A stretch of DNA of 64,000 nucleotides from an uncultured Gammaproteobacteria bacterium (GTDB taxonomy: Bacteria > Patescibacteriota > Patescibacteriia > SBBC01 > CAIJZX01): positions 116,012-180,011 of the forward strand of contig CAYNGY010000002.1 of assembly GCA_964397195.1 (NCBI GenBank), read 5' to 3'. The position numbers and the translations under genes were made by a program. Below are positions 1-64,000 of this stretch, in pieces; positions within the stretch are counted from its first letter, which is position 1; each line of letters starts with the position of its first letter. The notes beneath the pieces were generated by a model. The model searched no databases. It saw only the letters and a list, made by a program, of their open reading frames with translations, and had not been told where the DNA came from.

Positions 1-51
1 GAGGGCCGCACAGACGGCCATCAGGACGGCAGAAGCCAAAGCGTGCCGCAT
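1..51 (-). CDS. possible 5' end of a secreted protein gene running off the window start (partial)
   Basis: Reverse complement of 1..51 reads ATG then MRHALASAVLMAVCAAL, which is signal-peptide-like. Only 17 codons are visible. Confidence 0.2.
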   Translation of the reverse strand, partial: MRHALASAVLMAVCAAL

Positions 52-184
52 GTCGCGATCCTCCGTGCTGGGAAGGGTATTTGACGTCAGTGAACGAGCG
101 TTCAGATCAGCAGAAACAGCCTGAGCTGGACGGCCGACCTTATCAAAAAAACAGGACTTTGTCAACCCTGTTTTATTGGGGGAC

Positions 185-213
185 TTGACAGAAATCAACA
201 AACATGGTACGGT
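185..213 (+). promoter_or_regulatory. sigma70-like promoter (TTGACA-N17-TACGGT) for the first GT4 gene
   Basis: TTGACA at 185-190 and TACGGT at 208-213. A GTCAATTT motif at 219-226 lies just 5' of the ATG at 229. The same architecture recurs at 4846-4895. Confidence 0.3.
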
Positions 214-228
214 AGCACGTCAATTTCT

Positions 229-1440
229 ATGCGCATTCTTCTCGTCAACAAATTCTATTTTCCCCAAGGTGGGGCGGATAAACACGTCATAGAACTCGAG
301 CGCCTCCTGACAGCCGCTGGCCATGAGGTGGCGATTTTTGCGATGACGCATCCGAAAAACATTCCGACGCCGTGGGCGAAATATTTTGTGTCGTTTATTG
401 ATTTTAGCCGCGTGCGATTTAATTGGCAGGGGATGCGCGTTGTTGGTCGGACCCTTCATTCATTTGAAGCGGCGCGACAGATGAAAAAGATGCTCCGCGA
501 TTTTAAGCCCGACGTCGTCCACCTCCATAATATTTACCATCAAATCTCGCCGTCGATTTTACCGATCATCGCTCGGGCCGGAATCCCGATGGTGCAAACG
601 CTTCACGACTATTCATTAATCAGCGCGAACTACACCTTGGCCGGACACGGCGGGATTTGTGAACACGGCAAAGGCGGGCGATACTGGGAATACATTTTGC
701 ATCGTTGCATCCGACATTCCCTAGCGGCATCGTTGCTCGGAGCGATTGATCAATGGTGGCACGATCGAACGCGCGTGTATGAGCGATACGTGGCCGCGTT
801 TATCAGCCCGAGTCAATTTTTAAAAACAGTAGTCACGTCATGGAAGCCGAATATTCGACGAGTTGATGTGATTCCTAACTTTACGTCGGAGATACCACGT
901 CGCGTCTGGCCAAAAGACGGATCGATTATCTACGTTGGGCGACTCTCGGGCGAGAAAGGCGTGGCGACCTTGATTCGAGCGGCTAAAGATATCCCGGCGC
1001 CGGTGCATATTATTGGTACTGGTCCGGATGAATCACGGTTGCGGGCCTTGGCGGCCGAAGTGGGCGCTTCAAATATTGTGTGGCACGGCTTCCTGACCGG
1101 CGCACCGCTAGCGGAGTACCTGTCGAAAGCGTCGGCGATGGTAGTTCCATCAACGTGGTATGAAAATAATCCGCTGGTTATTTTGGAATCATTTGCCTAT
1201 GGCACGCCAGTCGTTGGCGCGCGGATTGGCGGTATTCCTGAACTCGTCCGCGACGGGGAAACCGGACGGCTCTTTACGCCGGGAGATGTTGGTGGTTTCG
1301 TACAGGCGGTGCAGGCGGTTCGACGCGACGTCCAAGACAGCGATCGACTGTCGACGGCCTGTATGCAAGTAGCCCAGGCATATACCCCCCAGGAGTATCT
1401 TGAAAAACTTATGAAATTGTATGCGTCGGTTTTGGCGTAA
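229..1440 (+). CDS. GT4-family glycosyltransferase (group 1)
   Basis: 403 aa. The N-terminus MRILLVNKFYFPQGGADKHV and the C-terminal EGFGLPxLEA-like region (ESFAYGTPVVGARIGGIPE) are typical of GT-B family 4. Confidence 0.8.
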   Translation: MRILLVNKFYFPQGGADKHVIELERLLTAAGHEVAIFAMTHPKNIPTPWAKYFVSFIDFSRVRFNWQGMRVVGRTLHSFEAARQMKKMLRDFKPDVVHLHNIYHQISPSILPIIARAGIPMVQTLHDYSLISANYTLAGHGGICEHGKGGRYWEYILHRCIRHSLAASLLGAIDQWWHDRTRVYERYVAAFISPSQFLKTVVTSWKPNIRRVDVIPNFTSEIPRRVWPKDGSIIYVGRLSGEKGVATLIRAAKDIPAPVHIIGTGPDESRLRALAAEVGASNIVWHGFLTGAPLAEYLSKASAMVVPSTWYENNPLVILESFAYGTPVVGARIGGIPELVRDGETGRLFTPGDVGGFVQAVQAVRRDVQDSDRLSTACMQVAQAYTPQEYLEKLMKLYASVLA

Positions 1441-3442
1441 CTCCATCTTGATTGCGGTTTTCACACTCGTTCCGTTCGGGACGAGGGTTTCGGCGCGTGA
1501 GCTGACGCCGACGTATCCACGCATCGCCAATTACTTTTTAACGCGGACCATTTCACCAGCCCAAGCCGCGGAATTAGCTCGTTGGGATGTCGTTATTCTC
1601 GGACTTGATAACCAATATACCAATCCGGCGGTTTTTTCGATCATGCGTCAGAAAAATCCCGACATTATTATTTTAGCGTACGTGTTGTCGGAAGAATTCC
1701 CGTCCGGCTACGATGGCCTGAGTGATCCAAATTATCCGCTGGTCAAACTCCGGAGCGGCATTGCCGACTCGTGGTGGTTACGTGATGCGAGCGGGGCGAA
1801 GACTGGTTTCTGGGCCGGGGCGAACATGTTGAATGTCACGAACCAAGTGTCGATGGTGAACGGGTATCGTTGGAATACTTACTTGGCGCATTTTGTGAAA
1901 GACTCTGTCCTCTCGACTGGGCTGTGGGATGGCGTCTTTTACGACAATGTCTTTAATGATGTGTCGTGGGTCAACGGCGGCAATATTGATACAAATAATG
2001 ACCATGTGGCCGACCTTGGGTCTTCGGCTGATGCTGCCTGGCGCGACGGCATGTCGACCTTACTGCGCACGACACGACAACTCGTCGGATCGGATGCCAT
2101 TATTATTGGGAATGGCGGCGGTCAGTACTACCCAGACATGAACGGTCGGCTGATCGAGCAATTCCCATCGTCGCTTGATGGCGGCTGGACCGGGGCGATG
2201 GCGAAGTACGCAGACGTTTTACGGCGCGGTTTATCGCCGTCGATTGTGGTGGTCAATCGCATGACCGCTAATGGGTTGCCCACCGACTATCAAGGGATGC
2301 GGTACGGATTAACGAGTACGCTACTGGAAAATGGGTTCTTCAGCTTTGACGAAGGTGCGGTTCGGCATGCAGCCCTCTGGCAATTCGATGAGTTTACCGC
2401 CTATCTCGGTTCACCAATCGGGAACGCGCGACGAATTTGGCCGACAGCAGCCGCGTCATATGAGACCGGCGTTTGGCGACGTGATTTTGCGAATGGGATC
2501 GTGTTAGTGAATTCAACCGATGCACCGCGCACCGTTACGCTCGGCGATGGATATGAAGAATTGCGGGGAACACCGTCCGATGTGAATGGTGGACGAATAG
2601 TAACGAGTGTGACCCTCGCTGGCCATGATGGACGAATTCTGCGCAAGCGTCAGGTTGTTCTCGATACCGGCACGTATGAAAATGGATCACTGATCAGTGT
2701 CTTCAAGGGTGATGGCACGGCGACACGGAGCGGATTCTTTAGTTATGATCCGACTCAGCCAGCCGGCGCGGCCCTGATTAAACAAGATGTGAACCATGAC
2801 GGCGAGACGGATGTCATCCGCGCTGATGCGGGGGCGATTACCGTTCGCAATGCGCATAACCAAGTACTCGGTTCATTCCGTCCGTTTGGCGCGTATCGAG
2901 GCGCATTGTCGATTGCCGTGGGTGATGTGAATGGTGATCGGATCGACGATATCGTCGTGTCGCCGCTGAGCGGAAAAAACCAGAAGATTTCTTTCTTTAC
3001 CTATACTGGGCGACGACTCTGGGCATCATGGCGGCCGTTTAAACGCGATTACACCGGCGGGCCGTCGGTGACGCTGGCAGACATGAATGGCGACGGTCGA
3101 TTGGAAGTACTGGCGGCGGCCGGTCGCGGCGCCGATCCGCGTGTCTCGGTCTTCACGCTCCGCGGTCGACAGGTGGCGAGTTTCTTAGCCTACGCTCGTT
3201 CCTTTAAGGGCGGTGTGCATCTGGCGGCCGGAGATCTGACCGCGGACGGAGTACCGGAAATTGTAACGGTTCCGGCGCGGAGCGGCGGCCCGCATGTTCG
3301 TATTTTCTCCAATCGCTATCAACCGGTCGGAAGCTTCTTCGCCCTCGCTAAGTCCTACCGCGGCGGATTACAAGTTGCTATTACCGATGTTGACCATACC
3401 GGCGATAACCGGATCGTTATTTCGACCCCATATGTCTATTAA
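1421..3442 (+). CDS. secreted glycoside-hydrolase-like (TIM-barrel GHL/GH114-like) protein with C-terminal FG-GAP/VCBS repeats
   Basis: Signal peptide, then an N-terminal TIM-barrel-like region (NYFLTR...WDVVILGLD). The C-terminus has several DxNGDGxxD/E calcium-binding-like FG-GAP repeats (DVNGDRIDDIVV, DMNGDGRLEVL, DLTADGVPEIV). Confidence 0.55.
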   Translation: MRRFWRNSILIAVFTLVPFGTRVSARELTPTYPRIANYFLTRTISPAQAAELARWDVVILGLDNQYTNPAVFSIMRQKNPDIIILAYVLSEEFPSGYDGLSDPNYPLVKLRSGIADSWWLRDASGAKTGFWAGANMLNVTNQVSMVNGYRWNTYLAHFVKDSVLSTGLWDGVFYDNVFNDVSWVNGGNIDTNNDHVADLGSSADAAWRDGMSTLLRTTRQLVGSDAIIIGNGGGQYYPDMNGRLIEQFPSSLDGGWTGAMAKYADVLRRGLSPSIVVVNRMTANGLPTDYQGMRYGLTSTLLENGFFSFDEGAVRHAALWQFDEFTAYLGSPIGNARRIWPTAAASYETGVWRRDFANGIVLVNSTDAPRTVTLGDGYEELRGTPSDVNGGRIVTSVTLAGHDGRILRKRQVVLDTGTYENGSLISVFKGDGTATRSGFFSYDPTQPAGAALIKQDVNHDGETDVIRADAGAITVRNAHNQVLGSFRPFGAYRGALSIAVGDVNGDRIDDIVVSPLSGKNQKISFFTYTGRRLWASWRPFKRDYTGGPSVTLADMNGDGRLEVLAAAGRGADPRVSVFTLRGRQVASFLAYARSFKGGVHLAAGDLTADGVPEIVTVPARSGGPHVRIFSNRYQPVGSFFALAKSYRGGLQVAITDVDHTGDNRIVISTPYVY

Positions 3443-4811
3443 CCCAACAACTCCAGCCGAACCACAACGCCCGTTGCATCATCGCCTGTTGGCAATTGTG
3501 GCGCCGCTGCTGGCTCACGCACATCATCGTCGGTACCACGGTCGCCCGCACCATCTGGTGATTGATACATTTTTGAATGTGGCGATGTGGGGGCTTGTGG
3601 CCTGGATTATTGTCCTAGCGGTCGTGAAGGTTGCCACAACCACACCTCAAGTCATGTGGGATGTCTCGACGGTGACGAGTGGCCAGGCCGTGACCGCCAC
3701 GCTGACAGTGACGGCGCCTAGCACCGGACGCATTGGTGATGTTCAAGCCGACGTGATTGTGCCGACCGGATGGTTGGTGGATGAAGCCACAGCGCAGAGT
3801 CTGGGGGCCATGGAACGACGAGCGGTGCGAACGATAACTTTTCACCTCGTCCCAGTTGCTGCACCAAGCGCAGCAGTCAATCTGGTGACCCACCTGGCGT
3901 GGACCGTCGCCGGGGCGTCTTTAGAGACCGAACATGTTCAACATATCTCTGTGCAGGGGACGAGTGGTGCGTTGACGTTGACTGCGCCGGCTTCGGTCCG
4001 ATCCGGTCAGATGATTCCGTTGACGTTGACTGCGCCGACGAGTCTGGCCGACCTTCGGTTGATGAAGGTCGTGTCGGTGACCCTGCCAAAGCATGTGACA
4101 CGCGTCAGTACAGAGCCGTCGATTGACGGGACAACGTGGACCATCGAGTCAAACACGGTTGAGGCTAAGACGTTGATCATGCGAGTGACGACATCGTTAC
4201 CGGCCGGAACCCGACTTCGTTTTTCGGCCACCTTAGCTTGGGGTGTCGGTGAGGCCCGGTTGGTGCAAGTCACCCGGACGACTGATGTCCTGATTACGGC
4301 TACGAGCGGTGAAGAGGTGGTGAATGGTCCGAGTACGACGGCGGTCACCTTCGCGGCGGAACTTCGCTATACCGGCGCCTCGGGCGTGCAGTTTGGTTAT
4401 GGACCATTGCCGCCGATCGTCGGTCAGGAAACGGTGTACCGGGCGTTCCTCTACGTTCGTCCAGGGTCGGCCGATGGCCACGGAGCGACCGTGACCATGT
4501 CATTACCGGCCGGGACGCGTTGGATTGGCCATTCGAGTTTAACCGGTGGTTCGCGGGTGGTCTGGAACTCTTCGGCCCGGACAATCACCTGGCAGATTGG
4601 TGAGTTAGCGGCGAATGTTGCGCCGCTGATGGCGAGTTTTGACCTCGGGTTGACCCCAAAAACGACCCAACGTGGGAGCGTCGTGACCATGACCGGGCCG
4701 GCCAAGCTGACATATCAATCTGATCGCGACGGCCTACAATCGAGCACCGCAGCTGCGCTGACGACCGCCAGCGTTGATGGCGGAAAACCAAGTTTGGCTA
4801 CAATTCGCTAA
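3432..4811 (+). CDS. membrane-anchored hypothetical protein with DUF11-like beta-sandwich repeats
   Basis: The track ORF starts at 3294 inside the previous gene. The first in-frame ATG after the upstream stop is 3432; an alternative is 3585 just before a TM helix. Repeated TLTVTAPS.../LTLTAP... segments resemble the DUF11 'conserved repeat domain'. Confidence 0.4.
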   Translation: MSINPTTPAEPQRPLHHRLLAIVAPLLAHAHHRRYHGRPHHLVIDTFLNVAMWGLVAWIIVLAVVKVATTTPQVMWDVSTVTSGQAVTATLTVTAPSTGRIGDVQADVIVPTGWLVDEATAQSLGAMERRAVRTITFHLVPVAAPSAAVNLVTHLAWTVAGASLETEHVQHISVQGTSGALTLTAPASVRSGQMIPLTLTAPTSLADLRLMKVVSVTLPKHVTRVSTEPSIDGTTWTIESNTVEAKTLIMRVTTSLPAGTRLRFSATLAWGVGEARLVQVTRTTDVLITATSGEEVVNGPSTTAVTFAAELRYTGASGVQFGYGPLPPIVGQETVYRAFLYVRPGSADGHGATVTMSLPAGTRWIGHSSLTGGSRVVWNSSARTITWQIGELAANVAPLMASFDLGLTPKTTQRGSVVTMTGPAKLTYQSDRDGLQSSTAAALTTASVDGGKPSLATIR

Positions 4812-4845
4812 AAAAGCGGTTTTTCCAGCGAAAATTCAGCTAGGC

Positions 4846-4874
4846 TTGACAAAATAGAGGGTTTGGTGTAAGGT
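4846..4874 (+). promoter_or_regulatory. sigma70-like promoter (TTGACA-N17-TAAGGT) for the second GT4 gene
   Basis: TTGACA at 4846-4851 and TAAGGT at 4869-4874, followed by GTCAATTT at 4880-4887 and the ATG at 4893. Confidence 0.3.
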
Positions 4875-4892
4875 CTCGGGTCAATTTTGTTT

Positions 4893-6101
4893 ATGTCTCC
4901 ATCGCTCACTATCGCCATGATCGGCCAAAAGGGCATGCCCGCTATTCACGGCGGGATCGAACGTCATGTTGAAGAACTGTCGGTTCGTTTAGCGTCCATG
5001 GGGCATACGGTGACCGTGTACACTCGGCCGTATTTTACGCCGACCGGCATGAAATCGTATCGCGGCGTCCGCCTTATTTCGTTACCGTCGATCCGTTCAA
5101 AGCATCTCGACGCCATCAGCCACACGTTTGCGGCGACGATTCACGCCGTGCGGTCTGGAGCGGATATCATTCACTACCACGGTGTCGGCCCGTCGATTTT
5201 ATCGTTCCTGCCAAAACTCCTTCGATCGAAAGCAAAAGTTGTTTCAACGTTTCATTGTATTGATCGGAAGCATCAGAAGTGGGGATTTATCGCCCGACAG
5301 TTTCTTCGTCATGGCGAATGGTCGTCGGTGACTCATCCGGATGAAACGATTGTGGTTTCAAAAACCCTGAAGAAGTACGTCAAACATATGTTCGGCAAGC
5401 AGGCGACGTATATTCCGAATGGTGTTGAGATTCCGCGAACATCCGCGCGGCGACGCTCACCAACGCTCCGCCGGTTCAATCTAACGCCGGGTGAATATAT
5501 TATTTCGGTCTCGCGCTTGATTCCGCACAAAGGCATCCATCATCTCATTTCTGCCTTTCGTCAGGTCTCAACGAACCACCGACTGGTGATTGTCGGCGAC
5601 GGATTTTATACGGATGAGTACGTTCAGTACCTCCACGAGCTCGCCGGCGATGATGCGCGCATTGTTTTCACCGGTTTTCAGAGTGGTCAGGATCTTCGTG
5701 ACTTGTTCTCGCACGCGGCGCTGTACGTTCTCCCATCACAAGCGGAAGGATTACCGATCGCTCTACTCGAAGCGGCCAGCTTCGGAGTCGGGATTGTGGC
5801 CAGTGATATTCCGGAAAATCGGGAAGTGATTCATGCGGATCGTTCACCAATCGGTCTGACGTTCGTGACCGGTGACATTGACGACCTGCGGCGTGTCCTG
5901 ACGGATGCCCTGCGGCGCCCAGCGGCCATGCGGAACATGGCCCAGCGGGCCAAAAAAGTCGTTGCCGAGCATTACCAATGGCGTGATGTGGCGACGCAGA
6001 TGGTAGCGGTCTACACTAGGCTCTGTAATCGTCCGACATCCGTTCGGGTGGCGTCGGCTGGTTCGATGCGGTCCCGTTCGGTTGCGGTGAACGCGGCGTA
6101 A
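4893..6101 (+). CDS. GT4-family glycosyltransferase
   Basis: The track start at 4887 is TTG; the first ATG is 4893. MIGQKGMPAIHGGIERHVEEL and the C-terminal EGLPIALLEAASFGVGIVASDIPENRE are typical GT4 motifs. Confidence 0.8.
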   Translation: MSPSLTIAMIGQKGMPAIHGGIERHVEELSVRLASMGHTVTVYTRPYFTPTGMKSYRGVRLISLPSIRSKHLDAISHTFAATIHAVRSGADIIHYHGVGPSILSFLPKLLRSKAKVVSTFHCIDRKHQKWGFIARQFLRHGEWSSVTHPDETIVVSKTLKKYVKHMFGKQATYIPNGVEIPRTSARRRSPTLRRFNLTPGEYIISVSRLIPHKGIHHLISAFRQVSTNHRLVIVGDGFYTDEYVQYLHELAGDDARIVFTGFQSGQDLRDLFSHAALYVLPSQAEGLPIALLEAASFGVGIVASDIPENREVIHADRSPIGLTFVTGDIDDLRRVLTDALRRPAAMRNMAQRAKKVVAEHYQWRDVATQMVAVYTRLCNRPTSVRVASAGSMRSRSVAVNAA

Positions 6102-6126
6102 GGTCGACGTGCTATACTGTATCGGT

Positions 6127-7353
6127 ATGCGGTATCTTTTTGGTTTCCTCGGTCTGGTCGTGGCGATTGGATGTGCGGCTCCGACCGCATGGGCGCTGAC
6201 GCCGACGCAGCGCTATCTTGGATATATGGTTATTTCGGCCGATACGCCGGAAGCGGTGTGGTACGTTGACCCGCGGCGGAAAGAACGAGTTCCGGCCACA
6301 ACACTGACCGACATCCGTACTATTTTGCGGACGCGAGCGGCCAAAGTGAAAGTAGCCGATTTAAAGCGTCTCCCGTTAGTTGGGACCCTGACGGTCGGAG
6401 ATCTGAATTATCGTCGTCAATTAGCGGGTCGATATATTGTTGTGACGGATCGGAAGAATGAAGCGTGGTACATTACGCCCCGCACCAAGCGTCGTATTCG
6501 CATCGGGAACGGGCAGGTGGCGGTTACCTTTGCGCGAAGTCAGGCCCTGACCATTTCGGCCGCGGACCTAGCGGAGATTCCGGCGCCGCCAAATATTCGT
6601 TTGGTAACCGGATCGGTGAAATCAAGTCGTGGTTCGTTTACGACTGAGCGACTCGAGTTTGCCTGGAATGATCCGGGGATACGCATCATGACCGACACGG
6701 CGAATACGAGTGATTGCAAAGGAAATTGCCCGGTCATTTCGCTCGGGTCGTATATCAGTCGTCGGGCAGCAGTGGCGGGGATCCATGGCACCTATTTCTG
6801 TCCGCAAGATTATGGAGCCTGTGCGACAAAACGAAACTCGTACGATTTTCCGGTCTGGAACAGTTTTACTAAATCGTGGCGAAATGAAGGGCGGATAAAA
6901 TATACGTCCCAGCCGATTGTGGCCTTTGATACTTCGAACCGGCCGTTCTTGTATGCTGAATCACGGCAGTTTAAGAGTCAGGCTGGGTTTGCGGCGACGT
7001 TTGCTGATGATTCAATTGCTGCTGGTGGCACGGGTGTTTTACAGGCGGCGTTCAGTAACGGGCCGATGCTCATTCGGAACGGCGTCTATGTTCTCAAGGG
7101 GAACCAGCTTGATACCAAACAGGCGACCGTGAAAAGTGCTCGTGGGGTACTTGGTTGGAAAGGAACGACGATGGTGTTCTTTGTGGTCCATGGGGCCACC
7201 GTCACGGATGCGGCCTCAGTTGCCCAAGCGCTTGGTTTAGAAAACGCCGTCAATCTTGATGGCGGTGGCTCGACAGCGATGTACACGGCCGGACGATACA
7301 TTCTTGGTCCGGGTCGGAATCTTCCGAACGCCATTTTGATTACTCGTCGGTAG
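6127..7353 (+). CDS. phosphodiester glycosidase (NAGPA-like/DUF2233) family secreted protein
   Basis: The track start at 6109 is GTG; the ATG is at 6127. Signal peptide, then C-terminal NGPMLIRNG...VNLDGGGSTAMY, characteristic of phosphodiester glycosidase domains. Confidence 0.65.
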   Translation: MRYLFGFLGLVVAIGCAAPTAWALTPTQRYLGYMVISADTPEAVWYVDPRRKERVPATTLTDIRTILRTRAAKVKVADLKRLPLVGTLTVGDLNYRRQLAGRYIVVTDRKNEAWYITPRTKRRIRIGNGQVAVTFARSQALTISAADLAEIPAPPNIRLVTGSVKSSRGSFTTERLEFAWNDPGIRIMTDTANTSDCKGNCPVISLGSYISRRAAVAGIHGTYFCPQDYGACATKRNSYDFPVWNSFTKSWRNEGRIKYTSQPIVAFDTSNRPFLYAESRQFKSQAGFAATFADDSIAAGGTGVLQAAFSNGPMLIRNGVYVLKGNQLDTKQATVKSARGVLGWKGTTMVFFVVHGATVTDAASVAQALGLENAVNLDGGGSTAMYTAGRYILGPGRNLPNAILITRR

Positions 7354-7356
7354 GCT

Positions 7357-8163
7357 ATGTCGGTTTTTCTCCAGACTCTCAAGCGAGCGGCGCTCGTCTT
7401 CTTGCTGATGGTTATTTTGGGTGGGATTGGTTATGTCGGACTTCGGGCCTGGCGTGGTCATCAGTCTGATCAGCCGAAAAATTTGCCGCCGGAAAAGAAC
7501 GTAGCGGTCGAAAATCGGAATACGACTCCGCGAAATACAAACGTGGCGGTGACGACCAACACGTCGTTGAACACGAATGCGGTTGTGGCCCCGGCGGAAC
7601 TCAATCTTGCCGCACCGTTTACCACTCAAGCGCCTGATGCCAACTGGGACGCTGAACACGAAGAATTTTGTGAGGAAGCGTCGGTACTGATGGCCGCTCG
7701 CGCGCTGCAAGGCCGAGCGATAAAAGATAGTGCTGACGCCGAGGCGGCGCTGCAAACGTTACAGCAATGGGAGATCGATACCTTCGGTTACTTTGAAAGT
7801 ACCACCGCGGTTGAAATCGCTCAGTTGGTGACAGATTTTTATGGTCTGTCGGCTGAGCTCGTGGTCGATCCGACGGTCAGCCAATTAAAATCTATTTTGG
7901 CCAGCGGTAAGTTTATCGTCGTGCCGGCCGCTGGTCGTGAGCTCCACAACCCAAACTTTAAGCAGCCCGGGCCGTTGTATCACGCGTTACTCCTGAAGGG
8001 CTATACGGCTACTACCTTTATTACGAATGACCCGGGGACACGAAAAGGGCAGAATTATACATACCCGACGGATGTCCTGATGCAATCAATTCATGACTGG
8101 AACGGCGGAGATGTTATGAATGGTCGTCGGGTCGTCATCGTGGTGTCCGCTGCTCGCGAGTGA
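7357..8163 (+). CDS. membrane-anchored C39-like (Peptidase_C39_2) domain protein
   Basis: N-terminal TM helix and low-complexity linker, then FCEEASVLMAARAL (candidate Cys motif) and YHALLLKGY...NDPG (candidate His motif) of C39-like cysteine peptidase domains. Confidence 0.5.
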   Translation: MSVFLQTLKRAALVFLLMVILGGIGYVGLRAWRGHQSDQPKNLPPEKNVAVENRNTTPRNTNVAVTTNTSLNTNAVVAPAELNLAAPFTTQAPDANWDAEHEEFCEEASVLMAARALQGRAIKDSADAEAALQTLQQWEIDTFGYFESTTAVEIAQLVTDFYGLSAELVVDPTVSQLKSILASGKFIVVPAAGRELHNPNFKQPGPLYHALLLKGYTATTFITNDPGTRKGQNYTYPTDVLMQSIHDWNGGDVMNGRRVVIVVSAARE

Positions 8164-8176
8164 TATACTCTTTTAT

Positions 8177-10204
8177 ATGATGAGTATTATCGCCTTTCTT
8201 GGGGTAGCTCTGGCGAGCGGCCTGTTTTGGCGTCGCCCGGCCTGGCGTCGACAATTGCTGGCCGGTGGAGCGTTGTATCTGCCGCTTTTTGCGCTGAGTG
8301 TCGCGATGGCCGGCGGTTTTTGGAAGTTTGGCGTCTCGACTGGGGATGCCGTCGTGACGGTGATCGGTATTTTTTTCGCCGGCGTATCACTAAGCGCCTT
8401 GATGGCGGTTGGGTATGAGCGAACCGTGAATCGCTGGTTAACACCGAACCTGCACGTGTCGCGTCGGCAGTTATGGTGGCTCGGCTTGGGACCGATCGTC
8501 GCGCTGGGGATGGTGCTGGGCGGGCTGGCCTTTATTCCGGCGGCGATGGTTGGTTTGTTTGTGAATGCTGTCGTCTTGGTTTGGGTCGGACGGTTTCATC
8601 TGCTCTGGGATGCGGTCATCAGCGCGGTTGGTGTCAGCGCGTGGTATGGACTGCTCTGGTTTATATTGGCGCCCGAAGCCTCGGGCGATGTCGGGCGTTT
8701 TGCGCTCGGTGGTGATGCGCTTGGCGTAACCCTGTGGTCGCGACCGATTGAGTTTGGTGTGGCTGCCATGTTATCGGGTGCCTTGGTTGGTCCGCTTTTT
8801 TCGGCGGCGAAGCCGTGGCGCTGGTGGCAGAAGCGTCCGACGAAATCGGCGACGACCGCGAAAATCGCGATCGGCACAACCGCAATTGTGATGCTAGCAC
8901 TGTGGTTCGGCGCTGTGACGGAGCGATATGTACTAGCCCCGGTCGTGATAGATGTTCAACCCTCGACGGCGGCCACGGCGATTCAGACCACGATGAAAAT
9001 TCGTTTACAGTTTTCTCGACCGATTAATCGCGATTCGCTGACCATGACCATCGACCCTGATGTGGCCGGATCATGGCATTTTTCTATCCCGCAAGATCGT
9101 CTCCATGGCTACCATGCGGCGACGTACGTCTTTGATACGACGCTTGAGCCCGGGACGACCTATGTCGCGACTATTAGCGGGATTCAGTCCGTCTGGGGGA
9201 CGGCGACGAATAATGAGCGTATTACCTTTACGACACGCGCGACTCCCGAAGTAACAGAGGTCCAATACCCGGCAGGAGCATCAACGCTCGATCCATGTGC
9301 GGCGATCACGATTCCGTTTGCGTCGATCGACGACCCGTCAGCGCAGTACGATGCGAAGTTTGAACCGGCCATGCCGTACACCATTGAACGATCGGTTACG
9401 AACGAAGGCCTGATCATTCGTCCCCAAGGTTGTTTTACCGGCGCGGCGACGACGTTGACGATTTACCGCACGAGCGTCATTCGCGATAGTGTGACTGCTG
9501 AAATAATTGCTGAATCGGAGCGGATGGCTATCTACGAAACTCGAGTCTTGTTTACGATTCAACCGGTGACCGTGGCGCCGGTGCTGGGGGTCTCGACGGT
9601 CACGGCGGCCGCGTATACCGCTGTCGGGTCACGGACGATTTTACCGATCAAATTAGATTACCAAGATCAGGCGCTTTCATGCGAAGCGGCGGCGTTAAAG
9701 ATGGCGCTAGCCGGCGTGGGCGTTTTTGTCAGCGAGAAGCAGATTATGGCCAAGGTCGGCTATGATCCAACCCCGCACAAGGGGAGTGTCTGGGGCGATC
9801 CTGATCGCGGATTTGTTGGCAACATTGCCGGCCGACAGAACACGACCGGGTATGGGGTGCACTGGAAACCAATTGCCCGCGCGGCGTCGGCCTGGCGGAC
9901 CGCTCGAACTATTACGAACTTTTCCGCGGCCAAAGTGGCCGCGGAAATCAAAGCCGGCCACCCGGTGATTGTCTGGGGGTTGATGGGAAATGCTCGGCGG
10001 ACACCGTGGCAGACGGCTGATGGCAGAGTCGTCTCGGCTTGGAAGGGTGAGCACGCCCGGACGGTGATCGGGTTTTACGGCCCGGTTGAGGCACCGACGC
10101 ATTTTGTTCTCAATGATCCGATTGCCGGTCGCCTCGTCTGGACGAAGCAGGCGTTTCTGACAAACTCTTCAGCCTTCGGCCGGAGCGGCGTGGTCGTGGA
10201 GTGA
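8177..10204 (+). CDS. polytopic membrane protein with Ig-like domain and C-terminal C39-like peptidase domain
   Basis: About 8 predicted TM helices. The C-terminus has SCEAAALKMALAGVG ... HPVIVWG ... HARTVIGFYG ... FVLNDP, C39-like Cys/His motifs. The start was moved to ATG 8177, after the stop at 8161-8163. Confidence 0.55.
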   Translation: MMSIIAFLGVALASGLFWRRPAWRRQLLAGGALYLPLFALSVAMAGGFWKFGVSTGDAVVTVIGIFFAGVSLSALMAVGYERTVNRWLTPNLHVSRRQLWWLGLGPIVALGMVLGGLAFIPAAMVGLFVNAVVLVWVGRFHLLWDAVISAVGVSAWYGLLWFILAPEASGDVGRFALGGDALGVTLWSRPIEFGVAAMLSGALVGPLFSAAKPWRWWQKRPTKSATTAKIAIGTTAIVMLALWFGAVTERYVLAPVVIDVQPSTAATAIQTTMKIRLQFSRPINRDSLTMTIDPDVAGSWHFSIPQDRLHGYHAATYVFDTTLEPGTTYVATISGIQSVWGTATNNERITFTTRATPEVTEVQYPAGASTLDPCAAITIPFASIDDPSAQYDAKFEPAMPYTIERSVTNEGLIIRPQGCFTGAATTLTIYRTSVIRDSVTAEIIAESERMAIYETRVLFTIQPVTVAPVLGVSTVTAAAYTAVGSRTILPIKLDYQDQALSCEAAALKMALAGVGVFVSEKQIMAKVGYDPTPHKGSVWGDPDRGFVGNIAGRQNTTGYGVHWKPIARAASAWRTARTITNFSAAKVAAEIKAGHPVIVWGLMGNARRTPWQTADGRVVSAWKGEHARTVIGFYGPVEAPTHFVLNDPIAGRLVWTKQAFLTNSSAFGRSGVVVE

Positions 10205-10222
10205 ATATGATATACTGAGGGC

Positions 10223-10342
10223 ATGACCACGGAGATTCAAACCCAATCGAAAAAGACGCTGACGACGTATCTGACGATTGCCATCGGACTGTCGGTCTTG
10301 GTGATCGGATTTTTCGTTTTTCTTTTTACCGGCGGGAAATAA
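10223..10342 (+). CDS. possible 39-aa single-TM small membrane peptide
   Basis: ATG 10223, reading MTTEIQTQSKKTLTTYLTIAIGLSVLVIGFFVFLFTGGK, stop at 10340. It lies directly after the C39 gene and is not in the ORF track (below 60 aa). Confidence 0.25.
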   Translation: MTTEIQTQSKKTLTTYLTIAIGLSVLVIGFFVFLFTGGK

Positions 10343-10378
10343 TGATAATAAAAAGACCGGGCTCAGTGTCGAGCCCGG
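10343..10378 (-). terminator. rho-independent terminator (hairpin CCGGGCTC/GAGCCCGG followed by a T-run on the minus strand)
   Basis: An 8-bp GC stem at 10357-10378 with a T-rich tract (RC of 10343-10354) downstream of the minus-strand gene 10404..10847. Confidence 0.5.
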
Positions 10379-10403
10379 GCGTTCGAGTTTCCGCTTCGCT
10401 TCG

Positions 10404-10847
10404 CTAGTGGGGAGCGGGTGGAGCACTCGGGGTGCGTTCGGAGACGTCGGGTGTCTCCGGATTCGTGGGGAGCGGGAGATGACTCGGGTGTTGGCCGATG
10501 CGGTGGAGGATCCCGACGAGGAGCGGGTGCATCTGACGTTTCCGGAGCTGTCGGTAGATCTCTTCGATCTCCTTGGCGGTGATCTTGGCCTGTTCGACGG
10601 TCGGGCGGCTGTGTCGATGGTGGACCCACCGGGTATGGTGGTAGTTGGTGATATGCCCGACGCCGAGCGGGACGTCGATGGCCTGGAAGAACTCGGTTAT
10701 GTGCAAGGCCAACGTGCCTTCGTCCGTCTTCGGTCCGTACGGTGTCCAGTGTGTCAGTGACTCGACCGGTGGGAGCAGGTGCAAGTACGCGCGGAGCGCG
10801 GTGGCGTCGAAGATGCGCAGTGGCGGTATCGGTGGTGACGTTGGCAT
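10404..10847 (-). CDS. hypothetical protein in a high-GC island
   Basis: 147 aa. The third codon position is about 80% G/C in this frame, and the gene is co-oriented with its neighbour. The overlapping ORFs 10363..10860(-) and 10407..10760(+) look like GC artefacts. Confidence 0.45.
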   Translation of the reverse strand: MPTSPPIPPLRIFDATALRAYLHLLPPVESLTHWTPYGPKTDEGTLALHITEFFQAIDVPLGVGHITNYHHTRWVHHRHSRPTVEQAKITAKEIEEIYRQLRKRQMHPLLVGILHRIGQHPSHLPLPTNPETPDVSERTPSAPPAPH

Positions 10848-10865
10848 ATCCGCCTCCCATGCCGC

Positions 10866-11480
10866 TTAGATCTCGGCCAGGACATCATCGTCCTCATCCT
10901 CATCGTCGTTCATGAAGATGGTCAGGCCCCGATCGAGCACGCGCCTCATCAGTGCCTTCCCGAGGATGAAGAGGACGATGAGGAGCATCAGGATGATGGC
11001 GATCGGATGGTACATCAGTCGGTTGAGGCCGACGTACCAGGGGTGACTGAGAATCCACTTCGCTCCGAGCACGATCGGCAGGTTGTGCGCCGTTCGTCCG
11101 ATACACTGGGCGAGGAAGAAGCGACGCGGCGAGTACCGCGTGCTGCCGGCCAGCGCACAGCTGACGTGATCGGGGAGGAGCGTGAAGTTCAGGGCGACCT
11201 GGAGTAGGAACATGTACCGCTTGAGATGGCTCACCAGCCAGCGGAACGTCCGGCTTCTGTTCGCCGTTCGTTCGAGCAGATCGGCGGTGCCATGCTGGTA
11301 CCCCTTGACCAGGTGTAGCATCCCGGCGGCGCCGATGACATTGGCGACGATCAGGACGATCCACCACGGGGTCGTGGCGGTCGCGGTGGCGGTGGCCGCA
11401 GCGCGGTAGATGAAGAAGGGGAACGGGATCGTTGGGGTGATCAGGTTGTACCAGACCATCATCCAAAATTCGCGGTCCAT
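10866..11480 (-). CDS. DedA/VTT-family membrane protein
   Basis: Multi-TM. LLPDHVSCALAGSTRYSPRRFFLAQCIGRTAHNLPIVLGAKW resembles the DedA motif (PGVRT..P..AG...M.Y.RF......G). The C-terminus is acidic. Confidence 0.45.
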   Translation of the reverse strand: MDREFWMMVWYNLITPTIPFPFFIYRAAATATATATTPWWIVLIVANVIGAAGMLHLVKGYQHGTADLLERTANRSRTFRWLVSHLKRYMFLLQVALNFTLLPDHVSCALAGSTRYSPRRFFLAQCIGRTAHNLPIVLGAKWILSHPWYVGLNRLMYHPIAIILMLLIVLFILGKALMRRVLDRGLTIFMNDDEDEDDDVLAEI

Positions 11481-11590
11481 GCGGTTCTCCCGGTTGATTG
11501 TCGAAGGGCGTATCCGGGGTGACCTTACCCCTGCCCGGAGGCGGTTGTCAATCCAAGGCGGTTCGACAATCGCGGATAGGCGTGATATCC

Positions 11591-11613
11591 TTAATGAGAG
11601 TAACTCTCATTAA
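11591..11613. promoter_or_regulatory. perfect 23-bp palindrome TTAATGAGAGT-A-ACTCTCATTAA, a candidate Fur-family (PerR/Zur-like) operator
   Basis: Inverted repeat 11+1+11, seen directly, ending 4 nt before the ATG of the Fur-family gene. A second 9-bp inverted repeat ATTGTCGAA/TTCGACAAT lies at 11505-11513 and 11566-11574. Confidence 0.6.
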
Positions 11614-11616
11614 GCT

Positions 11617-11997
11617 ATGATCTACCGACAGAGTCAGCATCGGCAGGCCATACTCCGCGTGGTGAAGTTTTCGGCGGAACCGATGACATCCGGCGAGATT
11701 CACCGTCGGCTCCCGCGAGTGCCTGAGGCGACCCTCTTCCGCAATCTAGAACGTCTCGTCGAGCGGGGAGAAATATTTTTGATCGACGGGATCCCTGGCA
11801 AACGCGGATATGTCGGTCACACCTGGCATGAGGCGGAGTTTACCTGTGTGCAGTGTGGCAAAAAACGCCATTTGAAACACCGATCGCTGCCGGGGTACGT
11901 TGACCGCAAAATGTTTGGGCATCAGGAAATTTTTACCACGCAACTGATGGCGCAGGGACGCTGTGGCACCTGTGCGAAGAAAGGGCCGCGACGATGA
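11617..11997 (+). CDS. perR: Fur-family transcriptional regulator (PerR-like)
   Basis: 126 aa. QAILRVV...ATLFRNLERLVERGEI is a winged-helix region, and HTWHEAEFTCVQCG...C..C are metal-binding motifs. The gene lies next to a peroxiredoxin and the suf operon, which suggests a peroxide-sensing role; that role is inference. Confidence 0.75.
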   Translation: MIYRQSQHRQAILRVVKFSAEPMTSGEIHRRLPRVPEATLFRNLERLVERGEIFLIDGIPGKRGYVGHTWHEAEFTCVQCGKKRHLKHRSLPGYVDRKMFGHQEIFTTQLMAQGRCGTCAKKGPRR

Positions 11998-12452
11998 AAA
12001 CGATGCTCGGCCAACCGGCGCCGGACTTTACTCTCAACGATCAGGAGGGGAATGTTGTGTCGTTGGCACATTTTCACGGTCAGCACCCGGTCCTCTTGGT
12101 TTTTTATCCCGGCGATGATACGCCCGGGTGTACCGTACAACTGTGTGCAATTCGGGACTCTTGGTCGGCGTTTCAGGCGTATCATGTGGCGGTCTACGGG
12201 ATTAATCCGGGAAATGCTGAGTCGCATACAACATTTTGGCGTCATCATGGCTTAAAAACGCCGCTGCTCGTTGATACCGATGCGGTCGTGACTCGGGCCT
12301 ACGGCGCGATGAAGAAGTTTTTTCGAACGGAGATTGTTAACCGGACGGTGGTGTTGATCGACCGGGACGGTATGATTCGCGCGTATTGGCGGGGGATGCC
12401 CTCGACCGAAACAATCCTCGCCGCGATTCGTGAGTTGCCTGCCCATGTCTGA
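11994..12452 (+). CDS. bcp: thiol peroxidase/peroxiredoxin, Bcp type (AhpC/TSA family)
   Basis: APDFTLNDQEGNVVSLAHFHGQHPVLLVFYPGDDTPGCT, with the peroxidatic Cys in the TPGCT motif. Confidence 0.85.
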   Translation: MKTMLGQPAPDFTLNDQEGNVVSLAHFHGQHPVLLVFYPGDDTPGCTVQLCAIRDSWSAFQAYHVAVYGINPGNAESHTTFWRHHGLKTPLLVDTDAVVTRAYGAMKKFFRTEIVNRTVVLIDRDGMIRAYWRGMPSTETILAAIRELPAHV

Positions 12453-13179
12453 GTTTCAGATTCGGGATCTAGCGGTACGGGTCGGCGAGAAGCCGATTCT
12501 GCGTGGAGTGACGCTTGATGTTCGCCCGGGGGAAGTCCATGCCCTGATGGGGCCGAATGGATCCGGGAAGTCGACGCTAGCGGCGACGCTGACGGGCCAT
12601 CCGGGCTATACCGTGACCGGCGGGTCGGCGGCAATTGATGGACACGACCTCTTGGCGATGACGCCCGATGCGCGTTCGCGGGCCGGAATTTTTTTGTCAT
12701 TTCAGTATCCCCTCGAGATTCCGGGATTACGATACGGACAGTTCTTGCATGCTGCGCTACAGGCTCATCGCGGGACGGACTGGTCGATGCAACAATCGTA
12801 TGCGCTGATTGCCGAGCGGCTAAAACTGCTCGGACTTGATGACGCGTTGCTCGAGCGGTCGTTGAATGAAGGATTCTCTGGTGGTGAGAAAAAACGAGCC
12901 GAGATGTTACAACTGGCGGTTCTCGAGCCGGACTGGTGCATTCTTGATGAGACGGATTCGGGATTAGATATCGATGCTCTCAAGATTGTGGCGAGCAGTA
13001 TTAATGCGTTGCGGTCATCCGATCGAGGCTGGCTGATCATTACCCATTATCGACGTTTACTCGATTTGGTACGGCCCGACCGAGTTTCCGTTATGACTGA
13101 TGGGAAAATTGTGCGAACCGGTGGTCCGGAATTAGTGGCTGATTTGGAACAACATGGATATGCGTCGGCGCGTGAATAA
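12445..13179 (+). CDS. sufC: Fe-S cluster assembly ATPase SufC
   Basis: Walker A GPNGSGKST, ABC signature FSGGEKKR, Walker B ILDETDSGLD. The start was moved to the ATG at 12445 (MSEFQIRDL). Confidence 0.9.
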   Translation: MSEFQIRDLAVRVGEKPILRGVTLDVRPGEVHALMGPNGSGKSTLAATLTGHPGYTVTGGSAAIDGHDLLAMTPDARSRAGIFLSFQYPLEIPGLRYGQFLHAALQAHRGTDWSMQQSYALIAERLKLLGLDDALLERSLNEGFSGGEKKRAEMLQLAVLEPDWCILDETDSGLDIDALKIVASSINALRSSDRGWLIITHYRRLLDLVRPDRVSVMTDGKIVRTGGPELVADLEQHGYASARE

Positions 13180-13269
13180 CTACCACCTCCTTTCGCCAGT
13201 TGGCGAAAGACCCTTCCTTGGCATCCCCGCGCGAGCGGGGAAAGGAGGGGATGTGCAGGAGCCGATCGC

Positions 13270-14676
13270 ATGAGCCTGCCTCTCCCAGCGGCGCTGGCAA
13301 CCGATCGGTATCAGTACGGGTTCGCCATGCCGGATTCGTCGATTCTGACCTCGGGACGAGGGTTAACCGACGCGACGATTAAGAATATTTCGGCGTGGAA
13401 GAAAGAACCGGCCTGGATGACTGAACAGCGACTGAAAGCCCACGCGGTGTTTTTGGCCAAGCCCATGCCGCCGTGGGGTGCGGATCTGTCCGGGTTACCG
13501 TTTGAGGATCTGACATATTATTTGCGTCCGGCGGAGGCGGTGGCGCGTTCGTGGGATGAGGTGCCGTCGGATATTCGATCGACGTACGATCGGATTGGTG
13601 TACCGGAAGCGGAAAAAAAGTATTTGGCGGGCGTCGGCGCACAGTATGATAGTGAGGTGATCTATCACTCCATCCAGGACATCTTAAAAAAACAGGGCGT
13701 CATATTTACCGATATGGATACGGCTCTGCGCGAGTATCCGGAGATTGTGCAGCAGTATTTTGGTACGCTTATCCCGGCAGCGGATAATAAATTTTCTGCA
13801 CTGAACTCCGCGGTTTGGTCCGGCGGGTCGTTTGTCTATGTGCCGGCCGGAGTCCATGTTGATTTGCCGCTCCAAGCTTATTTTCGGATCAACGCGCGCT
13901 CGATGGGACAGTTTGAACGGACACTGATTGTCGCCGAACCTGGAAGCTCCGTCCACTATGTAGAAGGGTGTACCGCGCCGATTTACTCAACGGCGTCGTT
14001 GCATGCGGCAGTGGTGGAAATATTTGTGAAGCCTGGCGCGAAGGTGCGGTATACGACCATTCAAAATTGGTCGAAGGATGTCTACAATTTAGTCACCAAG
14101 CGGGCGCAGGTGGGGGAAGAGGGTGTGATGGAATGGATTGACGGGAATTTGGGTTCGCGGGTGACCATGAAATATCCGAGCGTTTATCTAGTTGGACGGA
14201 AGGCGCATGGTGAAGTGCTGTCGTTGGCCATGGCCGGAGCGGATCAGCATCAGGACGCGGGCGGGAAGGCGATTCATGTCGCACCGGAAACATCGTCGAT
14301 CATTACCTCAAAATCGGTGTCTCGGAATGGCGGCCGAACGTCGTACCGCGGGCTCGTCCACATTGCCCCGACGGCCCATGACTCGAAATCGAGCGTCAAG
14401 TGTGATGCCCTGCTCATGGACGATCGATCACGATCGGATACGTACCCAACGATGAAAGTTCGGGCCAAGCGAGTCACCCTTGGTCATGAAGCCTCGGTCT
14501 CAAAAGTCGGGGAGGAGCAGTTGTTTTATATGCGTTCGCGCGGATTTGACGAAGCGGCGGCGACGGGGCTGATTGTTGGTGGATTTTTGGATCCGATCGT
14601 TCGAGAGCTTCCCTTTGAATATGCCGTTGAGTTAAATAAATTGATTTCATTAGAAATGGAAGGGAGTGTGGGATGA
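13270..14676 (+). CDS. sufB: Fe-S cluster assembly protein SufB
   Basis: 468 aa with the conserved SufB/D core (GxxVxxxxxEI..., HxAxxxxIHxA region). Confidence 0.85.
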   Translation: MSLPLPAALATDRYQYGFAMPDSSILTSGRGLTDATIKNISAWKKEPAWMTEQRLKAHAVFLAKPMPPWGADLSGLPFEDLTYYLRPAEAVARSWDEVPSDIRSTYDRIGVPEAEKKYLAGVGAQYDSEVIYHSIQDILKKQGVIFTDMDTALREYPEIVQQYFGTLIPAADNKFSALNSAVWSGGSFVYVPAGVHVDLPLQAYFRINARSMGQFERTLIVAEPGSSVHYVEGCTAPIYSTASLHAAVVEIFVKPGAKVRYTTIQNWSKDVYNLVTKRAQVGEEGVMEWIDGNLGSRVTMKYPSVYLVGRKAHGEVLSLAMAGADQHQDAGGKAIHVAPETSSIITSKSVSRNGGRTSYRGLVHIAPTAHDSKSSVKCDALLMDDRSRSDTYPTMKVRAKRVTLGHEASVSKVGEEQLFYMRSRGFDEAAATGLIVGGFLDPIVRELPFEYAVELNKLISLEMEGSVG

Positions 14677-15182
14677 CGAGACCCGGAGACAAAGACTGGT
14701 TACCCTACGATGAATATTTACGTCGGGCAGCGCGCAAGCGATGTTCGGCGGGGGCGATTTTTTTGAACGAGGCTGGGGAGATGTTGCTCGTTAAACCGGG
14801 GTACAAAGAGGGTTGGACTATCCCTGGCGGTGCCGTTGATACGCAGGAATCGCCTCGCAATGCTTGTGTCCGTGAAGTGGCCGAGGAACTGGGTCTAAAT
14901 ATCCCACTGCCGGAATTTATCGCGGTTATTCATGTGCCTCGACCGGAGAAAAATGACGAGGTGCTCCATTTTATGTTTTTTGGTGGCACGCTTTCATCTC
15001 AACAAATTCATGAGATAAAAATTCAGCCGAGTGAATTAGATGAATATCGATTCGTACCCATCGATGAAGTCGGCCAGTATGCGAATAAAAACTTCACACA
15101 GGTTGTTCCACAACTAATGCAAGCCATAGAAGGACACCGACCGGTATTCATCGACGAACCTGGGAGAACGCAAGCATCATGA
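14673..15182 (+). CDS. NUDIX hydrolase
   Basis: Nudix box GGAVDTQESPRNACVREVAEELGL (Gx5Ex7REVxEExG). Confidence 0.8.
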   Translation: MTRPGDKDWLPYDEYLRRAARKRCSAGAIFLNEAGEMLLVKPGYKEGWTIPGGAVDTQESPRNACVREVAEELGLNIPLPEFIAVIHVPRPEKNDEVLHFMFFGGTLSSQQIHEIKIQPSELDEYRFVPIDEVGQYANKNFTQVVPQLMQAIEGHRPVFIDEPGRTQAS

Positions 15183-15814
15183 GTAACGACGAACTTCGCC
15201 AAACCTACAATCGGATTGCGGATGACTGGCATGCCGATCATCTGAAAGACACGTGGTGGGCTGAGGGCACAGAAGCGTTTCTTACGTTCCTCAAAAAGGG
15301 CGACCACATTCTTGATCTTGGTTGTGCTGGCGGCGTGAAATCCAAGTTTTTGATCGACCATGGTTTTCGTGTGGTTGGATCTGACCTCTCAGAAGAGATG
15401 ATTCGGATTGCGAAAAGCTACGAGCCACGAGGTACGTTCATGCAGATGGATATACTACAAACTAGTTCACTGAAAGAACGGTTTGATGGGGTGTTTATTC
15501 AGGCCGTACTCCTTCATATCCCAAAGATCCAAATTCCTACAGCCGTACATCAGGCTGTGAGCGTTTTAAAACCGGGCGGAATATTCTACGTTGCGGTAAA
15601 AGAGCAGCGTGTGGGACAGCCGGCCGAGGAGATAAAAATGGAACATGATTATGGATATCCCTACCAACGTTTCTTTAGTTATTTTACGACCGGAGAAATT
15701 CGCGGACATATCGAGCAGTCCGGATGTCGCGTCCTGCGCGAGATTCGGACCGTTTCAGGCAAGACGGTATGGATTCAATTGATTGCCCAGAGAATGACGA
15801 CGCCGATTGTATGA
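15179..15814 (+). CDS. class I SAM-dependent methyltransferase
   Basis: Motif I ILDLGCAGG. Confidence 0.75.
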   Translation: MSNDELRQTYNRIADDWHADHLKDTWWAEGTEAFLTFLKKGDHILDLGCAGGVKSKFLIDHGFRVVGSDLSEEMIRIAKSYEPRGTFMQMDILQTSSLKERFDGVFIQAVLLHIPKIQIPTAVHQAVSVLKPGGIFYVAVKEQRVGQPAEEIKMEHDYGYPYQRFFSYFTTGEIRGHIEQSGCRVLREIRTVSGKTVWIQLIAQRMTTPIV

Positions 15815-16278
15815 ATATCCGAGCCGCCACTATAGCCGATCATCCCGCGCTCTATGCGCTCGGTTTGGCGACGCCTGAATTTCAGGTTGGGGCTGAGGGT
15901 CCGTTTATGGAGCCGGACGAGTTTTTGTCGGCCATCGAAAATCCTCATGGAACGTTTCTCTTAGCGGAGGATGGCCAGGTTATCCTTGGGTTTGTCTATG
16001 CCAGCCGACAAGATGTCGAGCGTGGTCCGCGAACATCCTGGGCGTGCCTTGTGTACCTAGTCGTCGAGTCAGCCCATCGGAAACGCGGAGTGGCGCGGAA
16101 ATTATATACGGCTTGCATTAACGACCTTCGCACGCACGGCGTGCGCTCCGTGTACGCGTGGGCAAACACCGAGAGTGACGGTAGTATTGTTTCCTTCTTG
16201 AAGAAGGAGGGGTATGCCGCTGGACATCGGTACGTTTGGATGGACAAAGATATTGGGATTCAACAAGATGCCTCCTAA
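15811..16278 (+). CDS. GNAT family N-acetyltransferase
   Basis: The ATG at 15811 overlaps the upstream stop (ATGA). Acetyl-CoA-binding motif HRKRGVARKLY. Confidence 0.7.
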   Translation: MNIRAATIADHPALYALGLATPEFQVGAEGPFMEPDEFLSAIENPHGTFLLAEDGQVILGFVYASRQDVERGPRTSWACLVYLVVESAHRKRGVARKLYTACINDLRTHGVRSVYAWANTESDGSIVSFLKKEGYAAGHRYVWMDKDIGIQQDAS

Positions 16279-16873
16279 TCATTTCAAGACCGTTAATGTG
16301 TCGCAGGATACCCAGATTCAGGACAATCTCCATGAATCGGATATTCGTTATACCGTCGCCGCCGGCGTTTGTTTCCAGCTCTGGCTCGACGCGCTGGGCG
16401 GACAATCTGAACCACGGGTGCGCGAGATCGTTTTAGCGGAGCCTGGGGCGCGGGCCGAGATTCGTGGCGTCTTCTCCGGGCGAGCAAAAGAGTCGTTACG
16501 TCTCCAGCTTGATACGATCCACCAAGCGCCGCATACCACTGCCGCGACCGATTTTCGGGCGGTACTGCGCGATGCGGCGGTGCTCGTGTTTCGTGGAATG
16601 ATCAAGATTGCACCCGGGGCGCAGGGGAGCCATGACTTTCTGCGGCAAGACTCGTTGATCTTGAGCGATGAAGCAAAGGCGGATTCTATTCCGGGGCTTG
16701 AAATTGAGGCCAATGATGTCAAAGCGTCCCATGGCGCGACCGCGAAACCCCTTGATCCAGAAATGATTCATTATGTGCAGAGTCGCGGAGTCCCCGCATC
16801 GGTCGCCGAAACGATGCTGATCGAATCATTTCTCCAACCTGTACGTTTCGCGAAAAGTATCGTAGGATCGTAA
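16268..16873 (+). CDS. sufD: short SufD-like protein (SufBD C-terminal core only)
   Basis: GLEIEANDVKASHGATAKPLDPEMIHYVQSRG is the conserved SufB/D C-terminal motif. At about 200 aa it is half the usual SufD length. The track start 16214 is an alternative. Confidence 0.6.
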   Translation: MPPNHFKTVNVSQDTQIQDNLHESDIRYTVAAGVCFQLWLDALGGQSEPRVREIVLAEPGARAEIRGVFSGRAKESLRLQLDTIHQAPHTTAATDFRAVLRDAAVLVFRGMIKIAPGAQGSHDFLRQDSLILSDEAKADSIPGLEIEANDVKASHGATAKPLDPEMIHYVQSRGVPASVAETMLIESFLQPVRFAKSIVGS

Positions 16874-16876
16874 TAT

Positions 16877-17389
16877 ATGGCACAGATTCGTGTACGTTCA
16901 GCTCGCGTTGGGGATACAGCCGATGTCGTTACGCTTTTTCAGGAGGCAGTGGTGTCTATTCCCGATTATTCGCCAAAATTACGGCGGCTCTTTTTTCGTA
17001 AATATCGGTCCGAGATCGTCACTAAACGGATTCGTGACCGGGCGGCATACTGTTTGCTGGCGGTGGATGGAAAAACCGTGGTTGGGTTTATCTGGGGGAT
17101 GCCGATGCGGGCCACAGAAGACGGCGTCTACTGGATGAACTGGGTTGGTGTTCATGCCGCTTACCGTCGGCGTGGGGTGGCGCGGCGAATGATGAAGGCG
17201 CTCGAGGCGGAGCTGCGGAAACATCAATTCCACAAACTTTGGTTTAATATTGATCCAAAGAATTCTCGCTCAGCGAAGACGTTTGCCGCTCTCGGATACC
17301 ACCAGATTGCCCGTGTGAAGCATCATTGGTACGGTCATGATGCGTTGCTGTGGGAAAAAGATTTGATGCCAACTAAGAAGGGGATGTAG
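16877..17389 (+). CDS. GNAT family N-acetyltransferase
   Basis: WVGVHAAYRRRGVARRMM, the Q/RxxGxG/A acetyl-CoA motif. Confidence 0.75.
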   Translation: MAQIRVRSARVGDTADVVTLFQEAVVSIPDYSPKLRRLFFRKYRSEIVTKRIRDRAAYCLLAVDGKTVVGFIWGMPMRATEDGVYWMNWVGVHAAYRRRGVARRMMKALEAELRKHQFHKLWFNIDPKNSRSAKTFAALGYHQIARVKHHWYGHDALLWEKDLMPTKKGM

Positions 17390-17393
17390 CAGT

Positions 17394-18593
17394 ATGAAAC
17401 ATGTTCGTTCGGATTTCCCGATTCTCGCGGCTAATGCTGGTCTTCGATATCTTGACTCCACCGCTTCCAGCTTGAAGCCGACGGTCGTGATTGAAGCTGA
17501 GGCTGGTTTTTATCGCCAGCATGGAGTGAATGTGCATCGCGGCGTGTACGCGTTATCACAATCGGCGACCGAAAGCTATGAATCGTCACGCGAAGTTATT
17601 CGTGGCTTTATCCATGCTCGCTCGACGGCGGAGATTATTTTTACCCGCAATACAACTGAAGCCATCAATCTGGTGGCCCGAACATTCGGGATGACGCTTC
17701 AAGCGGGGGACGTCGTTGTCCTGAGCGAGATGGAACACCATTCCAATATTGTACCGTGGCAGCAACTTCGGGATGAGCGGGGGATTGAACTGCGATGGAT
17801 TCCCGTGACCGACGCTGGAGATCTCGATCTCAGTGCCTTAGATGCGCTGCTCGTCGGGGCAAAACTCGTGGCGGTGACGCAGATGTCAAATGTGCTCGGA
17901 GTGGTCAACGATGTTAAGGAAATTGCGGCCAAGGCCCACGCGCATGGTGCGCTCATGCTTGTCGATGGTGCACAATCTGTTCCACATATGCCGGTGGATG
18001 TTCAGGATCTCGATTGTGATTGGTTAGTATTCTCCGGGCATAAAATGTGTGGCCCGATGGGAATCGGTGTGCTCTATGGACGGCAGTCCGTGCTGGAAGC
18101 CATGCCGCCGTTTCTGCGAGGTGGCGATATGATTCTTTCGGTCACGAAAGAGGCGGCGACATGGAATGAGTTGCCGTGGAAGTTCGAAGCCGGAACGCCG
18201 AATGCCGCTGGAGCTGTTGCATTAGGGGTGGCCACACAGTATTTACAGAAAATTGGCATGCAAACAATTTGGGAACACGACCTGGCTTTAGCGGCGCACG
18301 GGCGAGAGGTGTTGACGGCTATCTCCGGCCTACGGTTGCTCGGTGCCGACGCCCTATCACCACGCGGGGCGATATTCTCGTTTGATCTGAGCGGCGCTCA
18401 TCCGCATGATATCGGGTCACTCTTGGATGAAAAACAGATCGCGGTTCGTGCTGGCCATCACTGTGCCCAGCCGCTTCACGCACGATTCGGGCTCGGAGCG
18501 ACGACACGGGCGAGTGGGTATCTCTATACAACGGAAGACGAACTCACCGCATTGGCGAGCGAACTTGATTCCATCCGGACTCTGTTCTCATGA
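17394..18593 (+). CDS. sufS: cysteine desulfurase SufS (class II aminotransferase)
   Basis: PLP-lysine region LVFSGHKMCGPMGIGVLYG and the C-terminal RAGHHCAQPL with the active-site Cys. Confidence 0.9.
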   Translation: MKHVRSDFPILAANAGLRYLDSTASSLKPTVVIEAEAGFYRQHGVNVHRGVYALSQSATESYESSREVIRGFIHARSTAEIIFTRNTTEAINLVARTFGMTLQAGDVVVLSEMEHHSNIVPWQQLRDERGIELRWIPVTDAGDLDLSALDALLVGAKLVAVTQMSNVLGVVNDVKEIAAKAHAHGALMLVDGAQSVPHMPVDVQDLDCDWLVFSGHKMCGPMGIGVLYGRQSVLEAMPPFLRGGDMILSVTKEAATWNELPWKFEAGTPNAAGAVALGVATQYLQKIGMQTIWEHDLALAAHGREVLTAISGLRLLGADALSPRGAIFSFDLSGAHPHDIGSLLDEKQIAVRAGHHCAQPLHARFGLGATTRASGYLYTTEDELTALASELDSIRTLFS

Positions 18594-18964
18594 ATTCGAA
18601 TATGTATCAACAGCAAATTCTCGATCACGCGCGTCATCCGCATAACTTTGGCATCCTCGAGGGTGCGACGGCTACGGCGGAGAAAGTGAATCCGCTGTGT
18701 GGCGATGAGGTGACGTTTTTTTTGGAGTTTGGTGATGATCAACGCGTCACACAGGCCAAGTTTTCCGGTCGCGGTTGTGCTATTTCGCAAGCGGCGGCGT
18801 CAATGCTCACCGATGCCCTGATCGGGAAGAGCCGCGAAGAAATTTCTGCGCTTGGACCGGATGAAATGAAAGCGCTACTCGGAGTTGATGTAAACCCGGC
18901 GCGGATCACCTGTGCGACACTAGGACTCCAGGCGGCACAACGCGCCGTGACCGTGCCCGAGTAG
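18590..18964 (+). CDS. sufU: SufU/IscU-like sulfur acceptor/scaffold
   Basis: HARHPHNFG...NPLCGDEV...SGRGCAISQAAAS, the three conserved Cys of SufU. Confidence 0.85.
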   Translation: MNSNMYQQQILDHARHPHNFGILEGATATAEKVNPLCGDEVTFFLEFGDDQRVTQAKFSGRGCAISQAAASMLTDALIGKSREEISALGPDEMKALLGVDVNPARITCATLGLQAAQRAVTVPE

Positions 18965-18974
18965 CATAAAAAGG

Positions 18975-19010
18975 GGCCCCGACTCGCGTGAGCGAGCCGG
19001 AGCTTTTTTG
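18975..19010. terminator. bidirectional rho-independent terminator
   Basis: Hairpin CCGACTCGC-GTGA-GCGAGCCGG followed by TTTTTT on the plus strand and preceded by AAAAA, between the convergent genes sufU and 19014(-). Confidence 0.7.
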
Positions 19011-19013
19011 GCT

Positions 19014-19676
19014 TCAGAGGCTGACCGATTCGATCGGTGCGCCACCGAAGTGGGTGATGATCCGATTGGCCTCATCGGTGAAGGGCGGTTCGAATCGGAA
19101 CCGCTGACGCATGACGAGTTCGTACCAGGTGCGGGGCAGGCCGCGTGATTCACGGTCGTCGTCAGCCGCCCGGAGCCGATCGTAGTGGACGAGCGGGTGC
19201 GGCTGGACCCAGACGATTGAGGTGTCGAAATCGCGCTGATGCGCCTGTTTGGTGATGGCCAGACGTGACCAGCGATCGAGATTGCAGGCGTCGACGACGA
19301 AGGCGATATCGCGTCGAATCAGCTCGGTACAAAGTTGCCCGCGGACCCAGTGCGTCAGGAACTGGCGCTTCCAGAACGCATGACTATGGATGGCGGTGTT
19401 TTCTTGCAGGTCCGGGTAGAGGGCGTTCAGCTCGGCGTGGAGCACATCAGTCTCGATACAGACGAGATCTTGCAGGTCGGGGTGACTTCGCCGGAAGTGT
19501 GACTTCCCAGCACAGCTGAATCCGACGAGCAGGACCACGCGCTTGGTGAAGGCGGATGTGGTGGCCGCCTGAACCCGTGGCCCGATGATGTGCGTCGAAA
19601 GGAAGGCGCGCTCTGGTGCCTGACGGAGCAACATTCGTGCCGCGACAAATCCCTTTGCCATCTGCCAACTGAACAT
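19014..19676 (-). CDS. P-loop kinase (AAA_33/zeta-toxin-like NTP-binding) protein, chromosomal paralog
   Basis: Walker A VGFSCAGKSHF and the motifs DACNL, IVWVQ and RFEPP, all shared with the cassette gene 32813..33442(-). Confidence 0.6.
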   Translation of the reverse strand: MFSWQMAKGFVAARMLLRQAPERAFLSTHIIGPRVQAATTSAFTKRVVLLVGFSCAGKSHFRRSHPDLQDLVCIETDVLHAELNALYPDLQENTAIHSHAFWKRQFLTHWVRGQLCTELIRRDIAFVVDACNLDRWSRLAITKQAHQRDFDTSIVWVQPHPLVHYDRLRAADDDRESRGLPRTWYELVMRQRFRFEPPFTDEANRIITHFGGAPIESVSL

Positions 19677-19776
19677 AAAGGTGCCTCCCCGTGCGCAACA
19701 ATTACTCCTGTGACCGAGCGCAGAGACTAGCCGATGGTTGTCTTCCTGTCAACCCCCGATGGGTGACGATGGATTT

Positions 19777-20361
19777 CTAGGGGAGGAGACGGAGGACTGA
19801 CCACCAGGCCGAGATATAGTCGGCGCGGCGATTTTGATGTTTTACGTAGTAGGCGTGTTCCCAGACGTCGAGGCCGATCAGGGGTACGTGCTGGTCTAGA
19901 ATCGGGGAATCTTGATTGGGTGTGGCACGCAGCGCAAGCTTTCCGGCTTGATCACGGACGAGCCACATCCATCCACTGCCAAAAACCGCCGCGGCGCCGT
20001 CGCTAAACTTCTTCTTAAAGTCATCAAGTGAGCCAAACGTACTTGTAATTTCGGCAATCAAGCTCGCATCGATCTTTTTTTCCGGACCGATGATATTCCA
20101 GAAGAAAGAGTGGTTGGCATGCCCCCCGCCGTGATTTCGGATTGCGAGGCGGACTGTGTCAGGAATATCGAGCGTTGCTAGCTGCCCGAGGAGCGATCCG
20201 AGCTCAAGCGACTGCAAGTGCGGGTACGGTTCAAGCGCGGCATTCAGCTTGTCTACGTATGTCTGATGATGTTTGGTATGGTGAATACGCATCGTTTCCG
20301 TATCAATATACGGTTCGAGCGCGTCGTAGTCGTATCCGAGGGCGGGGAGGGTGTAGGACAT
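19777..20361 (-). CDS. sodA: Fe/Mn superoxide dismutase
   Basis: YTLPALGYDYDALEPYID, HHTKHHQTYV and DVWEHAYY. The start was trimmed to the ATG at 20361 (MSYTLP); the track ORF extends to 20466. Confidence 0.9.
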   Translation of the reverse strand: MSYTLPALGYDYDALEPYIDTETMRIHHTKHHQTYVDKLNAALEPYPHLQSLELGSLLGQLATLDIPDTVRLAIRNHGGGHANHSFFWNIIGPEKKIDASLIAEITSTFGSLDDFKKKFSDGAAAVFGSGWMWLVRDQAGKLALRATPNQDSPILDQHVPLIGLDVWEHAYYVKHQNRRADYISAWWSVLRLLP

Positions 20362-20450
20362 AGAAAAGATGAATGATGAGGGTTTAGACATTGTACAGGA
20401 AAAAACCATTCTCCGTGACCGTTGTGGATTCGAGATAAATATTGTATAGT

Positions 20451-22277
20451 ATGAACGAGTTTTCAAACGTTGTGATCACCTCAAAAACCCAACAAATATC
20501 TCTCGCCTTCGGTGCCCTCGCGGTTATAGTGACCGTTAGTGTGCTTGGTATTGGTCGCGTTGCAGAGGCGCAATCCACAACCTCGCCGAAACTCTATATT
20601 TACCAGGGCGTCATCTCGATCAGTCCGGCCGCCGGGCAGGTAATGGAGTTGGGGGCAAATGGGACGACGATTGCGACGAATGGAAATATTGCGCTTCGAC
20701 CGTCGAATGGGACGGTGACCTTCGGGCCGGCAAATGCCATTGATGAGGGCGGCGAGCTTGATCTTCAAGGAGCCTCGTCGTCGTATCCAACGTGGGGGAT
20801 CGATTCGTACGTTGATTTGTTCGCCACTCCCGATGTTGTCTCATACCTACGTTTCTATCACGGCGCAAGTGTTCCATTGAAGGTGGGAAATGACGGAAAA
20901 ACGAGTATCAATGGCCAACTGTGCTTTGGGGCCGGGCTTGGGGACTGTATCTCAAACTGGTCGTCGGTTGGTGGAGGTGTTGACACCTTGTCGTCACTCT
21001 TGAGCCCGATAAATAGCGGTAATACCTCGATGACCCCAGTTGTTCTTGGGCAAGGTAGTGGGCCGGTGACCGCGACGGCCCGTTTTGATATCAGTACCAC
21101 GTCGAGTGCCTTTAATGCCTATCCGTCCCTCAACGCGGTTTCGGCACACAGTTCAGTGGTTAGCGATCCGAAAGGTGCGGCCATCCGGGCGGAGAACCCA
21201 AATGGAGGGTGGGCGGGATACTTTAGCGGCCGGGTGGGGGTGTTTCAGCCGGGTGCTTCTGATCCCGGATTTGCCGACGCGACGGTAGTTCGACTCTCGG
21301 GAGATCATACGTTTCAATCATCGCAAGGCGTGTTGAATGTTACGAACTTGCGCCCGAGTTCCTACGCGGCGCGTTTTGTTGGCGCGGTCGAAATTACCGG
21401 GAGCGGTGGTCGGGTGCCTGGCGCTGCGTCAACCGGTGTGGACGCCGATGCCGCGCTCGACATATTTAATTCGACATCGACGGAAGTATTTCGAGCGACG
21501 AGCCCTTCGCTCAACGGGGCGGCCATTTGGGCCCAAGCGGGGAATCCTTACACAAATGGCATGGTCACCTCAGCGTTCTATGGCCAGGGTGGCGCTTGGC
21601 CAAGCCCCGCCTCGGATCAGGTCGGCCTGCAATACGCCGGGTTCTTCACGGGTGCAAATGTGGTTGAAGGCGTTCTTTCTATCCAGCCGTATGATGCGTC
21701 TGACCGATGGGGATTATTAATACAGGGGATGACCCGAAGAGCGAATGTCGCTTTTAATGGTGCTAAACAAACGGCTGAGATGCAGGTGTGTGAGCTGAGT
21801 AGCAATACCTGTTATGGAAAGTACGTTGCCACGATTGGTCATGGGACGCGTGGTGGGGACCGGGCGACAACACAACTCTGTTACGAAAGTGGCGGAGCGG
21901 TGACCTGCCGAGCGATGTATGTGAGCCAGTCGGGTTGTGTTGGGACCGGGTCGGTCGGACTTAAATTGGGAAGTAGCTCGTCGGCGGCCCGGAGTTATTT
22001 CGTGACGCCAGTCCCACAAACTCCTTCTTGCCGCGGTGCGGAGTTGGGTGCACCGTACCAAGAGTATGTGGCGAATGCCGGTGATTCCCCGTATCGGGCG
22101 GCGCCGACAGCTCAGCAATTTTGTGTGTCGGGGACGCCGACGCTCGTCGCGCCAAATTATGCCCAAGATCAGCTCCATGGCGGCTGTTACCTCGTCTCAA
22201 CTTCTCCGCCGGCGTTCCAAGCGTACGCGGTGACTCTACCAACTACTGAGTTAGTACAAACGCTTGAAATCCGTTAA
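20451..22277 (+). CDS. secreted protein, tandem paralog family member A (unrecognised family)
   Basis: The track start at 20442 is TTG; the ATG is at 20451. Signal peptide, then the module YQGVISISPAAGQVMELGANGTTIATNG, an internal ENPNGGWAGYFSG, and a C-terminal TQLCYESGGAVTC Cys motif. Confidence 0.6.
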   Translation: MNEFSNVVITSKTQQISLAFGALAVIVTVSVLGIGRVAEAQSTTSPKLYIYQGVISISPAAGQVMELGANGTTIATNGNIALRPSNGTVTFGPANAIDEGGELDLQGASSSYPTWGIDSYVDLFATPDVVSYLRFYHGASVPLKVGNDGKTSINGQLCFGAGLGDCISNWSSVGGGVDTLSSLLSPINSGNTSMTPVVLGQGSGPVTATARFDISTTSSAFNAYPSLNAVSAHSSVVSDPKGAAIRAENPNGGWAGYFSGRVGVFQPGASDPGFADATVVRLSGDHTFQSSQGVLNVTNLRPSSYAARFVGAVEITGSGGRVPGAASTGVDADAALDIFNSTSTEVFRATSPSLNGAAIWAQAGNPYTNGMVTSAFYGQGGAWPSPASDQVGLQYAGFFTGANVVEGVLSIQPYDASDRWGLLIQGMTRRANVAFNGAKQTAEMQVCELSSNTCYGKYVATIGHGTRGGDRATTQLCYESGGAVTCRAMYVSQSGCVGTGSVGLKLGSSSSAARSYFVTPVPQTPSCRGAELGAPYQEYVANAGDSPYRAAPTAQQFCVSGTPTLVAPNYAQDQLHGGCYLVSTSPPAFQAYAVTLPTTELVQTLEIR

Positions 22278-22280
22278 TTC

Positions 22281-23732
22281 ATGAAACCCGTCTTTATCAC
22301 AACTCAGAACCGGATGCGTCGACAGCTGATGTGGTTGTTGGCGTTGGTTTTGAGCAGTGTGGGGTGGATGCTCTGGCCACGGACAGTCGTCTTAGCTGGT
22401 CCGGTGACTGCGGCGCCGACAAAAGTGACCGTTTATCAAGGAGTAGCGGCAATTTCGCCGGTAGCCGGCCAAATTATGGAGCTTGGAAATAATGGCACGG
22501 ATATCGCTACAAATAACGGCACATTAAATTTTATTCCCGGGACTAACAATGGAGTGCTCATCACCCCAGCCGGCACGTCTCCGGCCGGTGGGAAAATAAC
22601 TCTGCTTCCGCCATCGAGCACGGTGTATCAGGAATGGCAGATTAAGCTCAACGGCAATTACCTGCAATTTTATACACCATCAGGCACAGAGCGTTTTACA
22701 CTTGGTAAGGACGGGGATGCGCATATTATGGGCGGCTTATGCTTGACGGATCGATGCATTACCGGTTGGTCGCAGGTGGGTGGCGGTACCGGCGCATTGC
22801 AAACACTAGATGGCGTTCTTACCCAGGGGAACAGCTCGAATCATCCTATTGTCATACACCAGTTGGCTGGTGCTTCAACGGTGTATGAAAACGCCAGTGG
22901 CCTGCTTGACGCTTCAACTGATCCGGCCAGCGTCCCGTATATTGATGCCGGTACAAATTTGAATGTCTTTGCCTCGGGTATTTTTACGTCACATACACAA
23001 CCGATGATGGCCCAAGGCGGATCGGCACTGTACGCCGAAAATCCATCGGGGTATGCCGGCTATTTTAGTGGCTCACTCGGCATTCAAACAACAAACGGCG
23101 GGTCAAATTTACTCGGCTCATTCTATGCACTTGCTGCTGATGGCGCGGTTGACCCGACGCGTGGGTATATCTTGGAAGTCGTCGATGCGGTCAACGGATC
23201 GGCGGCGCGTTTTACCGGATCAGTGCGCTTAGGCGGTAATAACGTCTCCTTCCAACCGGTGCTGGATGTCGTCAGTACGGCCACAACCGGGAATACGGTC
23301 AAAAGTTACGGCGCTGAGGAAGAGGGGCCAGCGGTTTTTGGGACGGCTGGGTTTGCCGGGAATACTGGTGGACCGTTACCAACCGGCGCAGTCTCTTCAG
23401 CCATTCGCGGCAACGCGGGGACCGGAAATTCTTATGGCGCTTTTTTCCATGGCCATACGCGGGTTGACGGGGTGTTACGGGTGTACTCGACTACGGGTGG
23501 GGAAGGGATTCGTTTGAATGGAAGTGCGCGGCTTAAGACACAAACCGGTTTGTGGGTGTATCCGGTTGGCTCGGATATCGCCGCCGGTCGGTATGTCTAC
23601 ACCGTGGCCGCCGTGGGGACACCGGCGCGGGGGACGGGGACTCAGCTGTGTTATGAAGTGGAAATCTCCTATAACACCACTTGTGTTTCAATGTACACGG
23701 CGGGTGGGGCCCTTAGTTATGAATTACGGTAG
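22281..23732 (+). CDS. secreted protein, tandem paralog family member B
   Basis: Signal peptide (VLA/GP), then KVTVYQGVAAISPVAGQIMELGNNGTDIATNNG, ENPSGYAGYFSG, and a C-terminal TQLCYEVEISYNTTCVSMYTAGGALSYELR. Confidence 0.6.
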   Translation: MKPVFITTQNRMRRQLMWLLALVLSSVGWMLWPRTVVLAGPVTAAPTKVTVYQGVAAISPVAGQIMELGNNGTDIATNNGTLNFIPGTNNGVLITPAGTSPAGGKITLLPPSSTVYQEWQIKLNGNYLQFYTPSGTERFTLGKDGDAHIMGGLCLTDRCITGWSQVGGGTGALQTLDGVLTQGNSSNHPIVIHQLAGASTVYENASGLLDASTDPASVPYIDAGTNLNVFASGIFTSHTQPMMAQGGSALYAENPSGYAGYFSGSLGIQTTNGGSNLLGSFYALAADGAVDPTRGYILEVVDAVNGSAARFTGSVRLGGNNVSFQPVLDVVSTATTGNTVKSYGAEEEGPAVFGTAGFAGNTGGPLPTGAVSSAIRGNAGTGNSYGAFFHGHTRVDGVLRVYSTTGGEGIRLNGSARLKTQTGLWVYPVGSDIAAGRYVYTVAAVGTPARGTGTQLCYEVEISYNTTCVSMYTAGGALSYELR

Positions 23733-23733
23733 C

Positions 23734-25269
23734 ATGGCGATACGCATGAAACATCTCGCGCGCTCAGCCCTCGGCATCGGTATGGTGTTTGCGGTCGTCT
23801 GGTTGGCGAGCATGCAACCGGTGTCGGCCGGCCCGATCACCGGGACACCGGGAAGCCCACCGTATCCAAAACTTACCGTGTACCAAGGGATCGTTGCCAT
23901 CACGCCCGGGGCATCGACGTCCTTAAAACTTGGAAAGAATGGCAACACCATCCAGTCAAACGGTGCGATTGTTCTTAACCCAACCAATGGCACAGTCAGT
24001 GTGACGCCGCAGAATAATCAGGCCGAGGGTGCCGAGCTGGTGTTTACGCCGCCGAGCAGCGCGACGGTCTATTCGACATGGCATCTTGATAACTATGTGG
24101 CCGGGCTACCGACCACACCGGTGAGTAAAGCGCGAATTTTCAGTGACGGTGTCGAGCGTCTCAATGTGACTGAAGCGGGGGATCTTGAGGTGCGTGGTCA
24201 GCTGTGTCTGAACTCGTCCGGATGCCACGCTCGTTTTGATGAACTCGGTGGGACGGGAAATCAAAATCTCGATCAGGTGCTGGCCGGGGGGAACATGGCG
24301 AATACGTGGATGTGGATCGGATCTCAAAACTATACGCCGTACTACGCGCAACCGTATTATCAAAGTTCGTGGTTCATGGTCGGCCAAGTCTTAGCCGAAG
24401 TCGACGTTGCCTACGGGACGTCCTTGGGCGAGGACTGGTCACGCCTGAACGGTATCTCCGCGAAGGCCAACCATCCGATGGGTCTGGCGCCATCCGGCAC
24501 GCCGTATGGTTCAGCGTTGTACGGAGAAGACAATGTTGGTTGGGCGGGGTATATAAAGGGCGTGACCGGCATCTTCGGTCCCGGATCCGGCAGCCCAACA
24601 TTTAGTGCCGACTCATTGGTGCGGATGGCGGGGTCAGTGCCGACGGGTACCGGGTATGTACTTGATGTATATAATGCGAATGTTCGCGGACAGGCGGCGA
24701 CGTTTTCGGGGAGCGTAAAATTAACCGGGACCGGCGCAGTGGGGGCTGAACCGGAAGCTGAGTTGGTGGTGCACAATAGTCGACCGGAACGACGTGGGAC
24801 GACGATTCGAGTGGCGGCGGCATATGAAAGCAGTTCGGTGGTTGGGTACGCGCAAAATACTTCTTCGGGATCACCGACGTACGGTCTGTATGGTATCATG
24901 GGCACCGCGACCGGTGGGGCGACCTCCTATGCGGCCTGGCTCCATGGGAATGCACAGATTACTAACCAGGGCGGAGTGCTGGGGCAGGTCAATGTACGTC
25001 CATATGGCGGCTCAACGCCGTGGGGAATTCAATTCGGAGCCTCAGGACGCATCAAGTTGGCGACTGAAACGTGGGTCTGTCCGGTGAATAGCGACGACTG
25101 TTCGGGATACGGTAAATATATTCGCACGACGTGTGGGCCGACGGGCGCCGAGTGCACCGCGGCGAATTACACTGATCGGGCCAATATGAAATATTGCTAT
25201 GACCATACGGGGGCCAATGTCTGTCAGTTGGTGTATAGCGGTGGTGTCCAGGCGTTTGAATTGCGTTAG
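23734..25269 (+). CDS. secreted protein, tandem paralog family member C
   Basis: The start was moved to the ATG at 23734 (MAIRMKHLARS...), since the track ORF overlaps the previous gene. KLTVYQGIVAITPGASTSLKLGKNGNTIQSNG, GWAGYIKG, and a C-terminal KYCYDHTGANVCQLVYSGGVQAFELR. Confidence 0.6.
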   Translation: MAIRMKHLARSALGIGMVFAVVWLASMQPVSAGPITGTPGSPPYPKLTVYQGIVAITPGASTSLKLGKNGNTIQSNGAIVLNPTNGTVSVTPQNNQAEGAELVFTPPSSATVYSTWHLDNYVAGLPTTPVSKARIFSDGVERLNVTEAGDLEVRGQLCLNSSGCHARFDELGGTGNQNLDQVLAGGNMANTWMWIGSQNYTPYYAQPYYQSSWFMVGQVLAEVDVAYGTSLGEDWSRLNGISAKANHPMGLAPSGTPYGSALYGEDNVGWAGYIKGVTGIFGPGSGSPTFSADSLVRMAGSVPTGTGYVLDVYNANVRGQAATFSGSVKLTGTGAVGAEPEAELVVHNSRPERRGTTIRVAAAYESSSVVGYAQNTSSGSPTYGLYGIMGTATGGATSYAAWLHGNAQITNQGGVLGQVNVRPYGGSTPWGIQFGASGRIKLATETWVCPVNSDDCSGYGKYIRTTCGPTGAECTAANYTDRANMKYCYDHTGANVCQLVYSGGVQAFELR

Positions 25270-25278
25270 TCGACATGT

Positions 25279-25881
25279 ATGATTTTGCTTGAAGCGGAAC
25301 ATGACCGCCGATTTTCGGTTTCGCGGCTGAAGTGGCCGATGATTGTCCATGGTCGGGCTGGGGCCGGCGCCAGTATGGCGACAGTCGTGATGGCGGCTGA
25401 ACTGATTCGAAGCGGCGAGTCGGTTGTCTGGATGTGTGCTAAGCCGACTGCAATCCGGACATTACGTGATGAGCTCGGCCTTGAGACCAAGGCGCCGATT
25501 CGCGCGCCGACGGTTTCGGCGCAACAGGAGTCACTTGCAGATGCGCAGTTGGTGACGATGCACGGAAAATCTTCGTTTCTGGAAACGTCGTTGCGCGCTC
25601 TTCCAGACTGGCAATCACGGGTAGTGATTGTAAAGAATATTGAGGATATCTTGAGTCCAACCTTGTGGTCGATGATTGCCGATCATCCGCGGCTCATCCT
25701 TTCCGGTGATGTTGGGAGTATGCCGTGGCCGCTCCCGCATCACGGCTGGCAGTCCGCACTGGCATTTTCGGCTTGGCCACCGCCGTGGTCTCACGACGAT
25801 CCAATCCGCCCGCCTTTCATCGGGTATTTGCGAATTGGACGATCACACCCGACGGCTGTGATTATCGCTGAATCACGATGA
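25279..25881 (+). CDS. hypothetical protein with a degenerate P-loop-like motif
   Basis: 200 aa. GRAGAGAS resembles a Walker A lacking the Lys; otherwise no recognisable domain. Confidence 0.35.
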   Translation: MILLEAEHDRRFSVSRLKWPMIVHGRAGAGASMATVVMAAELIRSGESVVWMCAKPTAIRTLRDELGLETKAPIRAPTVSAQQESLADAQLVTMHGKSSFLETSLRALPDWQSRVVIVKNIEDILSPTLWSMIADHPRLILSGDVGSMPWPLPHHGWQSALAFSAWPPPWSHDDPIRPPFIGYLRIGRSHPTAVIIAESR

Positions 25882-25954
25882 GGTGGTGGTTTGGCCGTGC
25901 GTTGACAGGACACCTTTTTTCTGCTAGAGTCGCGTGTTATTCTACATACATCGC

Positions 25955-27424
25955 ATGACCGCATTCCATCATCGCCTGCGACATCATCTCCGATACGCAC
26001 GTCATCGGGTGATCCATCATGCGCGGAATGCCTTCATTCCGCATGAAGGAAACCAGTTCCATCCGCATGCGTTGCGCCGCAGGTCGTTGCATATTGTCGG
26101 TGGGACGCTGATTGCCGCTAAGGTGCTGACGGTCGTATTTGTTTCGCTTTATGCTGGTGAAGCTCGGCTGACGACGATTTCACCTTCGACCATTGTGACC
26201 CAAACAAACATGGCTCGATCAGCCCGTGGTGTCGCCGCCCTCAAGACGAACACAGCGTTGACGAAGGCGGCGCAGGCCAAGGCCAATGATATGGTGGCGA
26301 ACGGTTACTTTGCCCATATTAGCCCAAAAAAAGTAACGCCGTGGTATTGGTTTAAAAAAGCCGGCTATTCGTATACGTATGCCGGCGAAAATCTTGCTAT
26401 TGATTATGCCTCGAGTGAGGATGTGATTAGCGCGTGGCTAGATTCTCCGACGCATCGGGCGAATCTCCTCGGAACGCGGTATAAAGAAATTGGTGTGGCC
26501 ACGGCCACGGGCGTGATTAACGGTGTTGAGTCACAAGTGGTGGTGCAGATGTTCGGCGCTCCGGTCGCAACGAAACCGAAGGTGACGACGCCGAAACCGA
26601 CGCAAACCCCCGACCCTGTCGTTACGAAAAAAGCCATCGTCAAAAAGCCGCTGGTCTTAGGAACGGAAACGAAAATTAATCTCACCGCACCGTCGGTGCT
26701 TTCGCCGGAAATGGGTACGCTGGTGCGGACGGCGCATCCAATTATTGTCGGTACAACAACCCCGCAAGCGACGGTCATCATGATGTCTGGAGATACCACC
26801 ATCGCGACCGGCGTGGCCGAGACGAATGGTGCATTTTCGATTGAACCGGTCGCGGCCTTATCCGACGGCGCTCACCAGTTCAGCATCCGTGCCCAAGCGC
26901 AGGGTGTGACGAGTACGTCGCGGACGATATCGTTTTCGGTTGATACCGTCGCTCCGGAGTATATCAACGAATCGTCGTTTGCAATCCCGGTGATTGGTCG
27001 AACGAATACGTACCTCGTCTCCGTACGTTCCGATGCCACGAGCTTGGTGGCCGTGACTGGTGCGGTTGTGACGCCGTTCCAGCCGTTGGCCGGCCACCAT
27101 GTCGGGCTCGTGACTGTCGGGGACCGCGGAGTCATGGCCGGTGTTATCCGCCTGCGTCTGACTGATGCGGCCGGAAACGATACGTACGCGGCGGTTGTGA
27201 ATACAGAACGATTTACGGATGCGGCCGTGAGCGCTCATATTGGGCCGGGGACTCGGGCTTTGACGACCATCTTCTTCTCGCGGGTTTTCTTGATGATGTT
27301 CTTCGCGTTTTTCTTGGTCGTCGCGCTCGTGAATGTGTCGATGAATTGGCACCGACGCCATCATCCGGCCTTGTTGGGGATCCTGCTCGTCCTCTATACG
27401 GCCGGAACACTGCTGATTCTCTAG
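25955..27424 (+). CDS. CAP/SCP/PR-1-like domain protein with an Ig-like middle domain and C-terminal TM helices
   Basis: The track start at 25934 is GTG; the ATG is at 25955. The CAP signature region reads ANGYFAHISP...GENLAIDYASSEDVISAWLDSPTHRANLLGTRYKEIGVA. There is a His-rich N-terminus and two C-terminal TM helices. Confidence 0.7.
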   Translation: MTAFHHRLRHHLRYARHRVIHHARNAFIPHEGNQFHPHALRRRSLHIVGGTLIAAKVLTVVFVSLYAGEARLTTISPSTIVTQTNMARSARGVAALKTNTALTKAAQAKANDMVANGYFAHISPKKVTPWYWFKKAGYSYTYAGENLAIDYASSEDVISAWLDSPTHRANLLGTRYKEIGVATATGVINGVESQVVVQMFGAPVATKPKVTTPKPTQTPDPVVTKKAIVKKPLVLGTETKINLTAPSVLSPEMGTLVRTAHPIIVGTTTPQATVIMMSGDTTIATGVAETNGAFSIEPVAALSDGAHQFSIRAQAQGVTSTSRTISFSVDTVAPEYINESSFAIPVIGRTNTYLVSVRSDATSLVAVTGAVVTPFQPLAGHHVGLVTVGDRGVMAGVIRLRLTDAAGNDTYAAVVNTERFTDAAVSAHIGPGTRALTTIFFSRVFLMMFFAFFLVVALVNVSMNWHRRHHPALLGILLVLYTAGTLLIL

Positions 27425-27471
27425 TCTTGTCGCTGATTTCAAGGTCTGCTACACTGTGTCGTAGATAGACT

Positions 27472-27849
27472 ATGAAATACTTTTTAGGCACACTTGAATC
27501 CGCGATCATGGATGTCGTCTGGACCCGTGGTGCTTCGACGGTTCGAGATGTCATGAAGGCGCTGCAACCACAGCGTCGTTTAGCGTATACGACTATCATG
27601 ACCGTGATGAATCGTCTCCAAGGTGACGGGTGCCTCCGACGCTCGGCCGGCCCGGCGAATGCATTTCGCTATACTGCGACTGAAGGCCGGGAGGTGTTTG
27701 CCGCTCGATGTACGCGGGAGAATATTAATGCGCTGGTCGCTCGGTATGGTGATGCGGCGCTGGTGCAGTTTATGGCCAAGCTGGAACGAATTCCGCCGGA
27801 AAAGATTCAGAAGCTCAAGCGCTTAGCCAATCGACCTCGTCATGACTAA
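27472..27849 (+). CDS. BlaI/MecI/CopY-family transcriptional repressor
   Basis: Winged helix ESAIMDVVWTRGASTVRDVMKAL...YTTIMTVMNRLQGDG. Confidence 0.8.
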   Translation: MKYFLGTLESAIMDVVWTRGASTVRDVMKALQPQRRLAYTTIMTVMNRLQGDGCLRRSAGPANAFRYTATEGREVFAARCTRENINALVARYGDAALVQFMAKLERIPPEKIQKLKRLANRPRHD

Positions 27850-28768
27850 TCGATCGTGGCTGCCAACAGTAGCGGTTGTGGGGACCGTGGTCGCCAGCAT
27901 GGTGGTGCTGGTTGTGGCTGGAGTGCGGGCGTGGCAGTCCGCAAATGACCCACTAGTCGCGGAGTGTGGATGTGGAGCGTTGCTGGTGACGCCAGGGACC
28001 CACGATTTTTGGCCGGCGGCACTTCTTCTGGCCGTGGCGGCGATTATGATCGGACGATTTCTCTGGTCGCTCGGGCGAAGTGTACGGATGGATCGGCGGA
28101 TGCAACGCCGCTTTTCTGAGTTGAGAACGGCGCAGGAAACGTCACGTGGTGGTCAGGCATATACCATCGTCGAAAGTTCCGAGGTGTTTGCCGTTACCGC
28201 CGGTGTGTTTCATCCGCACGTCTACCTCAGTCGTGGTTTTGCCGAGCGCTTGGATCCGGAAGAGTCATTGATGGTTGTCGGTCATGAACTCGCGCACGCC
28301 CGGGCGTATCATCCGGCCTGGTGGATGTTGGCTCGTGCGGCGCATGCGGCCATTGCGCTTTGGCCGGGGAGTCGAAGTCTCTTGGAGTATATTCGAGCCC
28401 GACAAGAGCTCGAAGCTGATCACCAGGCAACAAATGGGTATCAACAGACCGATGTGGCGGCGCGGGTGATGTTAAAGTTAGCAACCGTTGAAGTCTCGGC
28501 CGGATCGGCTTGGTCGATGATGGAAGCGCGAGTCGACCGTCTGCTTGACCCGCACCAACCGCTTTTTTGGCCACGGTCGATGCGTTGGGCGTGGGGCGGG
28601 GTGGTGGCAATGGTGATGGTCGCGATTGGTGTTGGGGCGGCCGCTGTCTCAGCTTCCGCACCGGCAACGCCAGATTCAGCCCAGTGTGTCGATCGTCGGC
28701 GGCTTTGCGCGCCGTCGCCAGTACGTCCGCCGATGACAACTTTGCGCTCAACCTATGGCTCGCGGTAA
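27842..28768 (+). CDS. BlaR1-like M56/M48 zinc metalloprotease sensor/anti-repressor
   Basis: N-terminal TM helices and HEXXH in VVGHELAHARAYH. It overlaps the blaI-like gene by 8 nt. Confidence 0.7.
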   Translation: MTNRSWLPTVAVVGTVVASMVVLVVAGVRAWQSANDPLVAECGCGALLVTPGTHDFWPAALLLAVAAIMIGRFLWSLGRSVRMDRRMQRRFSELRTAQETSRGGQAYTIVESSEVFAVTAGVFHPHVYLSRGFAERLDPEESLMVVGHELAHARAYHPAWWMLARAAHAAIALWPGSRSLLEYIRARQELEADHQATNGYQQTDVAARVMLKLATVEVSAGSAWSMMEARVDRLLDPHQPLFWPRSMRWAWGGVVAMVMVAIGVGAAAVSASAPATPDSAQCVDRRRLCAPSPVRPPMTTLRSTYGSR

Positions 28769-29384
28769 GTGGCAGTGGTGGCTCCTCGGCGGAGTAGCGG
28801 TCGTCGTGGTTGGGACCGTGACAATGGTTTTTTTCGTCTGGCAGTGGGCGCAAGACACAACCACGACACCCGTGAACCCGGCTCATCAGCAGTACGCCGA
28901 TGCCTATCTGGCGACGTGGCGCTCGGATGACGCGGTTGGGGAGGCGACGATGACGGCAACGTTGTTAACACCACAGATGCGAACGTGGCTGGCGGCGGAT
29001 GATCAGCCATCGACCACGGACGGACAGATTTTAAGCAAGTTGATTGACATTCCCACCGCGGACGTGGCCACGGTCCTGACGCTCGACGCACTGCAAAGCT
29101 CGTCGGCGGCTCGGGTGTCGGATGCAATGGTTCAGGCGGCGATTACGATGCACGCCGTTGCCGGTGGATATACACTCGGATCATTCTCGCCGTTAACGCC
29201 GCCGCAAGTGACGACCAACACCAATACGGCACCGACCACGCGTCGGATGTGGCTGGTGACATGGCACCCGACCGCGTCGACCGCCTGGGAGCTCGTTCGT
29301 GACCTCCAGCTGACGGTTGCGAATATCGGTGGTCAGGAACAGCGGGTCTTTACCTGGGCGAACCCGGGACTCCTTGGTACCTAA
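28755..29384 (+). CDS. hypothetical membrane-anchored protein
   Basis: Single N-terminal TM helix, no recognisable domain. It overlaps the upstream gene. Confidence 0.4.
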   Translation: MARGKWQWWLLGGVAVVVVGTVTMVFFVWQWAQDTTTTPVNPAHQQYADAYLATWRSDDAVGEATMTATLLTPQMRTWLAADDQPSTTDGQILSKLIDIPTADVATVLTLDALQSSSAARVSDAMVQAAITMHAVAGGYTLGSFSPLTPPQVTTNTNTAPTTRRMWLVTWHPTASTAWELVRDLQLTVANIGGQEQRVFTWANPGLLGT

Positions 29385-29911
29385 CGCTTGGTGAAGTAGA
29401 GGAAGATCAGCGTCGTGACCACTTGCAGGGCGAGACCGTATCGGAACGGTATATCGCGGCGGACGACTGATGGTCGGACAACTTCGTGTATCCAATATTG
29501 GATGCGGTAGATATAGCGGAGTCCGGTTGGCTTGGTCAGGCGATAGATCCAGCGTACCAGCCAGAGCCAGGACATGCGCTCGTGGATGACCGGGAAGAGC
29601 AAGCTGAGAAAATCTGGGAGAATAGAACCGAGTATGGCCAGCAGCACGAGGCCAGTTTGCGGCACGGGTGTTTGTTGGTAGGTGAAGAGCGTCAGGCCGG
29701 TTAGGACGCCCAAATCAATCAGGCCGTAGTAGAGTACCCGTCGGTATTTTTTCTGGACCCGCCACTCGTCATCATGGTAGATCTTATCATCGCCATGCGG
29801 GATGAAATCGAGCACAAAATGCGAAGCAAATGACGCGGTGAATACGGCCCATGGATTTGATATGGTGCTGGCGATATAGATGCCGGCGGCCGCGTGGACG
29901 GTTAAAAACAT
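29381..29911 (-). CDS. polytopic membrane protein, possibly a DUF457-like metal-dependent hydrolase
   Basis: Multiple TM helices with conserved His/Asp (HFVLDFIPHGDD). The assignment is weak. Confidence 0.35.
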   Translation of the reverse strand: MFLTVHAAAGIYIASTISNPWAVFTASFASHFVLDFIPHGDDKIYHDDEWRVQKKYRRVLYYGLIDLGVLTGLTLFTYQQTPVPQTGLVLLAILGSILPDFLSLLFPVIHERMSWLWLVRWIYRLTKPTGLRYIYRIQYWIHEVVRPSVVRRDIPFRYGLALQVVTTLIFLYFTKR

Positions 29912-29962
29912 AGCGGGCGTAGCCTACGATATTCCCCGGAAAACGGCAAGTGCCCGGCTGGC

Positions 29963-31432
29963 TTATTGGTCTCGTGGCGTATGTCGAAAAACCCAGTATT
30001 GCTCGCGATGATAGAGCAAGGTCCAGTTTGGGTCCTGTCGCAGTTCTTCAACGCGGGCGGCTATCTGCTCATTCGCTACAAACTCATAGAGTCCGCCGGT
30101 TAAGATGATCGCCACGTCGGCGTCGTTCACGGCATTCGGGAATCCCCAAATATATTCGCGTTGGGAAAATTGCGGTACGACATTGTTGGTAGCCACAATT
30201 CGATCAGATACTTTCAGGAGCGGTTTCGTTTTTGCCACGTCGGCTCGATAGGGCGAGGTGATGAACGGACGAATCGCATCGCCGTGGAATCGGGAACCGG
30301 GAATCGGACTCCACGCATAGAGCGAAATGAGTACGGCCGCGATCACACCGCCGATAGCATATCGTTCGAGTCGCTCATGAGGCCATGTTGGGCGGTACCG
30401 GCGAATCCAAATGCGGGCGCGACGCCAACCGTCGATGGTGGCGAGGAGCACAAACGGTGTAATAACGCTGTAGTATTGAAAAAAGATAGCGTACTGGTTG
30501 ACGTTATTACTGAGCAGGTTAATCAGTAGTTCCGGCAGGGCGAGGATCAGGATCGGGAGTCCGAAGACTGCGATCCCGCCGACGGGAATGAGTAGAAATT
30601 TAAAGGCCCAATGACGTTGTTCGCTGAAGAGATCACTGATGACGCGCCACGGATGGGTGATAACCGTTTTGATCACCTCTTCGTATGAGTTTCCGTAGGC
30701 TTGGTAGTACTCAAGCGCGAAGTGCTCCGATGATCCCCGGGCGCTCGGGATGGCCCAGCCGAGCATCAGCGCGGTCCAAGCTAAACCGATGACGATACTG
30801 CCGATGGCTACCCAGCGGTGACTGCGGCGCCAGACCCAGTAGAGACCAATCGCGGCGATGGCAATCCCGACTTCTTCCTTGGATAGCATGGTCGCAAACG
30901 CGAGTACCCCATATAGCCACCAGCGCTTTTCGCTCATCGCCCACCAGGCCCAGAGGATGAGCGGTGTGGCCAGGACCACGGCGTGGACATCAAACATGGT
31001 CGCCCAATGCAGTGTCGGGAAGAGGAGATAGAGGGCGGCAATGAACACGGCCACGCGATCATCGAGGAGTTTTCGTCCAATCCAAAAGAGGGGAATCGCG
31101 CCGCTGACAACGGCGAGGACCTGAAGGACTAACATCGTCCGTGGATCCGGCCAGAGCGCGTAGAATGGTAGGTAGCTCAGGAGGAGATAGTCGGCATGGA
31201 TGGCGGTGCGCAGGATGTGCGTTGGGGCGCCGGGGTCGGTCAGTTGAAAGAAATTGCCGTGTAGTGAGTTCCAGAGCACCTGGTCCATGTTGCCCATGTC
31301 GAACTGGGCGGTGACCAGGTTTGTTTGGCGGAGCCAGTTGCTTGTCCCAAACCACGCCACAAACACGCCTATGATGATCATCAGGTAGACGGATGGTCGA
31401 CGTGAACGCAGATACTGCAAAAACGGCTTCAT
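29963..31432 (-). CDS. DUF2079-family integral membrane protein (GT-C-like)
   Basis: 489 aa, about 11 TM helices. The N-terminal FDMGNMDQVLWNSLHGNFF motif is typical of DUF2079. Confidence 0.55.
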   Translation of the reverse strand: MKPFLQYLRSRRPSVYLMIIIGVFVAWFGTSNWLRQTNLVTAQFDMGNMDQVLWNSLHGNFFQLTDPGAPTHILRTAIHADYLLLSYLPFYALWPDPRTMLVLQVLAVVSGAIPLFWIGRKLLDDRVAVFIAALYLLFPTLHWATMFDVHAVVLATPLILWAWWAMSEKRWWLYGVLAFATMLSKEEVGIAIAAIGLYWVWRRSHRWVAIGSIVIGLAWTALMLGWAIPSARGSSEHFALEYYQAYGNSYEEVIKTVITHPWRVISDLFSEQRHWAFKFLLIPVGGIAVFGLPILILALPELLINLLSNNVNQYAIFFQYYSVITPFVLLATIDGWRRARIWIRRYRPTWPHERLERYAIGGVIAAVLISLYAWSPIPGSRFHGDAIRPFITSPYRADVAKTKPLLKVSDRIVATNNVVPQFSQREYIWGFPNAVNDADVAIILTGGLYEFVANEQIAARVEELRQDPNWTLLYHREQYWVFRHTPRDQ

Positions 31433-31552
31433 AGGGGCATTGTACCATATTTTTTCGGAGGTCGGGAGTCTCTTTTTATCTTATGTTAGCCAAACTTTAT
31501 AGTATGACAAACGAAACTGAAAAAACGCTGAAGGCTAGGGCGGGAGGAAGTT

Positions 31553-31918
31553 TTACGAATCGCGCAAGATTTTTTCCATCTTCCGCCCGGTCGCTAATTC
31601 GTCTACCAGCTTATCCAAATACCGGACTTTTTTCGTGAGCGGGTTCTTAAGATCTTCAATCCGATATCCACAAATCACGCCGGTGATGCGGTTTGCTTTT
31701 GTGTTGAGCGTCGCCTCGTGGAAGAACGTTTCGAATGTGACGTTTCTCTTGATCAGTTCCCGTAGCTTTTTTGTATCAAAACCCGTTAGCCAAGTGATGA
31801 CTTGGTGGAGTTCTTTTTTCGTTCGGCCTTTCCGTTCTACTTTTGCGAGATATAACGGGTAGACCGTGGCGAAGGTCATCTGCGCCATTCGTTGATGGTG
31901 TGTTTGGTTGGGGGTCAT
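31553..31918 (-). CDS. DUF2200-domain protein
   Basis: 121 aa reading MTFATVYPLYLAKVERKGRTKKELHQVITWLTGFD. Its start lies only about 15 nt from attC-like repeat A. Confidence 0.55.
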   Translation of the reverse strand: MTPNQTHHQRMAQMTFATVYPLYLAKVERKGRTKKELHQVITWLTGFDTKKLRELIKRNVTFETFFHEATLNTKANRITGVICGYRIEDLKNPLTKKVRYLDKLVDELATGRKMEKILRDS

Positions 31919-31933
31919 GGTGATGGGAATTTC

Positions 31934-32010
31934 GGCTAACGTTTGCGGCTCATGCGCGGCGGACCCTGAGCGAAGTCGAAGAGGGAGTGGCGGATAGACG
32001 CTGTTAGGTA
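31934..32010. repeat. attC-like site A (77 bp imperfect palindrome; ends GGCTAAC...GTTAGGT)
   Basis: CTAACGTTTGCGGCTCATGCGCGGCGGACCCTGAGCGAAGTCGAAGAGGGAGTGGCGGATAGACGCTGTTAGG, with internal inverted symmetry. It lies immediately downstream of the hydrolase stop at 32022. Confidence 0.55.
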
Positions 32011-32021
32011 GCGTTGTCCGT

Positions 32022-32603
32022 CTATGACTTCAGACATTCCTCTAGCAGTTCGGGAAATTCGACAGTGCCTAAGTCACTAAGACAAAAATGTCCTTTATTG
32101 GCAAACTCTTGATAGGTCGCCTGATCAATGTTTTCTCGAATGAGATCAATTGTTTTTAGAACACTTTCATCATCATTTTTTGAGTAAAACACAGAAACAC
32201 CGCCGGTTCGTGAAACGAGATCTCGATCTATTGAAAAGTTAAAGAAATCCGCTGTGTCAGAGTGAGGGTTATTGGAAGGGTTGGTCCAGGGTGCAACGAG
32301 AACCACCTTACCGACGCGAAGATCTTTATGTTCGCTGAGGTATCGGAGTAAAAAACCACCACCACAGCTATGACCGACTAGCATTGTTTCGGGGGTCAAT
32401 TCAAAGCGCTCCAATTCTTTCTTCCATAGAGCATAGCGCGGTTGCCATGGTGTTGGAATTTCCAGTGCGACAGTAAAAATATCCTTGAGCATCAGTTGCT
32501 TCGAAAGCCAAGGAAACCAATGATCATTGCTATTTGTTGGACGTACCGGATCGTAGTATTCTTCTCGATCAGGTCGTCCGGGAATTAGTATCGTGTTTCT
32601 CAT
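32022..32603 (-). CDS. alpha/beta hydrolase of the YdeN/RBBP9-like serine hydrolase type
   Basis: ILIPGRPD...NDHWFPWL at the N-terminus and the nucleophile motif LVGHSCGGG. The start was trimmed to the ATG at 32603. Confidence 0.6.
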   Translation of the reverse strand: MRNTILIPGRPDREEYYDPVRPTNSNDHWFPWLSKQLMLKDIFTVALEIPTPWQPRYALWKKELERFELTPETMLVGHSCGGGFLLRYLSEHKDLRVGKVVLVAPWTNPSNNPHSDTADFFNFSIDRDLVSRTGGVSVFYSKNDDESVLKTIDLIRENIDQATYQEFANKGHFCLSDLGTVEFPELLEECLKS

Positions 32604-32812
32604 AGACTTGAATAATATTGGTGGCCGGTCGATTTCACACAACGTCCGCGGATATGAGAAGTTGCTGCTTCGTTTCGGCGGTACAATTCTACCACCGCCG
32701 GGGCGAAGCAGCAATTTGCACGTAGGAAATTGGGTTGGGTTTCTTCTTGTGACATCTTGATGTTTAGACAACACCCGACAGTTTCCTGCCGGGTGCTTTG
32801 GAGCATTCTTGT

Positions 32813-33442
32813 TTATGCGCTGGTCTGAATGAGCAGGGAATCCGCCTCTTCCGGCCTCGGCTCTTCGAACCGTGGCTGCTGGATCTGCCGATAGAGATCC
32901 ACCCAGGCGGCCGGACGCCCACGCTGACGGAGCTGATCATCGGCTCGTTGTAGCCGCTCGAGCAACCTGACTTCTTGGCATTGGATCCAGACGATTTCCG
33001 TCTGGTATCCATATTGCTTGGCTAGCTTGAGCCGCTCGACTCGTTCCTTGCGCACGAGGTTGCAGGAATCATTGACGACATTCACGCCTTGTTGGAAGGC
33101 GGCGGCTAGAACAACTTGCCGTACCTTTTGCGTCAGCCACTGCCGTGGCCAGTAGGCTGGTCCAGTGACCGTCCTGTCGTCGTTGAGCCAGGGAAAAGCA
33201 GCGTTTAGTCGAACGTGAATCTGATCAGTGCTGAGTTGGAAGAATCGTGCCCTCACCGAATCGTGTTCCAGCCAGTAGTTCTTGCCTGACTTGGAATACC
33301 CGACCATCGCTACGAACTTTCGTTCTCGCGGGTACTCATCCCATGCCTTGATGAAACCGGAAACAACGGTCTTCAGCCGAGACCTATTTTCAGGGACGAG
33401 TAGCTTGATCTCCGTCAGCAAAACGGCAAAGAGCTTTCGCAT
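32813..33442 (-). CDS. P-loop kinase (AAA_33/zeta-toxin-like), cassette-borne paralog of 19014..19676
   Basis: Walker A VGYSKSGKNYW plus DSCNL, IVWIQ and RFEEP, the same motif order as the chromosomal copy. Confidence 0.6.
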   Translation of the reverse strand: MRKLFAVLLTEIKLLVPENRSRLKTVVSGFIKAWDEYPRERKFVAMVGYSKSGKNYWLEHDSVRARFFQLSTDQIHVRLNAAFPWLNDDRTVTGPAYWPRQWLTQKVRQVVLAAAFQQGVNVVNDSCNLVRKERVERLKLAKQYGYQTEIVWIQCQEVRLLERLQRADDQLRQRGRPAAWVDLYRQIQQPRFEEPRPEEADSLLIQTSA

Positions 33443-33542
33443 GTCGACCTCTTTCGTGGGTACGTATACAGCGTGCCGTGCTACTCTACACTTTTTTTTA
33501 AAAAAGTCAAGTCCCTTTGCATGAACGGCGGTGTGACTAGGG

Positions 33543-33592
33543 GTAACGAAAAACCAACCCCGATTTCCTCCGTCTCCTATCCGCTGTTAGAC
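33543..33592. repeat. degenerate attC-like remnant (GGTAACG...GCTGTTAGAC)
   Basis: A short element with TAACG at the left and CCGCTGTTAGAC at the right, directly abutting attC-like site B. This could be an empty cassette. Confidence 0.25.
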
Positions 33593-33615
33593 GATGCGGT
33601 GCGCAGCGGAGTTTC

Positions 33616-33692
33616 GACTAACGTTTGCGTCTCATCCGCGGCGGACCCTGAGCGAAGTCGAAGAGGCAGTGGCGGATAGACGCTGTTAAGTG
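33616..33692. repeat. attC-like site B (77 bp; CGACTAACGTTTGCG...GCTGTTAAGT)
   Basis: Nearly identical to repeat A over CTAACGTTTGCG.CTCAT.CGCGGCGGACCCTGAGCGAAGTCGAAGAGG.AGTGGCGGATAGACGCTGTTA. Confidence 0.55.
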
Positions 33693-33809
33693 ATGTAAAC
33701 TTCTATCTTCGTTTTTCTGTACAAATTATGTTTATTGTTTAGGAAAGTATTATTTCTGTTTCAGGAAAAGTGAGAGTGGCTGGGAGTAAATCGTTTTTGT
33801 CATTATTCC

Positions 33810-34550
33810 TTATTTGGGCTTTACTGCTTTAATCCATAATGCCATCGGAGTAGTTTGTCTATATGCTAAATCAGAATATTTCCTTGCTAGTTTTACCGAT
33901 GGTTTTGGTTCTGTTATTTCTGAAATGTAAAAACCAGCTTGCGTTAAAGAGTTTGCTAAATCGGATAATGTCCAATGGTAGTCTTGATACAGAGTTTCTT
34001 TGCCATCAAGTCGTCTTGAAACTATTTGTATAACGCTTCCGCTTGAAAAATAGTTGTACTCAACTGGTGTTCTGATATTATCAGGTTTTGAAGATGGGGC
34101 GAAGGGATGTATTTCGCTTATGATGATAATGCCAGATTTTTTGAGCAGGGCAAAAGCATCTGTCATGATTTTATTTATTTTCTTTATTGATGTAATCTCC
34201 AAAAGTACGTGTTCAAGTAGAACAAAATCAAATGAATTATTTTGTAGACCTAGTTGTTCTAATTTTGTGATATCGCCTTGAACGTATGTAGTTTTCGGAT
34301 TGCTTTTGTTGGCGAGTTCAAGTTGTTTTTTTTCTATCTCCACGCCCGTGCCGATGGCGCCACGTTTTGAAAGTAAATCAAGCCAATAACCATTGCCACT
34401 GCCAAGCTCGAGTACTTTTTTATTTTTTACATTGCCGAACATTCGAAGTAGTTCTGGCTCACCAATGTATTTTTTACCAAAGTTTGGAGTGTAAGCACTC
34501 TTGGCTTGTTTTTCAGTCCACTCGTGTTTTTTTAGATGGTTGCTTGTCAT
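33810..34550 (-). CDS. class I SAM-dependent methyltransferase (AT-rich cassette gene)
   Basis: Motif I VLELGSGNGYW. GC is well below the flanking DNA. Confidence 0.7.
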   Translation of the reverse strand: MTSNHLKKHEWTEKQAKSAYTPNFGKKYIGEPELLRMFGNVKNKKVLELGSGNGYWLDLLSKRGAIGTGVEIEKKQLELANKSNPKTTYVQGDITKLEQLGLQNNSFDFVLLEHVLLEITSIKKINKIMTDAFALLKKSGIIIISEIHPFAPSSKPDNIRTPVEYNYFSSGSVIQIVSRRLDGKETLYQDYHWTLSDLANSLTQAGFYISEITEPKPSVKLARKYSDLAYRQTTPMALWIKAVKPK

Positions 34551-34662
34551 AATATATACCTAGTTATTCCTTGCTCACCCTACATCGATTATTAAAGTAA
34601 TATTTTCCGTGGCTTTTAATATCACTGATGTTTTATATATGTACTAAGATAAAAGTTTATTT

Positions 34663-34728
34663 CACTTAACGTTTGCGTCTCATCCGCGGCGAAGCGTAGC
34701 GGAGTGGCGGATAGACGCCGTTAGGCGC
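34663..34728. repeat. attC-like site C (66 bp; ACTTAAC...GTTAGGC)
   Basis: CACTTAACGTTTGCGTCTCATCCGCGGCGAAGCGTAGCGGAGTGGCGGATAGACGCCGTTAGGCGCC. It has the conserved ends, a different shorter middle, and the classic GTTAGGC core. Confidence 0.55.
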
Positions 34729-34742
34729 CGTAATAATAGGTG

Positions 34743-35093
34743 CTATAAGGCTATAGATTCTTTTTTTGAGAATTTGGCACCTAAGCAATCCCAACCCTTT
34801 GTTACCATTTTACAACTTGTGGTGGGAAAGTCCGACTCCCTTTCCTTATTTGTCGGATAGATGATCCCAGCACACCATCCAGAGGTCTCATTAACATAGA
34901 TGATTGATGGAATACCCAGATCCTCAATAAAAAATTGATTTGTATTCAATGCTGGGGAATTTATGTTTCGCGCGACAGCGTCATTTCTATCACAAGACTT
35001 TACATTTGTTGATAGAGAGTAGGGTTTTGGGATTGTAAAAAACAACATCGTCAGGGTAAGAACTATGATAGTGACAGTAGTTGTTTTTTTCAT
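34743..35093 (-). CDS. small secreted protein (signal peptide, 4 Cys), cassette gene
   Basis: 116 aa, MKKTTTVTIIVLTLTMLFF... The start codon lies 8 nt from attC-like site D. Confidence 0.45.
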   Translation of the reverse strand: MKKTTTVTIIVLTLTMLFFTIPKPYSLSTNVKSCDRNDAVARNINSPALNTNQFFIEDLGIPSIIYVNETSGWCAGIIYPTNKERESDFPTTSCKMVTKGWDCLGAKFSKKESIAL

Positions 35094-35100
35094 ATTATGG

Positions 35101-35158
35101 CGCCTAACGTTTGCGACTATACGAAGTACTCGTTATTTCGAATAGTCGCTGTTAGGAG
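35101..35158. repeat. attC-like site D (58 bp; GCCTAAC...GTTAGGA)
   Basis: GCGCCTAACGTTTGCGACTATACGAAGTACTCGTTATTTCGAATAGTCGCTGTTAGGAGC. It has the conserved ends, a distinct internal palindrome GCGACTAT...ATAGTCGC, and the classic inverse core GCCTAAC. Confidence 0.55.
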
Positions 35159-35184
35159 CTGTCGAATATTTTTCAATGTTGGGG

Positions 35185-35601
35185 TTAATAAACATACCAG
35201 CCAGACCCATTACATAAAATCTGTTGTTGTGAAAATGGTATTCCAAAGAATGTATATCCGGTAACCCGTGCCTGATACGGCTTGCTCATTGGCGTGATCT
35301 TTTCATCACCACCAATCATGATGCCAGCACAACGCTGCGCTGTATCTTTTACATCGTCATATCCCGTGTCGTTTGGTGTTAGTTCTTTAATCCAGGCTAC
35401 GCGTCGACGAATTTCGAGACCGTGCTGGATAGGATTCCCGTGGTAACTTGATTCAATGAGCGCATAACGAGCGAATTCTCTCTGATCACCTGTGTATGAC
35501 TTTGCGTTATCGCCAGTGAGCAAGGGAATACCAAGGGCGGCTACAATTCCTACGATAACAAACAACCAGATTGTCTGTGTTCTATTGAATTTCATATACA
35601 T
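35185..35601 (-). CDS. small secreted protein (signal peptide), cassette gene
   Basis: 138 aa, MYMKFNRTQTIWLFVIVGIVAALG... AT-rich. Confidence 0.45.
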   Translation of the reverse strand: MYMKFNRTQTIWLFVIVGIVAALGIPLLTGDNAKSYTGDQREFARYALIESSYHGNPIQHGLEIRRRVAWIKELTPNDTGYDDVKDTAQRCAGIMIGGDEKITPMSKPYQARVTGYTFFGIPFSQQQILCNGSGWYVY

Positions 35602-35837
35602 CTAGGAAAAATATTCGATTGCTCCTAACTCGTTATTATGCGAACTCTGGGGATTGGATACGCCAAGTATCTCACCATTAATCAAGTTTTGCCAGTCTTC
35701 TGGTAGACGTGTTTCGTAGAGATTCAGGGGGGGGCAAAATGACCTGGTCATTTTCGGGTAAGGGCCGCGCTCCTCGATCCCGCTTCGTACGACAAGCCCA
35801 GCCCTTCGATGGGTTTTGTGGGCGGATGAATTTTTCT

Positions 35838-35914
35838 TGGTACCGGGGGGCGGGATCGAACCGCCGACCTCGGGCTTATGAGTCCCGCGCTCTAACCAAC
35901 TGAGCTACCCCGGC
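35838..35914 (-). tRNA. tRNA-Met (anticodon CAT; elongator type, tRNA-Ile2 not excluded)
   Basis: RC reads GCCGGGGTAGCTCAGTTGGTTAGAGCGCGGGACTCATAAGCCCGAGGTCGGCGGTTCGATCCCGCCCCCCGGTACCA. Cloverleaf with D-arm TAGCTCAGTTGGTTAGAGC, anticodon loop CTCATAA, T-loop TTCGATC and an encoded CCA. Confidence 0.8.
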
Positions 35915-36057
35915 AAGATGTTGTATTGTGTTTGTTTTAGTGGGCCTTTTTTATTGTTTCTACCTAGGTTCCGGGGCGTGTCTGTTCCTGCGGAACATGG
36001 ACCCGCCCGTCTCGCCCCGCGAAAACAGAAGCAGTTCTGTTTTCTTGTGGGCTCGAC

Positions 36058-36080
36058 CCAACTGAGCTACCCCGGCAAGA
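36058..36080. repeat. 23-bp direct repeat of the tRNA-Met 5' end (CCAACTGAGCTACCCCGGCAAGA), also present at 35896-35918
   Basis: The two copies match exactly and lie 162 bp apart. The interval between them contains the hairpin AAAACAGAA-GCAG-TTCTGTTTT. Confidence 0.6.
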
Positions 36081-36144
36081 AATGGTTTGACTATGCCCAC
36101 GCAGGGCTTGGCCAATCTACAATTTTTTTCGTTGTGGGTCAAGC

Positions 36145-37494
36145 CTAGAACGAAAAACGTTCATAGTGGATGTGCCGGTCTTCGTATCCGAGGCCTCGGA
36201 GTTGAGTCACCACGGCCTTCATCATCATCGGCGGCCCACACAAGAATACTTCCCGGTCATAGAAGTCTGGGACGAGGCGAACAATCTTTTCTCGGTCAAT
36301 ATATCCCGACTCATACCCAGGGAGTGGAGCATTCAAGAAATACACAATGCGGAAGGCGCCATGTTGCGTGTAGGTGTCGAGCTCGGCGCGGAGGGCAATA
36401 TCTTGTACCGTTCGGTTGGCATAGAGCAGGACCGTATCCCGATCTGTAATGTGCTCGTCGTCGAGCAGCGCCCGGAGCGGGGTAATGCCAATTCCGCCGG
36501 CAATCATTAATATTTTTTTCCGATTCGCCCGGGAGAGAATAAATTGCCCCAATGGGCCGTCAATCAGCACTGGTGTACCCGGGCGGAGTTGTTCGAGCGT
36601 TTTTGTGTAGTCACCGCTGGCCTTCATGGAGAAACGGAGGAAATGGCCATTCGGTCCGGCGGAAAAAGAAAACGGGTGTGACTGCCAGCCGTGGGTGCGG
36701 CTCAGGAAACGAAGATTCGCGTACTGGCCGGGCTTGAAGCCAAAACGATCGAGATGCTTGCCAATAATATAGACCGATGTGACGCCGAGGACTTCCGTCT
36801 GGACATGATCGACCCGAAATTGGTGGAACCAGATGAGCCAGAGTGGTCGAATCCAGCGGTAGATGACGAAACTCCCGCCAACAACGCAGTTGAGGGTTAG
36901 CCAGTAGATCCACGGCCCGCCACTCCGCACATCGCCGGTGTGCAATTGATGGAGGAAGATGAGTCCAACTGCGACATACGTCAGGAGATGGACGAAATAC
37001 CAGGTCTCGTACGGAACTTTTTTTCGGACAATAACTATGGAACTCAAAATGACGACGATCAGGAGAACCGATCCGAGGTAGGAGTTAAAAACGTGCTCGC
37101 GGTTGGTGAGGTAATCGACGAACTGGCCGATGAGCGATGATCCGTTAGACCTCGCTGTGCCGTAGGTCAGTAAAAAAGGATGAGCAATCATCAGTGAGGC
37201 GATGGTGTACCCGATCCAGCGGTGAACAGCATTCAGCTTATCGAACCCAAATGGTCGCTCGATGAACGGCGCTCGGCCGATGAAGAGCAGTTGCAGGAGT
37301 AAGGCAAATTGTCCGAGCAGTCCGGTGAGTCGGCCAAAGGCAAACCAGATATTTCCGTCGCCCGGGTTGTCGAGATAATACGCCGATCCAGTCTGCCAAA
37401 TCCAGATGATTGCTAAAACATTCGCCGCCAATATACTGACGACCGCATACTGAGCGAGTGAGTGGCGATTTGGCCAGCGGAAATAGATGGTCAT
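36145..37494 (-). CDS. ferric-reductase-like transmembrane flavocytochrome (FRE domain + FAD-binding + NAD(P)-binding)
   Basis: 449 aa. N-terminal 6-TM region with paired His, then a ferredoxin-reductase-type FAD/NAD domain (HPFSF, GGIGITP). Confidence 0.75.
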   Translation of the reverse strand: MTIYFRWPNRHSLAQYAVVSILAANVLAIIWIWQTGSAYYLDNPGDGNIWFAFGRLTGLLGQFALLLQLLFIGRAPFIERPFGFDKLNAVHRWIGYTIASLMIAHPFLLTYGTARSNGSSLIGQFVDYLTNREHVFNSYLGSVLLIVVILSSIVIVRKKVPYETWYFVHLLTYVAVGLIFLHQLHTGDVRSGGPWIYWLTLNCVVGGSFVIYRWIRPLWLIWFHQFRVDHVQTEVLGVTSVYIIGKHLDRFGFKPGQYANLRFLSRTHGWQSHPFSFSAGPNGHFLRFSMKASGDYTKTLEQLRPGTPVLIDGPLGQFILSRANRKKILMIAGGIGITPLRALLDDEHITDRDTVLLYANRTVQDIALRAELDTYTQHGAFRIVYFLNAPLPGYESGYIDREKIVRLVPDFYDREVFLCGPPMMMKAVVTQLRGLGYEDRHIHYERFSF

Positions 37495-37997
37495 GGTCGT
37501 TCGAGCGCGATACGGGCGACGGATGGCGTTTCGATGCCGGGCTCAAAAATCAAATGAAGCCCGCGGGCGTCGGATGGAATCAAGAAGGAAAGTTCTTCTT
37601 GAAGACTATCGCCATCGAGTAATGGACCGGAGAGCTGAGTCGAGCCAGATGGGTTGGTGGTTACATCGTAGACCCGTCCGCGATCATCTTTGGCATGAAA
37701 ATGGAGGAGCGGAATGACCTGGATCGTGTGGCCTGTATTATTTCCTAAAAACACTGTGGTCACGAGGTATACGTGGTCGGCTGGGGCGACGATGGGGCTG
37801 GCGCCGGGTGTTCGTTTTGCATCGAGAGCGCGCAAGGCCACACGGTCAATCATGACCGTATCTCCGAGTGTGGCCGTGGCCGATTGAAAATGGAATGTCG
37901 GTTGACCCGGCCAGAAATATATTGCTGCCAACGTCATGCCCGCGGTTACGACGGCGGTGATCAGGACGGTGATAAAGGTGGCGTGGCGCGTCGTCAT
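37491..37997 (-). CDS. membrane-anchored DUF4352-like Ig-fold protein
   Basis: N-terminal TM helix. YLVTTVFLGNNTGHTIQV...LHFHAKDDRGRVY resembles DUF4352. ATGA overlap with the FRE gene. Confidence 0.35.
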   Translation of the reverse strand: MTTRHATFITVLITAVVTAGMTLAAIYFWPGQPTFHFQSATATLGDTVMIDRVALRALDAKRTPGASPIVAPADHVYLVTTVFLGNNTGHTIQVIPLLHFHAKDDRGRVYDVTTNPSGSTQLSGPLLDGDSLQEELSFLIPSDARGLHLIFEPGIETPSVARIALERP

Positions 37998-38000
37998 GAC

Positions 38001-38966
38001 TTATGGTGCGAATGGGCCAATGTAGTAGGCTTGGAGCGTTGTATTGAGTGCTTTGCTGGAGTGGGAATGGCCACCGGCTGACCCAATAAACGCGCTGTAC
38101 ATATTCTTGCCACAGTATGGAACGATGACGTCGCCTCCGGGGTGTTGGCTTGGCTTACTGACGTAGGCGGTGACGTTGTAGACCTTATTGAGCGGGCTGA
38201 GGTAGACCCAGCAATTGCTCCGGGTGCTATGCGCCGCCACGTCTGCCGTTGTGCATGATCCGCCTTGACCACACGCGGGTGGTGTTGGGGTTGGCGTGGG
38301 TGTTGGGGTTGGTGGTGGGGCGGTATTGGTGTTGGCTGGCGGCGTACTGGTATTCGTTGGTGTGCTGGGCGTATGTGTGGTTGGTGAGGAAGGATTGGAA
38401 TTCGTTGGGGTGTTGGCGGTTGGTTTGGCGGTATTTTTATTTGGGGTGCTTGTTTTTGTGTTGGTGTTTTTGGTTGGCGTTGTCGGTTTGGTAGGAGTCG
38501 GAGTTGGCGTGGTGGCGACTTGTGTCGGGGTGGTCGCGGAAACAGATATTGGATCAGATGCGGCAACGTTCAATGAATTGACGGTGGTGACGGTGTAGAC
38601 GTAGGTGGTGCTGGGGAGCAATACGAAGTCGATAAACTGGGTTCCGTAGACCACGCCAATAAATGTGTCATTGCGGGTGATCGCATATCCGTGGGCCCCG
38701 ACGACGGCGTCCCAGCTCACCGTCACGTCGGTACCAGTGACAGACGTGGTGACGTTTGCTGGTGAGGACAGGAGAACCGACGGAGTGCTATTGGTGTTTA
38801 CACTGGCGTTGGTGACCGTGGTCTCGTTGGTAGTCGTGTTAGTTGGGGCGATCGTTTCGATCGAGAGCGAGTGCGCATTCGGCCATCGTCCCGGACCTTC
38901 ATGCTTGAGCCACCAACCAAAAACCACCAGCGAGGAGCAGATAATGAAAACAATAATAATTCTCAT
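38001..38966 (-). CDS. secreted FN3 domain protein with Thr/Pro-rich linker and C-terminal cytochrome b5-like heme-binding domain
   Basis: Signal/TM, then an FN3-like TGTDVTVSWDAVVGAHGYAITRN, a TPTPTP low-complexity linker, and the C-terminal cyt b5 signature ...SQHPGGDVIVPYCGKNMYSAFIGSAGGHSHS (HPGG plus a second His). Confidence 0.7.
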   Translation of the reverse strand: MRIIIVFIICSSLVVFGWWLKHEGPGRWPNAHSLSIETIAPTNTTTNETTVTNASVNTNSTPSVLLSSPANVTTSVTGTDVTVSWDAVVGAHGYAITRNDTFIGVVYGTQFIDFVLLPSTTYVYTVTTVNSLNVAASDPISVSATTPTQVATTPTPTPTKPTTPTKNTNTKTSTPNKNTAKPTANTPTNSNPSSPTTHTPSTPTNTSTPPANTNTAPPPTPTPTPTPTPPACGQGGSCTTADVAAHSTRSNCWVYLSPLNKVYNVTAYVSKPSQHPGGDVIVPYCGKNMYSAFIGSAGGHSHSSKALNTTLQAYYIGPFAP

Positions 38967-39868
38967 GGGGCGGTGACGGTGATTGTGCCGGTCTGGGTCG
39001 AGCCATCGCTTTTTTTGTAGGTGTACGTTCCAACGGATGAGAAGGTCACGGTTTTACTGGTGTGATCATGATCGAGCTTAACCGACGTGCTGATGCTCGG
39101 AGTGAAGCGGAGAATAACCTCGTCGCCCTCGCCACTGGTGTAGGTAAAGGTGACGGTATCGGTGGGGTGAATCGTTAGAGACAATGGCGTGAAGACTCCA
39201 TGTTCGGTGACGGTGACCACATAGTTCTGTGGTGTATATGGGGTGGTATTGGTATTCGTCGTGGTGTTCGTATTGGTCGGGACGCTTGGAGCGGGAGCCG
39301 AGTTTGTGTTCTCATTTGTGGTTGGGGTAGTGTTTGTTGGGGCCGCGGTATTCGTATTTGTCTGCGTATTGGAATTCTTGGGAGCGGCGTTCTTGTTGGT
39401 CGTTTTCGTGGGCACCGACGCGGGTTTGGGAGTGACGACGGCGACCGGGTTTTTGATCGTGATGAGAATAAAGTTGGACGGTTGCGAAAACCGACCTAAA
39501 CCATCAATGGCTTGGATGTAATACCCATATTGCCGACTCGCAAGAACGAAGCCATCGGCAAAACGAGGTTCGGTGACTTCAGCGATCAGGAGGTTGTTGC
39601 GGACGACTCGATAACGTTTCACTTCGGGGTTACTGGAGGCATCCCAGGTGAGAAAGACGGTGTGGGGGAGCGTGGTCGTTCCGGAAAGATGTGTTGGGGC
39701 CGGAAGTGGGCTTGTAGCGGCGGTCAATACTTCAGCCGGCGGCGGTGTCGGCGTATTGAGGCCAACTTCGCTAACGACAACGGGCGTTCGCGTCCGTTGT
39801 GGCCACAATGCCGCGACGCCGGTAAAGAGCGAGACGGCCACGAGGGCATAAAACAAGTTTATTTTCAT
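38963..39868 (-). CDS. secreted FN3 domain protein with Thr/Asn-rich linker and C-terminal cupredoxin-like domain (ligands not conserved)
   Basis: Signal peptide, an FN3-like TVFLTWDASSNPEVKRYRVVRNN, and a TNTNT linker. The C-terminal beta-sandwich resembles the cupredoxin fold (F.P..L.I...DTV.F) but lacks the Cys/His/Met copper ligands. Confidence 0.5.
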   Translation of the reverse strand: MKINLFYALVAVSLFTGVAALWPQRTRTPVVVSEVGLNTPTPPPAEVLTAATSPLPAPTHLSGTTTLPHTVFLTWDASSNPEVKRYRVVRNNLLIAEVTEPRFADGFVLASRQYGYYIQAIDGLGRFSQPSNFILITIKNPVAVVTPKPASVPTKTTNKNAAPKNSNTQTNTNTAAPTNTTPTTNENTNSAPAPSVPTNTNTTTNTNTTPYTPQNYVVTVTEHGVFTPLSLTIHPTDTVTFTYTSGEGDEVILRFTPSISTSVKLDHDHTSKTVTFSSVGTYTYKKSDGSTQTGTITVTAP

Positions 39869-39973
39869 ACCAAAAACAGGATGTTATCGCCAGCGACTAT
39901 ACCATATTCTGGCTGGGAATTAAATGGACACGCCCTGAAAACAAAAACACCCCACGGTTTAGTGAGATCCTTT

Positions 39974-40048
39974 TGGTTGCGGGGGTGGGAATTGAACCCA
40001 CTACCTGCGGATTATGAGCCCGCCATGCAGCCGTTACACTTCCCCGCG
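39974..40048 (-). tRNA. initiator tRNA-fMet (CAT)
   Basis: RC reads CGCGGGGAAGTGTAACGGCTGCATGGCGGGCTCATAATCCGCAGGTAGTGGGTTCAATTCCCACCCCCGCAACCA. C1-A72 mismatch, G-C-rich anticodon stem, and the same ends as E. coli tRNA-fMet (CGCGGGG...CCCCGCAACCA). Confidence 0.75.
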
Positions 40049-40070
40049 GGATATGTTTACCCTATTCGGG

Positions 40071-40766
40071 CTATTTTGGCAAGTCCGCTGTTTCCGCGCT
40101 GGCCGCGTCGACCAAGTGCTCTAGGTCGTTGATGACTATGGTCGTCAACGATTCCGTGATGATATCCGGCTGTTGTTGAAGGTCTTGTCGGGCGTGTGGG
40201 CCAAGTCCGAGCGTATGCATTCCGGCTGCCTTCGCTGCGCACACGCCGGCTAAACCATCTTCGATGACGATACATCGATTCGGCCTGACCCCGAGATGTT
40301 CGGCGGCGGCGAGATATCCTTCGGGGTCTGGTTTCCCGCGCCGAACGTCATCCGCGCCGATGATGATTTGGACATAATGGTCGATGCCGAGCAGTTTCAA
40401 AATCGTTTCGACGGCGGTGTGACGCGAGGCTGAAACCACGGCGATTGACCAGCCGTGCCGAGCGCCACTCAACAAGAGCTCCCGACCGCCGGGGATGGCA
40501 TCAGCGCGACGGGGGAGTTGGCGCAAAAACTCCTCCCATTTTTCAGTAATGGCATGTTGAATGTCGAGCGGTTGGCCATGTTCATCGGCGAGCGTCGAGA
40601 ACCATTCTTCGTTTTTGACCCCCGAAAAGCGGCGCGAAATTTCTTGGGGCTCAATCGTAATCCCATGTCGGGCCAAAACGGTTGATTCGACTTCCGCGTG
40701 TAAAGACTGGGTGTCGGAGAGGACACCATCGAGGTCGAAGAGAAGCGCGCGACCGGAAGAAGACAT
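40071..40766 (-). CDS. HAD-superfamily hydrolase, subfamily IA (beta-phosphoglucomutase-like)
   Basis: Motif I LLFDLDGVLSDT and motif IV GADDV. The start was trimmed to the ATG at 40766, because the track ORF runs through tRNA-Leu. Confidence 0.75.
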   Translation of the reverse strand: MSSSGRALLFDLDGVLSDTQSLHAEVESTVLARHGITIEPQEISRRFSGVKNEEWFSTLADEHGQPLDIQHAITEKWEEFLRQLPRRADAIPGGRELLLSGARHGWSIAVVSASRHTAVETILKLLGIDHYVQIIIGADDVRRGKPDPEGYLAAAEHLGVRPNRCIVIEDGLAGVCAAKAAGMHTLGLGPHARQDLQQQPDIITESLTTIVINDLEHLVDAASAETADLPK

Positions 40767-40784
40767 GTGATGATAATAGGTGTT

Positions 40785-40870
40785 TGGTGCCGGAGAAGGG
40801 AGTCGAACCCTTAATCCCTTACGGGAACGCGATTTTGAGTCGCGCGCGTATGCCATTCCGCCACTCCGGC
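40785..40870 (-). tRNA. tRNA-Leu (anticodon CAA)
   Basis: RC reads GCCGGAGTGGCGGAATGGCATACGCGCGCGACTCAAAATCGCGTTCCCGTAAGGGATTAAGGGTTCGACTCCCTTCTCCGGCACCA. Long variable arm, anticodon loop CTCAAAA. Confidence 0.8.
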
Positions 40871-40961
40871 GTCGCGCCACTGAGTAAAGCATGGACAGAA
40901 AAACTGGTCAACGGCTATTTTGCGACCGAGGGTAAAAAATGGTATACTCAGCGGGCTTTTT

Positions 40962-41738
40962 ATGGCGCGCGTCATTGCTATCGTCAATCAAAAAGGTGGT
41001 GTTGGGAAGACGACCACGGCCATCAATCTCGGCGCCTATTTAGCGCGGATGGGACAGCGGGTACTGCTGATCGATCTCGACCCCCAAGCGAATGCCACCA
41101 GCGGGCTAGGCGTTGATCATCGGAAGCTCGAAAAGGGGATTTACGAGGTGCTGGTGAGTCCGACGCGCTTGCAGGATGTCATTGTCGGGACACCGATTGA
41201 CCGACTGCATCTGGCACCGGCGACGGTGGCGCTCGCGGGAGCATCTGTTGAGCTCGTACCGCTCGAACGTCGTGAATGGTTGCTCCGCGATAACCTGCGT
41301 GACTTGCTGGATCGGTATGACTATGTGCTGATTGATGCGCCGCCGACGCTCGGTCTCCTGACAATTAACAGCTTAGTGGCCGCCGATGAAGTCTTGATTC
41401 CGGTTCAATCAGAATACTACTCACTCGAGGGCCTCGGACAACTCTTGGAGACCGTCGATCTCGTCAAAGAGAATTTACATAGTGATCTCCAGATGCTCGG
41501 GGTGGTACTAACGATGTTTGATCCGCAATTTCGATTGTCTGACGCGGTGTTAACCGAGTTGTATAAATACGTGCCGAGCCATCAAATTTTTCGCTCGGTC
41601 ATTCCACGGAATATCCGGCTGGCCGAAGCCCCATCGTATGGACAAACCATTGCCGAATACGATCCGTACTCTGCTGGTGCGAAAGCATATAAAAAACTAG
41701 CCAAAGAAGTTCACTTAAAACCAACATCGCATGACTGA
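40962..41738 (+). CDS. parA: chromosome partitioning ATPase ParA/Soj
   Basis: Deviant Walker A KGGVGKTTTAINLGA. TATACT at 40943-40948 is a candidate -10. Confidence 0.9.
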   Translation: MARVIAIVNQKGGVGKTTTAINLGAYLARMGQRVLLIDLDPQANATSGLGVDHRKLEKGIYEVLVSPTRLQDVIVGTPIDRLHLAPATVALAGASVELVPLERREWLLRDNLRDLLDRYDYVLIDAPPTLGLLTINSLVAADEVLIPVQSEYYSLEGLGQLLETVDLVKENLHSDLQMLGVVLTMFDPQFRLSDAVLTELYKYVPSHQIFRSVIPRNIRLAEAPSYGQTIAEYDPYSAGAKAYKKLAKEVHLKPTSHD

Positions 41739-42726
41739 CCATCCGCTCGGCCGGGGTCTCGGGTCGTTGATTCCACCCCGAGCTCGTCCGATTTCACCTC
41801 CTCCATCGGCGCCCCTGACGCCACCGCCGGCGCCGCGGATTGTCACGGAACCTATTTCGGTTTCACCGAACCCGGTGGCACCGGTGGCTATGCCGATCGT
41901 CAAACAGGCACCGACAGCTCCGCTGCCGACGGTCTCGCGTCGCGAAGGGCGCGCCGCCCCGCGGTTGCTTGATATTCCGATCGACTTGGTCGATCCAAAT
42001 CCTCATCAGCCGCGCCGCTCGTTTGAGCCGGAGGCGCTTGAAGACCTGGTCCGCTCCATTCGTCAGCACGGAATTATTCAGCCGCTGGTGGTGACGCGGA
42101 ATGGAGAGCGATTCGAACTTATCGCCGGTGAGCGACGACTACGGGCCTCAAAACTTCTCGGTCTGACGACGGTGCCGGCCATTGTTCGTGAAACCCATGA
42201 ACTCGAGCAATTGGAATTGGCGATTGTCGAGAATGTCCAACGACAAGATTTGAACCCAGTCGAAGAGTCGCTCGCTTATCAGCAGCTGCTCGATGAATTT
42301 GGGATGACCCAAGAAGAGGTCGCGCAAAAAGTTGGTAAATCCCGAACGACGGTGGCGAATGCCTTACGACTCCTGACCTTGCCGCCGGAAATGCTGAGTG
42401 CCCTGCGCGATGGAAAAATTACGGCGAGTCACGGCAAGGTCTTACTCTCGGCGGTTACGCCCCATGAGCGTGAAAAATTGTATCGGCAGATTATTGATGA
42501 TCAGTTACCCGTGCGGGCCGCCGGATCGATTGGACGGGCCACGACCGTGCGTCGCCATGTACGCCGAAAAACGGACCCGCTTATTATTGCGGCCGAGGAT
42601 GAACTTCGAAATCATTTTGGAACAAAAGTCACTATTTCTAAACGCGATGAACGCGGATCGGTCAGTATCGAGTTTTACTCGGAAGAAGAGTATCTCGCAC
42701 TCCTGAATCGACTGCGCTCGCTCTAA
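41731..42726 (+). CDS. parB: chromosome partitioning protein ParB/Spo0J
   Basis: ParB box GERRLRASKLLGL, an HTH, and a Pro-rich N-terminal extension. Confidence 0.85.
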   Translation: MTDHPLGRGLGSLIPPRARPISPPPSAPLTPPPAPRIVTEPISVSPNPVAPVAMPIVKQAPTAPLPTVSRREGRAAPRLLDIPIDLVDPNPHQPRRSFEPEALEDLVRSIRQHGIIQPLVVTRNGERFELIAGERRLRASKLLGLTTVPAIVRETHELEQLELAIVENVQRQDLNPVEESLAYQQLLDEFGMTQEEVAQKVGKSRTTVANALRLLTLPPEMLSALRDGKITASHGKVLLSAVTPHEREKLYRQIIDDQLPVRAAGSIGRATTVRRHVRRKTDPLIIAAEDELRNHFGTKVTISKRDERGSVSIEFYSEEEYLALLNRLRSL

Positions 42727-42733
42727 TCGTTGT

Positions 42734-45019
42734 ATGCCAACACGAACATCATCAAAAAAGAAACCAAACATCGTCAGCCGCATCGTCTCGGCCTTTGTGC
42801 CGACTGACCGTGGGGCGAATTGGGAAACGGCCGCCCGTGCCTGGACCGCGGTCGGGCTCTTTTTGCTGCCGCTGGTCGTTGTGCCGTGGAGCAGTGACGC
42901 CTGGGAACTGCATAAGCTCGGTGTGTTAGTCCTGACGGTGCTCGGCGGGTGGGTCTGTTATGTGGTGGCGATGCTGAAACGGAAGAGTGACCGCTGGGCG
43001 TGGCACCCGCTCGATATTCTGGTCCTGATCTTCGGGCTGGTAGCGACGGTCAGTATGGCAACATCGGTCAACTGGTGGGTGAGTTTTGTCGGCGTGCCGG
43101 GCTGGACAAGCCAGTCGCTGATTGCGATTTGGTCATTCGTCGGTTTGTATTTCTTAGTGGCCAAGCTTTTTGTGACGCCGGCAGATCGACGCTTGGTCTG
43201 GTTTGTCTTACTCGGAAGCTTAGCCACAAGCTTTGCCTTACAGATGTTCCAGTTCGCGAACCTATCGTTCCTCTGGGCGCCGCTCGACAGTAACCGCTGG
43301 ATTAGCACGCTCGGGAATTTAAATCTCCATGTTTCAATTATTGCCGCGGTATTTGCGACGGCCATGCTGCTCTTTTGGTCGGCCGAACAGGAAAAATGGG
43401 TCAAACTGATGCTGGCGGTTGGCGTGTTGCTGAGCTGGTTAGTGCTACTCTTTTCCGGTCGGGCGGTGGCCTGGGCGGTGTTTGCGCTCGGGATGGTCAT
43501 CGTCGTCTTCCATCAGTCCCGCGAAGAGAAGAAGGTCAATGTCCGCCTGATTATGGTTGTCGTCGGTATTGCCGCGATCGGGTTAATCGCCCAGTTGGCG
43601 CACGTGGCCGAACGAAGCGGACTACCGGCCTTTCGGGAATTAACCCTCGACCAGTCAACGACGGCGGCCATCGCGTTTTCGACGGTGGCGGATCGCCCGG
43701 CGTTCGGTTCCGGACCGGCGACATGGTACTACGATTTTGTTTCCCATCGTCCCGAGTCGTTTAACCAGAGTGCGGCCTGGGACCTGCGTTTCACACAAGG
43801 CGGGAGTGCCTGGCTCCAGTCATTTGCGACGCTGGGCATTGGGGGAACAATCATCCTTTTCGGTATTCTTGCCCTCGGCGCGGTGATGGCCTGGTTCGGG
43901 TGGCGTCGTACCGGTGATCCGTTCTTGTTGCTGACGACGTTTGTTGGTGCCGTCGCGATTCTAAGTGGCTTTGTCACGATCTGGTCATTTACCTTCTTGG
44001 TCATGGCCTGGGTCGGCTTAGGGTTAGCCCGGACAACGGTGGCCGATTGGTCGGTCATTAAGCGCTCCGCTCTACCGGCCTGGTCATACACAGTCATCGC
44101 TCTTGGTGCGGTCGTGTCGATTGTGGTTTTAATTCCATTTGTTGGCGCCTACGTTTCGGACGCGGTGACGTATCATGCGGCCCAGCGGGTTCAGAGTGCG
44201 GCGACACGAGAACAGGCCATCGCTGAATTCCGGTTGGCGCTTGATTGGAACGGACGAAATGCCGATGCGGCAAAACTCCTGATTACGACGTACGCCGATC
44301 GGATTAATGACTTGGTTGATGCGAAGAAGAATGATCAAGCCTCGGCCTTGGTAGCGAAATTAACATCGGTGGTGTCCGTGGCGATGCAACGCGATCCGGA
44401 GAATCCACAAATTATTGAAGCCGCGAACCAGGCCTTGAACGCGCTGGCCTACGCGATTCCCGATGCGATTACGCAGGCCCAGACGAACTTTGTCGCTTTG
44501 CAGGCGCTTGAACCGATGAGTCCGATTCATGACGTCGGGTACGGCCAAACGGTGATGGCGCTCGTTACGAAAACCGATTCCTATACACCAACCGTGACGG
44601 AGATCGATACGGCGTTGAAAAAAGCGGTGGCGGTCTATCACCGTGCACTCCAGAAAAAGCCGGGGTATTTCCAAGCGCGGTATTCCCTGATGCAGGCGTA
44701 TATCCAAGCGGAAAAATACACCGAGGCGCTGGCGGTCTTTACCGATACGCCGCGTCTCCAGGCCTATGAACAAGCCTACGTCTATATGGGGGCGGCCAAG
44801 GCTTATGCGGGCCTCAAGAAGCCACACGAGGCCGGGGAGGCCGTGGTCGCGGCGATTCAAGCCTACCCGAGCAGTGCCTCTGTCTATATCGCAGCGGCCG
44901 ATTACTACCTCGAAGCGAAAGAGACCGCGGCGGCGAAAGAGGTGCTGACCCTTGGACAGAAGGTCTACCCGAACGACACGGATATCGCCGATAAACTGAA
45001 AACGCTCGACAAGAAGTAA
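42734..45019 (+). CDS. O-antigen ligase/polymerase-like (Wzy_C) polytopic membrane protein with C-terminal TPR repeats
   Basis: 761 aa, more than 10 TM helices, then TPR-like repeats (YSLMQAYIQAEKYTEALAVF...). Confidence 0.6.
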   Translation: MPTRTSSKKKPNIVSRIVSAFVPTDRGANWETAARAWTAVGLFLLPLVVVPWSSDAWELHKLGVLVLTVLGGWVCYVVAMLKRKSDRWAWHPLDILVLIFGLVATVSMATSVNWWVSFVGVPGWTSQSLIAIWSFVGLYFLVAKLFVTPADRRLVWFVLLGSLATSFALQMFQFANLSFLWAPLDSNRWISTLGNLNLHVSIIAAVFATAMLLFWSAEQEKWVKLMLAVGVLLSWLVLLFSGRAVAWAVFALGMVIVVFHQSREEKKVNVRLIMVVVGIAAIGLIAQLAHVAERSGLPAFRELTLDQSTTAAIAFSTVADRPAFGSGPATWYYDFVSHRPESFNQSAAWDLRFTQGGSAWLQSFATLGIGGTIILFGILALGAVMAWFGWRRTGDPFLLLTTFVGAVAILSGFVTIWSFTFLVMAWVGLGLARTTVADWSVIKRSALPAWSYTVIALGAVVSIVVLIPFVGAYVSDAVTYHAAQRVQSAATREQAIAEFRLALDWNGRNADAAKLLITTYADRINDLVDAKKNDQASALVAKLTSVVSVAMQRDPENPQIIEAANQALNALAYAIPDAITQAQTNFVALQALEPMSPIHDVGYGQTVMALVTKTDSYTPTVTEIDTALKKAVAVYHRALQKKPGYFQARYSLMQAYIQAEKYTEALAVFTDTPRLQAYEQAYVYMGAAKAYAGLKKPHEAGEAVVAAIQAYPSSASVYIAAADYYLEAKETAAAKEVLTLGQKVYPNDTDIADKLKTLDKK

Positions 45020-45036
45020 ATCGACTTCACCCGAAA

Positions 45037-45064
45037 GGGCCCGCGATGAACGGGCTCTTTTTGT
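45037..45064 (+). terminator. rho-independent terminator
   Basis: GCCCG-CGATGAA-CGGGC followed by TCTTTTTGTTGG. Confidence 0.5.
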
Positions 45065-45204
45065 TGGCAGGTGGCACCCGTTACGTTTTTACTCGGTCAG
45101 ACGTTAAAACTCGCATGGGGTCAGGTCACGGGAAAAAATGCCTATTTGTTGGCCAACAGAAAAAAGTCGCTTGACGGCAGAGCTGACGTATTCTGTAATC
45201 GCGG

Positions 45205-47796
45205 CTAACTCGACTTCCGCCGGCGCCCTTTCGGTCGTTTTGGCGCGTGTTCGCGGGCGGCGATGAGCTCAACCGCTTCGTCGATGGTGAGCGCTTCCGG
45301 CTTGGTACCGCGGGGGAGTGAAGCGTTGGTGGAGCCATCGGTTACATACGGTCCGTAGCGACCACTCAAAATCTTGAGCGCGAGTTTTGAGGTCGGATGT
45401 TCGCCGAGCTCACGCAGGGTGGTGGCGGTGCGGCGACCGCGGCCTTTCTTTTCTTCGGCCAAGAGGGCCAGACACTGTTCGAGGGTAATGTGGATTGGGT
45501 CCATGCCCTCGGGGATACTGCGGGTGTCGGTGGCACATTTAATGTACGGACCGAAGCGCCCATTCGCCGCCAAGATTGGTTCATGTGAGTCGGGGTGTTC
45601 GCCGACGGTGCGGGGGAGCGCGAGCAGGGCGAGCGCTTCGTCGATAGAAATAGTCACTGGATCCATCCCCGTCAAAAGCGAAGCCATTTTTGGCTTTTGC
45701 GTGTCACTCGGTTCGCCCTTCTTTTTTCGTTTCGGCTTGATTGGTTTTCCGTTCTCATCTTTTTCCGCGACTGGCATTTCGCCGAGCTGGACATACGGGC
45801 CGAAACGTCCAACTTTCGCGTAGACGTTTTTGCCGGTGGCCGGATCCTGGCCGATGACGCGGTCGGACGTTTTTGCCGACTCGAGAATTTGCATGGCTCG
45901 CTCGACGGTTAATTCATCCGGAGCGACATCATCAGGGATGGATGAGGTTTTGTCCTGCCAACGGATAAACGGACCGTATCGACCAATGCGGACTTCAACT
46001 GGGACGCCGTCTTTTTCCCCAATCGGGACGCCGCTGGTCAGGCGCGGGTCGATCGTGTCTTTGACCGTATCGATGGTGGGCTTGAGCCCGGGGGTGCCGT
46101 CGCCGAAGTAAAAGGTGTGTAAATACTCTTGGACATTTGCCTCGCCGTTGGCGATATTATCGAGGGCGTCCTCCATCGAGGCGGTAAATCCATAATCGAC
46201 GAGGCTCCCGAGATACGTCTCGAGTAGGTTAACGACGGCGAAGGCGGTGAACGACGGAATGAGGGCGGTCCCGCGCTTTAGGACATATTCCCGACGCAGG
46301 ATGGTTTCAATAATTGAGGCATAGGTACTCGGACGACCGATGCCGCGGGTTTCTAATTCTTTGACGAGGCTGGCTTCGGTGAGTCGGGCGGGTGGTTGGG
46401 TGGTGTGGTCGCGTGGCGTGAGCGTTGATAGGCCAAGTTCCTGATTGGCGGCCAGCGGCGGCAAGACGATTTCACGCTCGGCCAGATCGGCGTCCGGGTC
46501 GTCGCTCCCTTCAACGTAGGCGCGGCGATACCCAGGGAATTCGATGGTCTTCCCTTTGGCGTGAAAATGGGCGGGGCCGAGGGCGATGACGGCGGTGGTG
46601 CGCTGTCCGTGGCAATCCGACATCTGTGAGGCGACCGTTCGTTTCCAGATCAGCTCGTAGAGTTTATAGACATCATCAGCCACCTCTTTCTTGACGGTGT
46701 CGAGGGCTTGGAATTCTTCGCCCGCCGGTCGAATGGCTTCATGGGCCTCTTGGGCGTTTTTGACCTTCGTTTGATATTGACGTCCGCCGCTGGCGAGGTA
46801 CTCCGGACCGTATTGTTCGCGAATATACTTTTGGGCGGCGGTCATGGCCTGCGATGACAAGGTCGTTGAATCTGTACGCATGTAGGTGATGTACCCGTTC
46901 TCGTACAGTTCTTGCGCCAACTGCATGGTGCGACGCGCAGAATATCGAAGTTTTCGGTTGGCGTCCTGCTGGAGGGTGCTGGTCGTGAATGGGGCTAATG
47001 GCCGCTCGGTGAACGGCTTGCGGTCGACGGAGAGGATGGTTGGTGTTTCTGTTTTCCACGATTGGCAATACGCCTCGGCTTCGGCCATAGTGATGGCCAT
47101 GGCCTTGGTGGTGAGCTGACCAGTGTTCGGATCAAAATCTTTTCCGGAGGCGAGCGGTTGGCCGTTAATGGCGTTCAGTTCGGCTTCGAAGGCGGTCTGA
47201 TCGGCGGTGAATGTCCCAACAATATCGGCGAAAGTGGCGCTGGTAAATGTCAGGCGGAGACGTTCACGTTCGACAATCAGGCGGATAGCGACACTTTGTA
47301 CCCGTCCGGCCGAAAGCCCCGGTCGAATTTTTCGCCAGAGAATCGGGGAGACCTCGTATCCGTACAGCCGATCGAGGAGGCGGCGCGCCTCTTGCGCACG
47401 AACGAGTCGTTCGTCGAGCGGGCGCGGGTGATCAACAGCTTGTTGGAGGGCGCCTTTGGTGATTTCGTGAAAGACAATTCGTTCAACCTTCTTGGCGGGA
47501 ATCTTTAACAGCTCGGCGAGGTGCCAGGAGATGGCTTCGCCTTCGCGGTCTTCATCAGTCGCGAAGAGGACGCGGTCGGCTTTGCTGGCCCGTTTTCGTA
47601 GATCGGCGACGACGGTTTTACTCCCGCTCGGAACTTCGTATTCCGGGGTGAAGCCGTGTTCAATGTCGATACCCATGGTGCTTCGCGGCAAGTCGCGGAC
47701 ATGTCCGTATGACGACTGGACATCAAAATCCCGTCCTAAAAATTCACGGATCTTTTTTGCTTTGGTCGGGGATTCGACGATGACGAGTGAACTCAT
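45205..47796 (-). CDS. topA: DNA topoisomerase I
   Basis: TOPRIM N-terminus [16 protein letters not shown], the catalytic Tyr region, and C-terminal repeated Zn-ribbon/Lys-rich repeats. Confidence 0.9.
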
Positions 47797-48902
47797 GTGG
47801 CAGAAGTATAGCGCATGTCACCATGATGGCGCACGTAGCCTTGGAGTTCGAGGAACGCTAAGGTGGCGCTGATGACACTGGACTCCAGTCTACAGGCTTG
47901 TGCAATCTCGTCAATATGCCGCGGCTCAGATGGTGTGAGGTTAGCGAGAATTTCCCTTTCTACCGGGGTGTTTGGTGTGATGTGACTCGCATTAGGTGTC
48001 GCGTTTTGGAGCGTTGGGAAGGTATCCGAAAAGTGCTGAACCTCCCAAGCGGGTGTAGCACCAAGGCGAAGCCAGCTGAGTGATCCACGATTCGTGGTGC
48101 GGGTGGTATCGCCGGGTAATACGTAGCCGTCACGATTCTGGTCGACAGCAAACTTCATGGTAATGAGCGCCCCGGAGCGGTCCGGCGCCTCGACGAGCCA
48201 GGTGGCGCGACTGAGCCCGGAGATGATGCGATTCCGTTGCGGGAAGTGATGTCGCTCGGCGGATGCGCCGAGCGGCTGTTCGGTAACCAGTGCGCCGCCG
48301 GTGTCGAGGATATCATTTGCCAATATGTCGTGTTCTGGCGGATATATCTCAGTTATTCCCGTGCCCATGACCGCGATGCTAGGCGAGGAGCTTTTGACCG
48401 CGGCTTGGTGTGCGACCGCATCGATCCCAAAGGCTAAGCCGGAGATGATGCCAATGCCGCTTTCAGCTAACCCGCGCGCCACGCGTTCTGTACAGTGAAG
48501 GGCATAGGTGGAGGGGGTGCGCGTTCCGACAATGGCGATACTCGGACGATGGAGGGCCATGATCTCTCCCCGCACGTAGAGGAGTGGTGGTGGCGACGGT
48601 ATTTCCCGTAACAAGGCCGGGTACCGCTCGTCAGTGAGGGGAATAACGTGTATGCGATAACGATCAATCTCGCGCTTGGCGGATTCTTGGTCGAGTTCGG
48701 ATAGCGCGGCGACAACTTTTGATGCCCGCGCAGGATCAATACCCCAATCGATGAGCATTGTGCTTGACCAGGCGGTGATGTCGCTCGTGATGGAGTGCGT
48801 TACAATCGCCCGAAGCACGCCGTCGGTGACGGCTGGAAGTTGGTGGAGTGCCGCAAGGGACTCAGCGGAGTATGGCATTGGTGGTTCCTTCGACCAAGCC
48901 AC
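47793..48902 (-). CDS. dprA: DNA processing protein DprA (Smf)
   Basis: Rossmann-like core [11 protein letters not shown]...[12 protein letters not shown]. The track start at 48902 is GTG; an alternative ATG is at 48878. Confidence 0.8.
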
Positions 48903-48926
48903 GGATGAAGACTAGCGACCGCTGAC

Positions 48927-51900
48927 TTATTTGGCAAGCGGCGTGACCGGCGGGGTGAGCGTGATTTCCGGTTCGACGAATATCTTCAAGACATGTTTTA
49001 GTTCCTGCAGCCAGCCCTGACCGAGCGCGTCGCGGTCAATCTTGATGAATTCGGGAGTGAAGTCCCAAGCCTGATTTCGGGCGAGGAGTGTCCCGATTTG
49101 CTCGGGGGTAATCATCCGCGCGAATGAGATAACGATCTTTTCTTTTCGGACGCCGTCGATGGTCATGTTCGATTGTTGGATTGAGGTGACGGCAGTTTGT
49201 TGGGCGAGAATCTTTAACGCTACGGCCTCGAACAGGTTTTTCAACGGGGCGGGGAGCTCGCGCGTTCCAAATTCATCAGTGCGGAAGTGTTGGAGATCCT
49301 CTTCGGTTTCCACCGCCGCAATGCGCTGGTATAAGCGTAACCGTTTCGGTTCGCTCGGCATAAATTCTTTCGGGATGGCAATCTCCATCGGCAAGTCGAT
49401 CAAGATATCTCGCGTTTGCCGGGCCGGTCGGCCGGTGCGTAATTCTTCGACTGCTTGGGCCAACAGCCGGGCGTAGAGGTTCAAGCCGATGGCCGTGACA
49501 TGTCCATGCTGTTTTTTTCCTAGAATACTGCCGGTGCCGCGAATTTCTAGGTCACGCATGGCGAGTTGGAACCCGCTGCCGAGCTCTTTGGCCTCGAGCA
49601 GGGCCTGCATGCGCTTCTCTGGCTTGCCGGCAACCTTTTCCGATCGGTAGAGGAAATAGGCGTAGGCCTGTCGATCACCGCGACCAACCCGACCACGTAA
49701 TTGATACAGCTGGGCGAGACCGAACTTGGTGGCGTAGTCCACAATCATGGTGTTGACGTTCGGTAAGTCGAGACCATTTTCGATAATGGTTGAAGTTAAC
49801 AGGATATCGAGATGTTGATTGTCGAACTTTTCCATGACATCAACGAGGCGCCGTTCGTCCATTTGTCCGTGGGCGATGCCGATGGATACCTTCGGCAGGA
49901 GTTTCTGGAGGTAATTGCGCTCAATCTCCATTGATTCGACATCGTTGTAGACATAGTAGATTTGCCCTTTTCGGGCGAGCTCGCGTTCGATAACTTCAAC
50001 GATCAGCTCATCACTATAGGGCATGATATTTGTTTCGATCGGACGTCGTCCCTCGGGGGCGGTCTCGATGACGCTAATATCCCGCATGCCGGAGAGCGCG
50101 ATATTCAGCGTGCGCGGGATCGGCGTGGCGGTTAAGGTCAGGACATGCGCTTCCGTTCGCAATTCTTTCAGTTTTTCTTTGTGGCGGACGCCGAAGCGTT
50201 GTTCTTCATCGATAATAATGAGCCCGAGTTTCTTGAATCGGATGTCAGTGGAGAGCAATCGGTGCGTGCCGATGACGATATCAATCGTACCAGCGGCGAC
50301 CTGGGCGAGCGTGGCGGCCTGTTCCTCGTCATCTTCAAATCGGGAGAGCACGCCGATGCGCATTTTCAGGTGCTTCAGGCGATTTTTGAATGTGTCGTAG
50401 TGTTGTTGGGTGAGGATGGTCGTTGGTGATAAGACGGCCACTTGGACGCCGTTGACGGCAGCGCGGAAAGCGGCGCGAATAGCGACTTCTGTTTTTCCGA
50501 AACCCACGTCGCCGCAAATCAAGCGATCGGCGGGAATATCGCGCTCTAAATCGGCCATCGTTTCTTGGAGCGTTCGTTCCTGATCGGAGGTGAGTTCGTA
50601 GGGGAAGGACTGAGCGAGCGCTTCTTCTTGTTCCGGGGCTGGCAGGAGCACTGGCGCCTGAGCTAATTCGCGGCGAGCGTAGAGCTCGAGGAGCTCCTTG
50701 GCCGCCTGACTAGCATCTTCACGAATCTTCTTGGTGACCGCCGCCCAGTTTGACCCAGAGAGGCGGTGGAGTTTTGGATGCGGACTTCCGACGTAGCGCG
50801 TAATCTTATCGGCCGTTTCAACCGGGACGTACAATTTATCACCGCCAGAATATTCGACCACGAAGTATTCTTTCGTGTGTCCATTGACATGCTGGAGTCG
50901 CATGCCCATGAATTTTCCGATGCCATGGTCAAGGTGAACAACAAAGTCGCCTTCTTCAAGATCACCGATGAAGACGTCTTCAACGCGACGGCGATTTGCT
51001 TTCCCGCGTTCGTTCTTCCCGAAGAGTTCGTCATCACCAAAGAACGCATATTTTTCGGTGGGCGCGATGAAGCCATTCGTTGGGCCGGCCGATTCGAGGA
51101 AGGTGAGGTGCTTCAATGAGAACTTTTGTCGTTGGAGCTGCCCTTCGAGTTCTTCCCGACGGGTGGTGTGGATGGCGATGGTGTAGTGGTCAGCGGCCAG
51201 TTTGGAAAAGTCCTTGGCAATGAGCGGCCACTGGGCATGGTAGAAGGCGGCCGCGCGCCAGTCTATTTTCACACTCTGGGTTTCGGAAGCAAATGGCTCG
51301 TAAATGAGTTGCTTGTACTGCTTGATTGCGTCTCGGCCGCGCGGTAGCGAGTCGAGGAGTGACGAACGTGGGGCTACGATCAGCGTTCGCATCGGCTGGA
51401 GATAGGCGAGGAGGCTAATGCGCGGGTCAAGGTGGCTCATGACTACCGGCGGAATGTTTATAGCCCCCGATTTCACCTTCGCTGGAAGCTGTTCGATCGC
51501 ACGAAGGGTTACCCCATCAACACTCAGCCGGGTGGGGCCATCAGTATCTGGAATCCAGACGTCGACTACTTCACCGCGCTGGTGAAAGTACCCCGGCGCA
51601 TCGGCGGCGGGTTGTGCGCTGTACCCACGGAGAACAAGTTGTTCAGCAATCTTTTGCGGCGTCATTGGGCCGCCGACTTCGAGTTGGAAGAATTGTTGTG
51701 CAAGTTCGTTCGGATGGGGGAGCGATTCGGCAAACGCTGTCTGTTGTGCCACTAAAATAATTGGGTCGTGTTGCAAGAGCCGCTCGAGCAATCCGGCGCC
51801 CATGCCCGGAACCATTTCAATTCGTCGATGGTCTTCGTTGCTTTGCCATGTGTTCAGGCAGGCAGCGACGAGCTCCTGTTCGCGCTCCGATCCAACCACA

Positions 51901-52136
51901 TAGACGATCTGCCAAGCCCGCGGGAGTTCCGGGAGGAGTCGTGACATCGCAAAAGCTTCGGCGGTGGGATGGGGCACGCCGACAAGCCGGCCAGTGCCGG
52001 TCTCTGTTAAACGATTGGTCAACTGCCGAAATGGGCCGTTGACCTGATGGTCACGGGATGCGGACACAAGAAATCCGTTGCGGAAACTGAGGGTAGTATA
52101 GCGCATCTTGGAAAAGAGCGCAAGGTCTATTGACAT
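48927..52136 (-). CDS. mfd: transcription-repair coupling factor Mfd
   Basis: 1069 aa. UvrB-homology N-terminus, RNAP-interacting domain, SF2 helicase motifs (GDVGFGKTEVA, DEEQRFG), and the TRG motif. Confidence 0.9.
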   Translation of the reverse strand: MSIDLALFSKMRYTTLSFRNGFLVSASRDHQVNGPFRQLTNRLTETGTGRLVGVPHPTAEAFAMSRLLPELPRAWQIVYVVGSEREQELVAACLNTWQSNEDHRRIEMVPGMGAGLLERLLQHDPIILVAQQTAFAESLPHPNELAQQFFQLEVGGPMTPQKIAEQLVLRGYSAQPAADAPGYFHQRGEVVDVWIPDTDGPTRLSVDGVTLRAIEQLPAKVKSGAINIPPVVMSHLDPRISLLAYLQPMRTLIVAPRSSLLDSLPRGRDAIKQYKQLIYEPFASETQSVKIDWRAAAFYHAQWPLIAKDFSKLAADHYTIAIHTTRREELEGQLQRQKFSLKHLTFLESAGPTNGFIAPTEKYAFFGDDELFGKNERGKANRRRVEDVFIGDLEEGDFVVHLDHGIGKFMGMRLQHVNGHTKEYFVVEYSGGDKLYVPVETADKITRYVGSPHPKLHRLSGSNWAAVTKKIREDASQAAKELLELYARRELAQAPVLLPAPEQEEALAQSFPYELTSDQERTLQETMADLERDIPADRLICGDVGFGKTEVAIRAAFRAAVNGVQVAVLSPTTILTQQHYDTFKNRLKHLKMRIGVLSRFEDDEEQAATLAQVAAGTIDIVIGTHRLLSTDIRFKKLGLIIIDEEQRFGVRHKEKLKELRTEAHVLTLTATPIPRTLNIALSGMRDISVIETAPEGRRPIETNIMPYSDELIVEVIERELARKGQIYYVYNDVESMEIERNYLQKLLPKVSIGIAHGQMDERRLVDVMEKFDNQHLDILLTSTIIENGLDLPNVNTMIVDYATKFGLAQLYQLRGRVGRGDRQAYAYFLYRSEKVAGKPEKRMQALLEAKELGSGFQLAMRDLEIRGTGSILGKKQHGHVTAIGLNLYARLLAQAVEELRTGRPARQTRDILIDLPMEIAIPKEFMPSEPKRLRLYQRIAAVETEEDLQHFRTDEFGTRELPAPLKNLFEAVALKILAQQTAVTSIQQSNMTIDGVRKEKIVISFARMITPEQIGTLLARNQAWDFTPEFIKIDRDALGQGWLQELKHVLKIFVEPEITLTPPVTPLAK

Positions 52137-52186
52137 GGCCGATTTCCCGTGCTAGTCTCCGTCGAGTGCTCTTTCCGTGCTGGTGC

Positions 52187-52676
52187 TGTGTCTTCTACTT
52201 ACAACGGCTACTCGGTTACCCCTCCTATTACCGATTGGCGTTGATCAACGGGCCTCGTGTCTATTGATCCTTGTAAGTAGGAGACACGGCAATATCCAGC
52301 TCGGGGTGAAATACGGGGCGCATGGCGAGCCTCATCGGACCCAGTTCGACTCTCATGGGCGTTGAGGGATGCAAACCCGGAATAGCGCTCGTGTCGTCGT
52401 TTTCCTCGACACGAAACGCCGCGGATCGCGTTCCGCGCACACCCCTTCGTACCGGTCGGTGCGCTCGATACTCACAGCCCATCTGGGTGCGGCCCCCAGT
52501 GGGTCACGTGACGTCGACCACCGACCGGCTTTCTTTTTCTGTCGTCGGCGAGCGCGGCTGTCTCCAGCTGAAAAGAGTTAAGACTCGTGCGACGACGACG
52601 GAGCGCGTGGCTCGATAAAGGTCGGCCATTGCCTCCACCAAGGGCCCCGGACGTTCGGGGCCCCGTATTTTTTCGG
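52187..52676 (+). ncRNA. candidate structured non-coding RNA in the 560-bp pth-mfd spacer, identity unknown
   Basis: No protein-like ORF. Many helices: a long-range 14-bp pairing 52187-52202/52271-52286; a 10-bp helix CCGGTCGGTG/CACCGACCGG at 52452-52461/52519-52528; a 7-bp GTCGTCG/CGACGAC at 52394-52400/52590-52599. It ends at a strong plus-strand terminator. Strand and boundaries are uncertain. Confidence 0.2.
52642..52676 (+). terminator. strong plus-strand rho-independent terminator
   Basis: GGGCCCCG-GACGTT-CGGGGCCC followed by GTATTTTTT. There is no plus-strand protein gene upstream. Confidence 0.6.
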
Positions 52677-52695
52677 TGATGGACGGTCCGACGAT

Positions 52696-53223
52696 TTATT
52701 CCTTTTTCAGCGTCAGTTCGAGGAGGGAAGCGGTCTTTTGAATCGCGTCCTGTATGATTGGTATTTCCGATGCCGAGAACGGTTGGAGGACGTACGTTTC
52801 GGCCGGGAGCTGGACGTCGTGGTTGTTCCCGATCCCGATTCGGATCCGGCGGAACGCCTGAGTCCCTAGGGCGTCGATGATTGATTGGATACCTTGATGA
52901 CCACCGGCTGACCGGTCGAATTGCTCACGGACTTCGCCGAGAGGAAAATCAAGGTCGTCGTGGACAACGATTATTTGGTGACCGTCAGTATCAAGCAGGT
53001 GTCGGTAGGCGAGCCACGCTCGTACTGCCGGACCAGACTCGTTCATAAATAACCACGGCTCAACCAGCAGATGACCTTTATATGTCGCGACCGAAACGTT
53101 TTTTTCTTTTTTCCACTTCTCGCAACTCAGATCGTGGGCCAGACGATTCAAGACCATAAACCCAATATTATGTCGTGTGCCCTCGTATGATTTACCAGGA
53201 TTCCCGAGGCCAATAATGATCAT
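52696..53223 (-). CDS. pth: peptidyl-tRNA hydrolase
   Basis: MIIIGLGNPGKSYEGTRHNIGF. Confidence 0.9.
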   Translation of the reverse strand: MIIIGLGNPGKSYEGTRHNIGFMVLNRLAHDLSCEKWKKEKNVSVATYKGHLLVEPWLFMNESGPAVRAWLAYRHLLDTDGHQIIVVHDDLDFPLGEVREQFDRSAGGHQGIQSIIDALGTQAFRRIRIGIGNNHDVQLPAETYVLQPFSASEIPIIQDAIQKTASLLELTLKKE

Positions 53224-54914
53224 GGCGTCGTATTGGTATTGATGGTGGAGTCGGTCGCAGTGTTGGTTGTGGTCGTGTTGGTATTAACCGGCGCGTTCAC
53301 GTTGGCCGGTGCATTCACATTACTGTTGGATGTAGTGTTCGTGTTTTTGTTGGTAGTCTTCGAATTTGTATTTTTACTGGTGTTCGTGTTTTTGGATGTA
53401 TTCGTATTTGTACTGCGTGGGGTGACCGTAAAGATCGATTTTGCTGGATTTGGTTGGTCAAGTCCGAGAATGAGGATGATTTTCGGGAGAACGGTTTTCG
53501 AGTTGGTCGTTGCGGGTTCGAGGAACTGCATGATTGAGGTATCACCAGTGGCTTCGGCAAAAACGCTCGGTGAAACAACACGATCGGTGTGTGCATAGGC
53601 TTTGAGAATGGCGATGGTGTTCGGATTTGCGCCGGCGGTCGTATCGATAATGATGGATTTTCCAATCGTGGTGGTCCCGGTTTTAATCGGGAGTGTGTCG
53701 ACGCCGAAGCCGGTAAGCCCCTGATCAAAAGCGGTCGCAACGGCACTGCGTTTCGAGCGATTGAGAATTAAAACCGGAGCGGCTTCTTTCTTGGTCCCCG
53801 CCGCTTCGAAAATGTGGTTGGCGAGGAATTTAACATCCTCGTACGTTCCGGAACGAGGAATAAGAATGTAGGCGCCGCCGCTGCCCGTGGCGGATCGCAA
53901 GAGATTACCGGTTGAGTCATCGAGGACCCAATTAATCATGCCCGGCGCGTCGGCATCCTTGACGATGTTGGCGAGGCGAACCATTTCCCAGACCTCCATA
54001 TTGGTTTGGCTGTGCGTCCCGAGGGCCTGAATGAGGTCGGTAATCTTCACGGGATTAATGAGCGTGCCGATGGATAGTGCCTTCTCACGGATGGCGAGGA
54101 GAATCTTCTGTTGTCTGGCGGCACGGGCAAAATCGGACCCCTCGCCGTTATTCCCATGCCGGGAGCGAGCGAACTTGAGGGCCATATCGCCGTTCATTGT
54201 CTGCGTTCCGGTCTTGAAGCGGAGGGTTTGATAGCCGTAGTTTTCTGTCGGGTAGGAGATATCGGTGAAGGCACGATCGACGGTGACGGTGATGCCGCCA
54301 AGGCGATCGATGATGTCAACAAAGCCATTGAAATCAACGCGGGCGTAATACTGGATCGGAATATTCAACGTGTCGCTCACAACTTTGACGGCAAGGGCTT
54401 CGCCACCACCCGGAAACTTCTGGTCGCGTCCGATGGAGAGGACGCTGTTGATTTTGCGGTAATCGTAGCCGGGAATATTTACTACCAAATCTCGTGGGAT
54501 AGAAAGCATTGCGACTTTTTTGGTGGCGGTCTCATAACTCAGGACAATCATGGTGTCGGTGAGGTACGGGCCGTCGTGTCCGGGTCCGCCGATGCCCATC
54601 AAAAGGACATTGACGCGGCCATCGGCCTCACCCTGAAGTTTCTTGTCTCCCGCCGTGACCAAGCGGGTAATTTGTTGGATCAGTCCAACGCGGCTGTTCG
54701 AATTATCGAGTTTTTGGGTATTGACCGCGGCGATGGCGCGAATGAAAACATACCCAGCCACACCGGCAATGACCAGCAGGACGGTCAGGGAGATCAGGAG
54801 TGGCCGTCGCCAACGACGAACAGGCCGCGCCGGTCGGACAATTTCAGGACGGATGGGGGTAGTTGATTCAACCGGAGTCGGTGAAACCGGCGTATGAGGG
54901 AGTTGCTTGGCCAT
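53220..54914 (-). CDS. LytR-CpsA-Psr (LCP) family protein with Thr/Asn-rich C-terminal tail
   Basis: N-terminal TM helix, the LCP core VNVLLMGIGG...LSIPRDLVVNIPGYDYRKIN, and a C-terminal low-complexity TNTNTSKNTNT tail. Confidence 0.8.
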   Translation of the reverse strand: MAKQLPHTPVSPTPVESTTPIRPEIVRPARPVRRWRRPLLISLTVLLVIAGVAGYVFIRAIAAVNTQKLDNSNSRVGLIQQITRLVTAGDKKLQGEADGRVNVLLMGIGGPGHDGPYLTDTMIVLSYETATKKVAMLSIPRDLVVNIPGYDYRKINSVLSIGRDQKFPGGGEALAVKVVSDTLNIPIQYYARVDFNGFVDIIDRLGGITVTVDRAFTDISYPTENYGYQTLRFKTGTQTMNGDMALKFARSRHGNNGEGSDFARAARQQKILLAIREKALSIGTLINPVKITDLIQALGTHSQTNMEVWEMVRLANIVKDADAPGMINWVLDDSTGNLLRSATGSGGAYILIPRSGTYEDVKFLANHIFEAAGTKKEAAPVLILNRSKRSAVATAFDQGLTGFGVDTLPIKTGTTTIGKSIIIDTTAGANPNTIAILKAYAHTDRVVSPSVFAEATGDTSIMQFLEPATTNSKTVLPKIILILGLDQPNPAKSIFTVTPRSTNTNTSKNTNTSKNTNSKTTNKNTNTTSNSNVNAPANVNAPVNTNTTTTNTATDSTINTNTTP

Positions 54915-55074
54915 TTCTTCCTAGGCAGTATATCCGACGAATGCGTTCGTCGCAATTCAGGAAGGCCATTTTGTGTCCGTCATGGCCGGGAGCAACTTTT
55001 TCTCGGTGTTGGGGTTGGTAAGTGGGGCCAAAAACAGGCCGAACCTTAGCGAAAAACCCGTGACTGACCAATTT

Positions 55075-55102
55075 TGACTTTTCGTATCATTTTCAGTACA
55101 AT
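55075..55102 (+). promoter_or_regulatory. sigma70-like promoter TTGACT-N16-TACAAT
   Basis: It lies about 16 nt upstream of the ATG at 55119 that opens the giant ORF, implying a very short leader. Confidence 0.45.
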
Positions 55103-55118
55103 ATTTTTATCTAATCCG

Positions 55119-58100
55119 ATGCTAAAAGCAAAAAGAATACTGTTGAAATACGACTTTCGATTCCCTGGTCACGAATTGGTCAGGAATTTTTCGTTTTTGG
55201 GGTATTTCGGAACAAAAAAGCGTGACCTTTCGAAGTATCCGAAGTTGTTGACGATTAGCCAGACAGCTAGGATTCTGAATGTGCACCCAAATACGCTCCG
55301 ACTTTGGGATGACCAGGGTCGTTTACGAGCGGTTCGGTTGGGAACACGGCGAGATCGGCGATATGAACAGGCGGCGGTGGCGACGATGTTGGCGAGCCGA
55401 CCGGAATCTCACCTCAGTCTCGTTCGGCGGCGGTGGGCGGAGCGTGTTTTACATCATCGTCTCCTGGTGCAACGTGCGGCGTACGTCACGGCAGCGATTC
55501 TTCTTTTTGCTTGGGGCGGAGCAAGCTTGCAGTCTGCGCTGGCTGATCAGCCGCAGCCGGTGACCGTCCTGATGGCGCCGCAGACCTGCCAGGGATGGTC
55601 AAATGCGCGTGGTGCAATCGGAATTGACGTTGGAGAAGGTAGCGCGCTCGAGAGCTTCACGAGCCGAAATTCGGCGATCTATGATGCGCAGCGATATCAA
55701 GTACGTTCCAACGATGGGGCAGTCGCGACCGGCTCGCTTGATGGTGCGGGTGGTGACATCACTTGTACCCACTTCTCATCGGCCGATCTACCGGCCGGCG
55801 CAACGATTACCTCGGCGTCCGTTCTCGTATCGATGGCGAGTCGTCTTGATGGGAATACGAGCGCTAGTTTTTCTCTCCAAACGAGTGAGGATGGTGCCCA
55901 TTGGACGACCGTTCAGGTCTTACCGGTTTCAGCTGAGGGTGACCGTCGGCAGATCGTAGCGTTGCCGAAGGTTGACGGGAAGACGGTGGCCAACATGGCC
56001 GTGCGCATTGTCCCCGATATTGAGCTAGGGGCGGCCGCGTTTACCACTTGGCTGGATGCTGTCCAGCTCCAGGTGACGGCGACACCACTGGCGAGCTCAA
56101 CGCCGCGGCAGGACGCAAAAGCGCGTCAGGAGCTCAATAAATTAGTGTCTTTTTCCAAGGAAATCTACAAGACTGATGAACATCCGGTGGTCCGAATTCC
56201 GAAATCACACCCGCGGAAATTCATGTTTATCACTACCGGCCAAACGACATGGGGTTTAGTTGATGTCCAATTGGCTGATAGTAGTCAGCGGACATATCCG
56301 GTTGACTATCATGAGCGGGACATTCAAGACGGAACGACGGTCGATACTGACCTGTTGATCAACCCGAAAGACCTGCACCCGGGGAAGTATAAAATCAAGG
56401 TGACGATGCGCAGTTCGGATGGCGGATCGTCGATGGTGGAGAAGGACTTTTTCTGGGGAGTGGTGGCCTTAAACTTTGATCGGGCGGCACCTCAGCAAAA
56501 CGATCGGGAGCGAGTCGGGATGGGTATTCTTGATGATACTGGGCGAACAATTTGTGATGCCGAGGTGACGGTTCAGGTTCGCGATCCGCGCGGCCATACG
56601 ACGACCTATCGGACCAGCAAACGGTCTATCACCAAGAACCCGAATTGTATTGATAAAGGGATTACCAATGAACCGGACTACCACTTTGATTTCACCGTTC
56701 GCCTGGCCGGAACATACCATGTGACACTCCGGGCGAAGACGGACGTTGGTGAGCGGGTCTATGAAGACAATCTTTTTGTGACGAAAGCGTTGCCGTTTGA
56801 TGTTGAACGGAGCGATTACCCGACGCGGATTAACCCGTATGCGGCGTACCCGGTGCGGATCGCCGTGACACCGAGTCGTGACTACGCCGGACCGGTCTAC
56901 GAACGCGTCCCGGCCGACTTTAAGATTTTGAATCTCCAGCCGGAGGCGAAGATTCAGGATGATCCGGCACACCCGGGGATGAAGCGCATCTATTGGCAGG
57001 TCGAATGGAAACGAAACACGACCTACTACCTGTCGTATCGGTTTGTTGCGCCTCCGATTTCGCCGGCGCTCTTCATGACCGGACCGCTTTCGATCGGCGG
57101 GAATGATTTACTCGGCGCTGATTTTATTGAGCCACGACAATGGCAAATCGCTTCCGACTCGATCAGTTCTATTTCTTGGGACGGAAGTGCGAGCAACTTG
57201 TGGTCAAATCCGGCTAACTGGTCGACCAACGTGATTCCGCAAGCAGGTGATAATCTTGTTTTTCCGGCGGGCGCGGCTAACTATTCGAATCAAAACGATC
57301 TGGGTGAAAACTATTGGTTTAACTCCATTACGTTTTACGATTCTGGGTACACACTGAGCGGGAATACGATCATCATGGGCCAGGGGCAAACCACAAACGC
57401 GGTTATTCTGCCTGGTATAACCGATGCCGTCTCAAGTGGCGGAAATACCATTTCTCTGCCCATCCGTCTCGATGCGACGCGTCTCATTACCGTAACGAAT
57501 AGTAGCGAAACGTTAACGATCAGTGGTGCAATTACCGGCGTTGGCGGTCTCTCAAAAGAGGGATTAGGTGATCTCGTTCTGTCCGGGGGAAATACGTATG
57601 GTGGTGTGACGAAGGTGAATGGCGGCGTCTTGAGCGCACGAAACAATACCGCTCTGGGAACGATTGCGCTCGGAACCGAAGTTGTTGGCGAGGCCGCGCT
57701 TGAACTAGAGGGGACGATTGCGATCGGACGTGAGGCGTTGACCTTGCGATCATACGGTCAATCGAATGGTGGCGCGCTTCGAAACGTCCAGAACAACAAT
57801 AGTTTTGACGGACTCATCACGATTGCCGGGACAACCGAGATTGCCTCTGATTCTGGCACGCTGACCCTTAATGGCGGTGTGACCGGAACGTTCAACCTCA
57901 ACCTCGATGGTAGTGGGAATATTTCCTTTGCCAAGGCGCCGATTGCCATTTCGACCGGGCTGCTAACAAAAAACGGCGGCGGGACGACGACCTTCAACTT
58001 TCCGAATACGTATACCGGCGTCACGACCGTCAATGCCGGGACGTTGCTCTACGGGTGCGATAATGCGATTCTGTCCGGTAACATTGTAGTTAATGGCGGG

Positions 58101-61100
58101 ACGCTTGATGTCGCAACGTTCTCGGATATGGTCGGCGCGGTGACGCTTGGGACATTAGCTGGTGGCAGTGCCACGATTACCGGAAGTACGGGCGTATTGA
58201 GCGGTACGTTCGTCGTCTATGCCGGAACAATCAGCGCAATTATCGCTGGTGATGGGACGACGCTGACGAAGCAAACTCCGGGCACTGTCACGTTGACTCG
58301 CGCTAACCAATTTACGGGTGCAGTCACGCTCTCCGTCGGGATTCTTAAAATTCAGGATAATCTTAGCCTGGGGACTACTGACGGTGTTACGACGCTCACA
58401 TCGGGCGCGACGTTGCAAATTGACGGCAACGGACTTTCCGTACCGGAACTCATCTCCGTAGCTGGTTTAGGTCTCAATAATGTCGGTGCGCTCGTCAATT
58501 CGGGCGGAGATAACACCATCACCGGCTTGATAACCATGACGGCGGCTACGACGATTGAATCGGCGGCCAGTACGACCCTGACTATTTCCAATAGCGGCGT
58601 AACCGGCGCCTTTGGGTTAACTGTTGATGGTGATGGTGACACTGTCATTTCGGCGCCAATCAATACTAGTGGCGGGACTCTGACCAAGGATGGTTCTGGC
58701 AACTTAACATTGAGCGCCTACAATCCGTATACGGGTGCGACGGTCATTAACTATGGAAATTTGAGGCTGAACGGTAACGGTACGATCACCACGTCCGCAT
58801 CAATCGACATCAGATCTGGATCCAAGCTGATACTTGATAATTCGTCGACCGTGGCCGACCGCATCGGTGACGCCATTGGTGTCACCATGAACGGCGGAGA
58901 TATGGAATTTTATGGCAACACCAGCACGAGCACCATGGCTACCGCGGGAACGCTCACGTTGAATAGTGGGCAGAATACCATTTCTGTTTTCGCGGCCACG
59001 GGCGGTCCGACCATCCTCCGCTTTGGTTCGTTAGTCCGGACGACTCCTGGAGCTACGGGGTTGTTCCGCGGTACAAGTCTCGGCGCGACGCCAGCTGCGA
59101 ACGTGGCGACACTGTTATTTACGACGGCGCCAACCTTGCTTGGGGACGATGGAGCATCCAATACACCCACCCTCAGCATCATCCCAGGCATTTTCGGCGA
59201 CAACTCAACGGCCGGGACCGGGACGGACATGGTGACCTATGGCCGCGGGAATAACAACGGCGTCCGGTTATTGAACGGCGCTGGGTTTAGTGGTGAGTAC
59301 ACGACCGACCTGACCATGACGAATGCGAATATCAAACTCACAGCCGGTACGGCAGCGGTAACGACGCAAATCAATTCGCTCATCCTTGGTTCAGGCGCGA
59401 GTATCACCAACCCCGGATCTGCGCAGACGATGACGTTTATGTCCGGGAACATTTTGAACCTCCAATCGAGCGGCTCGATTGCTGGAGCAAATACGACCCT
59501 AGCTGGTGGTACGCTTGAATTCATTATCAGGACCCCCCAAGATCTCGACATTTCGGCACTGATTACCACAACCGGCGGGTTGAGTAAGAGTGGATCCGGC
59601 ACGCTGACCTTTTCGAGCTCTAAAACCTACACTGGGTTGACGAGTATTAACGCCGGGACGTTGCTCTATGGAGCCCATAACGCCCTTAGTAATGGCGCCG
59701 TGACCATCAACGATGCAACACTCAATATCGATATTTATAGTGATACCGTCGGGGCCGTGATCGTCCAAGGGGGGACGATTACCGGTGATACCGGTGTTTT
59801 AACGGCGACGTCGTATGATTTTCGCGCGTCGACCGCCAGCGCGTATTTAGACGGGTCTGGTACGCTGACTGTCAGCAATACGAATGAGCGGGTTGACGCC
59901 ACCTCGACCTTCACGAGAGACAATCCATATACGGGGGCAATTTCGGTCGCTTCCGGCGTCCTGAAACTCGGTGCTGACGGTGGTGGCACGAACACACCGC
60001 TGGGGACAACCGCCGCTGGCACGACGGTTTCGAATGGTGCGATGCTTGATTTGAATGGCCATACTCTCGGGATTGCCGAGGCCCTAAACTTCCGAGGAAC
60101 GGGTATTGCCGGTCAAGGCGCGATCATCAACAGCAACGCTTCGGCGGTGACCTACAGCGGTGCTTTAACGATCAGCACCTCGGGACGTATTGGCGCCGAT
60201 TACGGCAAAATTACCATCACGGGCAGTATTTCTGGGACTGGCTTACCGCTGACGGTCGGAGGCTTTGGGGATATTGATATTTCTGGCGCTATCAGTACTG
60301 GTACCTCAGGTTCCGTTACGAAAGATGGTTTTGGAACCTACACACCGTCGAACGGGAACTCGACCTATACCGGCGCAACAACCATCAGCGCTGGCAAGTT
60401 GAAGTTGGGAGCGGCTTCGGTTGGCGGTACAAACTCTCCCTTGGGTACAGCGGGCGGTGCAACCGCCGTCACCGCCGGTGCAACCCTTGATCTGAACGGC
60501 TACACGCTGGGAATAGCTGAAGCGATTACGAACCTGAATGGTGTTGGTGGCGGGAGTGGTGATTTCGCCCCCGGCGCACTGATTAATAGCTCAGGTACGC
60601 CGGTCACCTTTACCGGGACGATTACGATTGCGGCGGGGACGATGATTCGGGCCGATTCTGGGGCGATGACGTTGAGCGCTATTTCGGGTACGAACGCCGC
60701 ACTGATCCTCGCCGGAAACGGCGGCGGAACGGTGGGCGGTGTGATCGGGACTGGTACTGGGACGCTCTCAAAACTCGATAGTGGCACATGGAATCTGGCC
60801 GGGTCGAGCACCTATACCGGCGCGACATTCATTTACCAGGGCACAATCCAGCTCGGCGCGACCGGTGGGGCAGCCAATACTCCCCTTGGGACGACCGGTA
60901 CGGGGACAACCGTGTATAGCGGTGGCGTACTTGATTTAAATGGTTTTACACTCGGGACGCTTGAGGCGTTTACATTAAACGGATTTGGTATTGCCGACGG
61001 CGGTTGCGTGGTCAACAGCTCTGGTAACCCGAATTTTTCCGGCAACCGGACACTGGGCTCCGATATTCGGGTCACGAATACGAGCGGCAGCGCACTTATT

Positions 61101-64000
61101 TGGTCCGGCACGAGCACAGGCGTCTTCGAAACCCGGGTCGGTGGCTCCGGGGATCACACGTTGCAAGGCGTTTGGGCTGCGGCCGCGGCGACGGTGTGGA
61201 AGGATGGCGCCGGAATAGCGACGGTCAACGCGGCGCAAGGGTGGACAGGAAATACGACGGTCATTGCCGGAACATTCCGGGACGGCGCCTTAAACGGGCT
61301 ATCGTCCGGAAACGTGGTTGTGGCTGGTGGGACGTTTGATCTTTCATCAAACAATGCTGATTCGGTTGGCGCAGTAGTCCTCGTTGATGGGACCATTTCG
61401 ACGACCGGTGGAGCGAGTGCGATTTTAACCGGGACAGCATACACCATCGAAAGTGGAACCATCAGCGGCGTGATTACTGGCGCCGTCGCGATGACCAAGA
61501 ACACTGCTGGTACGGCGGCAATTACGGCAGCGATTACTACTTCCAGCACGCTGACGATTAATGCGGGGACACTGACGTTTAGTGGGAACGGAGCGGCGAC
61601 CACTGTCACAGGGGCTACCATCAACCTTGGTGGGACATTGACGCTTGATAACTCGGGGACGAACGTTGGCGATCGGCTGAGCGGAAGTGGGAATAACATT
61701 GTGGTGACGATGAATGGCGGGAATTTCAATTTGATCGGCAAGGATTCAACGACGGTCACGGAGTCTATCGGCCAGCTCGCCTTCGCCGCCGGACATAATG
61801 TCGTGACGGTCGATCCGAAAGCCGGCAGTGGCGGTTCGGGAACAACCCTGACGGTCACGAATGCCACCTGTTTTAATCGGACGGTTGGGGCAACGGTGTT
61901 ATTCCGTGGGACGAGCTTCGGCTCAACCCCGGCCGCTGGAGTGTCGTCGTTGCTGTGTTCTGGGGGCGCGCCGACATTAACCGGAGCCAACGGTGGTTCG
62001 AACAATAGCGCGATTAGCATCTTGAAAGGTGCCTTTGGTGATAACTCCGTCACCGGTACTGGCACAGATATGGTGACGTATAACCAAGGTGATACCACCG
62101 GCCTGCGGTTACTCAACGGTGCCGGTCACACCGGAGAGTATGCGACAAACTTCGGCACAAATAACGCAAATGTAAAAATAACCGGTAACACTGCGGCCGC
62201 CACACAAAATGTAAATTCGTTGATTGTCAACGGCGGTGACGTGACGAACCCGGGTAGTGCCCAAACAATTACCACGGCTGGTGGGAGCTTAGCGGGGAAC
62301 GTCTTAATTGCATCGGCGAATACTATCGCCGGTGCGAATACGACATTTGCTTTCTCGAATGGTGTCGAAGCCTGTCTGCTGGCGAATGCGCCTACCACAA
62401 TATCAGCTAGCCTAGGAAATACGACGTCAAGTAATGTAACTTTCAGTGGCAGCGGCAACATTACTATAAGCGCGGCAAACACCTATACCGGTACTACCTT
62501 TATTAATTCCGCGACCTTAACTGAAGGTACGACGGACGCGATGTACACTGGTCCGGTGACTCTTGTGGGTGGGACCTTTGATACCAACGGAAATACTGAC
62601 TCGATAGGTGGTATCACCATGACGGCTGGAGTTGTTAAATCAGATTCATCCACCTTAACGACGACGGGAACCTTCGCGACCATTGCCAACGCCAATCTTT
62701 CCGCCAAGGTGACCGGAACCGTGGCGTTGCCCGCCTCTTCGACGTTGAACATTGCCGACGGGTTGGTTGAGGATGATGCCGTGATTTCGGCGGTGCTCAC
62801 GAGCGCCAACACGTCATTATCGAAAAGCACCGGTACCGGTGTCGTCGTGTTCAGCGGAAACAATACGTATACCGGGCCGACCACCATTAACGCTGGGACC
62901 ATTAAATATGGAACAACCGGGAATGCAACGAACGGTCCCCTCGGGACGTCAGCTGGCGCAACGACGGTGGCGAATGGGGCGGCGCTTGATCTGAATGGAT
63001 ATTCCCCAAACCCGGTAGATGCGCTGACCATCAGTGGCGCTGGTCTCAATACGAAAGGCGCACTCTTGAACACGTCCTCGACGGCAGTCACTTATAGCGC
63101 ATTATTGTCCATGGGTGCCGCCGCGACGATCCAGTCCGATTACGGCGACATCAATATCTCGAATACCGGAACCATTACTGGTACAAATACTAACTTGACC
63201 TTGCGTGGCGCCGGGAACGGCACGTTATCAAGTATTCTCGGCACTGGGTCCGGAACGCAGGTAAAAAATGATATGGGGACCTGGACCGTTTCCGGAAATG
63301 GAACATTTACCGGCGTGACGACGATCACGCTCGGCGTCCTAAAACTCGGGGCGGCGGGGAATGTAACCAATACGCCGTTCGGCACGAGTGCCGGTGGCGT
63401 CACGGTCGCGGCCACCGCCATGCTTGATCTGAACGGGCTGACGCTCGGTACGGCCGAAGCGTTAACTATCGCCGGAACCGGATTAGCGAACGCCGGCGCG
63501 TTGACCACGAGTGCCTCGGGCTCGACGAGTTATTCCGGAGCAGTGACACTTGGCGCGACGCCGCGGGTAACAAATTACGGGAGCGGCACATTTACGATTA
63601 GCGGTGCAATTTCTGGGAACAATGCGTTAACTGTCGTCAGCGCACCGGGGACGATCACAATTGGAACTGGCGTGTGGTCCGGTTCGGGGTCACTCGTGAA
63701 AGAAGGTTGGGGCACGACGATTATATCCGGTCAGAACACGATGACCGGGGCGATGACGGTCAGTACCGGGACTCTCCAGCTCGGGGCGAGCGGTGGTGGA
63801 ACGAACTCTCCGGTTGGGACAAATGCGGGTGGGGTCTCGGTATCAGCCGGCGCGGTATTTGATACCAGTACATTCCAAATTAATAATGCGGGTGCGGGCT
63901 CGAATGAGGGTTTGACCCTGAACGGTTCAGGTCTTAAGAATGCTGGTGCCTTGATTACCAACTCTGGCTCGACGATCACCTTTAGTACCATCGCGCTCGG
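55119..64000 (+). CDS. giant surface protein with PATR (autotransporter-associated beta-strand) repeats, 3'-partial; N-terminal excisionase-type HTH, then TM/signal anchor
   Basis: Open frame (codon positions = 0 mod 3) with no stop from 55068 to the window end, over 2,950 codons. It is absent from the ORF track because it has no stop. The N-terminus LLTISQTARILNVHPNTLRLWDDQGRLRAVRLGTRRDRRY is an HTH_17/MerR-excisionase-like fold. The second in-frame ATG at 55386 gives a signal-peptide-like RRRWAERVLHHRLLVQRAAYVTAAILLFAWGGASLQSALA/DQ. From about 57950 come dozens of N(T/P)YTGxTxINAGTLxLG...GATLDLNG repeats. Confidence 0.7.
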   Translation, partial: MLKAKRILLKYDFRFPGHELVRNFSFLGYFGTKKRDLSKYPKLLTISQTARILNVHPNTLRLWDDQGRLRAVRLGTRRDRRYEQAAVATMLASRPESHLSLVRRRWAERVLHHRLLVQRAAYVTAAILLFAWGGASLQSALADQPQPVTVLMAPQTCQGWSNARGAIGIDVGEGSALESFTSRNSAIYDAQRYQVRSNDGAVATGSLDGAGGDITCTHFSSADLPAGATITSASVLVSMASRLDGNTSASFSLQTSEDGAHWTTVQVLPVSAEGDRRQIVALPKVDGKTVANMAVRIVPDIELGAAAFTTWLDAVQLQVTATPLASSTPRQDAKARQELNKLVSFSKEIYKTDEHPVVRIPKSHPRKFMFITTGQTTWGLVDVQLADSSQRTYPVDYHERDIQDGTTVDTDLLINPKDLHPGKYKIKVTMRSSDGGSSMVEKDFFWGVVALNFDRAAPQQNDRERVGMGILDDTGRTICDAEVTVQVRDPRGHTTTYRTSKRSITKNPNCIDKGITNEPDYHFDFTVRLAGTYHVTLRAKTDVGERVYEDNLFVTKALPFDVERSDYPTRINPYAAYPVRIAVTPSRDYAGPVYERVPADFKILNLQPEAKIQDDPAHPGMKRIYWQVEWKRNTTYYLSYRFVAPPISPALFMTGPLSIGGNDLLGADFIEPRQWQIASDSISSISWDGSASNLWSNPANWSTNVIPQAGDNLVFPAGAANYSNQNDLGENYWFNSITFYDSGYTLSGNTIIMGQGQTTNAVILPGITDAVSSGGNTISLPIRLDATRLITVTNSSETLTISGAITGVGGLSKEGLGDLVLSGGNTYGGVTKVNGGVLSARNNTALGTIALGTEVVGEAALELEGTIAIGREALTLRSYGQSNGGALRNVQNNNSFDGLITIAGTTEIASDSGTLTLNGGVTGTFNLNLDGSGNISFAKAPIAISTGLLTKNGGGTTTFNFPNTYTGVTTVNAGTLLYGCDNAILSGNIVVNGGTLDVATFSDMVGAVTLGTLAGGSATITGSTGVLSGTFVVYAGTISAIIAGDGTTLTKQTPGTVTLTRANQFTGAVTLSVGILKIQDNLSLGTTDGVTTLTSGATLQIDGNGLSVPELISVAGLGLNNVGALVNSGGDNTITGLITMTAATTIESAASTTLTISNSGVTGAFGLTVDGDGDTVISAPINTSGGTLTKDGSGNLTLSAYNPYTGATVINYGNLRLNGNGTITTSASIDIRSGSKLILDNSSTVADRIGDAIGVTMNGGDMEFYGNTSTSTMATAGTLTLNSGQNTISVFAATGGPTILRFGSLVRTTPGATGLFRGTSLGATPAANVATLLFTTAPTLLGDDGASNTPTLSIIPGIFGDNSTAGTGTDMVTYGRGNNNGVRLLNGAGFSGEYTTDLTMTNANIKLTAGTAAVTTQINSLILGSGASITNPGSAQTMTFMSGNILNLQSSGSIAGANTTLAGGTLEFIIRTPQDLDISALITTTGGLSKSGSGTLTFSSSKTYTGLTSINAGTLLYGAHNALSNGAVTINDATLNIDIYSDTVGAVIVQGGTITGDTGVLTATSYDFRASTASAYLDGSGTLTVSNTNERVDATSTFTRDNPYTGAISVASGVLKLGADGGGTNTPLGTTAAGTTVSNGAMLDLNGHTLGIAEALNFRGTGIAGQGAIINSNASAVTYSGALTISTSGRIGADYGKITITGSISGTGLPLTVGGFGDIDISGAISTGTSGSVTKDGFGTYTPSNGNSTYTGATTISAGKLKLGAASVGGTNSPLGTAGGATAVTAGATLDLNGYTLGIAEAITNLNGVGGGSGDFAPGALINSSGTPVTFTGTITIAAGTMIRADSGAMTLSAISGTNAALILAGNGGGTVGGVIGTGTGTLSKLDSGTWNLAGSSTYTGATFIYQGTIQLGATGGAANTPLGTTGTGTTVYSGGVLDLNGFTLGTLEAFTLNGFGIADGGCVVNSSGNPNFSGNRTLGSDIRVTNTSGSALIWSGTSTGVFETRVGGSGDHTLQGVWAAAAATVWKDGAGIATVNAAQGWTGNTTVIAGTFRDGALNGLSSGNVVVAGGTFDLSSNNADSVGAVVLVDGTISTTGGASAILTGTAYTIESGTISGVITGAVAMTKNTAGTAAITAAITTSSTLTINAGTLTFSGNGAATTVTGATINLGGTLTLDNSGTNVGDRLSGSGNNIVVTMNGGNFNLIGKDSTTVTESIGQLAFAAGHNVVTVDPKAGSGGSGTTLTVTNATCFNRTVGATVLFRGTSFGSTPAAGVSSLLCSGGAPTLTGANGGSNNSAISILKGAFGDNSVTGTGTDMVTYNQGDTTGLRLLNGAGHTGEYATNFGTNNANVKITGNTAAATQNVNSLIVNGGDVTNPGSAQTITTAGGSLAGNVLIASANTIAGANTTFAFSNGVEACLLANAPTTISASLGNTTSSNVTFSGSGNITISAANTYTGTTFINSATLTEGTTDAMYTGPVTLVGGTFDTNGNTDSIGGITMTAGVVKSDSSTLTTTGTFATIANANLSAKVTGTVALPASSTLNIADGLVEDDAVISAVLTSANTSLSKSTGTGVVVFSGNNTYTGPTTINAGTIKYGTTGNATNGPLGTSAGATTVANGAALDLNGYSPNPVDALTISGAGLNTKGALLNTSSTAVTYSALLSMGAAATIQSDYGDINISNTGTITGTNTNLTLRGAGNGTLSSILGTGSGTQVKNDMGTWTVSGNGTFTGVTTITLGVLKLGAAGNVTNTPFGTSAGGVTVAATAMLDLNGLTLGTAEALTIAGTGLANAGALTTSASGSTSYSGAVTLGATPRVTNYGSGTFTISGAISGNNALTVVSAPGTITIGTGVWSGSGSLVKEGWGTTIISGQNTMTGAMTVSTGTLQLGASGGGTNSPVGTNAGGVSVSAGAVFDTSTFQINNAGAGSNEGLTLNGSGLKNAGALITNSGSTITFSTIAL

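Follow-up and report, generated by a model that had tools for sequence, protein, structure and literature searches.

Among the structurally characterized proteins, the closest relative of the reductase described here is SpNOX, the NADPH-oxidase homologue of Streptococcus pneumoniae (8QQ7, 8QT6), in which a six-helix di-haem domain and the FAD and NAD(P)H domains are combined in a single chain. Its outer haem is unusually exposed and it reduces cytochrome c directly, and its authors have suggested both that there may be a protein acceptor and that the physiological acceptor may be other than O2 (PMC11564096, a paper in which the word "operon" does not occur). Dedicated extracytoplasmic partners are known from related systems. 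In MsrPQ (E. coli YedYZ), a ferric-reductase-domain haem protein, MsrQ, passes electrons to the periplasmic molybdoenzyme MsrP, which repairs methionine sulfoxide; MsrQ has no dehydrogenase domain and is fed by quinol or Fre. MsrQ-like proteins that do carry NAD-binding domains have been proposed to feed extracytosolic flavoproteins, a class whose flavinylation is strikingly under-represented in CPR bacteria (Meheust et al. 2021, PMC8238504).

The reductase described here shares its superfamily with the eukaryotic FRE/NOX enzymes, and its dehydrogenase domain is a homologue of cytochrome b5 reductase. In eukaryotes, b5 itself is found on the cytosolic side, where it receives electrons from a soluble flavoprotein. 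For CPR bacteria, an association between ferric reductases and b5 is already known from a 2021 preprint (bioRxiv 10.1101/2021.11.17.468889). The accessible part of this preprint reports co-localization of PF01794 and PF00173 genes and assigns no function to it; a b5 gene lies within 10 kb in only 185 of the 1427 CPR genomes with PF01794. The same part mentions neither a cupredoxin-fold domain, DUF4352, or FN3 stalks, nor the domain fusions and cupredoxin replacement described below.

Here, we analyze four genes from a 64-kb stretch of Patescibacteria (CPR) DNA, which we refer to as the window. The combination of a SpNOX-like reductase with an anchored b5 probably represents a system in which NAD(P)H drives the export of electrons through the membrane.

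Results

Organization of the operon

The four genes are real and form one tight operon on the minus strand, comprising gene 1 (38963..39868, 301 aa), gene 2 (38001..38966, 321 aa), gene 3 (37491..37997, 168 aa), and gene 4 (36145..37494, 449 aa). An earlier note on this DNA had described 4-nt overlaps at every junction. Such ATGA overlaps join genes 1 and 2 and genes 3 and 4, whereas the stop codon of gene 2 and the start codon of gene 3 are separated by a 3-nt gap (TAA-GTC-ATG). Overlaps of 4 nt or gaps of 3 nt recur at loci L001, L007, and L178.

The intergenic region upstream of gene 1 (39869..39948, minus strand) is the likely site of the operon promoter, as read by eye from the sequence TGgTATAGT about 30 nt 5' of the start codon; the assignment is putative because a consensus scan called no promoter in this region. 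No Shine-Dalgarno sequence is evident there either. A terminator-like hairpin (39968-39949) follows directly after the upstream tRNA and divides the tRNA unit from the operon unit. Two minus-strand tRNAs with CAT anticodons, both detected by ARAGORN, bound the operon, one upstream (39977..40048; Rfam tRNA, 50.9 bits) and one downstream (35838..35914; Rfam tRNA, 66.1 bits). The proposed bracketing by tRNA-Met and tRNA-fMet is thus right as regards the anticodons, with initiator identity judged by eye only: the end bases of the upstream tRNA form a C1/A72 mismatch, which is consistent with an initiator, and the downstream tRNA could instead be tRNA-Ile2. No acceptor-related gene, either for a transporter or for a terminal reductase, is present within or beside the operon.

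The reductase resembles SpNOX

Gene 4 encodes a protein with the Pfam domains Ferric_reduct, FAD_binding_8, and NAD_binding_1. Its six-helix ferric-reductase domain holds two b haems, with the ligand pairs His91/His169 and His105/His182, and is followed by a cytoplasmic FAD and NAD(P)H dehydrogenase domain (aa ~221-449) with the motifs HPFS (273-276), GGIGITP (333-339), and CGP (419-421). A 24-sequence alignment (A1) shows no variation at the four haem histidines or in the FAD and NAD(P)H motifs, which upholds the initial description of an FRE-type protein with di-haem transmembrane, FAD, and NAD(P)H domains.

The best PDB matches are the SpNOX entries 8QT6 and 8QQ7 (aa 64-449). The two proteins share the four haem histidines as well as HPFS, GxGxxP, and CGP, but their sequence similarity is low, aligning only at E 1e-22, and gene 4 has an additional N-terminal helix region of ~50 aa. 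Gene 4 is, moreover, coupled to neighbors that encode redox and Ig-like surface proteins. Judged from its sequence, the reductase lacks none of the cofactor motifs found in a working NOX/FRE core, and it aligns with SpNOX from end to end. Among 2320 homologues (E<=1e-10), the closest named ones are from Patescibacteria, and the actinobacterial MsrQ-like reductases (PF01794 + PF00175) are orthologous at 35-39% identity.

An anchored bis-His cytochrome b5

The product of gene 2 consists of an N-terminal membrane anchor (aa 3-21), an FN3 domain (~aa 62-148), a stalk (aa 146-227) of 38% Thr and 27% Pro, and a cytochrome b5 haem domain (aa 228-321; 38004..38285, minus strand). The Pfam Cyt-b5 match covers aa 240-318 with E 1.9e-10 and 41 bits against a cutoff of 23.7. 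The axial ligands are H275, in HPGG, and H302, the second histidine of GHSHS; both are invariant among relatives in the subfamily (alignment A3), as are C232, C238, C252, and C285. Both histidines are also matched to the haem ligands in b5 proteins of solved structure, namely the Scs7 b5 domain (4ZR0) and the bacterial cytochrome b558 from Ectothiorhodospira vacuolata (1CXY), at E 1e-6 to 2e-6. The latter resembles the window b5 in being a bacterial bis-His protein in which both ligands and two cysteines align (E 1.9e-6). However, b558 is a free soluble protein of ~90 aa, whereas the window b5 forms the C-terminal head of an anchored FN3-stalk protein, has an additional CxxxxxC pair, and is linked to a reductase in an operon.

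Our FN3 profile (A4) matches FN3 domains in the PDB at E 1e-19 to 1e-25, and 12 of the 13 members of the FN3 family have a Pfam fn3 match. The predicted layout of signal, FN3, stalk, and HPGG/GHSHS b5 domain therefore stands except for the signal, since the N-terminal hydrophobic segments in this operon look like uncleaved signal anchors rather than textbook signal peptides.

The b5 domain is predicted to lie outside the cell. The indications are all indirect, being the N-terminal anchor, the FN3 domain, the Thr/Pro stalk, and the four invariant cysteines, and all favor the outside placement put forward in the earlier note. The same prediction follows by analogy, as in other lineages cupredoxins or FMN-binding proteins, which function outside the cytoplasm, take the corresponding slot.

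A cupredoxin fold without copper ligands and a DUF4352 protein

Gene 1 has a similar plan, with an N-terminal membrane anchor (aa 3-21), an FN3 domain (~aa 50-140), a Thr/Asn/Pro-rich stalk (aa 139-212; 31% Thr, 20% Asn), and a C-terminal domain, CTD (aa 213-301; 38966..39232, minus strand). Taken alone, its FN3 domain is sub-threshold (E 0.0045), but it is supported at the profile level. The AF2 model of the CTD (pLDDT 94, from a 43-sequence alignment) has an eight-stranded cupredoxin fold, and Foldseek matches it to plastocyanin, pseudoazurin, amicyanin, and FtrB at TM 0.65-0.73. A profile search also finds plastocyanin (E 5e-4), with a glutamate aligned to His37.

The CTD shares the eight-stranded Greek-key fold of type-1 copper cupredoxins and FtrB. 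Unlike in the former, all four copper-ligand positions are occupied by Glu, Lys, Asp, or Gly, so that the Cys, His, and Met ligands are absent. Glu250, at the position of the first copper-ligand His, is invariant, and Asp237, Pro257, and Asp266 are nearly so. The domain is matched by no Pfam family and, unlike true cupredoxins, is not a member of Cupredoxin_1. As for gene 2, the FN3, stalk, and ligand-less cupredoxin-like C-terminus foreseen for this protein are present, and the signal looks like an uncleaved anchor. Orthologues of gene 1 occur at loci L006, L088, L090, L096, L097, and L178.

Gene 3 encodes an N-terminal membrane anchor (aa 8-26) and a DUF4352 Ig-like domain (31.9 bits against a Pfam cutoff of 25.9), with no stalk. 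Homologues favor this long anchored form, one NCBI call of 120 aa being without the anchor. The gene lies directly 5' of the reductase at L006, L007, L088-L094, L096, and L099-L101.

The pairing of reductase and b5 is conserved

With the b5 as bait in metagenomes, 21 loci are testable, having sufficient flanking DNA and a b5 of at least 51% identity. In all 21, the reductase lies on the same strand, directly downstream. These loci represent 14 reductase clusters at <90% identity, corresponding to 14 lineages, and the pairing is also seen at L001-L004, L006-L008, L042, L086, L088, and L089. The link between reductase and b5 is therefore conserved and not accidental. The possibility that four unrelated surface and membrane protein genes are neighbors by chance has some appeal in that compact CPR genomes are generally known to crowd unrelated genes and 4-nt overlaps are common, but it can be set aside almost entirely, given an order kept in at least 14 lineages, the pairing in all 21 testable loci, and fusions that join two of the components.

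The pairing is nevertheless short of universal. None of the b5 proteins at or below 41% identity has a directly adjacent same-strand reductase, and no adjacent b5 or cupredoxin is present at the distant Patescibacteria reductases L010-L012, L017, L020, and L170-L172. On one short contig (L115), with a b5 in the range up to 41% identity, a reductase fragment lies just upstream.

In other Patescibacteria (L013, L015, L022, L028), an anchored true cupredoxin lies directly 5' of the orthologous reductase, and in 26 actinobacterial and Chloroflexi loci, FMN_bind and ApbE are the genes downstream of the reductase. These replacements mean that the reductase recurrently has a small one-electron carrier as its extracytoplasmic partner. 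The CTD family comprises ~56 cluster representatives, 18 of which are fused to 1-5 Cyt-b5 domains, always with the CTD at the C-terminus. Those fusion genes that can be placed adjoin the gene for a DoxX membrane protein, not a reductase, and the b5/CTD module is thus not bound to this reductase alone.

Relation to described systems

The window resembles the CPR pFre/b5 clusters, as far as these are described in the accessible part of the preprint, in having a PF01794 reductase beside a PF00173 b5 and in that all products have transmembrane segments. It has, however, a reduced four-gene version, with no two-component system, MAPR-like (Tyr-ligated) b5, or Cys-rich protein, and its own b5 is of the classical bis-His type, unlike the MAPR-like b5. 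The closest full relative, L090, has both the two-component system of the preprint type and a MAPR-like b5. The statement that such an arrangement is rarely described in bacteria needs to be qualified by the co-localization that this part of the preprint reports.

Like the MsrQ-like systems, the window has a reductase gene beside a small extracytoplasmic redox protein, with a proposed outward flow from NAD(P)H. The acceptor of those systems is an ApbE-flavinylated FMN-binding protein, whereas a haem b5 is proposed here, and the 64-kb window contains no FMN_bind or ApbE gene. Nor is there an MsrP-like gene in or beside the operon. The likeness to eukaryotic FRE/NOX plus b5 that had been pointed out is a loose one, because in eukaryotes b5 acts as a donor at the cytosolic face, whereas the window b5 is predicted to be on the far side, downstream of the transmembrane haems. 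The closer parallels are with MsrPQ and with the MsrQ-like/FMN-bind/ApbE systems of Actinobacteria.

Discussion

From these results we infer as follows in which direction and between which partners electrons move, what the CTD and DUF4352 do, and what the terminal acceptor is. The flavocytochrome would oxidize cytoplasmic NAD(P)H, and the electrons would reach the outside of the membrane by way of FAD and then the two stacked b haems. There, the protein acceptor would be the bis-His b5 domain, anchored in the same membrane. Being anchored and carried on an FN3 domain and a Thr/Pro stalk of ~80 residues, it could serve as a tethered one-electron shuttle from the outer haem to something further out. 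Potentials rise from about -250 mV for NOX-type haems through about 0 mV for b5 to more than +200 mV for cupredoxins, which would make outward transfer downhill.

The co-translated product of gene 1 would present its ligand-less cupredoxin-fold domain on a matching stalk. Because other proteins carry this domain fused distally to b5 arrays, it is most likely the partner of b5 on the acceptor side, where it would bind or dock the acceptor. The DUF4352 protein, which has no stalk and whose translation is coupled to that of the reductase, is probably an accessory subunit close to the membrane. Overall, the system would dump cytoplasmic reducing power, with regeneration of NAD(P)+, onto an acceptor outside the cell, which may be O2, Fe(III) or another metal, or a partner enzyme. 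Outward delivery by the reductase and b5, as originally suggested, is supported by the invariance of both axial histidines, the outward topology indicators, and the conserved synteny, all at the sequence level. Several points count against this reading: the pairing is not universal, the b5-CTD fusion genes that can be placed adjoin DoxX instead of the reductase, the operon and its flanks hold no acceptor-related gene, a long stalk seems awkward for docking at a membrane-surface haem, and haem synthesis is generally absent from CPR bacteria.

A possible but unlikely variant, equivalent to electron export with the acceptor specified, is an assimilatory metal reductase. The same path would then reduce Fe(III) or Cu(II) outside the cell so that the metal can be taken up, and the metal would be held by the CTD, whose Glu is invariant and whose Asp residues are conserved, and/or by DUF4352. 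True ferric reductases belong to the superfamily, and the iron transporter VIT1 is sometimes part of MsrQ-like clusters (PMC8238504). An invariant carboxylate replaces the copper-ligand His, and at L170 the reductase has an Nramp transporter gene ~2 kb away. The CTD model also resembles FtrB, a cupredoxin-like iron-uptake component (8VUK, TMq 0.72, TMt 0.75), but this likeness is at the fold level only, with 12% identity. Moreover, iron or metal transporter genes are absent in or beside the operon and its closest relatives, and SpNOX's ferric reductase activity is very weak and was judged physiologically irrelevant by the authors (PMC11564096).

It is more doubtful that the enzyme is a stand-alone NADPH oxidase whose outer haem reduces O2 directly to superoxide or peroxide, for O2 scavenging or host attack, with the three surface proteins acting as adhesins or accessory factors that carry no electrons. 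FN3 and Ig-like domains and stalks are indeed typical of adhesins, several related reductases are found alone, and SpNOX consumes O2 and was originally described as a superoxide producer, although its authors doubt that O2 is the physiological acceptor (PMC11564096). Such an oxidase would leave unexplained why a bis-His b5 with invariant ligands is kept immediately upstream in at least 14 lineages, why it is replaced by cupredoxins or FMN-binding proteins, and why b5-CTD fusions exist.

Very little speaks for the b5-like domains being hemophore-like surface receptors through which a haem-auxotrophic CPR cell captures haem, for example to load the reductase, instead of electron carriers. The Pfam label of the domain is "haem/steroid binding", haem synthesis is usually missing from CPR bacteria, and multi-domain surface arrays recall NEAT-type haem relays. 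However, a tightly bound redox haem is indicated by the bis-His signature (HPGG/His) and by the close match with redox b5 proteins, the periplasmic b558 among them, and the cupredoxins and FMN-binding proteins in the equivalent slot of relatives fit electron transfer only.

We therefore consider it probable that the operon encodes a system for exporting electrons from NAD(P)H, and it offers a testable natural partner for bacterial NADPH-oxidase-like enzymes.

Operon architecture and genomic context

The four genes lie at 36145-39868 on the minus strand as open reading frames of 301, 321, 168 and 449 aa, in agreement with the earlier note, and encode, in this order, a protein ending in a predicted cupredoxin-fold domain (CTD, aa 213-301), a cytochrome b5 protein, a DUF4352 protein and a membrane reductase. 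The earlier note had all four genes overlapping by 4 nt; the ATGA overlap is present at the 301/321 and 168/449 junctions, whereas the 321/168 junction reads TAA-GTC-ATG and leaves a gap of 3 nt. The operon was also described as bracketed by tRNA genes, and indeed one tRNA(CAT) gene is found on each side, the upstream tRNA being followed by a terminator-like hairpin. The flanking genes are ordinary ones (a methyltransferase, a HAD hydrolase, ParA/ParB and a TPR protein), and the GC content of the operon is 54.4%, compared with 54.8% for the window.

A direct repeat of 30 nt, 93% identical between 36051-36080 (minus strand) and 35889-35918, copies the 5' part of the downstream tRNA(CAT) together with 4 nt of its upstream flank. 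The copy looks like the remnant of a tRNA 5' half. It sits 162 nt upstream of the intact tRNA, directly behind the stop codon of the reductase gene, and the repeat does not flank the operon on both sides. Insertion of the operon as a mobile island at a tRNA was therefore rejected, as its GC content equals that of the window and the tRNA half is duplicated on one side only.

Two further features concern gene calling. The 273-aa HAD hydrolase frame (40071-40892) crosses a same-strand tRNA-Leu(CAA) at 40785-40870; translation probably begins at the ATG near 40760, which shortens the protein to 229 aa, a form that matches Pfam HAD_2 from residue 6. Long alternative-frame ORFs run over the coding sequence of the Thr/Pro/Asn-rich stalks at 37994-38566 (minus strand), about 38249-38598 (plus) and 39200-39521 (plus), and imperfect direct repeats of 17-28 nt are shared between both stalk regions. 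We rejected these ORFs as genes and regard them, like the stalk repeats, as by-products of low-complexity Thr/Pro/Asn coding sequence.

The reductase

The 449-aa protein had been proposed to carry di-heme transmembrane, FAD and NAD(P)H domains, and all three are recovered by Pfam, with Ferric_reduct scoring 66.7 bits and both FAD_binding_8 and NAD_binding_1 above cutoff. Of the solved structures, those of Streptococcus pneumoniae NOX (SpNOX), 8QT6 and 8QQ7, match it best, over residues 64-449 with an E value of 1e-22. Helices 3 and 5 each contribute a pair of haem-ligand histidines, H91/H105 and H169/H182. None of the four varies in an alignment of 24 reductase sequences, and they correspond to SpNOX H69/H83 and H129/H142 with the same spacings of 14 and 13. 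In the same alignment, the FAD motif H273-P274-F275-S276, the GxGxxP motif G333-G334-I335-G336-I337-T338-P339 and the CGP motif C419-G420-P421 are invariant or nearly so. By its His pairs and dehydrogenase motifs, the protein is thus predicted to belong to the long, SpNOX-like NOX/FRE form.

Homologues number 2320 at E<=1e-10, and the closest named ones come from Candidatus Yonathbacteria, Paceibacterota and organisms labelled 'Patescibacteria group'. A scan of species-representative genomes agrees with this distribution and adds orthologues of 35-39% identity from Saccharibacteria, Chloroflexota and many Streptomyces and Amycolatopsis. On this evidence, the window belongs to the genome of a CPR (Patescibacteria) bacterium.

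The b5 and DUF4352 proteins

The 321-aa protein consists of an N-terminal hydrophobic segment, an FN3 domain, an 82-residue stalk (38% Thr, 27% Pro) and a cytochrome b5 domain, which matches PF00173 over aa 240-318 with 41 bits against a cutoff of 23.7. Among solved structures, this domain matches the b5 domain of Scs7 (4ZR0) and the bacterial cytochrome b558 1CXY with E values of about 1e-6 and with HPGG and the second histidine in register. Both axial ligands expected of a cytochrome b5 are in place: H275 and H302 align with the ligand positions of 4ZR0, 1CXY and 2IBJ and are invariant among the closest relatives, where H302 is the second His of GHSHS and the first is variable. Pfam score and axial histidines together would place the domain in the classical bis-His clade. 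Four cysteines (C232, C238, C252 and C285) are likewise invariant in the alignment of close relatives, and two of them align with both cysteines of 1CXY.

FN3 domains had been proposed for the 301- and 321-aa proteins alike, and a profile built from both window segments and their relatives bears this out, matching the FN3 domains of titin, chitinase A1 and RPTP with E values of 1e-19 to 1e-25. Pfam fn3 is matched by 12 of the 13 family members, the segment of the 301-aa protein alone being sub-threshold (E 0.0045).

The b5 domain was predicted to lie outside the cell rather than in the cytoplasm, and the indicators, all of them indirect, favor the outside. In each of the 301-, 321- and 168-aa proteins, a basic residue is followed by a single hydrophobic stretch of about 19 residues at the N-terminus. 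To this can be added the four invariant b5 cysteines, the FN3 domains and Thr/Pro stalks, and the occurrence of a cupredoxin or FMN-bind protein in the equivalent slot of other loci. Genes for disulfide machinery are located within 2-5 kb of the reductase on two Patescibacteria contigs, as DsbB and DsbA in L089 (12286-13345) and as VKOR and DsbA in L171 (8604-9741), an arrangement that would fit the invariant cysteines of an exported b5.

The 168-aa protein has a predicted anchor and no stalk, and matches PF11611 (DUF4352) over aa 44-155 with 31.9 bits against a cutoff of 25.9. A sequence search for solved relatives gave none, and the DUF4352 literature, which deals with mycobacterial Mpr phage resistance, offered no lead. 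One NCBI gene call for this gene (37491-37997) is for 120 aa and begins only at the internal Met49, so that the membrane anchor is left out; the 168-aa form is the better call, because homologues of 171-192 aa keep the anchor.

A predicted cupredoxin fold without copper ligands

The 301-aa protein shares the anchor-FN3-stalk layout of the 321-aa protein and ends in the CTD. Pfam found no match in it, and a word-index homology search with its C-terminal 91 residues returned nothing. An exhaustive HMMER search with the CTD gave 64 cluster representatives, of which about 56 are true relatives; the weakest matches are genuine multi-cupredoxin proteins. In these relatives the CTD is always at the extreme C-terminus. 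It shares a chain with one to five Pfam Cyt-b5 domains in 18 of them, usually behind an N-terminal anchor, and others bear FN3, DUF4215, InlB-B-repeat or Big_7 modules. A third architecture, seen in the representatives P0144, P0148, P0158, P0162, P0169, P0175, P0177 and P0190, comprises an anchor, a conserved N-terminal domain of ~150 aa (NxCPxEPLxVY...W.RIH) for which Pfam has no match, a linker and the CTD.

The structure of the CTD was modelled with AlphaFold from an alignment of 43 sequences, giving eight strands with a pLDDT of 94. This is the usable model; an AF2 prediction of the whole 301-aa protein from its single sequence reached a pLDDT of 43. Foldseek matched the CTD model to plastocyanin, pseudoazurin and amicyanin (probability 1.00) and to the cupredoxin-like iron-uptake protein FtrB, with TM scores of 0.65-0.73, so that the model has the Greek-key beta-sandwich of a cupredoxin. 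The family profile aligns with plastocyanin (E 5e-4) and places an invariant Glu250 at the position of the first copper-ligand His. In the 301-aa protein, the Cys/His/Met ligand loop is replaced by KKSDGSTQTG, no Cys, His or Met occupies the remaining ligand positions of the CTD, and the whole protein is devoid of cysteine. With the His...Cys...His...Met ligands missing, a role as a type-1 (blue) copper protein was rejected. The proposal of a cupredoxin-like sandwich lacking copper ligands is thus correct, by both the modelled fold and the profile alignment to plastocyanin. The CTD defines a small cupredoxin-fold family without a Pfam entry and without copper ligands that is genetically joined to b5 domains.

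Conservation of gene order

The earlier note suggested looking for operons combining FRE, b5 and FN3 in other genomes, and such operons do recur. With the reductase as bait, the full order of CTD, FN3-b5, DUF4352 and reductase was found in a Yonathbacteria genome (L006), and a close variant with an additional four-FN3 protein and a second b5-FN3 protein was found in a Paceibacterota genome (L007). In L001-L004, L008, L042 and L086 the gene immediately before the reductase encodes an anchored b5, and in L088 and L089 it encodes DUF4352. With the b5 as bait, metagenome contigs were scanned and their flanks annotated with local HMMs. This gave 23 loci with a b5 at least 51% identical, and a same-strand reductase follows directly downstream in all 21 that have enough downstream DNA, representing 14 reductase clusters at <90% identity. 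The orders found were CTD-b5-DUF4352-reductase, b5-DUF4352-reductase, CTD-b5-reductase and b5-reductase. Among b5 domains of at most 41% identity, mostly in proteins of about 570-600 aa, none has a directly adjacent same-strand reductase except on the short contig L115, where a fragment of the reductase immediately precedes the b5. The gene for the closest CTD relative likewise overlaps by 4 nt with the b5 gene (306 aa) that comes next, and tight junctions are also present in L001 and L007. This conserved synteny, together with the b5-CTD fusions, rules out a chance adjacency of the four genes.

The module does occur in a second setting. Fusion genes of one or more b5 domains with the CTD are immediately followed by a gene for a DoxX-family membrane protein in L173 (1045-4312), L175 (3241-4779) and L177 (631-1799), and in L151 (439-1312) a single-b5 gene precedes a DoxX-family gene with a 4-nt overlap. 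The b5/DoxX pairs thus come from four independent contigs. L173 and L177 also have in common a divergent gene, about 190-206 aa long, that Pfam does not match. Because those b5-CTD fusion genes that could be placed adjoin DoxX and not the reductase, the b5/CTD module is not exclusive to this reductase, and DoxX may be an alternative membrane partner.

Partners of the reductase in other lineages

In four loci an anchored true cupredoxin is encoded directly upstream of the reductase (L013, 5455-5943; L015, 5459-5899; L022, 5506-5949; L028, 5479-5949), and in L009 (4693-5286) one is encoded nearby on the opposite strand. These cupredoxins have a complete His/Cys/His/Met signature, match Pfam Copper-bind and Cupredoxin_1, and belong to Saccharibacteria, Harrisonbacteria and other Patescibacteria. 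In 26 actinobacterial and Chloroflexi loci, the orthologous reductase is followed downstream by a secreted FMN_bind protein and often then by ApbE. The reductase relatives in L010-L012, L017, L020 and L170-L172 have no adjacent partner. Judging from gene neighborhoods, the reductase family is repeatedly paired with a small, predicted extracytoplasmic one-electron carrier whose cofactor varies by lineage between flavin, copper and haem b.

Searches across the window found no FMN_bind, ApbE, true cupredoxin, DoxX, MAPR-like b5 or Cys-rich protein of the type encoded in L090, the closest full relative of the operon. The 'MsrQ-like system' of Meheust et al. (PMC8238504) was proposed to drive electrons from NAD(P)H to an extracytosolic flavoprotein and is defined by PF01794 clustered with an FMN-binding gene and/or apbE, whereas the window has neither; the same authors found extracytosolic flavinylation to be strikingly under-represented in CPR. 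The window system would work like the MsrQ-like system and is outside it by definition. It also differs from MsrPQ, which has a periplasmic molybdopterin partner, MsrP: no oxidoreductase molybdopterin domain was matched among the operon proteins or the flanking genes.

Proposed electron transfer

The best-supported reading of the operon is outward export of electrons, the transfer steps of which we infer from the cofactor sites and the genetic linkage. Electrons would pass from NAD(P)H to FAD, then via the inner haem and the outer haem to the tethered b5, and from there to an external acceptor. The b5 may act as a tethered shuttle, because its stalk is long and flexible, and the b5 arrays of relatives may serve as relays. 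The CTD would be the likeliest acceptor-side module, because it is always distal in the b5 arrays and here sits on a stalk of matching length. The DUF4352 protein is probably a membrane-proximal accessory, because it has no stalk and is translationally coupled to the reductase.

A metal, O2 or a partner enzyme could serve as the external acceptor; hints for a metal are the FtrB-like fold and invariant carboxylates of the CTD and an Nramp gene near one relative. Inward flow, from an external donor to NAD+, was rejected on thermodynamic grounds, from typical redox potentials. Outward export would fit the cryo-EM study of SpNOX (PMC11564096), in which the outer haem was unusually exposed, cytochrome c was reduced directly and ferric reductase activity was very weak. 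Its authors concluded that the physiological acceptor may be something other than O2 and that there may be a protein acceptor.

Relation to earlier work and implications

The pairing of reductase and b5 is not new, because a 2021 preprint on the origins of MAPR (bioRxiv 10.1101/2021.11.17.468889) already reports their co-localization in CPR. It finds PF01794 in 1427 of 7645 CPR genomes, 185 of which have PF00173 no more than 10 kb away, and saw no such co-localization outside CPR; the PF01794 and PF00173 genes of the window are 0.5 kb apart and thus fall within that 10-kb distance. The apparent ancestral operon, as described there, comprises a two-component system, pFre, a Tyr-ligated MAPR-like b5 (cytb5MY) and two b5-like proteins, with the function stated to be unknown. 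L090 matches this extended form and has both the cytb5MY and the adjacent two-component system, whereas the window has neither. The L090 locus opens (2978-6283) with a response regulator of the OmpR type and a histidine kinase, together with a secreted, Cys-rich protein of 357 aa that Pfam does not match and a MAPR-like b5 of the Tyr type. These are followed by FN3-CTD, FN3-b5, DUF4352, the reductase and then a TusA-like protein (10250-10606). The regulators, Cys-rich protein, MAPR-like b5 and TusA are missing from the window, which is a reduced, four-gene version.

A paper on the Vampirococcus genome merely lists b5 among CPR electron carriers. In the literature covered here, we found no description of the cupredoxin domain without copper ligands or its fusion to arrays of b5, of the DUF4352 and FN3-stalk components of the CPR b5/reductase operons, of the replacement of b5 by true cupredoxins beside the reductase, or of the equivalence to the actinobacterial flavin-based system and the tie to the SpNOX acceptor question. 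The structures of bacterial NOX homologues are well known, and candidates for their physiological acceptor, an anchored cytochrome b5 or a cupredoxin, emerge from this operon and its relatives. A modular principle would join these systems, in which one reductase is paired by Actinobacteria with a flavinylated protein, by Saccharibacteria with a copper protein and by Paceibacteria-type CPR with a haem b5.

CPR bacteria, a large and uncultivated share of bacterial diversity, are generally regarded as fermenters that do not respire and have no electron-transport chain, and the system described here would explain how NAD(P)H is reoxidized at their surface. A bolder reading, which we consider unlikely at present, is that CPR have an extracellular electron conduit made of haem-b proteins instead of c-type cytochromes or flavins, in which a NAD(P)H-oxidizing NOX-like pump would feed tethered b5 domains (single ones on stalks here, arrays of up to five elsewhere) and these in turn an undescribed copper-less cupredoxin-fold domain as the terminal metal- or substrate-reducing site. 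If true, this conduit would give the cell surface a respiration-like sink for reducing equivalents, which might be directed to the host cell or to mineral or metal acceptors.

Follow-up and report, generated by a model that had tools for sequence, protein, structure and literature searches.

A helix-turn-helix domain fused in frame to a predicted giant surface adhesin of a Patescibacteria bacterium

The 64,000-nucleotide stretch of DNA analysed here (the window) carries a gene in which an excisionase/MerR-type helix-turn-helix (HTH), a hydrophobic segment and a giant PATR-repeat protein share one reading frame; this fusion is real, in frame and conserved, and not an artefact. From its sequence, the product is predicted to be a giant surface adhesin that a Patescibacteria bacterium (Kerfeldbacteria-like, CPR, ultra-small) exports through Sec. 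Conservation of the layout in at least 25 related protein clusters suggests an undescribed coupling of adhesin export to gene control.

Reading frame, promoter and conservation of the fusion

The giant frame contains 2,977 codons without a stop (55068 to 64000), is preceded by a TGA at 55065-55067, and runs off the window at its 3' end, as an earlier note on this DNA had described. Its absence from the ORF list has a sole cause, the omission of ORFs that run off the window, and the minus-strand ORFs at 56469-63991 gave no family match, consistent with the view that they are antisense shadows. The earliest ATG lies at 55119..55121 (+ strand); its placement with respect to the -10 box is conserved, as is the basic character of the encoded N-terminus (M-x-K-R/K-K-x type). 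Upstream, a promoter scan identified the sigma-70-type site TTGACT-N17-TACAAT (55074..55102, +), matching 10 of 12 consensus positions; this is the promoter proposed previously, with a spacer of 17 nt instead of 16 nt. The gap from the end of the -10 box (55102) to the ATG is 16 nt, and the predicted leader of about 6-11 nt contains no Shine-Dalgarno sequence. Promoter and ATG position are common to the eight closer loci, with TTGAC(T/A)-N17-TAxAxT placed 13-18 nt upstream of the aligned ATG. A terminator scan returned a candidate element inside codons 16-27, a terminator-like hairpin (55164-55184) followed by a T-run (55164..55198 in total, +); a T5-T7 run recurs at +63 to +69 in most orthologues, with the encoded FF always written TTT TTT.

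An HTH motif followed by a hydrophobic segment was found in 25 of the 151 best cluster representatives (2,251-6,677 aa), and the uninterrupted frame from HTH through hydrophobic segment to ectodomain was read at 12 other loci, protein identity among the compared loci and representatives being 24-45%. The frame is kept, for example, in P0001 (42% identity) and in a complete Kerfeldbacteria ORF of 2,319 aa at locus L002. A stop codon between HTH and hydrophobic segment, the sign of a pseudo-fusion according to the earlier note, occurs neither at these 12 loci nor in the 25 representatives. It is thus most improbable, and largely refuted, that the HTH is a separate or decayed gene and that the adhesin starts at ATG 55386 or another internal start. 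The AT-rich, poorly conserved first 40 codons would agree with such a reading, as would P0010 and P0017, which begin inside or after the HTH and are probably truncated gene calls. Against it stand the continuity of the frame in 13 loci including the window, the conserved distance from promoter to ATG, the lack of conservation of M90, the Met encoded by ATG 55386, in aligned homologues, and the HTH itself, which is the best-conserved segment of the HTH-type proteins and holds 13 of the 14 invariant columns in a 25-sequence alignment.

Domains of the predicted protein

The N-terminal extension (aa 1-40; 55119..55238, +) is basic and modelled at low confidence (pLDDT 52-54), and is in frame and open across all loci; the motif D(W/F)xxLPxLL, which leads into the HTH, is common even to small stand-alone relatives. 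The winged HTH (aa 41-95; 55239..55403, +), on the predicted cytoplasmic side, was assigned to the BldC / phage Xis / MerR-like class using Pfam, AlphaFold2 and Foldseek. Counted from ATG 55119, aa 43-94 match Pfam HTH_17 with 32.1 bits (cut-off 27) and MerR_1 with 31 bits (cut-off 21.6), while the scores for NCBIfam BldC (28 bits, cut-off 77) and TIGR01764 (24.8, cut-off 28.8) stay below threshold. The profile search of the N-terminus, named beforehand as a possible refutation, thus found an HTH fold, and together with the structure searches it bears out the excisionase/MerR-type HTH. The AlphaFold2 model (pLDDT 94-98) has the order strand-helix-helix-strand-strand-helix. The BldC-DNA complex (6amk/6ama, target TM-score 0.83-0.89) and Pukovnik Xis (4j2n, rmsd 1.4 Å, 39% identity) are its top Foldseek matches; both were also retrieved by sequence search of solved structures. 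BldC contacts DNA with W31, R47 and R48 (PMC5859096), which align with the invariant W63, R80 and R81 of the window protein.

Fold and sequence family are thus shared with Streptomyces BldC and phage Xis (HTH_17; TM-scores 0.83-0.89, identity 33-39%), and with BldC also the DNA-contacting Trp, the Arg-Arg of the wing and the absence of an effector-binding domain, although the base-reading R30 of BldC is not conserved here. Whereas BldC and Xis exist as free proteins of some 60-70 aa, the present domain is the N-terminus of a predicted exported protein of several thousand residues, with a membrane segment next to it. The closest stand-alone relatives are small HTH_17 proteins, including HTH_17+Peptidase_S24 (LexA-like) proteins and tail-anchored HTH-membrane mini-proteins.

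The HTH is followed by a basic, K+R-rich helical linker on the positive-inside side (aa 96-119; 55404..55475, +), part of a helix that is continuous over aa 96-142 in the AlphaFold2 model, and by a signal-peptide-like h-region, AAYVTAAILLFAWGGA, with the polar c-region SLQSALA (together 55476..55544, +). The hydrophobic segment is preceded by K+R-rich sequence and followed by acidic residues, a charge distribution that predicts a cytoplasmic location for the HTH side. The h-region comprises 12-16 aa, and the c-region is polar and rich in S, G and P, with helix breakers. Cleavage by signal peptidase I is predicted at A142|D143, after the A-x-A motif A140-L141-A142 (55536-55544). At least 90% of 25 aligned sequences keep the -1 Ala, and the -3/-1 rule holds in 20 of 21 HTH-type sequences (P0004 being less clear), with the consensus (A/V/I/L)-x-A followed by D/G/E/N/S/Q. 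From the A-x-A motif to the 'C.GW' of the mature motif 'P..C.GW' there are 14-17 aa, alike in HTH-type proteins and in HTH-less paralogues, which have ordinary, classical signal peptides, also with long basic n-regions. Because of this anatomy and the identical placement in the paralogues, the HTH appears to sit in the n-region of a signal peptide. The hydrophobic segment noted earlier downstream of the HTH is therefore retained, more probably as a cleavable Sec signal peptide than as the plain signal anchor for which it had been taken, and the likely mechanism changes with it. The predicted n-region of about 120 aa, holding a folded BldC/Xis-type winged HTH, is unusually long. Normal signal peptides come nowhere near this length with a folded domain, and N-termini of this kind are usually uncleaved anchors, which counts against cleavage. 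Genes for a signal peptidase or site-2 protease were absent among the window ORFs scanned, although the rest of the genome is expected to encode them.

Beyond the hydrophobic segment, the frame encodes beta-sandwich and PATR beta-helix sequence of more than 2,800 aa. The N-terminal ectodomain module (aa 143-694; 55545..57200, +) is a beta-sandwich array, weakly discoidin-like and then Ig/macroglobulin-like; its AlphaFold2 model is all-beta (pLDDT 82), Foldseek matches comprise PrgB Ig-like domains and alpha-2-macroglobulin/complement MG domains, and Pfam matches are all weak (F5/8-type-C, PKD, WxLIP). A search with aa 1-677 retrieved 2,761 homologues (E<=1e-3); among the matches listed, the majority cover only the C-terminal ~260-350 aa of the module. 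The T/G/A/S-rich beta-helix stalk (aa 695 to >2960; 57201..64000, +) scores 44.7, 52.6 and 50.6 bits for Pfam PATR in the three downstream thirds (cut-off 27). The core motif [YFW]xGxTx[IVL]xxGx[LIFV] occurs 12 times at a spacing of ~100-150 aa, with two wider gaps of 300 and 434 aa. PATR repeats had been reported as iterated ~60-aa units from about 57950; the repeats were recovered, with a clearest module of ~145 aa instead and a start somewhat earlier, near aa 827 (nt 57597). The C-terminus of the gene lies beyond the window, and the stalk is seen only up to position 64000; syntenic orthologues are 3,840-6,524 aa long.

With PATR autotransporters the protein shares PATR repeats above the Pfam cut-off, a giant beta-helical adhesin layout and an unusually extended signal-peptide n-region, although the extended region of autotransporters measures about 25 aa and is not a folded DNA-binding domain. 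Unlike in autotransporters, no beta-barrel translocator was identified, as the conserved C-terminal 300 aa of the orthologue P0008 gave no Pfam match. Patescibacteria are reported to be without an outer membrane. Based on this lineage and the C-terminus of the orthologues, an identity as autotransporter was rejected.

Intergenic region and LCP neighbour

A divergent LCP (LytR-CpsA-Psr) glycopolymer transferase gene (53220..54914, - strand; Pfam and NCBIfam) shares the intergenic region with the giant gene. It is present at 10 of the 13 loci, window included (also in L003-L008, L010, L012 and L013, with a glycosyltransferase gene in between in L010), and synteny extends to three downstream surface-protein genes.

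Box A, the conserved 9-mer TTGGTAAGT (55015..55023, +), lies some 90 nt ahead of the predicted transcription start and aligns across eight loci in otherwise unalignable intergenic DNA. Of 13 HTH-type loci, eight have the exact 8-mer TGGTAAGT in the 150 nt before the start codon (in inverted orientation in L009, in two copies in L012), and the remaining five have it with one mismatch; the HTH-less paralogue L011 lacks it in its upstream DNA. The window and the 12 loci (~268 kb, both strands) contain 13 exact copies, nine of which fall in the 150-nt upstream windows of these eight genes. Its position is independent in the five distant loci, and four of them contain the exact 8-mer. Box B, CTTAGCGAAAAA (55045..55056, +), is an imperfect inverted copy of box A whose reverse complement, TGGCTAAG, resembles TGGTAAGT; it lies 30 nt downstream of box A, an offset kept exactly in seven of the eight closer loci. 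No consensus RNA structure or Rfam match was obtained for the box A/B region. Placed beside the promoter of HTH-type genes, TTGGTAAGT is a candidate operator. Its placement varies (near -90/-62 in closer loci; in distant loci, which have a different promoter, about +10 after it), box A may be shared by descent in the closer loci, and the box might instead serve the LCP gene or a different regulator.

Proposed export-coupled autoregulation and its alternatives

We tentatively propose, at a little under an even chance, that export and cleavage of the adhesin leave a membrane-tethered HTH stub which feeds back on the adhesin/LCP promoter region. The mRNA would be nearly leaderless, with translation from ATG 55119, so that the HTH would be made first and stay cytoplasmic. 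The hydrophobic segment would bring the nascent chain to the Sec translocon, through which the ectodomain would be threaded out, and signal peptidase I would cut after A140-L141-A142, freeing the N-terminal binding tip of an adhesin that its conserved C-terminal domain would hold on the cell surface. The remaining 142-aa stub, a membrane-tethered DNA-binding protein, might persist at the membrane or be set free by intramembrane proteolysis, and would bind TTGGTAAGT boxes in the control region shared by adhesin and LCP. Regulator levels would then follow the count of exported adhesin molecules, an export-coupled autoregulation. If true, this would constitute a new form of membrane-tethered regulator, with adhesin export tied to gene control; no description of such an HTH-in-signal-peptide adhesin system was found in the searchable literature.

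It is less probable, though worth serious consideration, that the anchor stays uncleaved and the whole protein is a transmembrane one-component receptor of ToxR/CadC-like topology, in which ectodomain binding or mechanical load is relayed to the cytoplasmic HTH, or load triggers a regulated, Notch-like or RsgI/RsiV-like proteolysis that frees it. The arrangement of cytoplasmic HTH, single membrane segment and external part matches that of such receptors, long structured n-regions are typically found in type II anchors, and the tail-anchored mini-proteins of CPR show that a functional HTH can remain tethered as its final form; contact sensing is plausible because CPR bacteria live attached to host cells. 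The short hydrophobic core, its polar c-region and the near-invariant A-x-A at the position found in paralogues with cleavable signal peptides argue for cleavage instead, and an anchor would pin the beta-sandwich 'tip' to the membrane while the C-terminal domain is also presumed to be surface-attached. A non-transcriptional role of the HTH, as a RacA-like tether of the nucleoid or its own locus at the export site, or as a mere cytoplasmic 'brake' or targeting extension of the signal peptide without sequence-specific binding, comparable to the extended region of large autotransporters, appears improbable: the BldC DNA-contact residues are invariant, the specific 9-mer recurs only near HTH-type genes, and the nearest sequence relatives include repressor-type HTH_17+S24 proteins. 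Such a role would fit the Foldseek neighbours, among them RacA (5i44), a chromosome anchor, and the DNA-binding domains of small subunits of phage terminases, and the long basic n-regions of HTH-less paralogues; unusual N-terminal signal extensions are common in giant exported proteins.

The proposed autoregulation has parallels in known systems. In concept, it resembles the MMTV Rem signal peptide and the enterococcal sex pheromones, where a cleaved signal peptide is a functional regulatory product, the pheromones being released from lipoprotein signal peptides through cleavage by the site-2 protease Eep; this is an analogy and not homology, and neither contains a folded bacterial DNA-binding domain. 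In the anti-sigma factors RsgI and RsiV, too, a single membrane segment links a cytoplasmic regulatory domain with a binding domain outside the cell (extracellular carbohydrate-binding modules in RsgI), and signal peptidase, which makes the site-1 cut in RsiV, might here also make the first cut before intramembrane proteolysis. Both sequester a sigma factor and have no DNA binding of their own, whereas the window protein has no anti-sigma domain. ToxR, CadC and TcpP share the N-terminal cytoplasmic winged HTH, the single membrane segment and the extracytoplasmic C-terminal domain; they differ in having OmpR-type HTHs, small periplasmic sensors and uncleaved anchors, in contrast to the MerR/Xis-type HTH, the giant external adhesin and the membrane segment resembling a cleavable signal peptide found here.

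Reading frame, promoter and family of the giant gene

The frame of the giant adhesin gene (plus strand) begins after the TGA at 55065-55067 and, as the earlier note had read it, continues to the end of the window, with 2,977 codons free of stops. Its absence from the ORF list arises only from the tool's omission of ORFs running off the window, and the minus-strand ORFs are best read, as proposed, as antisense shadows, since the largest ones inside the region match no family. Amino-acid positions are counted from the ATG at 55119. The promoter TTGACT...TACAAT (55074-55102) is a sigma-70-type match, with a measured spacer of 17 nt in place of the 16 nt initially assigned, and ends 16 nt before this ATG. 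TTGAC(T/A)-N17-TAxAxT followed 13-18 nt on by an aligned ATG is common to the eight closer loci (the window and the related genomic loci L001-L007), in none of which a Shine-Dalgarno sequence was found between promoter and ATG. The N-termini translated from the aligned ATGs all start M-x-K-(R/K)-(K/Q), and about 40 AT-rich codons, stop-free in all, precede a D(W/F)xxLPxLL motif, which small stand-alone HTH relatives have too. In L005 (3001-3031), the database gene call begins inside the -10 box, with the aligned Met start 30 nt downstream. Given the conserved promoter and ATG, the lack of a Shine-Dalgarno sequence and the shared N-termini, ATG 55119 is the best-supported start, on a predicted nearly leaderless mRNA; the alternative start at ATG 55386 was abandoned, its methionine (M90) not being conserved in an alignment of 25 N-terminal sequences.

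Within codons 16-27 of the ORF (55164-55198), a terminator-like 8-bp hairpin is accompanied by a T-run. A T5-T7 run recurs at +63 to +69 in most orthologues, frequently 0-4 nt past a hairpin, and the FF that it encodes is TTT TTT in five of five loci, TTT and TTC being used about equally in these genes. A translation-coupled attenuator is one possible reading of the element, a slippery T_TTT_TTT site another; compared with shuffled sequences, the hairpin folding energies were not significant.

A word-index protein search returned a sole homologue, P0001 (42% identity), with HTH, hydrophobic segment and ectodomain in one frame, and an exhaustive HMMER search with aa 1-677 as query was needed to reveal the family, with 2,761 matches at E<=1e-3. 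Representatives of 50%-identity clusters were formed and the best 151 examined. The motif H.NT[LIVM]R.W is present at aa 28-65 in 25 of them, each with a basic linker and then a hydrophobic segment within the first 180 aa, and these HTH-type representatives are 2,251-6,677 aa long, fragments excepted. In their N-terminal alignment, 13 of the 14 invariant columns lie within the HTH (H56, N58, T59, R61, W63, D64, G67, L69, R73, G75, R77, D79 and R80), and the fourteenth, P41, stands directly before it. A scan of species-representative genomes yielded a complete 2,319-aa ORF of the same layout in a Candidatus Kerfeldbacteria MAG (L002), and MAGs of this group are the nearest named sources; a protein-pattern scan of metagenomes for relatives found nothing. 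As the homologous loci carry no stop codon between HTH and adhesin and the HTH fold is present, the in-frame fusion stands, and an artefact or pseudo-fusion is very improbable. In L001 (2487-3103), the contig runs beyond the truncated homologue into unrelated AT-rich DNA; either chimeric assembly or truncation of a paralogue could explain this locus.

Domains of the giant protein

The HTH recognized in the earlier note was recovered at aa 43-94 by HTH_17 (PF12728; 32.1 bits, cut-off 27) and MerR_1 (PF13411; 31 bits, cut-off 21.6), with the short MerR model PF00376 just under its threshold (27.4 vs 28.2 bits). An AlphaFold2 model based on the family alignment has a pLDDT of 94-98 over aa 40-95, with the order strand-helix-helix-strand-strand-helix followed by one long helix (aa 96-142). 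Foldseek placed BldC-DNA complexes on top (6amk and 6ama; target TM-score 0.83-0.89, 33-36% identity), together with Xis of mycobacteriophage Pukovnik (4j2n; rmsd 1.4 Å, 39% identity), the best chains of these three entries superposing at rmsd 1.1-1.5 Å, and classical MerR regulators next; a sequence-profile search of solved structures returned the matches in the same order. BldC touches DNA through W31 and through R47 and R48 of its wing, each protomer reading a 9-bp repeat (PMC5859096). These three residues align with the invariant W63/R80/R81 of the HTH-type proteins, and K26 and T29 of BldC with the invariant N58 and R61. Because the giant protein scores below the NCBIfam cut-offs for both BldC (NF033787; 28 vs 77 bits, the HTH here being fused to a giant protein and not stand-alone) and 'excise', its HTH is best classified, by sequence, as a separate branch of the MerR-like/HTH_17 group. 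Classical MerR proteins have a C-terminal coiled-coil dimerization helix and an effector-binding region. In the giant protein, a long helix (aa 96-142) does come after the wing, although it continues into the membrane segment; superposition of full-length MerR structures on the model is poor (rmsd 5-18 Å), and an effector domain is absent. A profile search with the N-terminal alignment also recovered small HTH_17 proteins of CPR bacteria, among them HTH_17+Peptidase_S24 (LexA-like) relatives (P0171, P0172), which look like LexA-type repressors, and tail-anchored HTH-membrane mini-proteins of 119-138 aa (P0156, P0158); thus, repressor-type and membrane-tethered forms of this HTH exist on their own.

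The hydrophobic segment that follows had been taken for a signal anchor. The segment itself is there, and it looks like a cleavable Sec signal peptide rather than a plain anchor: in ...HHRLLVQR AAYVTAAILLFAWGGA SLQSALA|DQPQP, a basic N-terminal side precedes a core of about 16 aa, the polar c-region includes Gly and Ser, with A-L-A at -3 to -1 and acidic residues beyond. By inspection, this is the anatomy of a Sec signal peptide, with its charged n-region, 7-16 aa h-region, polar c-region and small residues at -3/-1. At -1, 90% or more of the 25 sequences have Ala. When 42 family members were aligned on the mature-protein motif 'P..C.GW', (A/V/I/L)-x-A was found 14-17 aa ahead of the Cys in 20 of 21 HTH-type proteins, P0004 being less clear, and HTH-less paralogues with ordinary short signal peptides, such as P0041 (MKGRFRLLFVLSIVCIGLFSMGMVLA|AG), have this motif equally far from the Cys. 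By these alignments, the HTH-type proteins thus have their membrane segment in the position of a cleavable signal peptide, with the HTH in its n-region. The predicted signal peptide is probably, if by no means certainly, also cut.

In many orthologues (P0007, P0012, P0016, P0004, P0038, P0043), Arg-Arg stands 2-6 residues before the hydrophobic core, at aa about 100-130, with a Tat-like look; the window protein has only Q-R. The pair is probably just positive-inside charge. A Tat signal was rejected, as the window protein lacks RR and Tat export of a folded protein of ~6,000 aa is implausible.

The region of aa 143-694 was modelled as an all-beta array (pLDDT 82) resembling Ig-like adhesin domains (PrgB) and macroglobulin domains, with only weak discoidin, PKD and WxLIP matches in Pfam. 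Beyond it comes the PATR beta-helix, whose predicted repeats (PF12951) were borne out in separate segments at 44.7, 52.6, 50.6 and 48.7 bits (cut-off 27), each segment with 3-4 matched stretches. Their unit had been estimated at ~60 aa; the clearest module is instead ~145 aa long, with the core motif occurring 12 times, ~100-150 aa apart, and two wider gaps (300 and 434 aa). Of nine orthologues read at the C-terminus, seven (P0003, P0004, P0007, P0008, P0011, P0014, P0018) end in a conserved domain of ~170 aa, closing with ...LT(V/Y)(V/I)(L/T)Txx-F, which may serve to anchor the adhesin to the cell wall or to a binding partner. The last 300 aa of P0008, the one orthologue scanned, matched no Pfam family even at E<=1. 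A type V autotransporter was rejected on the lack of a C-terminal beta-barrel translocator match at the P0008 end, the giant gene itself being 3'-truncated in the window.

Conserved locus, candidate operators and a possible export-coupled regulation

The giant gene adjoins a divergent LytR-CpsA-Psr (LCP) gene (53220..54914, minus), with which it shares an intergenic region. In L003-L007, the minus strand carries Pth and LCP, and the plus strand the giant gene (orthologues of 3,840-6,524 aa); in L007, as in the window, Mfd precedes Pth/LCP. Three conserved genes follow in L003-L007 (e.g. L003 21358-24261), of which the first, with its own TTGAC-N17-TGnTATACT promoter, encodes ~350 aa of no family, the second ~335 aa with weak WxLIP peptidoglycan-binding and Fn3-like matches, and the third ~285+ aa with Big_6, Big_13 and dockerin matches, which hints at a WxL-like cell-surface complex locus outside the window. 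The divergent LCP gene is retained in the distant HTH-type loci L008, L010 (with a glycosyltransferase gene between), L012 and L013, and is not kept in L009.

The LCP/adhesin intergenic regions can be aligned only at the promoter and two boxes: box A, TTGGTAAGT (55015-55023), and box B, CTTAGCC/GAAAA (55045-55056), an imperfect inverted copy of box A that is offset by exactly 30 nt in 7 of the 8 closer loci. The exact 8-mer TGGTAAGT occurs 13 times on both strands of the window and 12 loci (~268 kb), and 9 of these copies lie within 150 nt upstream of start codons, at 8 of the 13 HTH-type genes; one-mismatch versions are found at the other five. Among the distant loci, it is present at L008, L009 (inverted), L012 (two copies) and L013, with varying position and orientation; no copy was found upstream of the HTH-less paralogue in L011, the single control locus. 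In the closer loci, the boxes are centred near -90 and -62 from the predicted transcription start, which in the window would fall at about 55109, and in the distant loci the box lies ~10-15 nt past a different, extended -10 promoter. No consensus pairs emerged from RNAalifold, and Rfam returned only a chance CRISPR-repeat match (E=2.8); a hairpin or RNA element was therefore dismissed and the boxes treated as DNA sites. A metagenome scan for TTGGTAAGT-N22-TTAGCCAAA gave 32 matches, none adjoining an HTH ORF; by rough estimate, chance alone would yield about as many for an 18-base pattern in so large a collection, and the scan adds no support. The box-B-like CTTAGCCAAAA precedes the next gene after the giant gene in L003 and L004 and is missing in L005-L007, and was discarded as a regulon signal. 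From their co-occurrence with the HTH-type genes and the invariant recognition helix, we infer that the boxes are a candidate operator for the HTH; alternatively, they may belong to a different regulator or govern the LCP gene, and common descent may account for box A in the closer loci.

Combined, these features suggest as the best-supported reading, tentatively and at slightly less than even chances for the mechanism as a whole, an export-coupled regulation by a cleaved HTH stub. The HTH would be translated first and remain in the cytoplasm while the signal-peptide core guides the polypeptide to the Sec translocon; the N-terminal tip of the adhesin would be released by signal peptidase, and the 142-aa stub, kept in the membrane or freed by intramembrane proteolysis, would act on the TTGGTAAGT boxes, so that adhesin and LCP transcription would be tied to export. 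An uncleaved receptor in the manner of ToxR or Notch is the main rival, the less likely of the two and still a serious one: proteins of the ToxR/CadC kind have a cytoplasmic DNA-binding domain, one membrane segment and an external domain, which the giant protein fits in order and charge, whereas their winged HTH is of OmpR/PhoB type and that of the giant protein of MerR/Xis type, and its membrane segment looks cleavable. A role outside transcription, such as DNA tethering or a brake on export, is a rather improbable explanation beside boxes that recur upstream of HTH-type genes. In a bolder and less probable version of the export-coupled reading, the signal peptide of the giant adhesin would itself be a transcription factor and a stoichiometric 'secretion counter': each export event would yield, via signal peptidase and possibly a site-2 protease, one BldC-like HTH fragment that binds TTGGTAAGT operators and sets transcription of adhesin and glycopolymer transferase. 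We know of no such counter described in bacteria.

Taken singly, the parts are known: the MerR-like HTH, the Sec signal and adhesin modules of PATR and Ig-like type, as is the principle of tethering a regulator to the membrane. To our knowledge, their combination, a folded DNA-binding domain in the signal-peptide n-region of a giant adhesin with a promoter-proximal motif, is not known; no description of the architecture was found in the searched literature, of incomplete coverage, including the full text of a giant-gene preprint. The combination of HTH, signal and adhesin is conserved across many CPR lineages. CPR bacteria (Patescibacteria) are ultra-small and live attached to host cells, and their regulation and attachment are largely uncharted. 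Here, a conserved family links the cell's largest surface protein to a DNA-binding domain through the export signal, offering a concrete, testable tie of gene expression to adhesin export or host contact, and would widen the known cargo of bacterial signal peptides to a folded transcription-factor domain. Study of the predicted operator, promoter and 142-aa fragment would not require a culture of the bacterium, as in vitro assays or a surrogate host would serve.

Other features of the window

A cell-envelope cluster (229-10204) encodes two GT4 glycosyltransferases, a GHL15/FG-GAP protein, a NAGPA-like phosphodiester glycosidase and two Peptidase_C39-like proteins, one with Big_5. Four ORFs at 20442-25881 gave no Pfam match, and a CAP-domain protein with Big_13 and Big_6 is encoded at 25934-27424. 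At 32000-36000, beside a tRNA-Met gene (35838-35914, minus), the GC content falls to 0.42-0.48 from about 0.55; this stretch, which may have been acquired as an island, has genes for a serine hydrolase, an AAA_33 kinase-like protein and a methyltransferase. A second tRNA-Met gene lies at 39978-40047. The tRNA-Leu(CAA) gene (40785-40870) falls within the 5' end of a 273-aa HAD-hydrolase ORF (40071-40892), the true start of which is probably downstream of the tRNA, as its Pfam match begins only at aa 48-50.
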